Source of the DNA: an uncultured Dictyoglomota bacterium
Lineage (GTDB): Bacteria; Dictyoglomota; Dictyoglomia; Dictyoglomales; Dictyoglomaceae
Length of the DNA: 31,601 bases
Direction of reading: 5' to 3'
NCBI GenBank assembly: GCA_964654465.1
Contig: CAZZIO010000012.1
Location: 1-31,601 of the forward strand
In this document: one piece after another, positions 1-31,601 of the stretch
Layout of the letters: each line of letters opens with the position of its first letter
How positions within the stretch are numbered: the stretch's first letter is position 1
Program-made: the position numbers and the translations under genes
The notes under the pieces: generated by a model
Seen by the model: only the letters and a program-made list of their open reading frames with translations
Told to the model about the DNA's origin: nothing
Databases searched by the model: none

Positions 1-51
1 TTGAAGGCTATTAATATATTAGAGAAATATGTAGGGGGAGAAAAAAAATGA
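1..51 (+). CDS. 3' end of upstream gene (partial, ...LKAINILEKYVGGEKK*), probably BREX-4 BrxP (PAPS reductase/DUF4007)
   Basis: Frame 1 is open from base 1 to TGA at 49-51, overlapping the brxC ATG (ATGA, 48-51). Identity is inferred only from canonical type 4 BREX gene order. Confidence 0.5.
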   Translation: MKAINILEKYVGGEKK

Positions 52-3000
52 GATATGAAGAAATAATTGGCCTTCATGAATATTTTCAGCCAGTTTATGA
101 TATCATTCAAGAACCAAAAAACTACTGGAAACAGTTTATTCCAACAAAATCTTTTTTAGAAATATTAGAGAAATTTCTTAATTCATTAGAAGCAACAAAT
201 CCTAAGGATAGAAAATCTATTTGGATTCAAGGAACATATGGAACAGGAAAAAGCCATGCAACAGGTGTAATAAAACATCTTTTATGGGATGATCCTTCTG
301 AAATAGATGATTATCTCAGAAATATTGAAAAAGTACAATTAAGAGAGAGACTTAAAAATTTTAGAAAAGAAAATAGAGTACTCCCTGTTACTCTAAAAGG
401 TATTTCTGGTATATATTCTCCAAAAGAATTTAGCTTAATAATTGAAATAGCGGTTAAAGAATCCTTAAAAAAGTACAACATTTCAGTGATAGCAGAAAGT
501 GAATTTGATAAATATTTAAAATACATAGATGATCCAAAAATCAATTGGCAAGATGTTATAGAGGGAAATCCACATTTAAAAAGCCTTGTTGGCGATATAA
601 ATGGTCTTAAAAATAAATTACATCAGAATGATCCTGAAATAATAAAATTAATAGAGGAAGCATTAGGAGATTTAAAAATTGTTCATCCCAATATAGAGGA
701 TTGGCTTAGTGAAACACTGAAAAATTTAAGTGATCAAGGTATAAAATATATGACCATATATTGGGATGAATTTACTCCTCTTTTAGAGCTTTCTCAAAGC
801 CCTGCACTGCTTAATATTCTTCAAAATATAGCAGAAAAAAGTTTCAATGAAAATATATTTCTTTTTATAATATCTCACAGACACCCTCAACAAACTCAAA
901 TTGAAAAAGAAGATCAAGAAAAAGTATTAGGAAGATTTTTAAGCATAAACTACTTTATGGAAAATATTACCACGTTCCATATAGTTTCGAAAACTATAGA
1001 CAAAAAGAGAGAGGAAGATTGGAAAAAATTAAGAGATAATATTTATAACACGTATCCTGGATTAAATAAAGTATTAAATAAGCTCGTACCAGACAATACA
1101 GAGACCGCAAAAGTATTAAAAGATTTATTTCCTATCCATCCATACACAGCTCAACTTGCGGTAGGAATTTCAAGATACATAGGATCCACAGAAAGAAGCA
1201 TCTTTAGCTTCTTATATGATGAAGAAAAAGGTTTTATAAATTTCATAAAGAATTACCCAGATAAAAATAATGTATACCTCTTGACAGCAGATAAACTGTG
1301 GGATTACTTCATAGATGATTTAAAAAGAAGACAAGATGATAAAATAGGAAATATTTTATCAAAATATTATTCTTATCATGATTCTTTAAAAAATAAAGGT
1401 GAAGAATATCTGACCATCTTCAAAGGCATACTAATTCTAAATCTTCTACAATCAATAATTACTTTAACTGACGAATCATCTTTATTCATACCCAAACGAG
1501 AAAACATAGAAGACATGTTTTTAGGAACCCACTATAGAGACCACATAGATCAAGTTTTAGATTATATCGACAAAAATATAATTCCTAAAACCCCAGATGG
1601 ATTATATCGAATATTCCAAACTCCTCTCCCAGAAGAAGAATTAAGTAGGGAAAAAGAATCTGCAAGAAGAGAATTTGAAGATATAACTAAATTAATAAAT
1701 GATGATACTAAAAACTCTCTGTTAGATACCATTAAAAACAACCTTTTAAGAGAACCGAATCTAAATATATACTGGGCAGGACTTTCTGAAAATGAGATCT
1801 TAAGAAAAATAGACAGAGATTATAGAAATTCATATGAAATAAATATTGCTCTTTTCCTCCCAAAAATCAATGAGGAAATATCAATAATCAAAAAAAATAT
1901 AAGGAAGATAATAAATGGAAATCCAAAAGCTCGAAATATAGTATTTGTAGTATCAAATAGGGAATTTGGAGAGCAAGACTATGAGAGATTATTAGAGTAT
2001 ATCGCAAGGAAAAAAGTAGCTTATAAACACTCTTTTAATGAAGAAGCCCAAAACAACGAAAAATATATAGATAAATTGATCAATATATGGATTGAAAAAG
2101 TTGAGAAAGATTTTGTTAACATATTATTTAGGGATAAAGAAGAAAAGATAACTTTCTCATCAATAGCAGATAAAATCAATAAGGATTATTCAAAAGAAAT
2201 ATTTACCTCAGGATTAGAAAATATCGAAGGTTTAACTAAAAATAGAAATCTTTGGACATTTAGAAATTCAATAAAATACGCTAAAACATTTCTTACAGTT
2301 GAGAATAGAAAGCAATTAGAAGATGAATTAAAAACCGCTTTAGATAAGCCAATATTAGAAATATTAAAATCTAAAAGTGGTGAGTATATTGTTAACAGCA
2401 ATTTCGAATTTTACAACAATATAGATCCAGATCACCCAACCTTTAAGATTTTCAAAGAGGTAGAAAACAGAATAAAAGAACATGCTGGTAAAACCTTCAA
2501 CTTAGGTGAATTATTAGAATTTTTAAAAGAACCTCCATATGGTATTTATCCTAATATAATACATTATGCCTTATTAGGATTCGTTTTAAGACCACATACA
2601 AATAAATTATATGAGACAGGAACAGGCAAAAAAGTAAACCCAACAGTTATGGAAGATAAAATCAAAGATATTTTTGAATATTTTACTAAGGGGAAAGAAA
2701 AAGAAAAGTTAGAAGTAAGGCTTGGAACTCAAAATGAGTTAGAACTTACTGAAATTTTAAAAGATATTTTTGGATTAAAGGAGGCTGAAAATCTAAATAA
2801 AGCGAAGTGGGAAATAAGAAATTGGATTAAAGAAGTAAATCTACCTATTTGGAGTTTAAAATATTTACCACAACAAAACGAAGGTGTAACAATAGCTATT
2901 AAAACAATTGAATATTTAAGTAAAAGTATCGATAAAGAATTAAGCGAAGAGAATGTTATAAAATATCTTCAATTATTTAAGAATGTAAAAACTGATTTAA

Positions 3001-4226
3001 AACTAATTTTGAAGAAAGAAAAAGTAAAAGAAGGATTTAAGAATTGGTTATTAACTCAGCAAAAAGAGGTAAAAATTAATGAAGAAGAAATAGAAGAAGT
3101 AATAGATTACCTATATAAGCACATGCAAGAGGAAGTTGCGTTATGGGATGAAAAAAATGTACTTTTAAAATTGAAGGACTGGGCGAAAGAGAAAGACAAA
3201 GAGAGATATAAAATTGAATTTATAAACAATTTATGTAATATATTTAATCTGCAGAAAAGAGATAATATTCAAGAGCTAAGGGAAGATATCAAGAATTATA
3301 TAAATAACAATTTAAGATATCCCTTGTGGAGCATAAAGTATGTTTTAAAACTTGATGAAATAAACCACATAATCAATTTCTTGGAAGAGTTTATAAGAAG
3401 TAATAAAGATCCATCTCAAGAAGATATAATAAACTTCTCTAATTTACTTCCTACATGTGAAAAAATCTTGTATTTAAATCTTAATCCAGAAACAGCGGAA
3501 AAAGGCATCCAGGAATTACTAAAAACAAATAGTAAAAAATTGTTAGATAATAATGAAATTAATGACTTTTTAGATTTTACAAGGGAAAATCTAAAAAAGG
3601 ATATTTACTTATGGGAAGAAAAAGATTTAAAAAATTCTCTTACTTTGTATGAATTTCTAAAACTAATAGCAGAGCTCTTTAATATAGATAAAAATTACAT
3701 AAAGATACCAGATGATCTAAAAATAAAAATAAAAAATCAAGTTACGAATAAGATATATCCCTTCTGGGCCGTTGGATTAATAGATGATAATTTAGTTAAG
3801 AAAACAACCGAGGAACTATCATATTATATAACATCAGATAAAAACTATTCATTAACCGACATAGAAAGTTTATACCAAATGCTTGAAAATAATAAAGAAA
3901 AAATTAAATCCATTTGGGAATCCACTCAGATAGAAAAATTATATAAAGAATGGTTGAGAGAGATTTTAAAAACCACGGAAGATGTATCTAAAATAGTAAG
4001 TGAGATTAAAGCCAAAATACGAAACGAAGATTACTACTGGAAAAAGACTGTCGTAGAAAATCTAATTCTGAAAGAAAAAGAAAATCTCATAAGAATATTG
4101 AACAAAGAGAAAAAGGAAAAAATAGCACAAAAGATAAAAAATACTAATAGAGACTTAAGAGAAATATTAGTAAAACTCATAGATAAATATCCCCAAATTA
4201 TTTCTGATCTAGAGGAACTTCTTTAA
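48..4226 (+). CDS. brxC: BREX P-loop ATPase BrxC (type 4 / SspC-like), 1392 aa, with C-terminal helical repeats
   Basis: Walker A GTYGTGKS, Walker B TIYWDEF, LFPIHPYT and ERSIFSFL motifs typical of BrxC/PglY-like ATPases; directly upstream of pglZ. Confidence 0.85.
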   Translation: MRYEEIIGLHEYFQPVYDIIQEPKNYWKQFIPTKSFLEILEKFLNSLEATNPKDRKSIWIQGTYGTGKSHATGVIKHLLWDDPSEIDDYLRNIEKVQLRERLKNFRKENRVLPVTLKGISGIYSPKEFSLIIEIAVKESLKKYNISVIAESEFDKYLKYIDDPKINWQDVIEGNPHLKSLVGDINGLKNKLHQNDPEIIKLIEEALGDLKIVHPNIEDWLSETLKNLSDQGIKYMTIYWDEFTPLLELSQSPALLNILQNIAEKSFNENIFLFIISHRHPQQTQIEKEDQEKVLGRFLSINYFMENITTFHIVSKTIDKKREEDWKKLRDNIYNTYPGLNKVLNKLVPDNTETAKVLKDLFPIHPYTAQLAVGISRYIGSTERSIFSFLYDEEKGFINFIKNYPDKNNVYLLTADKLWDYFIDDLKRRQDDKIGNILSKYYSYHDSLKNKGEEYLTIFKGILILNLLQSIITLTDESSLFIPKRENIEDMFLGTHYRDHIDQVLDYIDKNIIPKTPDGLYRIFQTPLPEEELSREKESARREFEDITKLINDDTKNSLLDTIKNNLLREPNLNIYWAGLSENEILRKIDRDYRNSYEINIALFLPKINEEISIIKKNIRKIINGNPKARNIVFVVSNREFGEQDYERLLEYIARKKVAYKHSFNEEAQNNEKYIDKLINIWIEKVEKDFVNILFRDKEEKITFSSIADKINKDYSKEIFTSGLENIEGLTKNRNLWTFRNSIKYAKTFLTVENRKQLEDELKTALDKPILEILKSKSGEYIVNSNFEFYNNIDPDHPTFKIFKEVENRIKEHAGKTFNLGELLEFLKEPPYGIYPNIIHYALLGFVLRPHTNKLYETGTGKKVNPTVMEDKIKDIFEYFTKGKEKEKLEVRLGTQNELELTEILKDIFGLKEAENLNKAKWEIRNWIKEVNLPIWSLKYLPQQNEGVTIAIKTIEYLSKSIDKELSEENVIKYLQLFKNVKTDLKLILKKEKVKEGFKNWLLTQQKEVKINEEEIEEVIDYLYKHMQEEVALWDEKNVLLKLKDWAKEKDKERYKIEFINNLCNIFNLQKRDNIQELREDIKNYINNNLRYPLWSIKYVLKLDEINHIINFLEEFIRSNKDPSQEDIINFSNLLPTCEKILYLNLNPETAEKGIQELLKTNSKKLLDNNEINDFLDFTRENLKKDIYLWEEKDLKNSLTLYEFLKLIAELFNIDKNYIKIPDDLKIKIKNQVTNKIYPFWAVGLIDDNLVKKTTEELSYYITSDKNYSLTDIESLYQMLENNKEKIKSIWESTQIEKLYKEWLREILKTTEDVSKIVSEIKAKIRNEDYYWKKTVVENLILKEKENLIRILNKEKKEKIAQKIKNTNRDLREILVKLIDKYPQIISDLEELL

Positions 4227-6566
4227 ATGGACAATATAAATGACTTGTTAAGAACAATTGAGAAAGATAGGAAAACATCGAGTATAACTTATAATAGATT
4301 TCCTGTAAGGTTTATATTGTTAAATAATTACTGGGATCTAAAAAATCTTATAAATGCGCTACGATCTATTTTAGATATAGATTTCTTACATTTAACAGAT
4401 TTTGATATATTTAAATATTATAACGATGCATGGATCACCATATATGATATAATAAATTTAATAAATAATCTTAATCCCCAAAAAGATTATCTTCTCTTAT
4501 CGATATCAGAATATTGCAGGTTTCTCTCTGATGATAGCTTTTACTCTCTTTTAAGTAGTATTATGAGTATAGAAAACACTCAAAATAACCTTGAAAGAAG
4601 AATATATATACCATTAATAGGAATAAAAAATAAATTTGAAAAGATCTTTTTTGATAAATATCCAAGAAGAAGAGAGATAATACCTTTTTGGATATTAGAA
4701 GGGAAAAGAGAAAAATACAATTTATATTTCATTAACTTTTTAGATAAAGCAGAAACTCAAGACACACTTATTATCGAAAATTCAAAAGACTTTCTAAATA
4801 TATGGGAAAAGAATTTAAATAACTATCTTAATATTGTATGTCTTTCTAAAACATTAAATACACACTCTGACCATGTAATAAGTGATGATATATTTGATGT
4901 TTACAAAATTAAAAATTATAAAGAATACTTAAACCATCTATTTTACATTAATATCCCCATAGAATACAAAGAAGAAGAGAAAGACAATTGGGAAATATTA
5001 TGTAAAACACTACAAAATAAAAAATTCACAAACTTTTATGAATTAACAGAAGATCTTCTAAATGTTAAAAAGATCAATATAACAGACCTATTAAAGCTTT
5101 GGGTTAAAAATGATAAGTTCCATTTATGGCTTCTAAAGAATTATATAATAAACAAGGAAGAATACAAAGAAACTTATGCATCAAGAGTTCTTAAATCCAT
5201 AGAAAGCTACGAAATAAAAGAAATTTTAAGTAAATATTACACCCTCATCTTTGAAGATTCAAAACCTAAAAATGATATTTTAGAAGAAAGAAGTAATACC
5301 CTCAAAAATCTATTAAAAGAAGATATAAATAATATAGAGCCTATAATCTTAGAAATTGATAAAATTCTCAAAGAAAAAAGTAATATTTTACCTCCAGACA
5401 AGTTTAAAATCTATTTAACTGGAACCACATATTTCGAAAAATCATGGATTATGCAAAATTACGATAAAGTAGAAAACTTAAAAGAACTATATCCTGAACT
5501 TTACTATTACTTAGAAAAAGATGTTAAAATTGTGAATTTAAAACCAGACCAAAATTGGATTTTAGATTACTTTAAAGAATACCATATCTCGAGATTAAAA
5601 AATAAGCCTACAGAAAGACTATTAGAAATTCTTAATGAAAAAAATAGAAATGAAGATACTTTTTACGAATGGTATCATTCCTTTCCTAAAGTTAATAATT
5701 ACAAAATAAAAGATGAATATGAAAAATTATGGATTGATGCTTTATCCTTAGAATTTCTACCTTTAATAGCAGGAATATTAGAAGAAAAAGGATACAAAAT
5801 AGAAGCTCATATAGTAGTATCTAATCTCCCTACAATAACAGAGATAAATAAATTTGAAGTAATTGAAAGAATAGATACTCTAGATAAATTTATCCACGAA
5901 AAAAAAGATCCAAATATATATCCAGGACTGATTAAAGAGATGGAAATAATAAAGAATATAATAAAAAACAAACTTCTAACTGGAAGTGATAATTTTGTTA
6001 TATTATCAGATCATGGATTTACTGCCTTTTCCAATAAAGTTTTACAAAATCAGAAACTTCCAGAACTTAAGGTAAAAGAAAATGAGCCAAGGTATGCTGT
6101 ATTAGAGAAAGATATAGCTCTTAAAGCGAAAGAAGATATAATAGTTTATGACCATGATGATAAAAAATATGTTATAGCATTAAAATACACCTCTTTTTCC
6201 TATCCTCAATCTCTTGAAACACATGGAGGTGCAACTCCAGAAGAAGTGTTAGTACCTATTATTTATGTGACAAAATCAAAAGTAAAGGAAAAAATACCAT
6301 CTTATAAAATTGATATACCAGATAAAGAAGTTAGTATTAGAAATCCTCTTCTAATTTTCTACATCACTCCGTTTATAGAAGATGTCGTAGTTAAATACAA
6401 AGGTGAAAAGTTTGAACCCATATATTCAGAAGAAAAAAAGTGTTATACAATTAATTTAAGTAAACTCAAACCTGGTACCTATGAATTAACTTTTCATATA
6501 AGAGGTTATGAGGAAAAACATAAAATTATAATAAAAGGAGGCATACAAGAAAAAGAGTTATTATGA
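4227..6566 (+). CDS. pglZ: BREX-4 type PglZ alkaline-phosphatase-superfamily protein
   Basis: PglZ motifs LWIDALSLEF, LPTITEINK, ILSDHGFT and HGGATPEEVLVP; C-terminal Ig-like tail; ATG abuts the brxC stop (TAAATG). Confidence 0.92.
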   Translation: MDNINDLLRTIEKDRKTSSITYNRFPVRFILLNNYWDLKNLINALRSILDIDFLHLTDFDIFKYYNDAWITIYDIINLINNLNPQKDYLLLSISEYCRFLSDDSFYSLLSSIMSIENTQNNLERRIYIPLIGIKNKFEKIFFDKYPRRREIIPFWILEGKREKYNLYFINFLDKAETQDTLIIENSKDFLNIWEKNLNNYLNIVCLSKTLNTHSDHVISDDIFDVYKIKNYKEYLNHLFYINIPIEYKEEEKDNWEILCKTLQNKKFTNFYELTEDLLNVKKINITDLLKLWVKNDKFHLWLLKNYIINKEEYKETYASRVLKSIESYEIKEILSKYYTLIFEDSKPKNDILEERSNTLKNLLKEDINNIEPIILEIDKILKEKSNILPPDKFKIYLTGTTYFEKSWIMQNYDKVENLKELYPELYYYLEKDVKIVNLKPDQNWILDYFKEYHISRLKNKPTERLLEILNEKNRNEDTFYEWYHSFPKVNNYKIKDEYEKLWIDALSLEFLPLIAGILEEKGYKIEAHIVVSNLPTITEINKFEVIERIDTLDKFIHEKKDPNIYPGLIKEMEIIKNIIKNKLLTGSDNFVILSDHGFTAFSNKVLQNQKLPELKVKENEPRYAVLEKDIALKAKEDIIVYDHDDKKYVIALKYTSFSYPQSLETHGGATPEEVLVPIIYVTKSKVKEKIPSYKIDIPDKEVSIRNPLLIFYITPFIEDVVVKYKGEKFEPIYSEEKKCYTINLSKLKPGTYELTFHIRGYEEKHKIIIKGGIQEKELL

Positions 6567-7996
6567 ACAAACTCAGTAATTTAGATGAAAAAATTAAAAA
6601 AGTTTTTCCTGATGTATCCCTCTTAAAAATTAAAGAGAATTATAGCGTTTTTAATGGTAAAAATCTTCCATCTTTTATTAAAGATTGGCTTATTAGAAAG
6701 TTTTCTGATGATGAAGGAAAGGTATATAAAGAAGAAATAATAGACTTCATTGATAAACATATTCCCCAAAAAGAATCAGCCAAAAAACTTAAAGGTACTC
6801 TCATGTATAATAAAGAATCTATAGATATATTAACAAGAGTATCAATAGAACCTGACATTAAAAAAGGAATTTTCAAATTCTCCATTCCTGACCTTGAAAT
6901 AAAAGATTACGAAGGAAAAGTTATGGAACATGTCATTGAAAAACATCCAGAATTGAAAGGTGGAGAAATTTGGGGAGTTTTTACTCTTAGATATATAGCA
7001 GATACGAAAGAAAACTTTATCGCCATAATAGGATATAAGCCTTTTAAACCTTATGACATAGACTTAGAATACTTTAAGGAAGGAAGAAAAGAATTTGCTC
7101 TTGAAGAATGGGTAGATTTATTAATAAGATCTATGGAATATAATCCTATTGGATTTGCTAGTTTTGAACAAAAGTTACAATTTATATCAAGACTCCTTGT
7201 CTTTGTAGAGCCAAGATTAAATATGATCGAACTTGCCCCAAAAGGAACAGGAAAATCATATATTTTTAATAATCTTAGTAAGTATGGATGGTGTGTAAGT
7301 GGAGGAAAGGTAACAAGAGCAAAAATGTTTTACGATATGGGAAAAAATATTCCTGGATTCATAACAAGATATGATTTTGTAGCTTTTGATGAAGCACAAA
7401 CCATAGAATTCTCAAACGATGAAGAAATGAGAGCTGCATTAAAAAGTTACTTAGAATTGGGCAAATTTACTATTGGAAACTACCACGGAGAATCAACAGC
7501 TGGATTTATACTTCTTGGTAATATTCAACTAGATAGCAATTTAAATCCTATAAATCCCATTTATTTTAAAGATTTACCAGAATCTTTTCATGAATCAGCC
7601 TTATTTGATAGGTTTCACGGTTTTATAGAGGGCTGGAGACTTCCAAGAATTAGAGAGGACTTAAAAATAAGTGGATATGCATTAAATGTTGAGTATTTCA
7701 CAGAAATATTGCATAGTCTAAGAGATCGCTCAGAATACTCTTCTATTGTAGACGATATGTTAGAAATACCTCCTAAAGCTGATACAAGAGATACTACCGC
7801 CATAAAGAAATTAGCCACAGGTTATCTGAAATTATTATTTCCTCATGTGAAAGATCCAAGTGACATTGATAAAGATGACTTTGAAATTTTTTGCTTAAAA
7901 CCTGCTCTTGAAAAAAGAGGCATAATAAGAAAACAACTACACTTGATGGATCCTGAATATAAAGAGGAACTACCTGATATAAAGGTGAAGAAGTAA
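6563..7996 (+). CDS. brxL: BREX BrxL-like AAA+ ATPase (short form, no Lon protease domain)
   Basis: EEWVDLLIRSM, RLLVFVEPRLNMIELAPKGTGKS (Walker A), YDFVAFDE (Walker B), SALFDRFHGFIEGW; ATGA overlap with pglZ. Confidence 0.9.
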   Translation: MNKLSNLDEKIKKVFPDVSLLKIKENYSVFNGKNLPSFIKDWLIRKFSDDEGKVYKEEIIDFIDKHIPQKESAKKLKGTLMYNKESIDILTRVSIEPDIKKGIFKFSIPDLEIKDYEGKVMEHVIEKHPELKGGEIWGVFTLRYIADTKENFIAIIGYKPFKPYDIDLEYFKEGRKEFALEEWVDLLIRSMEYNPIGFASFEQKLQFISRLLVFVEPRLNMIELAPKGTGKSYIFNNLSKYGWCVSGGKVTRAKMFYDMGKNIPGFITRYDFVAFDEAQTIEFSNDEEMRAALKSYLELGKFTIGNYHGESTAGFILLGNIQLDSNLNPINPIYFKDLPESFHESALFDRFHGFIEGWRLPRIREDLKISGYALNVEYFTEILHSLRDRSEYSSIVDDMLEIPPKADTRDTTAIKKLATGYLKLLFPHVKDPSDIDKDDFEIFCLKPALEKRGIIRKQLHLMDPEYKEELPDIKVKK

Positions 7997-7997
7997 A

Positions 7998-8558
7998 ATG
8001 ATGGACTCAGATTTTTGGGAACTCGAAAATCTGTTAAGTGAAATAGATGAATTTCTAAACAAATATGAAGAAAATAAAGAAGAAATTCAAGAAATTATAT
8101 TGTCTTTCATAGAAAGAATAGAAAAAACCAATAAAGAGCTTATGAATATTTCAAAAAAATTAGAATATATTACTTTAAAGCTAAAAAATCTTGTTAATAA
8201 CTCCCAATCACCTTCTAAATATGAAGAAAAAGGTAATAGAATTAAAGGAGAAATAACTCCCAAAGCTTTTTTTAGGCTCCATATACTTCTCACATTATAT
8301 GAATTAGGAGGTAAAGCCCCCGCCTTAGAGGTCCATAAAAAATTAGAAAAAAAATTAAATGATCTATTAACCCAAAAGGATAAAGAACTATTACCCTCAG
8401 GAACTGTAAGATGGATTAAAAATGTAGATTGGTGTAGACTAATATTAGTACATGAAGGCTTGATGAAAAGAGATTCTCCTCGTGGTATATGGGAACTTTC
8501 TGAGAAAGGATATAAATATATAAAAAAATATTTAGAAGAAATCAATGGACGAGAATGA
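7998..8558 (+). CDS. Coiled-coil + Mrr N-terminal-type winged-helix protein with no nuclease domain
   Basis: C-terminal half ILLTLYELGG...LLPSGTVRWIKNVDWCRLILVHEGLM...RGIWELSEKG matches the Mrr_N wHTH pattern; heptad-like N-terminus; starts 1 nt after the brxL stop. Confidence 0.8.
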   Translation: MMDSDFWELENLLSEIDEFLNKYEENKEEIQEIILSFIERIEKTNKELMNISKKLEYITLKLKNLVNNSQSPSKYEEKGNRIKGEITPKAFFRLHILLTLYELGGKAPALEVHKKLEKKLNDLLTQKDKELLPSGTVRWIKNVDWCRLILVHEGLMKRDSPRGIWELSEKGYKYIKKYLEEINGRE

Positions 8559-9549
8559 TTTATACTTAGAAAGCCTATTAGATGAGATTAATAACTTTTT
8601 AAAAAGCAAAGAGCAAGAAGAAGCACAAACAAAACCCCAACAAGTATTCCCTAAGAAAAGTAAATTTAAACTTAAAGAACACAAAGATGATTTTGAGGAG
8701 ATTCATTTTAAAGACCCCTCAAAATATGAATTACTCTCTCCTATTCAAGAAAAAGAATTATTTAAAAGAGTTGAACAAGGAGATAAAGAAGCAAAAGAAA
8801 AGTTAATACTGTCCAATCTCAAATTAGTATATTCTATTGCAAAAAGATATAAAGGAAGAGGTTTAGAGTTCTCAGACTTAATACAAGAAGGATGCATAGG
8901 TCTCATAAACGCTGTTGAAAAATTTGATTGGAGAAAAGGTTATAAATTCTCTACCTACGCAACGTGGTGGATAAAACAAGCAATTACAAGGGCTATTGCA
9001 GAAAAGGGTGGAACAATTTATGTTCCTATCCATCTTCAAGAAAAGATAAATTATATTAAAAGATGTAGAAAAATACTTATGGAAAAGTTAAATAGAGAAC
9101 CAACTATCCACGAATTATCAACATACTCAGGATATAGTAGAGATTCATTAAAGTCTCTCATGGATTGTAATTTTACAACTATTCCATACGATGTTCAAAT
9201 AGAGAATCTTTCAGAGGAAGAATTTGAGAGTATCTATCCCTTAATAGACCAAAACGAAGATTTTACATTAACTATAGATGACATTTTACCTAATAATGAC
9301 CAAAATTATGACCTCTTCTCCCAAATGGAAATAACATTTATAAAAAAGATTATAGATGAGTTATTAAATACTCTATCAGAAAGAGAAAGAGAAATTATAT
9401 ACCTAAGATTTGGCTTTAAAGATGGAACTCCCAAAACCCTCGAAGAAATAGGTAAAATATTTGGAATAACAAGAGAAAGGGTAAGACAGATAGAGGCAAA
9501 AATTATAAAGAAATTTAAGCATCCTTCAAAAAGAAAATACCTAAAATAG
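8545..9549 (+). CDS. RpoD/RpoS-like sigma-70 family RNA polymerase sigma factor (accessory copy)
   Basis: Region 2 [58 protein letters not shown]; region 3 LNREPT; region 4.2 [20 protein letters not shown]; overlaps the previous gene by 14 nt. Confidence 0.93.
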   Translation: [334 protein letters not shown]

Positions 9550-9580
9550 GGTAGCAAGTAATTTAAACTTGCTACCCTAT
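9546..9580. terminator. Bidirectional intrinsic terminator
   Basis: Perfect 14-bp stem ATAGGGTAGCAAGT / ACTTGCTACCCTAT with a 7-nt loop, between convergent genes and flanked by T/A runs. Confidence 0.85.
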
Positions 9581-9588
9581 AATCTTTT

Positions 9589-10251
9589 TTACCAAACTAT
9601 CTTTACAAAGGCTGTTTTCCCTTCTTGAGCCACATAATCCCTTAAAACATTAGAAAATCTTATCATCATTTTATCTCTGTTTTTCATTGTTAACTTCTTC
9701 AAAAATGGATATGGCTTTAAATTTACATATACTCCTTGCAATTCTATACTCACGTCTCTCTTCAGATCATTTATAAGCATTACTTCAATAGACAAATCAT
9801 TTATTTCAATTGATTGATAGAATTTATTAAAAATACTACTGTTTAGCCCTTCAAAAAGAGAATTGTTGAAGTTAACATATAGATTATCATCCTTAAAAGA
9901 AAATGATATTACCCTATCCTCTACTTCTTCACCTTTTGTAAGGGGAATTTCAATATCTGCCACATAAAAGCTTTGAAGATTATTCTCTTCATACCTTACA
10001 TTTTCTACATTATCAAAATACTCTTCTAATACACTGGTAATTTCATCCTTATTTTCCTTGAAAGTATCCTTAGAGACAATTTCAAGTCTCAACAATGAAT
10101 TAACCCAAATCATATCAGTTTTACTATCATTAACAAAATCATATAGGTCACTAAGATAAATATCTGAAGAGATGTCCAACTTACAGCCTGATAATGTGAT
10201 AAAAAGACATATAATCAAAGAAACCATTATTAGCTTTTTCAATAAACCCAC
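9589..10251 (-). CDS. Hypothetical lipoprotein
   Basis: GTG start, basic N-terminus, hydrophobic stretch and lipobox LSGC. Confidence 0.8.
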   Translation of the reverse strand: MGLLKKLIMVSLIICLFITLSGCKLDISSDIYLSDLYDFVNDSKTDMIWVNSLLRLEIVSKDTFKENKDEITSVLEEYFDNVENVRYEENNLQSFYVADIEIPLTKGEEVEDRVISFSFKDDNLYVNFNNSLFEGLNSSIFNKFYQSIEINDLSIEVMLINDLKRDVSIELQGVYVNLKPYPFLKKLTMKNRDKMMIRFSNVLRDYVAQEGKTAFVKIVW

Positions 10252-10278
10252 CCCCTAATTAATTTTTTTATTATACTC

Positions 10279-10827
10279 CTACATCACTTCTATACTAAAT
10301 ATAAAACTATATGTAATTGTTTTTGCTGAATCCTTTATATATACAGGAATCTTTATTCCTACATTATAAATTCCCCTCTTAAATTCAGAATATATTTCTC
10401 CTTCTATAGAATAATAATAACTGCCCAAATAGCTATCATATTCATATTCCAAAAGGTCATAAGGAATCATATATGCTTTAACTTTCCCATAAGGAAGAAT
10501 ATTACTTACATAAAAAGGATTGTAACATGTATAGTAATAAACATCATCTGGGTTAAAACACGCTAAGTAAGTAGATTTTCCTGATGAGTAAGTAAAGGTT
10601 GCGTTACGCCAATTAATTTGCAATTCACTGCTTATCTTATTCTCCAATTCATAATATATCTTGTTTTCGTAAAATACAAAGCTTATTTTTATCAAATCAT
10701 CCTCAAAATAAAGATTTTCAGACTCCACCGGATAAAGCATCTTTACCTTTGCATGGGGCAACAAACTACATCCTGACAAAATAGCTAAAAGTAAGAATAA
10801 TATAAATATTATTAAATATTTCTTCAT
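10279..10827 (-). CDS. Hypothetical Tyr-rich lipoprotein
   Basis: Strong SD (AGGAGGTG) upstream; signal peptide MKKYLIIF... with lipobox LSGC. Confidence 0.82.
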   Translation of the reverse strand: MKKYLIIFILFLLLAILSGCSLLPHAKVKMLYPVESENLYFEDDLIKISFVFYENKIYYELENKISSELQINWRNATFTYSSGKSTYLACFNPDDVYYYTCYNPFYVSNILPYGKVKAYMIPYDLLEYEYDSYLGSYYYSIEGEIYSEFKRGIYNVGIKIPVYIKDSAKTITYSFIFSIEVM

Positions 10828-11008
10828 TTTACATCACCTCCTGTAATTAATAATAACCAGTCAAAGGGTCAAAACCTGACCTTATAGAAAAATGTAAAAA
10901 AGAATTTAATTATGGAAAATGAAAGATTAATTTCTGTTTTTTAAAAGTCAAATTTTTATTTTTTATGTTAAAATGAACTTAATAAATTTTGGGTTTTACA
11001 AAGCATCT

Positions 11009-12283
11009 ATGGATATAAAAGGTAAAATAATTATCGGAGATTCAAGAAAAATGAAAGAAGTAGATGATGAGAGTGTGGATCTTATTATCACCTCTCCTCC
11101 TTATTGGCATATAAAAGATTACGGTAAGCCTAATCAAATAGGTTATGGTCAAACCCTACACGAATACTTAAAAGATCTTTATTATGTATGGAATGAATGT
11201 TATAGGGTATTAAGAAAAGGAAGCAGATTATGCATTAATATAGGCGATCAATTTGCAAGATCCATAATTTATGGGAAATATAAAGTTATACCTTTACATG
11301 CGGAAATTATAACTCAGTGTGAAAATTTAGGTTTTGATTATATGGGAGCCATTATATGGCAAAAGAAAACGACCATGAATACTACTGGTGGTGCAAATAT
11401 AATGGGATCTTTCCCTTATCCGCCAAATGGTATTGTAGAGATTGATTATGAATTTATCCTTATTTTTAAAAAACCAGGGAAAACTAAAAAAGTTTCAAAA
11501 GAAATTAAAGAATTATCTTCCTTAACAAAAGAAGAATGGAAAGAATACTTCTCAGGACATTGGAATTTTGGGGGAGCAAAACAAATAGAACATGAAGCCA
11601 TGTTTCCTGATGAATTGCCCCGAAGACTTATTAGAATGTTTTCTTTTGTGGGAGATACTATATTAGACCCATTTCTTGGAAGCGGTACTACAGTAAAAGT
11701 TGCCTTAGAATTGGGAAGAAATGCAATAGGATATGAGATAAATAAACATTTTCTTGAAATTATTAAGAAAAAAATTGGAATGAACGAAAATTTATTAATA
11801 AAACCATTTAATGTAGAAATTATTGAGAGAGAAGAAGATATTATACTGCCAGAAATCAATTATATACCATTAATACAAGATGCCAAACCTCAGGTTGATC
11901 CCAAAAAATTCAGATTTGAAGGAGATAGATTATATAAAGTTGTTGATATTATAGATGAGGAAACATTACAGGTGGATACAGGTCTTTTTGTTAAATTTTT
12001 GGGTGTAAAAATTATAAGAAAAGAAGAAACCTTAAAATATTTAGAAAACTACCTCTTAGGAAAGAATATCATTCTAAAGTTTGACCCTAATTTTATTGAA
12101 GAAGATTATGTAAAGGCATATGTATATCTTAAAAATAAAATCTTTATAAATGCATATCTTATAAAATCAGGTTTAGGTGTTCCAGATATCACTATTCAAC
12201 ACAAGTACAAAGAAAAATTTATAAACCTTTGGAGGGAAATAGAAAATGCCAAAAGAATGGATATTAAATATGGCAACAAATAG
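11009..12283 (+). CDS. Beta-class amino-DNA methyltransferase (SPPY, probably N4-cytosine) fused to a C-terminal thermonuclease (SNase)-like domain
   Basis: Motif IV ITSPPY precedes motif I ILDPFLGSGTT (beta order); HEAMFP motif; C-terminal YKVVDIIDEETL...VKFLGV...AYVYL...FINAYLIKSGLG. The start is more likely ATG 11009 than 10973. Confidence 0.88.
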   Translation: MDIKGKIIIGDSRKMKEVDDESVDLIITSPPYWHIKDYGKPNQIGYGQTLHEYLKDLYYVWNECYRVLRKGSRLCINIGDQFARSIIYGKYKVIPLHAEIITQCENLGFDYMGAIIWQKKTTMNTTGGANIMGSFPYPPNGIVEIDYEFILIFKKPGKTKKVSKEIKELSSLTKEEWKEYFSGHWNFGGAKQIEHEAMFPDELPRRLIRMFSFVGDTILDPFLGSGTTVKVALELGRNAIGYEINKHFLEIIKKKIGMNENLLIKPFNVEIIEREEDIILPEINYIPLIQDAKPQVDPKKFRFEGDRLYKVVDIIDEETLQVDTGLFVKFLGVKIIRKEETLKYLENYLLGKNIILKFDPNFIEEDYVKAYVYLKNKIFINAYLIKSGLGVPDITIQHKYKEKFINLWREIENAKRMDIKYGNK

Positions 12284-12914
12284 ATGGGGCTTAAATAAAA
12301 AAGATAACGTTGGGCCTGTATCATTATGGATAAGAGAATGTGATCCTAAAAATCCTAATGAGTGGGAAATTTTCTATTATAGAAAACTCGAAGAGTTGTT
12401 AAAATCAAAAAATATTGAACTCTCTCCTGAAAGTTATATAAACGAATTAGGTAGGAAACTGTATATAAAGATATCTGAGGTAATGAGAGCAGAAATTGAA
12501 GAAATTACTGAAGATGATTGTATAAATTACATTAAAAATTTATTAATAAATAGAACTTTTGAAGGATACATAACTGAAAAAGAAACCATTTACAGCCAAT
12601 TAAAAAAACTTCTAAGTATAGATATAAAGCCAGCACCAGACAAATGGGATAGATTATATAATGTAGATTTCTACATAGAAATTGCAGGTAAATATATAGG
12701 AATACAAATAAAGCCAATAACTTATGAACAAACCCCAGAAATTTATAAATGGAAAGAATGGTTAAGCAGAACTCATGAAAAATTTGAGAAAGAAATTGGT
12801 GGTAAGGTTTTTATAATATTCTCTATAAAAAAAGATGGTAGAAAAGAAATCTATAATAAAGAAATAATAGAAGAAATTAAAAATGAGATTGAGAGGTTAA
12901 GAAAACAAAAATAA
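12246..12914 (+). CDS. MjaI-family type II restriction endonuclease
   Basis: N-terminal WILNMATNRWGLNKKDNVGPVS and catalytic-like DRLYNVDFYI...IGIQIKP; overlaps the MTase 3' end by 38 nt. Confidence 0.82.
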   Translation: MPKEWILNMATNRWGLNKKDNVGPVSLWIRECDPKNPNEWEIFYYRKLEELLKSKNIELSPESYINELGRKLYIKISEVMRAEIEEITEDDCINYIKNLLINRTFEGYITEKETIYSQLKKLLSIDIKPAPDKWDRLYNVDFYIEIAGKYIGIQIKPITYEQTPEIYKWKEWLSRTHEKFEKEIGGKVFIIFSIKKDGRKEIYNKEIIEEIKNEIERLRKQK

Positions 12915-13129
12915 TTTATTTAAGATATTTTAATGTGATCGTATATTCTATCAATAAATATTCTAAAAGAATAACAGAAAAGATTAAAAATCTCTACTTA
13001 GTGAATAAATATTAAAATAATAGTATAATTGAAAATAGATAAACCGAGATTATATAAAATTTTTAGATTTTGTTTTTAACACTTAAATCTTGAAAACTTT
13101 ATATAATCTCAAAAAATTAAGGAGGTAAC

Positions 13130-14539
13130 GTGTTAAAGCATATATTTTTAATCTTATTTCTAATTTCCCTATTTCTCTTTTATGGTTATGGTTTCCAAAA
13201 TATACAAGAAAGTGGAAAAATATATTATGTATCTCCAAAAGGGGATAATTCAAATCCTGGTACAAAAGAACAACCTTGGGCAACTCCAGGATATGCCTCT
13301 CGAAAGCTAGAAGCAGGTGATACTCTAATTATCTTAGGTGGAAAATATATTCTATCTCAATACGATGATGACATAATAATACCCCAAAATTCTGGAACTT
13401 CTGAAAAATGGATAACTATAAAAGGAGAAGAAGGTAATAGGCCCATACTTGCAGGCAGAGATAACCTTCTCACAGCAATCGATCTTTCCGGAAAAAGCTA
13501 CATTAAAATTGAAAACTTAGAAATAACAAGTGATAATGGAGAGCCTTTTAGAGATGGTATTGAGGCTCTAAATGGACCAATTAGTAATATCATAATAAAA
13601 AATGTCTATATACATCATATGGATGAATTTGGAATAAATATCTCAGATGTTAATGGAATTCAGATTTTAAACTCTCAGATAAGCTATTGTGGATTTGGAT
13701 GTATTGGAGGACCTGAAGGTCAGGAGGGTGGTTGGCAAAATGTTCTAATAAATAGATGCATTCTTTCTTATAGTGGCCATTATTATCAAGGAAAAAGGGG
13801 ACCAGGTCCTTATGATAGACCAGACGGATTTGGTATTGAAACCTCTAATGGACCTATAGAAATAGCAAATACCTTAGTTGAGCATAATAGAGGCGACGGT
13901 ATTGACTCTAAAGCTGAAAATACTTATATACATCACTGTATTGTAGCTAATAATTCATGTGATGGTATAAAATTGTGGGGCGATAATAGTAAAATAGAAA
14001 ATACTCTCATATATGGAAGAGGAGATGGAAAAAGAGAAATTACCCCATGGTCAGCTATTGTAATATCTACTGAAAAAAGCAATTCTTCATTTTTAATAAT
14101 TAATGTTACTGTTGATGACGAAATTGGTAATAACTATCTTATGTATGTTCAATATGACTACCCTGACATACCAATTATTCTAACAATGAAAAACAATATA
14201 TTAAGCGCAAGGGGTCCAAATTCCCCAATTTTCTTAGGAAATTCTGTTAAATTTAAAATAGAAAACTATCTATTTTATATGCCAAAACATCCTGAAAGAG
14301 TTATTGAGCATTTAAATAAAACATATGGGGCAAAAGAGGTTAATAACATAGGAAAAGGCAATTTATACGGTGATCCATTATTTATTAAAACTGCATTTGG
14401 AAATTTAGGTGACTATCACCTAAAAGATGGAAGTCCTGCAATTGATAATGGCACATTAGATGGTGCTCCTACTACTGATTTAGATAATAAACCTCGTCCT
14501 ATTGGTAAGGGCGTTGATATGGGTGCCTATGAAAAATGA
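13130..14539 (+). CDS. Secreted right-handed parallel beta-helix (pectin-lyase-like) protein with a choice-of-anchor-Q-like C-terminus
   Basis: SD AGGAGG + GTG; signal peptide; YYVSPKGDNSNPGT...PWAT; beta-helix repeats; C-terminal DYHLKDGSPAIDNG...DMGAYE. Confidence 0.85.
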   Translation: MLKHIFLILFLISLFLFYGYGFQNIQESGKIYYVSPKGDNSNPGTKEQPWATPGYASRKLEAGDTLIILGGKYILSQYDDDIIIPQNSGTSEKWITIKGEEGNRPILAGRDNLLTAIDLSGKSYIKIENLEITSDNGEPFRDGIEALNGPISNIIIKNVYIHHMDEFGINISDVNGIQILNSQISYCGFGCIGGPEGQEGGWQNVLINRCILSYSGHYYQGKRGPGPYDRPDGFGIETSNGPIEIANTLVEHNRGDGIDSKAENTYIHHCIVANNSCDGIKLWGDNSKIENTLIYGRGDGKREITPWSAIVISTEKSNSSFLIINVTVDDEIGNNYLMYVQYDYPDIPIILTMKNNILSARGPNSPIFLGNSVKFKIENYLFYMPKHPERVIEHLNKTYGAKEVNNIGKGNLYGDPLFIKTAFGNLGDYHLKDGSPAIDNGTLDGAPTTDLDNKPRPIGKGVDMGAYEK

Positions 14540-14626
14540 TTAATAATTTTTTGAATTTTTTACTTTTTCTTGTTTTTGAAATTTTTTTATTATAAAATAA
14601 TATATATTTAAATTTTAGGAGGAAAA

Positions 14627-16030
14627 ATGTCCAAAAAATATTTTGTATTTCCATTATTAATAATTCTTTTGCTGACCTTTTCTTTTAGCCAAACTAATCT
14701 TTCATATGCAAAATTAGAAGGAAACATATATCATAAAGATGATGGAAAACCAATTGAAGGAGCAATAATAAGAATATTAGGAACAGATTGCATAGGTATT
14801 AGCGATGAGGATGGTAGATATGTAATAAAAAATATTCCGATAGTTGGAGAACAAGAAACTTTTACAATAGATGTTTATGAACCCAATTTGAAATCTATAG
14901 TCCTGAGAAGACCAGTAATTCTTAAAGCTGGAACAAATCAAATAGATTTTAGTATTTCTTTATCAGAGTTATTTAAAAAATACTTTGGAAATTTTGATCA
15001 AGAATTCCCCTTTTCTATAAAGCTAACTAATGATTCATGTTATTTAATATCTGGAAAACTAACTCCCATAAATTCAAATAAAAGCTATTTATATTTATTG
15101 AAGGTAGATAAGTATGGCAGAAAAGTTTGGGGAAGAACATATTCTATTGGTGAAGATCTGCTTAATGCATATGTAGATATAAATGACAATGAATATATAG
15201 TAACTGCAACAGCAATAAATAAAGATAAAGGCCATGATATATATCTTTTAAAATTAGATAGTAATGGAAAAATTATATGGGAAAAGAATTATGGAAGATC
15301 TGATTGGGATGAAATGATAAAGAACTTTATTATAACCAAGGAGAGAGAAATTGTAGCTGTAGGACTTGTAAGGATAAGAAACAAAGAATCAATAAAGAGT
15401 GATAATTACATAGTTAAATTTAACAAAAATGGTGAAAAAATATGGGATAAAGTCTATGGAGATAAAGGTGAGGATTATTTTGAAAAAGTCATTCAAGCAT
15501 CAAATGGAGACTACATAATTGTTGGGTCAACTACACCAACAGATAAACCATCTTATGCTACCTATTATAGAATAGATAGAAACAGCAATTTAATATGGAA
15601 CAAAGAAATTAAAAGTGAGGGACCTGTTTATGGAAAGGCTATAATTGTAGGTCCACAAGGTTATGTAATAGTTGGCAATGAGTATAAAAATTTGCAACAA
15701 GGAATTTTCTTAGTATACATCAACGATAAGGGAGATGTATTAATTAGGAAAAATTATTCCAAAAAGGGAAGAGATACTTATGTTACTTCTATAGCAAAAA
15801 ATTCTAAAAACTATATATTGGCAGGATATGTAAATGAAAACAAAATTAATAATTCCTACATCCTTAAGTTAGATTTAAATTGGAATTTTGTTGGAGAAAT
15901 TGTGGAAAGAAAAGATTTTAATAATTTTATAACTGATGTTATAAGTGAGAAAGATATTTACTTTATATTTTTAGGATACTTAATACAAGACCAAAATATG
16001 GACATTTATCTATATAAGATTTCTTTATAA
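14627..16030 (+). CDS. Secreted protein: carboxypeptidase-regulatory-like Ig domain + beta-propeller-like repeats
   Basis: SD AGGAGG; signal peptide; GKPIEGAIIRI...SDEDGRYVI; repeated YLLKxDxxGxxxWxKxYG units. Confidence 0.8.
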   Translation: MSKKYFVFPLLIILLLTFSFSQTNLSYAKLEGNIYHKDDGKPIEGAIIRILGTDCIGISDEDGRYVIKNIPIVGEQETFTIDVYEPNLKSIVLRRPVILKAGTNQIDFSISLSELFKKYFGNFDQEFPFSIKLTNDSCYLISGKLTPINSNKSYLYLLKVDKYGRKVWGRTYSIGEDLLNAYVDINDNEYIVTATAINKDKGHDIYLLKLDSNGKIIWEKNYGRSDWDEMIKNFIITKEREIVAVGLVRIRNKESIKSDNYIVKFNKNGEKIWDKVYGDKGEDYFEKVIQASNGDYIIVGSTTPTDKPSYATYYRIDRNSNLIWNKEIKSEGPVYGKAIIVGPQGYVIVGNEYKNLQQGIFLVYINDKGDVLIRKNYSKKGRDTYVTSIAKNSKNYILAGYVNENKINNSYILKLDLNWNFVGEIVERKDFNNFITDVISEKDIYFIFLGYLIQDQNMDIYLYKISL

Positions 16031-16444
16031 TTATAAAATACTTTTAAGCCAAGATTTAAAATTATATAGGTCTCTTTTTATAAGATCCCAGTTCCTGAGG
16101 AGATTATCTTTTAAAAGATTAATCTTCTCAGGGACAATCTCGTAAGTATATGCATGTCTAAATATATGTCTAAAAACTCTAAGCTCATCAAGAACAGCAT
16201 AGCTTTCTTTTGATAAAATTTTAGGTCTAATTCCATAAATCTCAACAGTCATTCTCTTTAGAAGTTCTTTATGATAATATTCAAAGTTTTCTATTTCATT
16301 TTCAAAGGTTTTGGCTATCTCTCTAAATAAATCCTCAAAAGCATTATAAAGGTTATGTAGATTGTATGCCAAGTAAATAGTCTTTTCTTTTGTTTCCAGC
16401 ACTGTTTAGTATCCTAAAAGTAAACTAATTTTCTCCTTTTTCAT
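16031..16444 (-). pseudogene. HEPN (HepT/DUF86-like) RNase toxin, disrupted
   Basis: ATG at 16444 overlaps the antitoxin stop; reads MKKEKISLLLGY* with an in-frame TAA, then continues LHNLYNAFEDLF...FRHIFRHAY (Rx4H motif). Confidence 0.8.
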
Positions 16445-16776
16445 TTTATTTTCAATCCATGCTTATAGATTTCTTCTTTAAATTTACAATATTCAAGTTC
16501 CACAAGATCAATTTTTCTTCCTATAATATCCTCTAAATCGGAAAAAAATCCTAAAATAATTCTCCTTTAATCCTTCCACTGCTATATCCACATCAGATGA
16601 ATCGTAAAAATAATCCTCCATAAGTATGGAGCCAAATAGATAAACTTTTTTACTTCTTTATCTCCGAAATAATCTCTGAGTTTTGGAATAATCTCCTTTA
16701 ATAGCTTTTTCCTCTTTAGCTCTCTTTCTTCTTTTTCTCTTAGAATTTTTTCTTCCCAAATAGATATGTCAAACAT
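16441..16776 (-). pseudogene. Minimal nucleotidyltransferase (MNT) antitoxin, two frameshifts
   Basis: Reconstructs to ...KEVKKVYLFGS...SDVDIAVEG...SDLEDIIGRKIDLVELE...HGLKIK* only with a shift in the A-run near 16650 and a second shift in the T-runs near 16545. Confidence 0.85.
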
Positions 16777-16838
16777 GATTTAGTATAACATAAATTTAAA
16801 TGTTCTATGGGTTATATATTATTTAAAATTGAATATAA

Positions 16839-16862
16839 GGGGGAGATTAACTTATCTCCCCC
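16839..16862 (-). terminator. Intrinsic terminator downstream of the FN3/LamG lipoprotein gene
   Basis: 9-bp stem GGGGGAGAT / ATCTCCCCC with a 6-nt loop, about 20 nt past the stop codon. Confidence 0.7.
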
Positions 16863-16881
16863 ATTTTAAATTTACTAATTA

Positions 16882-17949
16882 TTAAAATTCGAGAGCCACA
16901 TCATAAATCTCTAATTCATCATAGGTTCCCATTAAGGAACGTGCTCCATATGGCCAATAAGCCATATTATATAGAATTAATCCAAATGGATTATGTCCTA
17001 TAAAGAATAGCTGTTCATTATTTAGTGGTGTATTATAGCTTTCCTCATCCATTAGTTCACCATCAAGATAGAGTTTTATTTTTCCTTGAGTTTGACTCCA
17101 TGTAAAGGCAATTTTATAAAATTTATCTGGAGAAAGAGTATAAATAGGATCTGTGTATGCATACGACCAAAAAGAACCATTCCATGTACCTGACCAAAAA
17201 TTATTGTGATTTTCCCCGTCACACCAAGCAGCAATAAAAAATGCACCAGTAAACGCATCTAACCAACCTACAGTATCAATCAAAAAACCACCCTTGTGAC
17301 TTTCTAAATTTTGATAAAACTCATACATATTGCTGTCTGGTTTAAAGTAAAACATTATGGTTCCTTCTGTTGGGTTAATATAGGAAGTACTGTAACAGAT
17401 ATAACTATCTAGCCCATCAAGATGTACTCCATCACCGACCACCCCTTTTGTAAAGGTAATACCCCTTACTGATGATATAGTCTCTTGATAGTAAGGACTT
17501 GTATATTGATCTTCATTATTTGTTTTATTATTTTCAAAACTATCCTTAAAGACAGGAATTATTGTCCCTTCACTTACTGTTGTGAAGCTCCATATAGGTC
17601 CAGATTTTACTCCACCTTTACCATCTTTTGCCACTATCTTCCAATAGTAAGTAGTGTTATAATTGAGATTTTCCACAGTATAAGTTGTAGAAGTATAGTT
17701 TTCTTCTCTAAGTTGTGGGGTTTCTGTATCTCCAAAGTATATGTCATATTTTAAACTATCTCCATCTGGATCACTACATGTCCAAGAAAGAGTAACTGTA
17801 ATTGGAACATTAGTTGCATTATCTTGTGGATTTGGATTTGAAGGAGCAAGAGGTGGCTGATTTGAAACTGCAGGTTTAGTCACACAACCACCTGCTATAA
17901 AAAGGAGTATAAAAATAATCCCAAAAAGCTTTAATATAGAGGTTTTCAT
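16882..17949 (-). CDS. Lipoprotein with fibronectin type III domain and LamG/concanavalin-A-like jelly-roll domain
   Basis: Lipobox IAGGC; PSNPNP...LSWTCSDPDGDSLKYDIYFG...YYWKIVAKD...GPIWSFTT; EGTIMFYFKP...IAFTW...IKLYLDGEL...GTYDELEIYDVAL; SD GGAGGAG. Confidence 0.87.
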   Translation of the reverse strand: MKTSILKLFGIIFILLFIAGGCVTKPAVSNQPPLAPSNPNPQDNATNVPITVTLSWTCSDPDGDSLKYDIYFGDTETPQLREENYTSTTYTVENLNYNTTYYWKIVAKDGKGGVKSGPIWSFTTVSEGTIIPVFKDSFENNKTNNEDQYTSPYYQETISSVRGITFTKGVVGDGVHLDGLDSYICYSTSYINPTEGTIMFYFKPDSNMYEFYQNLESHKGGFLIDTVGWLDAFTGAFFIAAWCDGENHNNFWSGTWNGSFWSYAYTDPIYTLSPDKFYKIAFTWSQTQGKIKLYLDGELMDEESYNTPLNNEQLFFIGHNPFGLILYNMAYWPYGARSLMGTYDELEIYDVALEF

Positions 17950-17972
17950 TAGGATCTCCTCCCTTTCAAATA

Positions 17973-18033
17973 AATTAGAGATTAAAAAGTTATAGTTTTA
18001 AGGGGCCCAACTATAAATTTTTAATCTCTAATT
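17973..18033. repeat. 25-bp inverted repeat (1 mismatch, 11-nt loop) in the leader of the LamG lipoprotein gene
   Basis: AATTAGAGATTAAAAAGTTATAGTT (17973-17997) pairs with AACTATAAATTTTTAATCTCTAATT (18009-18033). Confidence 0.9.
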
Positions 18034-18035
18034 AT

Positions 18036-18063
18036 ATTTTATCTTTAATACATTAATTAGCAA
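18036..18063 (-). promoter_or_regulatory. Putative sigma-70 promoter for the LamG lipoprotein gene
   Basis: Minus strand TTGCTA-N16-TAAAAT; the AT-rich context lowers specificity. Confidence 0.45.
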
Positions 18064-18082
18064 AGTGATATAGATCACACTT
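18061..18082. promoter_or_regulatory. CRP/FNR-family (or Rex-like) palindromic operator
   Basis: CAAAGTGATATAGATCACACTT matches the CRP consensus AAATGTGATCTAGATCACATTT at 18/22 positions; lies between divergent genes. Confidence 0.6.
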
Positions 18083-18130
18083 TTTTGAGATAATTTTTAA
18101 AGTTAATTATTAAAAATTATAAAATTAATA

Positions 18131-18160
18131 TTGACAAAATCTAAAATTTATTTTTAAAAT
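18131..18160 (+). promoter_or_regulatory. Putative sigma-70 promoter for the ABC exporter gene
   Basis: TTGACA-N18-TAAAAT, followed by SD GGAGG at 18184-18188. Confidence 0.55.
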
Positions 18161-18196
18161 TATTAATAATAAAGGCCAAAATTGGAGGAAATTTTT

Positions 18197-19944
18197 ATAA
18201 AAAAAACAATTTAAAAATAAAACTTTACATATAGTAAAGAAAAATATAACACTTCTTATTATTACTTTAGTTCTTTCTATTATTGTTTCCTTCACAAACA
18301 TATATCTCATTAGCCTTGAAAAGAATATTGCAAACGCTACTTTGCTGAAAAATAAAGACCTTTTTATAGAGATATTTACAATGATTTTGTCAATAATGTT
18401 AGCGAAAATATTTTTAGAGTACTTTAAAGCATATCTTTTAGGAAAATTCTCTGAAAATGTATTAAGAGATATAAGAAATGATATAGGTAAGAAGTTAATA
18501 AATATGAATATTAGTTATATAGAGAAAAATACTACTGGTGATTATATATCAAGACTTTCAAATGACCTCTCCCTTATTCAAGGCTTTTTAAGTAACTCCT
18601 TAAACGACCTCTTATATCATCCTATTACTTTTATTCTCGGTATTATTCTTGCTATATCTATAAATTGGAAATTGACTTTATTTTGTTTTGCCATAATTCC
18701 TATATCTATAATCCTTGCCTTAATTATAAGTAAACCAGTAGAGAAATATACAAAAAGACAACAAGAAGCTCTTAGCGATGTAAACTCTGTTGCTCAAGAT
18801 TCGATTTCTGGCATAACCTTGGCAAAAGTTTTTAATTTAGAAAAGGAACTTTTTAATAAATACGAAAAGGAATTGATAAAGTCTTTTAAATCAGGACTTA
18901 ATTCAGCCGGATTTGAAGTCCTTTCTGAACCAATTAAAATAATGATACAGATTATACCTTTTGTACTTATGTTCTTTTATGGAGGAAATTTAGTCCTTAA
19001 AGGAGAATTAACCCTTGGAGGAATTATTGCCTTTATAGAGCTTATTAATGTATTTTTAGCTCCTATGAATGTGCTTCCTAATGTAATAAATTCCTATAGG
19101 AAGGCAAAATCTTCTTCAGAAAGAATAGAGGAATTATTAAATCAAGAAGATGAAAAAGGGAGAGATGTAAAAGAAGAAAAAGTAAGTAATTACGATATAG
19201 AATTTGAAAATATATATTTTTCATATGATGAAAAAGAAATATTAAAAGGTATAAGTTTTAAAGTAAAAAGAGGAGAAAAGGTGGCTATTGTAGGAGAAAG
19301 TGGTAGTGGCAAATCAACCATTATTAAACTTATACTTGGTCTATACAAACCTCAAAAAGGGAAAATAAAAATTTTTGGGGTAGATATAAAGGATTGGGAT
19401 CTATCAGCTTTAAGAGAAAAAATTTCTGTTGCTAATCAAGATATATACCTATTTCCTGAAAGTATTAAGGAAAATATTAGATATGGTAATTATAATGCAA
19501 AGGATGAAGATATCATTTCTGCTACCAAAAATAGTCTTGCCTATGACTTTATTATAGAGAATATAGGTTTTGAGAGAGATTGGAGAAAGAGGAATTTTAA
19601 TATCGGGTAGAGAAAGGCAAAGAATTGCCATTGCAAGAGCTCTACTTAAAAAGGATGCAAGACTTTTTATTCTTGATGAAGCCACATTAGCCTTAGACAC
19701 AGAAACAGAACACACCTTACAAAATATATTGAAAGAGGAGTTAAAAGATAAAACTGTTTTAATCATTGCTCACCGATTTTCATCCATAAAAATAGCAGAA
19801 AGAATAATAGTCCTTGATGATGGGAAAATTATAGAAGAAGGTACCCATGAAGAACTCATATCTCTTAATGGTAAATATAAGGAACTTTGGGAAAAAGGAT
19901 TTAAAGAAAGTAATGACCAAGATATGTTAGATATGCAAAGTTAA
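18197..19944 (+). pseudogene. ABC exporter (fused TMD + ATPase), disrupted
   Basis: The frame is open from 18201 but has no valid start after the SD (ATA + A-run, in-frame TAA at 18198). Walker A GESGSGKS is present, there is a frameshift near 19565-19575, and the signature (ISGRERQ) and D-loop (DEATLALD) are degenerate. Confidence 0.85.
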
Positions 19945-19946
19945 TT

Positions 19947-22900
19947 TTAAATTATGCACTCTATCTTTTCATATTCTCCATCTCTTAAATAAAGAGAGTA
20001 TGGATACTCAAGTACTTCTTTACTTATCTCTTCTTTTTCTCCATTTCTTTTATACAATATATATTTCTTTACTTTTATATCCTTACCCAACAAGTCTTTT
20101 CTTTCTTGATTTATAAAATATATGAGAGTATTAAAGAATTTTATTACAAAAGTATTTTTGGGTACAAATATCTTTTCCTCGTTTCCATTTCCAAAATATG
20201 TTACCTCTTCATCATCTGTTGTAAATAAAAAGCTAGGAATTGAGGGTTCTGGTTTAAAACAAAGTCTATTATTTTCATCAAGATAAAAGGGATTTCCTCC
20301 TAATGTCATAAGAATAAGCATGTTATAAAATTCCGCTGTACTTCCAGAAAGTCTCGCTGAAAAACCAGCACCATGCAAATTTTCATCAGGATTTGCACTA
20401 CTCACAATAAAAGAGACATTTTCAAATATGCTCCTTTTATATACTTCAGGGCTCATAAATGGTACAAGACACTTTTTCATATCCTCATAGTAGGTATCAA
20501 ATTCTTTTGATCTTAAAATCTCTAAAAGATATTTGTACTCAAGATGGAGAAATACACTCTCATTTTCAAGCCATCCAGGTAGAAAGGCCTTTATTCTTCC
20601 AATTTCCAATGGGGCATCTTTCAATGATTCATTCACTTTATACATCTTCAATTTCTTATCATAGAGATCACTTTCTTTTATTCTCTTAATTATTTCCTTC
20701 TTTTTATTAGGGTCTTTCTCTACTTTTAGATAATGCACCTGACCCTCAAGAAAGAGAGGTAACTCATTTCTTTCAAATCTTTTAGGCTTTATTACCTTCT
20801 TCCCCTCTTTTTCTAATATTTCATAATCTATTAGATCATAATAGAAATATGTATGGTACAATCCTTTATCTTTAATAAATGCTTTCTCAAGTCCTATATC
20901 TATTTTCTCTAAAAAAACTTTTATCCTGTCAACAACATCAGATAGCTTTACTGTTATCTCATCTCCACTTATCCCCAATCTTGTTCTTTCTCTATAAAAC
21001 TCTCTTAATTTTGAGCTTTCATCCCAGAAATTAAAATTAGAAATTTCCCCTATTAGATTTTTCTTTGTAATTTCAAAAAGACCATTAATCAAATCCATGA
21101 CTTCAATTGGAATTTTTATCTCTCTATCTGATAGACGATATTTATCTATCCATCTTATTAATAAAAGAATTAACCTTTTAAGTTCAAAAGTCTCATTTAC
21201 AGAAGATCCAAAAAGTCCAGGAAGCCCATTTAAAGCATCATTCCAACCTGGTTTTCCAGCCTCCATCTCTATTCCCACATTATCAGGATCAAGAGTTGAA
21301 TATTTTACTACTGCAAGGGTGATCAACTTAGAGATCAAGTTAGTATAATATATATCCCCTTTACCATATTTTGTCCTTACTTTATTGGGTTCTATCTTCC
21401 TGGATTTTATGAGTTTTTCTTTTTCTTCATCCCTTTTTAGTGATCTATACTGTCTTACACCTTTATCTGTTAAAACATACCTTTCCTCTCTTGGTAAAAC
21501 AATTTCTGAATTATCATAATAGGTAAAGATATTTAAATCCAAAAGTAGATTAGCCATTTTATCTGGAAAAACAGACTCATAACTTTCTATAAGATCTAAA
21601 TTGTAGAACCAATGATCAACCCAATATCCTTCTCCATGTTCTGCATCTTCAATCTTTTTAGAATTTGTAAGAAGAAATGATATAAACTCTATTAAATCCC
21701 CCTTTTTCAATCTATATTTGTATTTTTCAAGAATCCTTATAACATCATAAGGAATAAAAGGCCTTTTTAAGATCTCATAAAGCTCCTTTTCTATATCTTC
21801 ATCTAACCAGTCTTTTAATTGATCTAATTTTTCCTCAGATAACAAGTATTTAATTCCTTTAATCACAAGAGGATTATATCCATCCAGTTGAATAAGATTT
21901 ACAAAATACCATATATTAAAATAGTCTACACTTGGATTGAAATATATATCATTTCTTCTATTTTGATTTATATCTCTATAATTGGCATTACCTTGAGAAA
22001 AATAATTAGCTTCAAGTCTAAAAAAGTTATAATCTCTCTCCAAATCTCCATGTTTTCTTGAGAAAAGATAAATTATATCTTTCTTACCCCCATAATCCAA
22101 AGTAACAGGAAGACCACCCCTTAATATATTGTCAAGAAAATTCTGTTTAGCATAAGAATTAAATTCTTTTGAAGAACTATAAACAAAGGAATTATCAATA
22201 ATACTTCTTATAAGTATCTCATTCTCTTCTGCCTTTCTTTCAATAAACTCTTTTTTAGAATATCCATTAATAATGGAATTCAATCTCTCTACAGAGTCAG
22301 ATCTTCCTATAATAGAGATAATACTCTTTTCCTCATAAGGCGAAAGAGAAATTTGAGAATAAGAAAAAGCTGAGGGGGTCCTATCACCATAAAACAAGGT
22401 ATTAATCTTAAAATCTTCCTTTGCAAAATTAAATGGATATGAAAAATCATCAGCTGGATAGAATATTAAAGACGGCTCTACAATTATAGGAAGAAGTTTA
22501 TTATCTTCTACAAAGGAAAAGTAAAAATGCCCATTTTTTATAATCTCAACTTCAGTTACATCTTGAAAGGTTGTATATAACCTATAAAAAGGAGCATTAT
22601 TTTCTCCATTATCAACCCGATACCATGCTTCTATTGTTCTGGACATATTTTTCATAACCTCATTTGTAAGTCCATAAGGTAAAAACTGTGGTATTCCATC
22701 AATAATTTCTAAATCAATATCTTTATTTTTAAGATTCTTAATAAATAATACCCTTATTAAAGCTCCTATAGGCTCATTGGGAAGAGTAAAATAATTTACT
22801 TTACATGCAATATTAAGAGTATTATTTACCTCATATATGGTAAGATCATATGGTGTAATACTCATATGATTTTCTTTTTCAAATTTTTGATTTTCAAAGG

Positions 22901-23201
22901 ATTCTCTAAAAGGCTCATAAATAACTCCATTTATCTTTATAAAAGTTCTAAATCCATATATAGGGGTCAATCTATAAGCTTTATTAGCAGGATGAAACTC
23001 AAGGATAGCACCATCTTTACTTTCAAATCCAAAACTTGCAATACACTGTGCTCTATTCACATAAAAACACCACATAGGAATACCCATAATTCCAGAAATA
23101 CCAGGAAGGAAACTGGAAAAAGGATATGCATAGTTATAATTGTATATATTAAAGGTTAAATCTTTATCTTTATCCACTTCGTATTTAACTTTGCTATTCA
23201 T
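19947..23201 (-). CDS. Large glycoside phosphorylase, GH161-like (beta-1,3-glucan phosphorylase; often annotated cellobiose phosphorylase)
   Basis: 1084 aa; motifs FSSFLPGISGIMGIPMWCFYVNR, SRKHGDLERDYN, QGNANYRDINQNRR, HGEGYWVDHW, EAGKPGWNDALNGLPGLFGS and ARLSGSTAEF; SD AGGAGG. Confidence 0.8.
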   Translation of the reverse strand: MNSKVKYEVDKDKDLTFNIYNYNYAYPFSSFLPGISGIMGIPMWCFYVNRAQCIASFGFESKDGAILEFHPANKAYRLTPIYGFRTFIKINGVIYEPFRESFENQKFEKENHMSITPYDLTIYEVNNTLNIACKVNYFTLPNEPIGALIRVLFIKNLKNKDIDLEIIDGIPQFLPYGLTNEVMKNMSRTIEAWYRVDNGENNAPFYRLYTTFQDVTEVEIIKNGHFYFSFVEDNKLLPIIVEPSLIFYPADDFSYPFNFAKEDFKINTLFYGDRTPSAFSYSQISLSPYEEKSIISIIGRSDSVERLNSIINGYSKKEFIERKAEENEILIRSIIDNSFVYSSSKEFNSYAKQNFLDNILRGGLPVTLDYGGKKDIIYLFSRKHGDLERDYNFFRLEANYFSQGNANYRDINQNRRNDIYFNPSVDYFNIWYFVNLIQLDGYNPLVIKGIKYLLSEEKLDQLKDWLDEDIEKELYEILKRPFIPYDVIRILEKYKYRLKKGDLIEFISFLLTNSKKIEDAEHGEGYWVDHWFYNLDLIESYESVFPDKMANLLLDLNIFTYYDNSEIVLPREERYVLTDKGVRQYRSLKRDEEKEKLIKSRKIEPNKVRTKYGKGDIYYTNLISKLITLAVVKYSTLDPDNVGIEMEAGKPGWNDALNGLPGLFGSSVNETFELKRLILLLIRWIDKYRLSDREIKIPIEVMDLINGLFEITKKNLIGEISNFNFWDESSKLREFYRERTRLGISGDEITVKLSDVVDRIKVFLEKIDIGLEKAFIKDKGLYHTYFYYDLIDYEILEKEGKKVIKPKRFERNELPLFLEGQVHYLKVEKDPNKKKEIIKRIKESDLYDKKLKMYKVNESLKDAPLEIGRIKAFLPGWLENESVFLHLEYKYLLEILRSKEFDTYYEDMKKCLVPFMSPEVYKRSIFENVSFIVSSANPDENLHGAGFSARLSGSTAEFYNMLILMTLGGNPFYLDENNRLCFKPEPSIPSFLFTTDDEEVTYFGNGNEEKIFVPKNTFVIKFFNTLIYFINQERKDLLGKDIKVKKYILYKRNGEKEEISKEVLEYPYSLYLRDGEYEKIECII

Positions 23202-23357
23202 AATACCCTCCTAACTTTCAATTTGTTTCATCCTAAAACTTATTATATATAACATTTATTTAATAAGCAATAAAAATTCCTTTGTAATAGGATCAAACAT
23301 TCAAGTAATACAAATTTTCATCTCTTGATTTAAAACTTGCTCTTCTCAATCTTTTAT

Positions 23358-24210
23358 TTATATTCTAAATACTTTATTAAGTTCCCCAATAAAAATATTC
23401 AAAGACTTAAATAATTTATTGACTTTTTCTTGAGGCGTAATGAACCATTTTGAAAAAATATCCTTAAGTAGATTATCTTCTCCCAAATTTTTCAGTATCT
23501 TTTTATGAAATCCAAAAAGGATACTATATATAATTAGATCTTTAATTTTATTTATACCATCATTATTTTTAATCAAATCATCAAGATTATCCTTTATATA
23601 TCTTTTATAAGCCCTCCATCTAAATGCCATTAATTTACCTTCATAAGTATAGGTTGAACATTTAGAAATAAAAATTGATCCAAAAATTAGATTATGAGCT
23701 GAAATTATTATTAAGCCTAAATCAAAGATTAATAATGATATAAATAAAACCAAAACCCATAAGTAAATATTTAATAGAAAATATTTTTTAGGTTTTACAT
23801 TAATCCATCTTAACTTCTTATAAAGATTTTCTCCTATTGCTCTATTAAAAGCTTTTTTAAAATTTTTTAGATTTAATTTAGAGATATCGGATAAATTAAA
23901 CTCATTTCCTATTCTTCTTAATAAAAAAAGTAATATTTTTTGTTCTTCACTTAAATTATCATCTATTTCTTTATCTATCATAATAATTTTGTAATTTCTA
24001 TTTTCTTCCTTAACAATAATATATTCATTAAAAGCAAGATCTATAAATGTAGCAGAATACGCCCTTTCCGAAACTTTTACATGTTTTTTCAAAAGTAGCT
24101 CAACCCATGCTGGAGGTAATTTAAGAGGAAGTACTTCTTTTACCTTTTGCAAATACATCAAAATTCAAAAGAAAAAATAAAATTATTAAAAGGATAATAA
24201 TTTTCTTCAT
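23358..24210 (-). pseudogene. DUF2207-like membrane protein with a large internal deletion
   Basis: Signal peptide MKKIIILLIILFFLLNFDVFAK from ATG 24210 ends at a stop after 29 codons. Another frame carries the C-terminal part (LPPAWVELLL, ATFIDLA, TYEGK...WRAYKRYI, LIIYSILFG). Confidence 0.65.
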
Positions 24211-24335
24211 AAATTAATTATAGCAAAAATATTGCTAATTTTCTTAATTATCTCAGAATATTCTTTTTTATAGAAAACTATAAAATTTCATTTATAATAA
24301 ACATTAAATAGATTATAAACAATGGAGGATCTTTT

Positions 24336-25268
24336 ATGGAAAAGAGAATAACAGTTATAGGAAGCTATAATACCGATCTTGTTTCAAAAGCTCCCCATCT
24401 TCCAAAACCAGGAGAAACAATATTAGGAGGTCCTTTTATAATGGGACCTGGAGGAAAAGGATCAAACCAAGCAGTATGTTCTGCAAGGTTAGGTGCAGAA
24501 GTATACTTTATAGGATGCATAGGTAATGATAACTTTGGGAAAATAGCAAAAGATTTCTTATTAAAAGAGAATGTAAAAGTAGATTATCTAAAGGTAACCG
24601 ATAAAACTCATACAGGGATAGCTTTAATAATAGTAGATGATAAAACAGGAGAAAATATGATTGTGGTAGCTCCTGGGGCAAACATGGAGGTTAATATTGA
24701 GCAGATAAATGCAGTGAAAGATATAATTTTAAGTTCCGATGTAGTCCTACTACAATTAGAAATCCCTATAGAAACAATATCCTATGTATTGAACTTGGTT
24801 TCAAATGAAAGGAAACCATTATCTATATTAAATCCAGCCCCAGCAAGAAAATTAGATGATAAAATATTGGGTAAAGCTGATATTGTAACTCCTAATAGAA
24901 ATGAATTAGAGATTATAACAGGGATTAAGATAGAAACCTTAGAAGATGTAGAAAAAGCATCAATAAAAATGCTTTCTTATGGGACAAAGGGAGTAGTTGT
25001 AACTCTCGGAAAAGATGGGGCTTTTGTAGTAACTGAAAACAAAAGAAAACATATACCATCATTTAAAGTAGAAGCCGTGGATACAACAGGAGCTGGTGAT
25101 GCTTTTAATGGGGGCCTTGCAGTAGCCCTTTCAGAAGGGAAAGACTTAATCTCTGCAGTAACTTTTGCCAGTGCAGTAGCTGCCTTAAGTGTTACAAAAA
25201 TGGGAGCTGCCTCTTCCATGCCTTACAGAGAAGAGGTAGAAAGATTTTTGAAAGAATATTCCAATTAA
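24336..25268 (+). CDS. rbsK: Ribokinase (PfkB family)
   Basis: GSYNTDLV, GGKGSNQAV, LLQLEIP, LNPAPA and DTTGAGDAFNG; SD GGAGG. Confidence 0.93.
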   Translation: MEKRITVIGSYNTDLVSKAPHLPKPGETILGGPFIMGPGGKGSNQAVCSARLGAEVYFIGCIGNDNFGKIAKDFLLKENVKVDYLKVTDKTHTGIALIIVDDKTGENMIVVAPGANMEVNIEQINAVKDIILSSDVVLLQLEIPIETISYVLNLVSNERKPLSILNPAPARKLDDKILGKADIVTPNRNELEIITGIKIETLEDVEKASIKMLSYGTKGVVVTLGKDGAFVVTENKRKHIPSFKVEAVDTTGAGDAFNGGLAVALSEGKDLISAVTFASAVAALSVTKMGAASSMPYREEVERFLKEYSN

Positions 25269-25286
25269 TTTGGGGGAATTTGAAAT

Positions 25287-26651
25287 ATGCAAAAACATTA
25301 TTTAAGTTATTATGAAAGATTAAAAGTGGAGGAATTGCAAAGTAAAGATGAAGGAAAAGATTTATCTACATTGAAGGAGGAAATAGAAAATATATCTAAA
25401 ATGAAAGATTGGGAAAAAAGAGAAGAGATAGCCAAAAAGTTATTAGATAAGATTCAGGCTATACCCATAAGAAAGGATTATAAATATAATGAACCATCAA
25501 AATTGGAAGAAATATTTAGAGAGTCTGATGAGGAAAAGGAAAATTATAGAGTAAAAATAACTCTTGATGAGAAACTTTTAGACAAGATCTATGGGGCTTA
25601 TTTAGGGAGAATGGCAGGATGCCTCTTAGGAAAACCTATAGAAGGTTGGCCTCGTAATAAAATATGGAATTTTTTGAAAGATACTAATAATTTCCCCATA
25701 AAAAAGTATCTTTCTTCGGATGTTGATAAAGAGATAAAAGAAAAATATGGAATTGAGGATGTAAAGTGGCGAGGATGGATTAATAAAATTGATCATATGA
25801 TTGAAGATGATGATATAAACTATACTATTCTTGGACTCTACATTTTTAAGAATTACGGAGAAAACTTCACCCCTGAAGATGTAGCTGAATCATGGCTTTT
25901 TAATCTTCCCATATTTCATACTTATACCGCAGAGAGAGTTGCTTATCAGAATCTTGTAAACTTAATTATGCCCCCTAAATCAGGAGAATTTAGAAACCCT
26001 TATAGAGAATGGATTGGCGCTCAAATAAGGGCTGATTTTTGGGGATATATAAGCCCAGGAAACCCAAAAAGATCAGCAGAATTCGCATTTAGAGACGCAT
26101 GTGTGTCTCATGTAAAAAACGGAATCTATGGAGAGATGTTTATAGCATCCTCTCTTTCTTGGGCTTTTGTATCGGATAACATAGAAGAAATAATAAAAGT
26201 AGGACTTTCTGTAGTCCCTAAAAATAGTAGATTCTATGAAGCTATTAAAAACATCATAGAATTTAAAAAAGGAGGTAAAGCTTTTGATTGGGTAAGAGAA
26301 TATATTTATGAAACCTACGAGAAGAATAGGAAAAATGAAGAATATTGGCATAATTGGTGCCATGTTTTATCAAACGCTCAAGTTGTGGTTGCATCCCTTT
26401 TTTATAGCGACCTTTCTTTTGAAAAAGGAATAACAAATGCTGTCTCTTGTGGACTTGATACTGATTGTAATGGGGCAACGGTAGGTTCCATCTTAGGAGC
26501 AATATATGGAGCAAAAAATCTTCCAGAATACTGGATAAAACCCTTAAATGACACAGTAGAGTCAGGAGTATCTGGTTATAATATTTGCAAAATTTCTGAT
26601 TTAGCCAAGGAAACACTGGATATAGTTAAAAAGATACAAAATTCAACTTAG
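25287..26651 (+). CDS. ADP-ribosylglycohydrolase family protein
   Basis: GRMAGCLLGKPIEG, EDDDINYT, WIGAQIRAD, SHVKNGIYG and GLDTDCNGATVGSILG; 18 nt after rbsK. Confidence 0.9.
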   Translation: MQKHYLSYYERLKVEELQSKDEGKDLSTLKEEIENISKMKDWEKREEIAKKLLDKIQAIPIRKDYKYNEPSKLEEIFRESDEEKENYRVKITLDEKLLDKIYGAYLGRMAGCLLGKPIEGWPRNKIWNFLKDTNNFPIKKYLSSDVDKEIKEKYGIEDVKWRGWINKIDHMIEDDDINYTILGLYIFKNYGENFTPEDVAESWLFNLPIFHTYTAERVAYQNLVNLIMPPKSGEFRNPYREWIGAQIRADFWGYISPGNPKRSAEFAFRDACVSHVKNGIYGEMFIASSLSWAFVSDNIEEIIKVGLSVVPKNSRFYEAIKNIIEFKKGGKAFDWVREYIYETYEKNRKNEEYWHNWCHVLSNAQVVVASLFYSDLSFEKGITNAVSCGLDTDCNGATVGSILGAIYGAKNLPEYWIKPLNDTVESGVSGYNICKISDLAKETLDIVKKIQNST

Positions 26652-28444
26652 AGCATTTCAAAATATTTTCTAATTTTCTGTGCCATCAACTTCCTTCTCT
26701 CTTGTAGAAAATTTAAGTAATCTATATCATTATTTTCAAGAATGGTTATAGGTATACAATGCATCTTAAAATTTTCTACAAGATCATCAAGATTATTTAT
26801 ACCTCCGTATTTCAAATTCTTAGTATTACATTGACTTATAAGCTCCTTAATATACTCTTTCGGGGGTTTATTACCTATAGCCAAATTTATCTCTGACTGT
26901 GCCATAACGTAATTAGCTATTTGGTTATAATCCTTCCGATCACTAAACCCACTCTTTTTTAGATAATCTTTCGGAAATATATGATGTACATCTCCCTTTA
27001 TAGAAATAAGATCTTCTACAGTAATATCCTTTGACAAGAAACCTTTATCTTTCATCTTTACTTGAGCTGCAAGAAAAACCTGAAAATAAGGATAATCGCT
27101 TGAAGTAATCATACTCTCTGGTAACGTAACACTCCAAAAAGAATCTGAAAGTTCTGCCTTAAAAATATTATTTATAAATTCCTCAGGATTACTTTCCTCT
27201 AATCTCTTAATATCTTCATCAAACTGAGAATCAGGCGATCCTGAATACCTTGATGTTAGTACAGACATGACAAACCACTTTCTTACATAAGATTCTATTT
27301 TAGCAGGATGTATCCCTTTCTCCTTTAATGTAAGAAACAAAGCATAGGAAAAATTCAACGGGTTATATGCTCTTATCATAGAACTATCTATGAAACCTGC
27401 AGACCTAATAATCATGATAAATTTTTTAAAATTGGCTTCATTTATATAATCAAATAATCCTTCTCTAAATTTGTTTATAGTATCCTCTATTATTTCTTCT
27501 TTATATTCCTTGGTTTTAAAATCTCTTCCAGATAATAAAGCAACTAAATCTTGTAATTTACCCCTTTTGAATTTATAAGTAAATATAGTCCTCAACAAAT
27601 CCACATATGATGGATCATATAAATCTTCTTTACTCTCTTTAAGCCATGCCATCTTTTTAAAATAATCTGTATTAGCAAACTCTTTATCGTTTTCTAAAAT
27701 TTCATGATAAAATTCAGGTTTGTCAGCTAAATAACAAAAATAATCTATAGCCTTACGAATGATATCTCCCCCATATTTATCATTGACAGCAAATTTCGAC
27801 ATGGCAAAATCAGACTGATTAAGTTGGGTACCTTTTGAATTCATTCTAATAAATATCTCTGTAACTTCCTCTAAATCTAAATCTGAGTTTAATTCAATAA
27901 CTCCTACAGGTACATTAACTATACTTCTTAGAGCATCGAGAGACAAAAATATATCATCTTTAATCACATCAGGATTAGATAAAACATAATCTTCTACTAA
28001 CTTTAAAAAATTAAAATCTTGGGAAAAAACTTTTGAAATATCTGAAATCCATTCCTTGTTCTTTTCTATAGCTGAATTTGTCACCTCGAATACTTTCTTC
28101 TTAGGATTAAAGGCTATCCTAATTTTTTTCCTCCTATAATCTTTATCTACTACCTCTTTACCTAAAACTGCGGACATTAGAGCTGTAACCCTTTGCTGTC
28201 CATCTATTAATATCTTTTTACCTTTTGACGATGTTCCGTCCTTTGCTTTCACATTAGGATTTTGCCATATAATGATATATCCCACAGGATAACCTTTATA
28301 TAATGAATCTATAAAATCTCTAACTTGAGTAGATTCCCACACAAAAGGTCGTTGTATCTCAGGAACTGCTACTTCACCAGATTGAATCCAAGAAAGTAAT
28401 GTTGATATAGGGTATTGATTAACTGAGAATTTTTGAATAATCAT
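26648..28444 (-). CDS. GmrSD-type (DUF262 + DUF1524/HNH-like) modification-dependent restriction protein
   Basis: PEIQRPFVW, LIDGQQRVT and FIRMNSKG (DUF262); DVHHIFPK...NQIANY...N (His-Me finger); SD GGAGG. Confidence 0.88.
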   Translation of the reverse strand: MIIQKFSVNQYPISTLLSWIQSGEVAVPEIQRPFVWESTQVRDFIDSLYKGYPVGYIIIWQNPNVKAKDGTSSKGKKILIDGQQRVTALMSAVLGKEVVDKDYRRKKIRIAFNPKKKVFEVTNSAIEKNKEWISDISKVFSQDFNFLKLVEDYVLSNPDVIKDDIFLSLDALRSIVNVPVGVIELNSDLDLEEVTEIFIRMNSKGTQLNQSDFAMSKFAVNDKYGGDIIRKAIDYFCYLADKPEFYHEILENDKEFANTDYFKKMAWLKESKEDLYDPSYVDLLRTIFTYKFKRGKLQDLVALLSGRDFKTKEYKEEIIEDTINKFREGLFDYINEANFKKFIMIIRSAGFIDSSMIRAYNPLNFSYALFLTLKEKGIHPAKIESYVRKWFVMSVLTSRYSGSPDSQFDEDIKRLEESNPEEFINNIFKAELSDSFWSVTLPESMITSSDYPYFQVFLAAQVKMKDKGFLSKDITVEDLISIKGDVHHIFPKDYLKKSGFSDRKDYNQIANYVMAQSEINLAIGNKPPKEYIKELISQCNTKNLKYGGINNLDDLVENFKMHCIPITILENNDIDYLNFLQERRKLMAQKIRKYFEML

Positions 28445-28613
28445 TTCTTATATCCTCCGTCTGATCCTAAAATATAATAACATATATAGGATATCATAAT
28501 AAAAAGAAGACTATCAATCCATTAATTTTCCAAATATTACTCAATTTGTTATTTATTAAAAATTGTGTCATACTATTTATGGGACAAAATTATCCCCAAT
28601 TAGGAGGTATATT

Positions 28614-29813
28614 ATGAAAAGGAGATTTATAGTCTTTTCCATTCTTTTCCTTTTAATACTTTCCTTTTCCCTGTCTATGGATAATAATACAGCAATAATA
28701 TCTGCAAGCAATAATGCCTTTGGTATAGATCTGTATAAAAAAATAATTACTGAAGAAAAAGGAAATATCTTTATATCACCCTATAGCATATCATCTGCTT
28801 TAGCAATGACTTATGCAGGAGCAAGAGGAAATACAGAAAAACAAATGGCAAAAGTATTATACTTTAATATTCCACAAGAAGATCTTCACAAAGCTTTTTC
28901 ATCCTTAAATTCATACTTTAATAGACCAAACAAAAGTTATCAGTTGGCTATTGCAAATTCCCTTTGGGGACAGACTAATTATCCTTTTCAGAAGGAATTT
29001 ATAAGTCTGTTAAATAAATATTACGAGGCAGGATTTAATGAAGTAGACTTTGTAAATGAAGAAAATAGAGAAAAAGCAAGATTAACCATTAATAAATGGG
29101 TAGAGGATAAGACAAATAATAAAATTAAAAATTTAATACATCCAGAAGATATCTCTGCTCTAACACGGCTAATACTTGTTAATGCTATTTATTTTAAGGG
29201 AAAATGGCAAAATCAATTTGACCCTCAAGAGACAAGAGATATGCCCTTTAATTTAGAAAACCAAAAGAAAATTAGTGTACCTATGATGCATCAAGAGGGA
29301 AGATTTAATTATACAGAAGATGATGAAGTACAAGTTTTAGAATTACCATATTCAGAAAATGAAGTATCCATGATTATATTCTTACCTAAGGAAGGTATAA
29401 GTCTTTCTGACTTTGAAAAAGAAATTTCTGTAGAAAGAATTAATAAATTGTTATCAAATTTAACTCAAGAAAAGGTTGATGTATATATCCCCAAATTCAA
29501 AATGGAAAAAAGATACATATTAAATAAACCTCTTATTGATTTAGGCATGAAAGATGCTTTCGATATGAGTCTTGCTGACTTTTCAGGAATGACGGGAAGT
29601 AAAGATTTATATATAAGCAAGGTAATACATCAATCCTTTATTGAAGTAAATGAGGAAGGTACAGAAGCTGCAGCAGCAACAGCAGTGATAATGTCAGGTA
29701 AAGCTATAGCCCCAATGATTATTGAATTTAAAGCAGATAGACCATTCCTATTTATCATTCGTGATATTAAAACAAATACTATACTCTTTATGGGAAGATT
29801 TGTAGAACCTTAA
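28614..29813 (+). CDS. Secreted serpin (serine protease inhibitor)
   Basis: SD AGGAGG before ATG 28614; signal peptide; NIFISPYSISSALAM, LVNAIYFKGKW, hinge EEGTEAAAAT and FKADRPFLFII. Confidence 0.95.
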   Translation: MKRRFIVFSILFLLILSFSLSMDNNTAIISASNNAFGIDLYKKIITEEKGNIFISPYSISSALAMTYAGARGNTEKQMAKVLYFNIPQEDLHKAFSSLNSYFNRPNKSYQLAIANSLWGQTNYPFQKEFISLLNKYYEAGFNEVDFVNEENREKARLTINKWVEDKTNNKIKNLIHPEDISALTRLILVNAIYFKGKWQNQFDPQETRDMPFNLENQKKISVPMMHQEGRFNYTEDDEVQVLELPYSENEVSMIIFLPKEGISLSDFEKEISVERINKLLSNLTQEKVDVYIPKFKMEKRYILNKPLIDLGMKDAFDMSLADFSGMTGSKDLYISKVIHQSFIEVNEEGTEAAAATAVIMSGKAIAPMIIEFKADRPFLFIIRDIKTNTILFMGRFVEP

Positions 29814-29816
29814 ATA

Positions 29817-29848
29817 AATAGGGTCAAGCCTCAAGGCTTGACCCTATT
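29817..29848. terminator. Bidirectional intrinsic terminator
   Basis: Perfect 14-bp stem AATAGGGTCAAGCC / GGCTTGACCCTATT with a 4-nt loop, between convergent genes. Confidence 0.85.
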
Positions 29849-29853
29849 AAAAT

Positions 29854-30912
29854 TTATATTTCTAAATTTTCAATTTTAACCCATTCAAGAATAATATCTT
29901 TATATTCATCCTTTATTCTATACACATAATCTTTTTCTGATTTATCCCAATAGCCTTCTATAAAATCCTCTTTACCCAATAGTTTTCTTTTTAGCTTCAA
30001 CCCTCCACGTGCCCCCGCAATCTCTTTTCCTGATAATTTTTTTCCAATACCTAAAAATGCTTTTTCCTTAGCAATTTCATTCATTAAAACAAGTAAATAC
30101 TTTTTTTGTATAGGATATCTTTCAACTTGAGCCAAAGCAGCTATTAATACTTTTTGATAGTGAGTACATCCTCTCAAAAATTCTAAAAGTTCATCTTTTG
30201 TCCATGGTTTTTCTGATTTTTTCTCTTCATTTTCATCCTCTATACTCTGTTCAGATATAGCTTCTGCTATTTCTCTTATCAATTTAATTATATTTCCAAT
30301 ATTTACACTCTCAATCGGGAATATAAGACTTTGAATTTTTTCTATAGCCTTTGATTCACCTACTACAGGAGTCAATTCTATTTTTAAATTAACTAAATCA
30401 ATAAGGTCAGTATATAATATTACTCGTATTTTGTCTTTATACTTACTTCCAACTATTTGTTCAATCAAAGGTTGAACATCACCTTTACCAATAACATATA
30501 ACCCAAAAACCCTTTCATTATCGTACTTTTTCTCAAGTTGAACAATATATTCTCCAAGTTGTGAAACACTTCCGATAGGCCATGTACTTGTTTTTACTTC
30601 TATAACTATAATATCTCCATCTTCCCTTTTCCAAATACCATCATAGTTATCTCCCCCAAATTTACCTAAATATTTACCGTATTCAATATTAAATCCTAAC
30701 CTTTTACCTAAAGATACAATCAAATCCTGAAATGCTTTATTATAGGGATCATGGGATCCCGAACTTTCTTTTATACATTCATCAAGCCAGCTCTTTATTG
30801 TTTCCAAAGGCCATTTATCTTTCTCAATAAACTCTCTAAATTTTTTCGTCTGTTCACTTCCATCCTTCAATTCATTACCTATTAAATTTAACATATCCTT
30901 TATCTCAAGCAT
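29854..30912 (-). CDS. Orphan PD-(D/E)xK restriction-endonuclease-like protein with a possible C-terminal winged-helix domain
   Basis: AFQDLIVSLGKRLGFNI...NYDGIW...IIVIEVKTS catalytic pattern; acidic linker, then WTKDELLEFL...YVYRIK domain; no adjacent MTase. Confidence 0.7.
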   Translation of the reverse strand: MLEIKDMLNLIGNELKDGSEQTKKFREFIEKDKWPLETIKSWLDECIKESSGSHDPYNKAFQDLIVSLGKRLGFNIEYGKYLGKFGGDNYDGIWKREDGDIIVIEVKTSTWPIGSVSQLGEYIVQLEKKYDNERVFGLYVIGKGDVQPLIEQIVGSKYKDKIRVILYTDLIDLVNLKIELTPVVGESKAIEKIQSLIFPIESVNIGNIIKLIREIAEAISEQSIEDENEEKKSEKPWTKDELLEFLRGCTHYQKVLIAALAQVERYPIQKKYLLVLMNEIAKEKAFLGIGKKLSGKEIAGARGGLKLKRKLLGKEDFIEGYWDKSEKDYVYRIKDEYKDIILEWVKIENLEI

Positions 30913-30944
30913 AAACCCTCACTCCCGTTCATAATTATCTAAAA

Positions 30945-31601
30945 TTATACAATAAACTTTAAATGCCAATCTGGAATATTTTTAAACTCATCAGGTATTA
31001 TATCTGTCACAATATAATCTACCTTTTCAAGCGTACATACACGGAAGGGTGCAGATGTACCAAATTTACTACTATCTGCCAATAAAACCACCTTGTCTGC
31101 CTTTAATATTATAGTTTTTGCAACCTCTGCTTCCTCCATATCAAAAAAGGTAATACCACTTTTTAGATCAACACCATTTGCTCCTAAAAAGTAAAAATCA
31201 ATCTTACCTATCTCTTGGAAAAACTTTATAACATGTCCACCTATACATTCAAAAGATTTTTCCTTTGTAGTACCTCCAGAGTGAATAAGTTTAAAAGATT
31301 TCCTCAGATTAATAACAGCCCAAGCAGAAGTTATAGAGTTAGTTAAAATAGTAAGATCAGTTATAGGACTTTCATCTAATGCTTGCACCATATAATATAT
31401 GGTTGTTCCTCCACTCAAGGCAATTATTGATCCATCTTTTAATAAGGATAAGGCCTTTTTACCTATTTCTTTTTTAGCCTCTTTATTTTCTTCCAATTTA
31501 ACAAAAAAAGAATTTTCAGAAGTAATTCCTGTAAGGGTAGCTCCTCCTCTTACTCTCTTTATCAATCCTTGACCTTCTAAAAATCTTAAATCTCTTCTTA
31601 C
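30945..31601 (-). CDS. DeoR/GlpR family transcriptional regulator (5' end outside window)
   Basis: The frame is open to the window edge: VRRDLRFLEGQGLIKRVRGGA (DeoR HTH end), then GGTT, LTNS and LADSSKFG sensor motifs. Confidence 0.92.
   Translation of the reverse strand, partial: VRRDLRFLEGQGLIKRVRGGATLTGITSENSFFVKLEENKEAKKEIGKKALSLLKDGSIIALSGGTTIYYMVQALDESPITDLTILTNSITSAWAVINLRKSFKLIHSGGTTKEKSFECIGGHVIKFFQEIGKIDFYFLGANGVDLKSGITFFDMEEAEVAKTIILKADKVVLLADSSKFGTSAPFRVCTLEKVDYIVTDIIPDEFKNIPDWHLKFIV

Follow-up and report, generated by a model that had tools for sequence, protein, structure and literature searches.

The first 9,580 nucleotides of the 31,601-nucleotide stretch analysed here (the window), which begins at base 1 of contig C12 from a hot-spring bacterium, comprise the distal portion of a BREX operon of type 4 (phosphorothioate-type), and its two last cistrons, encoding a small winged-helix protein and a SigA/RpoD-like sigma factor, are co-inherited members of the cassette. 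No description of a BREX-4 operon with its own sigma factor was found in the literature, so that this variant of BREX type 4 is apparently undescribed. Judging from the sequences, the sigma factor would serve the cassette as its own, probably partnered with the winged-helix protein. Tentatively, and stopping somewhat short of calling it probable, we favor the reading that a working, cassette-owned sigma factor, with the winged-helix protein as its partner or gatekeeper, forms a transcription-level arm of BREX-4.

The preliminary description of this region, which had proposed a BREX-4 operon extended by winged-helix and sigma genes, was borne out by the models matched: BrxC, the type-4 PglZ and BrxL were all recovered (Table 1), the short BrxL with BrxL_N and ATPase domains and without a Lon protease domain. 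PglX was not found, as no methyltransferase model in Pfam or PADLOC was matched by the operon ORFs; the N6_N4 methyltransferase at 10973-12283 is part of a separate MjaI-type restriction-modification pair. Neighbouring genes either overlap or are separated by no more than 1 nt, and the translational chaining noticed earlier was found at every junction, i.e., ATGA at the first (TGA 49-51 over the brxC ATG 48-50), TAA 4224-4226 followed by ATG 4227, ATGA at 6563-6566, a 1-nt gap at 7997 and a 14-nt overlap at 8545-8558. Only the 16-codon tail of the sixth ORF in this chain is present, since the window and contig C12 share their first base. It resembles the C-terminus of a 264-aa ORF lying between brxP and brxC in locus L011, and ORFs in this position in relatives matched the PADLOC model of the BrxP C-terminus (PDLC02511) at 148-150 bits.

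A consensus scan of positions 1-11000 found a single plus-strand terminator, the stem at 9546-9580, which separates the sigma gene from a convergent operon, in line with the earlier observation that the only strong terminator follows the sigma gene; on both strands of the same interval 4 sites were observed against 4.3 expected from shuffles. Promoter-like matches numbered 59, compared with 66.1 +/- 8.4 in shuffles, and therefore gave no sign of an internal promoter. With the overlaps, the 1-nt gap and the single terminator, the winged-helix and sigma genes are operon members, as had been suspected. Rfam had no match in the window.

Table 1. Features of the BREX-4 operon in the window
Feature	Coordinates	Strand	Basis
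DUF4007-like (BrxP-C-terminal, stand-alone) gene, last 16 codons and stop	1..51	+	tail LKAINILEKYVGGEKK, then stop
brxC/pglY ATPase, 1392 aa	48..4226	+	PADLOC BrxC PDLC02472, 867 bits; weaker SspC matches
pglZ, type-4 subfamily, 779 aa	4227..6566	+	NCBIfam NF033445 (BREX-4 PglZ), 528.6 bits, cut-off 140
Short brxL, 477 aa	6563..7996	+	Pfam PF20442, PF13337; TIGR02688, 504.6 bits, cut-off 329.3
Winged-helix accessory gene, 186 aa	7998..8558	+	Mrr_N (PF14338), 43.3 bits, cut-off 29.5
Shared N-terminal helix, winged-helix copy, coding segment	7998..8075	+	hhalign, profile vs profile
SigA/RpoD-like sigma gene, 334 aa	8545..9549	+	Pfam sigma-70 regions 2, 3, 4
Shared N-terminal helix, sigma copy, coding segment	8545..8622	+	start motif common to 10/10 clade sigmas
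Intrinsic terminator	9546..9590	.	14-bp stem, 7-nt loop (9546-9580), then AATCTTTTTT (T run)

The brxP gene was not visible because the window starts at the contig end. In searches of the assembly, the PF01507 profile reached 21.3 bits at best, below its cut-off, a BrxP query recovered ferredoxin-like pieces only, and queries with a 250-aa ORF and with DUF4007 gave no usable match; PF13182 had no match, in a search that left the controls likewise without one. In the syntenic relative L020, BrxP (a PAPS-reductase domain plus DUF4007) was matched at 957 bits, and PAPS_reduct matches were present in the syntenic operons of genomes G001, G002 and G003. The full gene order in the relatives is brxP, the DUF4007-like gene, brxC, pglZ and brxL.

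The link between the sigma gene and BREX, on which the preliminary description depended, recurs in other genomes. Among 88 loci fetched with the winged-helix profile, ten carry a sigma gene directly downstream (L007, L008, L010, L011, L022, L023, L024, L037, L041 and L043, with L022 and L023 identical to the window), and brxL lies upstream in all nine of these that have upstream sequence. The sigma-after-brxL order occurs in at least two phyla, L011 representing the second, and in several genomic contexts. Within the phylum of the window, a BREX-4 PglZ was found in 5/11 genomes, i.e., G000, G007 (decayed), G009, G010 (no winged-helix gene) and G013, and sigma follows brxL in each; G006 also holds the sigma gene, G008 holds remnants, and sigma is absent from phylum genomes without BREX-4. 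None of the four BREX-4 loci of another phylum has it. Two large phyla, with 401 genomes sampled from each, yielded no BREX-4 and therefore no comparison loci.

The genes downstream of sigma vary between loci, and the sigma gene therefore moves with the cassette. The cassette also decays jointly: G007 has a truncated sigma gene, and in G008 and on C63 nothing but remnants is left; several decaying cassettes imply that the module is not under uniformly strong selection. That the two genes adjoin BREX-4 by chance and have an unrelated role is hardly credible: it is contradicted by synteny, with the order kept in 9 other loci of 2 phyla with differing flanks, by this joint decay, and by the absence of sigma where genomes of the phylum have no BREX-4. 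For the winged-helix gene the proposed linkage stood only in part. It is found in most sigma-bearing BREX-4 loci, but its family is wider and adjoins many sigma-less defence systems, and in three sigma-bearing loci it is either missing (G010) or reduced to a bare winged-helix domain (L041 and L043).

The sigma factor consists of an N-terminal helix, a disordered linker of about 30 residues and regions 1.2-4.2, a layout for which an AF2 model was also obtained, and alignments place some 20 inserted residues between regions 3.1 and 3.2. Among solved structures, SigA chains are closest to it (234 bits, residues 45-334). The best RpoD model gave 276 bits, under a cut-off of 572, and no RpoD equivalog cut-off was reached by the protein. 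Its region 1.2 can be aligned with SigA, and PF00140 was recorded for the close relatives P0004 and P0006; region 1.1 (PF03979) had no match in the sigma factor of the window. The relative in L011 has the helix followed by both regions 1.1 and 1.2. A search with RpoD models found matches at only four places in the genome, and the housekeeping RpoD, on contig C32, scored 499 bits. The sigma factor of the window is 49% identical to this RpoD and is distinct from it, being a different gene in a separate clade. The ten BREX-linked sigmas formed a single clade in a 30-row tree, with 100/100 support and long branches. Its members share 47-49% identity with the sigma factor of the window, compared with 84-91% between the RpoD proteins of the same genome pairs, and by this measure the clade is a fast-evolving one.

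In comparison with solved SigA, the sigma factor retains TRERVRQIE and an 18-residue block, and its blocks in regions 2 and 4 are kept and nearly identical in solved SigA proteins; the residues contacting DNA and core polymerase are, we assume, those of E. coli sigma-70. This bears on a reading that we consider distinctly unlikely, in which the sigma factor would be a decoy or sensor, baiting phage proteins that bind host SigA and signalling infection to the BREX machinery upon capture. Evolution at the pace of a defence gene, as seen in those identities and long branches, would suit a decoy, and MzaA, which belongs to the sigma-70 family and to the MZA anti-phage system, sets a nominal precedent. 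However, contact with a phage protein is nowhere indicated by the present analysis, and the core- and DNA-binding blocks are strongly conserved, beyond the need of a decoy, although the surfaces targeted by phages would have to persist in a mimic.

Upstream of brxP the consensus TATAAT was present in 4/4 loci. A 16-base element (GGGACAGnnTTTGACAC) is common to two brxP promoters and also precedes cas6 in G012, a genome without a BREX-linked sigma. The element was rejected as a BREX-specific promoter since it occurs at other genes too, and its presence in a sigma-less genome counts against a private regulon. Co-transcribed pairs such as rsbW-sigB and spoIIAB-sigF are the model for another possibility, an anti-sigma-like autoregulatory pair, in which the sigma factor would activate the cassette promoter by positive feedback and the winged-helix protein would restrain it until a trigger arrives. 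We regard such a pair as unlikely. The partner gene does lie directly upstream of sigma with a 14-nt overlap, the two proteins have a helix in common, and sigma closes the operon under its putative control; however, the promoter-reading blocks are of the primary-sigma type rather than of diverged specificity, the brxP upstream regions carry the plain consensus in all four loci, the 16-base element of two of them stands before cas6 where sigma is lacking, and G010 has the sigma factor without its partner.

The winged-helix protein comprises an N-terminal amphipathic helix, a long helix, a linker and an Mrr_N-type winged helix; the Mrr_N match covers residues 94-176, and no other Pfam family was matched. 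The AF2 model shows helices at 4-21 and 27-69 and the winged helix at 91-185 (pLDDT about 90), and Foldseek against the PDB returned generic winged-helix DNA binders only (best E 5e-3). The family has at least 2141 proteins (phmmer representatives, E <= 0.001), and its Atlas clusters are named 'Mrr N-terminal domain-containing protein'. Its members adjoin Hma, type IIG/Snf2, Ssp-like, Dnd-like and BREX operons, i.e., almost solely DNA-modification-based systems, mostly without any sigma, and its basic role therefore needs no sigma.

The amphipathic helix of about 25 residues at the N-terminus is common to the winged-helix protein and the sigma factor. In hhalign the first 26 columns of the two family profiles align with a probability of 85.8 (E 5.3e-6); the significance holds at the profile level only, the pair of helices from the window itself giving E 0.35. 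In L007 the two proteins have the same first 19 residues (BLASTP E 5e-10), and their 5' DNA is almost the same. A likeness of BrxC residues 84-95 to the helix motif lies inside the ATPase domain and was judged to be chance. Moreover, a second, decayed BREX-4 tail in the same genome contains an ORF in which the winged-helix protein is fused to sigma regions 1.2-2, with the helix of the sigma factor lost; the fusion ORF is found on 7 contigs, in one lineage only and inside the decayed locus.

Such a covalent fusion to region 2 would also fit an effector or targeting role, in which a heterodimer of the two proteins brings polymerase to DNA chosen by Mrr_N, e.g., unmodified DNA entering the cell, or ties up the core, and so acts directly in immunity rather than in regulation. 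According to the Pfam description, modification-dependent Mrr enzymes bind DNA through their Mrr_N domain, and the winged-helix family keeps almost solely to modification-based systems. We nevertheless consider this role quite improbable: it is built wholly on inference, the three sigma-bearing loci named above lack the winged-helix gene or have it truncated, and phosphorothioate synthesis by the Bacteroides BREX-4 system needs only BrxP and BrxC, as far as the accessible text of PMC12914056 goes. A bolder version, more doubtful still, would make the sigma factor a working part of BREX-4 immunity and not a regulator, with the modification-reading Mrr_N protein, joined to it through the shared helix, steering holoenzyme to unmodified incoming DNA or withholding polymerase from it. 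If true, promoter opening would thereby depend on the self/non-self mark, and MzaA and the N-terminus of BrxL, described as sigma-HTH-like in the available portion of PMC12839542, would be related solutions.

Under the reading that we tentatively prefer, that of a cassette-owned working sigma factor, the protein would bind core RNA polymerase and read ordinary -10/-35-type promoters. The winged-helix protein may pair with it through the shared helix, or compete with it for one docking site, and could act as a DNA-bound partner or gatekeeper. The two would then constitute the cassette's own polymerase specificity subunit, by which the BREX genes and other SigA-type promoters might stay expressed independently of the host sigma, e.g., if the cassette enters another host or if host SigA is put out of action by a phage.

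The sigma factor and its putative DNA-binding partner point to an undescribed link between BREX-4 defence and transcription, and a complete, conserved SigA-like sigma in a BREX operon is a testable handle tying defence to RNA polymerase. Small Mrr_N winged-helix proteins also emerge from the analysis as a large and uncharacterised family, and the shared N-terminal helix may plug such accessories into their partners. A defence cassette with its own primary-like sigma could moreover reshape host transcription in a phylum where RpoD models match at only four places in the genome.

Among known systems, MzaA (NF041931; PADLOC PDLC02203) likewise belongs to the sigma-70 family and is encoded within a defence system, and it was the top NCBIfam match of the sigma factor of the window (288 bits at model positions 469-711, cut-off 800). 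However, its N-terminal half of about 460 residues is missing here. Host RpoD scores higher on the same model (371 bits), and kinship was therefore rejected in favor of a general likeness to RpoD. The winged-helix protein had no match to MzaA models at E <= 0.01, and a PADLOC scan of the 9 ORFs of 48-12914 found no other Mza components. In Myxococcus, the sigma/anti-sigma pair DdvS/DdvA controls a CBASS-CRISPR island and similarly provides a defence-dedicated sigma paired with a partner protein (PMC11506125, accessible part). DdvS, however, belongs to the ECF sigmas (group 4), has a transmembrane anti-sigma and is encoded as a regulator, whereas the sigma factor of the window is primary-like, lies inside the BREX operon and has a soluble winged-helix protein as its putative partner.

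The housekeeping SigA/RpoD proteins align with regions 1.2-4.2 (residues 45-334), but the sigma factor of the window bears an N-terminal amphipathic helix on a flexible linker in place of the Pfam region 1.1 and has the insertion of about 20 residues before region 3.2. The winged-helix protein is a member of the small Mrr_N proteins (PF14338, without the Mrr nuclease domain), for which no description of a role in defence operons was found; the BREX-4-linked members differ in preceding a sigma factor that copies their N-terminal helix. Across 457 taxa, the BREX-4 extras named in section 34 of PMC12839542 include a cysteine desulfurase and a zinc-finger protein; a sigma is unnamed in that section, while the supplementary gene neighbourhoods of the paper might list one, and in the accessible text of PMC12914056 the word 'sigma' appears only as the name of a reagent supplier. 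With type 4 BREX as presented in the available parts of these two papers, the operon of the window shares BrxC, the type-4 PglZ, the short BrxL, the canonical order and the lack of PglX. It differs in the stand-alone DUF4007-like gene that its kind carries between brxP and brxC, and in the two additional, conserved cistrons at its 3' end, which encode the winged-helix protein and the SigA-like sigma factor.

The preliminary description placed the winged-helix gene and the sigma gene in a type 4 BREX operon, and its ORF junctions, including the TGA/ATG overlap at 48, were all correct. The core identity it proposed was borne out by PADLOC, Pfam and NCBIfam searches, in which BrxC, a BREX-4 PglZ and a short BrxL (BrxL_N and ATPase domains, no Lon domain) were matched. 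The strong terminator reported behind the sigma gene was recovered as the sole plus-strand terminator in a consensus scan of 1-11000, and the winged-helix and sigma genes are members of the BREX-4 operon. Promoter-like matches in 1-11000 were not above chance (59 vs 66.1 +/- 8.4 in shuffles), and an Rfam search of the window gave no matches.

Coordinates of the operon, of other genes in the window and of the decayed copy on C63, another contig of this genome
Feature	Location	Strand	Match or remark
3' end (16 codons) of an additional ORF	window 1-51	+	TGA overlaps ATG at 48
brxC (BrxC)	window 48-4226	+	PADLOC 867 bits
pglZ (PglZ)	window 4227-6566	+	NCBIfam NF033445 (BREX-4 model) 528.6 bits, cut-off 140
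Short brxL	window 6563-7996	+	TIGR02688 504.6 bits
Winged-helix gene (186 aa)	window 7998-8558	+	Mrr_N match
Sigma gene (334 aa)	window 8545-9549	+	sigma-70 regions 2, 3, 4
Terminator	window 9546-9580	+	14-bp stem then T run; consensus scan
HepT-like toxin domain protein	window 16031-16402	-	
1084-aa ORF	window 19947-23201	-	no Pfam match
GmrSD-type (type IV) restriction enzyme	window 26648-28444	-	
Serpin	window 28563-29813	+	
PglZ C-terminal remnant	C63 540-772		decayed BREX-4 tail
BrxL remnants	C63 788-1107		decayed BREX-4 tail
Intact 326-aa ORF	C63 1140-2120		winged-helix protein joined to sigma regions 1.2-2; the sigma's helix is missing
Sigma 5' pseudogene	C63 2159-2398		with stops, after the fusion ORF

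The first base of the window (G000:C12:1-31601) is also that of the contig, and the upstream part of this copy, where brxP would lie, is missing from the assembly. No brxP was found in the window or elsewhere in the 72 contigs; the searches included one with PF13182, for which there was no positive control. Syntenic relatives have a BrxP of 792-802 aa (957 bits) at the head of the operon and then a separate gene of 249-264 aa for the BrxP C-terminal, DUF4007-like domain alone; the 16-codon tail of the window resembles the end of that gene. The BREX locus is followed directly by a type II restriction-modification pair (10973-12914), made up of an N6_N4 methyltransferase (PADLOC MTase_II, 431 bits) and an MjaI-family endonuclease (161.5 bits).

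The preliminary description made linkage to BREX in other genomes a test of its reading, and for the sigma the neighbourhoods support such linkage. Among 88 loci fetched with a winged-helix profile (8 genome and 80 metagenome loci), a sigma lies directly downstream of the winged-helix gene in ten (L007, L008, L010, L011, L022, L023, L024, L037, L041 and L043); L022 and L023 match the window at 100% identity, and the sigma of L011 is truncated by the contig end. Immediately before them is brxL in 9/9 loci with upstream sequence, with brxC and pglZ too wherever the stretch extends far enough. In the other 78, many of them short contigs, no sigma was seen at BLASTP E <= 1e-4. Within the phylum of the window (11 genomes in all), a BREX-4 PglZ scores above cut-off in five genomes, each of which has a sigma after brxL. 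Of these five, G010 has the sigma without the winged-helix and DUF4007-like genes, and in G007 the BREX-4 is decayed, with a brxP fragment, a split DUF4007-like gene and a sigma reduced to the N-terminus and region 4. The sigma is also present in G006 (the genome of L010), and the remnants in G008 are adjacent PglZ and sigma fragments only. Independent loci are few; most are from this single small phylum of hot-spring bacteria, and related genomes do not count as independent. The genome of L011 belongs to another phylum (7 genomes). The genes downstream of the sigma vary among loci, and therefore the sigma moves with the cassette; the sigma and winged-helix genes are co-inherited with it. In a third phylum, BREX-4 occurred in 4/401 sampled genomes, where brxL is followed by a cysteine desulfurase (two loci), OLD/UvrD-like genes or an amidase, and neither a sigma nor an Mrr_N gene was found at any of the four; no BREX-4 occurred in two other samples, also of 401 genomes each. 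A sigma-like fragment in G011 (C4:8147-8509, L126), a genome without BREX-4 PglZ, is 45% identical to residues 118-238 with one internal TAA, and may be another remnant.

The sigma is complete, primary-like, distinct from RpoD and fast-evolving. Pfam finds sigma-70 regions 2, 3 and 4, and residues 45-334 align with solved SigA proteins (234 bits); the protein falls under every RpoD equivalog cut-off (276 vs 572), and the housekeeping RpoD of the genome is a different gene on contig C32 (499 bits). In the predicted model an N-terminal helix (3-28) is followed by disorder (25-55, pLDDT < 50) and then by the usual sigma domains; when aligned with RpoD, the protein has about 20 extra residues inserted between regions 3.1 and 3.2. 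A maximum-likelihood tree was built on 30 rows, 10 each of BREX-linked sigmas, housekeeping RpoDs of the phylum and other RpoDs, with two partial rows omitted. In it the BREX-linked sigmas all group on the same side of a branch with 100/100 support. Their terminal branches are 0.12-0.88 long, and branches among the RpoDs of the phylum are at most about 0.1. The BREX sigma of G000 shares 47-49% identity with those of G009, G013 and G010, compared with 84-91% for RpoD. The region 2.3/2.4 and 4.2 blocks, which carry promoter recognition in E. coli sigma-70, are near-identical to those of SigA, and the sigma would form a holoenzyme reading SigA-type promoters. That it serves instead as a decoy for phage anti-sigma proteins is unlikely.

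A promoter-like motif common to the brxP upstream regions of G009 (L145) and G010 (L150), GGGACAGnnTTTGACAC, is identical at 16/16 specified bases and is followed 10 nt downstream by a TAnAAT-like hexamer; TATAAT occurs in the brxP upstream regions of 4/4 relatives. Searched with <= 1 mismatch in 10 genomes of the phylum, it gave seven sites, two before brxP, three before cas6 operons (L146, L152 and L158) and two before secreted or unknown proteins. A single site in an eleventh genome of another phylum (G002) was discounted, the reversed-pattern control also giving one. G012, where one of the cas6 sites lies, lacks a BREX-4 sigma, and therefore the reader of the element is not this sigma alone. 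The spacing of 11 nt from TTGACA to the hexamer and a 10-bp direct repeat point to an activator site. In the window a copy with three mismatches and the same spacing (10866-10882, minus strand; chance expectation 0.22 per window) precedes a two-gene lipoprotein operon (9589-10827, minus strand; 182-aa and 220-aa DUF7424 proteins) that converges on the BREX terminator. Its 182-aa lipoprotein is homologous to a protein behind a G009 site (E 3e-29). Elements of this type are found at BREX-4, CRISPR cas6 and some lipoprotein operons of the phylum.

The preliminary description had tied both added genes to BREX; this held for the sigma, which follows brxL wherever upstream sequence was available, but the winged-helix family ranges wider, occurring beside many other defence systems and mostly with no sigma. 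The Mrr_N winged helix covers residues 94-176 (43.3 bits), and the AlphaFold2 model (mean pLDDT 75.8) has a short N-terminal helix (4-21), a long helix (27-69) and then a confident winged helix, for which Foldseek returned generic winged-helix DNA binders only. Against 1.84 billion representatives, phmmer gave 2141 matches (E <= 0.001), of which 708 reached E <= 1e-10. A PADLOC scan of 51 neighbour proteins (13 without a match) from 29 loci identified type IIG enzymes and/or HKD-Snf2 helicases (L033, L036, L055, L063, L075, L077, L081, L088, L089), HmaB/HmaC (L061, L066, L095, L096, L101), SspB/SspC-like proteins (L088, L097), DndD/PbeC with a DndH-like protein (L014), another BREX type (L013) and Cas10 (L068). 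Because of these neighbours, the family is regarded as a general accessory of DNA-modification-based defence operons, and it appears to be undescribed as such; in the loci surveyed, a sigma directly follows only in BREX-4 members. A direct targeting or effector role for the winged-helix/sigma pair is unlikely. At L012-L014 and at the metagenome loci L033-L101 are encoded small coiled-coil/Mrr_N proteins with a strongly conserved, AFEILLEEIE-like N-terminus, and their genes come last in operons of the Hma, type IIG/HKD-Snf2, Ssp-like, Dnd/Pbe-like and other BREX types.

The winged-helix protein and the sigma have an N-terminal helix in common. Both open with the same amphipathic motif, acidic residues and then hydrophobic residues at 3-4 spacing, which is present in 10/10 clade sigmas, and a related, strongly conserved N-terminus occurs in the wider winged-helix family. 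In a profile-profile comparison the first 26 columns align (probability 85.8, E 5.3e-6), and at L007 the two proteins share their first 19 residues exactly (E 5e-10), with the genes nearly identical over their first ~60 bases; the pairwise score for the window's own pair was not significant (E 0.35). At the BREX-4 loci L041 (7990-8291) and L043 (3890-4186) the winged-helix gene is reduced to the bare domain, with no in-frame start for its helices, and the sigma there still has its N-terminal helix. In the genome of the window, contig C63 (L133, 1-4430) holds another BREX-4 tail, this one decayed, with transposase-like fragments and a fusion of a winged-helix protein to part of a sigma; the exact 326-aa protein occurs on seven contigs and has no full-length relatives. 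Through the shared helix, the winged-helix protein may be a partner or gatekeeper of the sigma, and the pair could free expression of the cassette, possibly wider transcription, from the host SigA. An anti-sigma-like autoregulatory pair is rather unlikely as an account of the same two genes.

Among known systems, the top NCBIfam match of the sigma is the defence-system sigma MzaA (288 bits). However, the host RpoD scores higher on that model (371 bits) and the sigma covers its C-terminal half only, and therefore no kinship with MzaA is shown. In the main text of PMC12839542, in which type-4 neighbourhoods of 457 taxa were surveyed, a sigma is not named among the neighbourhoods and appears only as a fold likeness of the BrxL N-terminus; the parts of PMC12914056 consulted define the core as brxPCZL and do not mention a sigma factor. 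Control of defence genes by a sigma is described in PMC11506125, where an ECF sigma/anti-sigma pair controls a CBASS-CRISPR island.

Follow-up and report, generated by a model that had tools for sequence, protein, structure and literature searches.

How BREX systems are controlled and by which mechanism they stop phages is still open; of the BREX types, type 4, which is phosphorothioate-based, has received the least study. DdvS/DdvA is a pair of an ECF sigma factor and a transmembrane anti-sigma factor that controls a CBASS-CRISPR defence island (PMC11506125). The encapsulation peptides of microcompartment cargo enzymes act as a common address to one receptor (PMC12339742, PMC11157265). In the literature searched, which includes passages of PMC12839542 and PMC12914056, type 4 BREX is nowhere associated with a sigma-70 gene, with an Mrr_N protein or with a shared leader, and no description of the leader reported here was found. 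The supplementary neighbourhood tables of PMC12839542 might list such neighbours.

The window, by which we mean the whole stretch of 31,601 nt that was analysed (G000:C12:1-31601), begins at a contig end. It carries a type 4 BREX operon in the order brxC, pglZ, short brxL, wHTH gene, sigma factor gene and terminator, so that the wHTH and sigma genes are the final two. The features are as follows.

48..4226, + strand: brxC/pglY ATPase gene of type 4 BREX, the first gene on the contig (PADLOC BrxC, E 4.5e-261)
4227..6566, + strand: pglZ (PADLOC PglZ, E 7e-105)
6563..7996, + strand: short brxL, 477 aa (Pfam BrxL_ATPase, 1.5e-114; BrxL_N, 1.2e-22)
8001..8558, + strand: wHTH protein, 185 aa (Mrr_N at residues 94-176, 43.3 bits against a cut-off of 29.5)
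8001..8069, + strand: wHTH leader, 23 codons, predicted acidic amphipathic helix, net charge -7 (leader HMM, 35.2 bits)
8545..9549, + strand: RpoD-like sigma-70 factor, 334 aa, with regions 1.2, 2, 3 and 4 and no region 1.1
8545..8613, + strand: sigma leader, 23 codons, net charge -5 (leader HMM, 34.1 bits)
8617-8688, + strand: disordered linker of the sigma factor, about 25 residues, 3' of the leader (AF2 model)
9546..9590, + strand: terminator-like hairpin of 14 pairs with a T run, directly 3' of the sigma stop codon, at the operon end

The BrxC/PglY ATPase, PglZ and BrxL are encoded contiguously on one strand and in one operon, as in type 4 BREX (brxP-brxC-pglZ-brxL). BrxL is of the short type: it has BrxL_N and the ATPase domain but lacks the Lon-like C-terminal domain (Pfam), and its top PADLOC model is the 482-position short BrxL (E 9.4e-216). 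No PglX is encoded between brxC and pglZ in the window. BrxP (PAPS reductase), which in type 4 BREX takes the place of the PglX methyltransferase, was not found in the genome's own assembly, in which only 47 nt of contig precede brxC; in all three related genomes that were searched, a BrxP of about 800 aa and a DUF4007-like gene are located directly upstream of brxC. The wHTH and sigma genes are co-oriented and overlap by 14 nt. In each of the five loci checked, the pair overlaps or is at most 8 nt apart, which suggests that the two proteins are co-translated. The wHTH ORF (7998-8558) has two in-frame ATGs, the second of which (8001) yields the 185-aa form that is found in the protein collection.

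The preliminary description had stated that these two adjacent proteins start with the same 23-residue leader. Coordinates and sequences of both leaders are as claimed, and the ungapped alignment reproduces 11 identities in 23 positions, with a BLOSUM62 score of 46. When residues 2-23 of the sigma leader were shuffled and compared in register (n = 200,000), at least 11 identities occurred in 0.022% and a score of at least 46 in 0.0075% of cases. For a genome-wide control, 1,179,831 stop-free 23-residue windows from the six frames of the 1.91-Mb assembly were scanned; without the Met, the pair scores 41. At this score or above, the wHTH leader retrieves three windows (itself, the sigma leader and a paralogue on contig C63) and the sigma leader retrieves four (itself, the wHTH leader, the decayed copy on C63 and a stretch inside brxL). 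These controls confirm that the likeness is real and not due to chance, the only comparably close sequences in the genome being decayed paralogues of the pair. The brxL stretch (about 6706-6774, score 43 against the sigma leader) was considered as a mimic of the leader and rejected: BrxL is absent from the top 15 genome segments of the 24-leader profile (<5.7 bits), and because the profile gives it no support, we treat the stretch as a chance match.

At the nucleotide level, the two leaders of the window are identical at 40 of 69 positions. The statement that most of the identical residues use different codons is only just true, since six of the 11 differ while five, including the Met, have the same codon. 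The amphipathic periodicity is borne out: the hydrophobic moment at 100 degrees is 0.43 for the wHTH leader and 0.39 for the sigma leader, values reached by 3.1% and 4.1% of 5000 shuffles, respectively.

The leader is kept in homologues, being present on both the wHTH protein and the sigma factor in seven distinct related loci (the window, L002, L003, L005, L006, L012 and L108). When the set of sigma leaders is compared with the set of wHTH leaders, hhalign returns a probability of 96.9% (E 1.6e-10, over 26 columns). Over 17-18 core columns, identities between the two families (4 to 16) are as high as those among wHTH leaders (4 to 12) or among sigma leaders (4 to 13). A 24-leader HMM run on the genome gives the two window leaders the scores listed above and the C63 paralogue 28.0 bits, while the next best of 8460 segments reaches 8.3. 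Across 16,674 segments from 194 loci, all matches of at least 18.6 bits are N-termini of wHTH proteins or sigma factors and the next best is 9.3; the HMM was built from many of the scanned rows, so that the informative part is the absence of other matches. The profile search for N-terminal matches that had been proposed thus returns wHTH and sigma genes only, in the genome as in the 194 loci. The genes with these matches are located downstream of brxL, except for a decayed wHTH-sigma fusion on C63 (L001 = L107), a pseudogene copy on a contig for which no brxL match was found. All leader loci belong to a single small group, made up of Dictyoglomota genomes and metagenomes from hot springs, and represent few independent events.

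Some relatives carry only one copy. In a 99%-complete genome (G009), brxL is directly followed by a leader-bearing sigma gene, and no wHTH homologue is found in this genome. In two metagenome loci (L028, L030), the sigma leader is kept beside a wHTH gene devoid of its whole N-terminal part, that is, leader and helix. Longer relatives in the form of wHTH-sigma fusions number 0 among 1976 candidates, which is weak evidence, the sole fusion being the decayed C63 copy. A phage origin of the pair was considered and rejected: viral contigs hold no wHTH relatives, and the sigma matches in them are ordinary RpoD genes that lack the leader, one of which (L118) adjoins dnaG.

The sigma factor matches Pfam region 2 (2.7e-23), region 4 (9.6e-19), region 3 (2.6e-06) and region 1.2 (0.011). 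Regions 2, 3 and 4 are above the cut-offs, and region 1.2 is weak in the window protein (16.2 bits against 22). Across the clade, 12 of 13 members match region 1.2 at E up to 10 (best E 1.2e-09), consistent with a region 1.2-4 architecture. Region 1.1 (PF03979) was not detected in any of the 13 leader-bearing sigma factors, even at E up to 10, which sets them apart from group 1, the primary sigma factors that this region defines. The protein is 49% identical to the genome's own primary-type sigma factor, the BLAST alignment beginning only at residue 48, and its promoter-recognition regions are almost those of the housekeeping sigma factor. With the RpoD equivalog models, the protein reaches 276 bits, the cut-off being 572. 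The best-scoring named family is MzaA (NF041931), with 288 bits in NCBIfam and E 2.5e-55 in PADLOC; the NCBIfam score is far below the cut-off of 800, and only profile positions 469-711 of 726 are matched, so that the protein is not assigned to this family. In the AF2 model, a helix (residues 3-26) is followed by 24 residues (25-48) with pLDDT <50; linker length differs between sigma factors, from about 25 to 70 residues.

The wHTH protein consists of the leader helix, a long helix, a disordered linker and an Mrr_N winged-helix domain. Its AF2 model has a mean pLDDT of 85, with helices at residues 3-24 and 26-68, values <50 at residues 69-78 and values >94 in the winged-helix domain (88-184). 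The Pfam score above the gathering cut-off and the winged-helix fold of the model place the protein in Mrr_N (PF14338). Foldseek retrieves winged-helix DNA binders as top matches, the best E being only about 0.008. No solved structure was found for the N-terminal part, and a sequence search with it gave coiled-coil-like matches only (E >0.3). In a protein atlas, the wHTH protein falls into Mrr_N clusters only, and the sigma N-terminus into uninformative short clusters.

That the leader is not a standard part of either family holds in part. It lies outside Mrr_N (94-176) and outside the sigma domains (from region 1.2, 59-82), and none of the 13 leader-bearing sigma factors matches region 1.1. 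The claim needs adjustment for the wider defence-island wHTH family, the first helix of which is loosely similar to the leader (BLAST collinear; hhalign E 0.004-0.011). We provisionally rejected the notion that the leader is simply this ordinary first helix, as the leader HMM puts none of about 70 such proteins above 9.3 bits. In the MAFFT alignment, the leader is an extra element ahead of the wider-family first helix in the longer clade members. The leader forms a module of its own at the very N-terminus: by sequence and models, it is an acidic amphipathic alpha-helix of some 20 residues on a flexible tether.

In a tree from which the leader was excluded, all 12 leader-bearing sigma factors fall into one clade (SH-like support 92). 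The 11 leader-bearing wHTH proteins likewise form one group (support 83). The leader had a single origin in each of the two families. Among the sigma factors, the leader has a mean pairwise identity of 0.48, compared with 0.25 for the linker and 0.31 for region 3. Between L012 and L028, 13 codons of the sigma leader are identical, nine differ synonymously and one non-synonymously. By these counts, the sigma leader is under purifying selection, with about twice the conservation of the linker, and it is kept across sigma factors that are only 43-50% identical overall. For the wHTH leader, the comparison of L003 with L108 yields eight identical, two synonymous and 13 non-synonymous codons; it evolves faster than the sigma leader.

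In L002, the two leaders are compared within one locus: 16 codons are identical, four synonymous and three non-synonymous, and the first 19 residues are identical. This near-identity at the DNA level indicates gene conversion between them. Further products of recombination are found: the C63 fusion, G009, L028, and a genome (G006) in which the sigma gene is internally deleted and the PAPS-reductase part upstream of brxC is missing. The states of G009 and L028 may be recent deletions by recombination between the two leader repeats.

The preliminary description took the leader for a shared docking or address tag, and the sequence comparisons support such a tag over chance or recent duplication: there is one shared module, conserved at the protein level on both proteins and specific to this gene pair. 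A short amphipathic helix with a disordered linker on unrelated operon mates, as seen in sequence and AF2 models, also has the features of a docking peptide. We tentatively prefer, with somewhat less than even confidence, that both proteins dock on one and the same receptor surface of a third partner. A core BREX protein would be the likeliest receptor, the brxL gene being directly upstream, and the next candidate would be the RNA polymerase core. In this way, the DNA-binding wHTH protein and the sigma factor would be retained, delivered or set free jointly. That the helices are identical fits a common receptor better than it fits a complementary lock-and-key pair, and a third partner would explain why the sigma leader is kept where the wHTH protein (G009) or its N-terminal part (L028, L030) is missing. 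The docking itself, the identity of the receptor and the link to infection are what we infer; sequestration until infection, as originally proposed, would be pure conjecture. Several points count against a shared receptor. Gene conversion can keep two copies alike without a common partner, a helix with a net charge of -5 to -7 could equally be a DNA mimic in cis, and G009 and L028 say little about function if they are recent deletions, as they may be. The loci are also few and from one group, the wHTH leader evolves faster, and some loci, such as G006 and the C63 pseudogene copy, are decaying.

The other half of the original claim, that the leader pairs the two proteins with each other, is weakened by the same loci. 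The leaders would join in a mixed homo- or hetero-oligomeric helical bundle, or the sigma leader would dock on the helical N-terminal part of the wHTH protein, which would serve as tether, co-activator or anti-sigma factor. The adjacent, overlapping and co-oriented genes fit this, homotypic bundles suit identical helices such as those of L002, and the 43-residue helix (26-68) that directly follows the wHTH leader in the AF2 model is a possible packing surface. Leaders from the same locus also resemble each other more closely than leaders paired at random (the observed score is attained in only 9 of 720 permutations), but this signal is driven by L002 and by shared ancestry. Helices of such net charge should, moreover, repel one another, and about 2.5 heptads are short for a stable coiled coil in a thermophile. 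The sigma factor of G009 keeps its leader in a genome without a wHTH homologue, and in L028 and L030 the leader faces only a wHTH remnant; since these states may be recent deletions, pairing is weakened rather than excluded, and we regard it as rather unlikely.

Another unlikely alternative derives the sigma leader from the last acidic helix of region 1.1 or has it take the place of that helix. As a DNA mimic in cis, it would block DNA binding by the free sigma factor or sit in the polymerase channel, and the wHTH copy, obtained by gene conversion, would mask the DNA-binding domain of its own protein or enter the same polymerase site. The leader and its acidic, variable linker occupy exactly the position of region 1.1 and its linker, upstream of region 1.2; the sigma factor is RpoD-like, and L002 provides a direct view of gene conversion between the two genes. 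In addition, the N-terminal helix of the genome's primary-type sigma factor (5.3 bits, reached by 1.5% of 2000 composition-matched shuffles) and that of its relative P0022 (6.6 bits) can be aligned with the second half of the leader profile. This weak match stands against the lack of PF03979 in all 13 sigma factors and against an alignment of region 1.1 from 15 RpoD proteins, for which hhalign returns a probability <1% (E 0.09-0.22); identity of the leader with region 1.1 was therefore rejected and the surrogate kept as a rival. The BLAST alignment with the primary-type sigma factor starts downstream of the leader, conserved hydrophobic positions on one face indicate a specific groove and not charge mimicry alone, and there is no reason for two different DNA-binding folds to need the same helix.

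Returning to a shared receptor, a bolder form may be considered, which we judge distinctly improbable. A type 4 BREX core protein, e.g. a ring of short BrxL, would act as an anti-sigma-like holder, retaining a housekeeping-like sigma factor and a modification-sensing winged-helix protein by one docking helix and freeing both on foreign DNA. If so, the immune complex would signal directly to transcription.

N-terminal recognition tags exist on sigma factors, and the leader could be a degron or unfoldase tag: an AAA+ machine (the short BrxL ATPase, or cellular Clp or Lon) would recognise the same helix on each of the two regulators and would jointly remove or remodel them. In the AF2 models, the N-terminal helix lies exposed at the end of a disordered tether, and the gene for an AAA+ type ATPase, brxL, is always directly upstream (C63, as noted, has no brxL match). 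The short BrxL, however, lacks a protease domain, and even the long BrxL lacks the catalytic dyad according to the available part of PMC12839542. In the genome, the leader profile turns up no further protein with the tag, an unusual outcome for a general degron, and we consider this reading very doubtful.

That the leader has no function of its own, its likeness being a side effect of partial duplication and of recurrent gene conversion between neighbours, fits the near-identical DNA of the L002 leaders and the recombination products in C63, G009, L028 and G006 but is highly improbable, given that the window leaders share 11 of 23 residues with merely 40 of 69 nucleotides and that the sigma leader, with its nine synonymous against one non-synonymous codon and twofold conservation over the linker, persists across such divergent sigma factors.

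Two regulators are labelled as a set by a helix of 20 residues, and one of the two is a sigma factor expected to recognise promoters of the housekeeping type. Should the helix attach both of them to a BREX protein or to RNA polymerase, an immune complex would be directly linked to the transcription machinery, and shared address peptides would gain a new example beyond metabolic organelles. Being a short, portable tag from a thermophile, the leader could find use in protein docking. It has been observed only in Dictyoglomota and in a small number of metagenome lineages from hot springs, which limits its reach.

Several known systems resemble parts of this arrangement. The encapsulation peptides of microcompartments are also short terminal amphipathic helices with a disordered linker on unrelated operon proteins (PMC12339742, PMC11157265); they are carried by cargo enzymes, whereas the leader is found on two DNA-binding regulators of a defence operon, no genes for a microcompartment shell are known here, and the receptor is putative. 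Region 1.1 of primary sigma factors (PF03979) likewise places an acidic helical element, joined to an acidic linker, ahead of region 1.2 in an RpoD-like sigma factor. It is a helical domain, while the leader is a single helix without a PF03979 match that also occurs on a non-sigma protein. The sporulation sigma factors pro-sigma E and pro-sigma K carry an N-terminal extension (PMC13174948, PMC6242693), and the leader, too, could hold a sigma factor inactive until a signal arrives; the operon shows, however, no gene for a cognate protease, cleavage of the leader is not known, and the leader is common to a second protein. DdvS/DdvA (PMC11506125) provides the example of a dedicated sigma factor encoded with an anti-phage locus that it governs by way of a partner protein. 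Here, in contrast, the sigma factor is RpoD-like, its neighbour is a soluble winged-helix protein, and the two share a leader. MzaA of the MZA anti-phage system (NF041931; PADLOC PDLC02203) is a sigma-70 type protein in a defence system as well, but only the sigma part matches and the MZA partner genes are absent here. BrxR of type 1 BREX resembles the wHTH protein in being a small DNA-binding regulator encoded with BREX; as far as it is described in the available part of PMC9122589, it belongs to a WYL-domain family and has neither a sigma partner nor a shared leader, whereas the wHTH protein described here belongs to Mrr_N.

The leader consists of the N-terminal 23 residues of the Mrr_N winged-helix protein (wHTH protein; leader at 8001-8069) and of the sigma-70 protein (8545-8613). 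The features of the operon are:

48-4226, brxC, first gene of the type 4 BREX operon
4227-6566, pglZ, type 4 BREX operon
6563-7996, short brxL without the Lon-like domain, type 4 BREX operon
7998-8558 (ORF), Mrr_N winged-helix gene, located after brxL in the operon
8545-9549 (ORF), sigma gene, last gene of the operon
directly after the sigma gene, a 14-pair hairpin with a T run

The wHTH and sigma ORFs overlap by 14 nt. The former has two in-frame ATGs; the ATG at 8001 leads to the 185-aa form found in the protein collection. According to the accessible parts of PMC12839542 and PMC12914056, type 4 BREX is a phosphorothioate-modifying brxP-brxC-pglZ-brxL system, and these parts make no mention of a sigma-70 or Mrr_N neighbour. 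The assembly comprises 72 contigs (1.91 Mb in total), of which the window is C12; this contig starts just before brxC (window 1-47). The gene for the PAPS reductase BrxP was not found anywhere in this assembly. In all three related genomes searched, the genes for a BrxP of ~800 aa and for a DUF4007-like protein are located directly upstream of brxC. Either brxP falls into an assembly gap or the system is incapable of modifying DNA.

A type II restriction-modification pair is encoded by overlapping genes at 10973-12914 (N6_N4 methyltransferase, 436 aa; MjaI-family endonuclease, 222 aa). Two proteins are encoded between this pair and the BREX operon (9589-10827, -): one belongs to DUF7424 (220 aa), and the other, of 182 aa, is without family match. 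Further defence-island content is a HepT-like protein (16031-16402, -), a GmrSD N-terminal domain protein (26648-28444, -) and a 416-aa serpin (28563-29813, +). The metagenome contig L010 is identical to the window across brxL, the wHTH gene and sigma. In its region 1-3760, BrxC is in two frames, and a PglZ match is absent between 1345 and 3761, which is possibly a variant or an assembly artefact.

The ungapped alignment of the two leaders has 11 identities over 23 residues, as given in the preliminary description. Both leaders are strongly acidic (net charge -7 in the wHTH protein, -5 in sigma) and, as also claimed, amphipathic, with hydrophobic moments of 0.43 and 0.39, respectively, which only 3-4% of shuffles reach. 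Among 200,000 in-register shuffles, 0.022% had at least 11 identities and 0.0075% attained the observed BLOSUM score, so the likeness is no composition effect. When the genome was scanned in six frames (1,179,831 stop-free 23-residue windows), leader-grade matches were confined to contig C63, with two decayed paralogues, and to a single stretch of brxL. The brxL stretch, a match of this single-sequence scan, was rejected because the leader profile gives it no support. The codons differ at 6 of the 11 identical residues (leader nucleotide identity 40/69); the earlier statement that most of them differ thus holds, but by a narrow majority.

hhalign aligns the leader profile of sigma with that of the wHTH protein at a probability of 96.9% (E 1.6e-10). 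Across loci, the wHTH leader resembles sigma leaders as much as other wHTH leaders. An HMM was built from 24 leaders. In the genome (8460 segments), it scores 35.2 bits for the wHTH protein, 34.1 bits for sigma and 28.0 bits for the C63 copy, followed by 8.3 bits for the next best segment. Over 16,674 segments from 194 fetched loci, it retrieves only N-termini of wHTH and sigma proteins (next best 9.3 bits). As many of the searched rows contributed to the HMM, only the absence of other matches is informative. With the leader left out of the alignments, all 12 leader sigmas fall into a single clade (FastTree, 66 rows, SH-like support 92), and all 11 leader wHTH proteins group together (support 83; 83 rows and only 92 columns). 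From the wHTH tree, exact duplicates and rows with <75 domain residues (including the remnants in L028 and L030, see below) were dropped. The leader module is very probably real and under selection.

The AlphaFold2 model of the wHTH protein (23-row alignment, mean pLDDT 85) has helices at 3-24 and 26-68 separated by a break, then a linker of low confidence and, modelled with confidence, the winged-helix domain at 88-184. Foldseek relates this C-terminal domain weakly to winged-helix DNA binders (best E 0.008). In the sigma model (AlphaFold2, 44-row alignment, mean pLDDT 80), a helix of modest confidence at 3-26 is followed by a stretch below pLDDT 50 (residues 25-48) and then by the sigma domains.

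Around relatives of the wHTH protein, 89 loci were fetched, nine of which have a sigma gene after the wHTH gene. BrxL is on the same stretch in six of these nine (L002, L003, L005, L010, L011, L030); a seventh, L028, has BrxL with only a domain remnant as wHTH gene, and the stretches of the remaining two, L012 and L024, do not extend far enough to include it. BrxL is also present in L006, where the contig end cuts the sigma start. Whole-genome searches in 11 genomes of the phylum revealed the short BrxL in seven and the wHTH protein in six. When the same DNA is counted only once, both proteins carry the leader in seven distinct loci (the window, L002, L003, L005, L006, L012 and L108 from the related genome G006), so the leader is present in homologues. 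A sigma search against 1.84 billion representative proteins returned five further leader-bearing representatives (P0014, P0016-P0019; 43-50% identity), all among the top matches, the remainder being ordinary RpoD-type proteins. Another leader-bearing relative (P0010, 71% identity) was found by a separate earlier search. The taxonomic range of the wHTH-sigma leader is narrow. P0018, a bacterial-type sigma with leader, is labelled as originating from an archaeal MAG (Candidatus Methanomethylicaceae), which is most likely a mis-binned bacterial contig.

About 70 of the 89 loci represent a wider wHTH family (L004, L007-L009, L013-L089), which has no NCBIfam name. These proteins (~190 aa) have a three-helix N-terminal part, followed by the Mrr_N winged helix. 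Their first helix is conserved, acidic and loosely leader-like (hhalign E 0.004-0.011); the leader HMM does not match the proteins from these ~70 loci. In the longer wHTH proteins of the leader clade, the leader is placed ahead of a first helix of the wider-family type. Among 11 wider-family loci with scanned neighbours, nine adjoin defence systems that rely on modification: type IIG R-M with SNF2/HKD helicases, Hma, Dnd/Pbe and Ssp, or else other BREX genes. The other two are L004, which has no match, and L007, which has only HerA- or mad8-type matches.

For the 12 full-length leader sigmas, the mean pairwise identity is 0.48 in the leader, 0.25 in the linker, 0.59 in region 1.2, 0.72 in region 2, 0.31 in region 3 and 0.62 in region 4. 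The 23 leader codons were compared for several pairs:

sigma leader, L012 vs L028: 13 identical, 9 synonymous, 1 non-synonymous
sigma leader, window vs L024: 16 identical, 4 synonymous, 3 non-synonymous
wHTH leader, L003 vs L108: 8 identical, 2 synonymous, 13 non-synonymous
wHTH vs sigma leader within L002: 16 identical, 4 synonymous, 3 non-synonymous

Constraint at the protein level is clear for the sigma leader and lower for the wHTH leader. In L002, the two leaders do not differ over their first 19 residues, which shows gene conversion between the wHTH and sigma genes. Leader pairs from the same locus are more alike than shuffled pairings (observed score reached by 9 of 720 permutations), a signal that is driven by L002 and by shared ancestry.

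The sigma factor is RpoD-like and has regions 1.2, 2, 3 and 4; region 1.1 was not found by Pfam domain search. Among named families, it scores best with MzaA, which is linked to defence. The score is far below the cut-off, and RpoD models are below cut-off too. Sigma shares 49% identity with the primary-type sigma of the same genome (contig C32), with regions 2.3-2.4 and 4.2 nearly the same. From the established roles of these regions, sigma would be expected to recognise -10 and -35 elements of the housekeeping type. There are seven region-2 matches in the genome in all.

The leader is an exposed, tethered and selected helix common to both proteins, and may dock them to one common receptor, either RNA polymerase or one of the BREX core proteins. 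Such a shared docking helix fits best because the same selected helix is on both proteins, is found nowhere else in the genome and is always behind brxL. We propose it tentatively. The preliminary description had considered a docking or address tag that pairs the two proteins or recruits both to BrxC, PglZ or BrxL. A shared, selected module limited to these two proteins is retained from this, but any partner is putative.

Direct pairing of the wHTH protein with sigma has to be weighed against natural variants. The genome G009 (99% complete) has, in locus L194 (G009:C32:69000-76000), brxL and, 7 nt further on, a leader-bearing sigma:

4981-6429 (-), brxL
4050-4973 (-), leader-bearing sigma, 307 aa

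This sigma leader looks wHTH-like at its start and sigma-like at its end. A wHTH homologue was not found in this 99% complete genome (E <=1e-5). It is conceivable that recombination between the leader repeats deleted the wHTH gene, which would leave exactly this arrangement. In L028 (7992-8291), the wHTH gene codes only for the winged-helix domain and abuts the brxL stop codon. The arrangement is the same in L030, where the frame is cut down to this domain, and the downstream sigma retains an intact leader in both loci. In the complete genome G006 from the same genus (L108, G006:C1:112000-130000), the wHTH leader is kept, and a 171-aa "sigma" open frame (12407-12922) comprises no more than leader, linker and region 4. 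What precedes brxC in G006 is just two DUF4007-like pieces without the PAPS-reductase part, and its BREX locus seems to be in decay. The window's genome has a second, decayed copy of the module on the 4.4-kb contig C63 (L001, G000:C63:1-4430), flanked by transposase-like fragments. Here, an ORF of 326 aa (1140-2120) joins leader, coiled-coil and wHTH part in frame to sigma regions 1.2-2. It is followed by a remnant (~2156-2540) with a leader-like stretch and what is left of region 1.2, in a frame that several stops interrupt. The pair of leader-coding repeats seems to make deletions and fusions more likely. Thus, the sigma-only states (G009 and the L028/L030 remnants) may be recent, so they weaken the pairing model without deciding against it; we consider pairing not very likely.

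A region-1.1-like cis element on sigma, copied onto the wHTH protein, is unlikely. The N-terminal helix of the genome's primary-type sigma scores 5.3 bits with the leader profile, a value reached by 1.5% of shuffles, but a region 1.1 signal was found neither with PF03979 on the leader sigmas nor by hhalign with the leaders. That both proteins share a degron is improbable, and that the likeness is a functionless product of gene conversion is highly improbable.

In the literature searched, supplementary neighbourhood tables aside, we found no report of a leader common to a sigma and a winged-helix protein, or of a wHTH-sigma pair in a type 4 BREX locus. Sigma factors that belong to a defence locus are known from DdvS/DdvA (accessible part of PMC11506125) and, by its family name, from MzaA. 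On sigma, the leader occupies the position corresponding to region 1.1 and to the pro-sigma extension (accessible part of PMC13174948). The closest working likeness to the leader is found in the encapsulation peptides of microcompartments, which, according to the accessible part of PMC12339742, consist of a helix with a disordered linker and are carried by unrelated operon mates.
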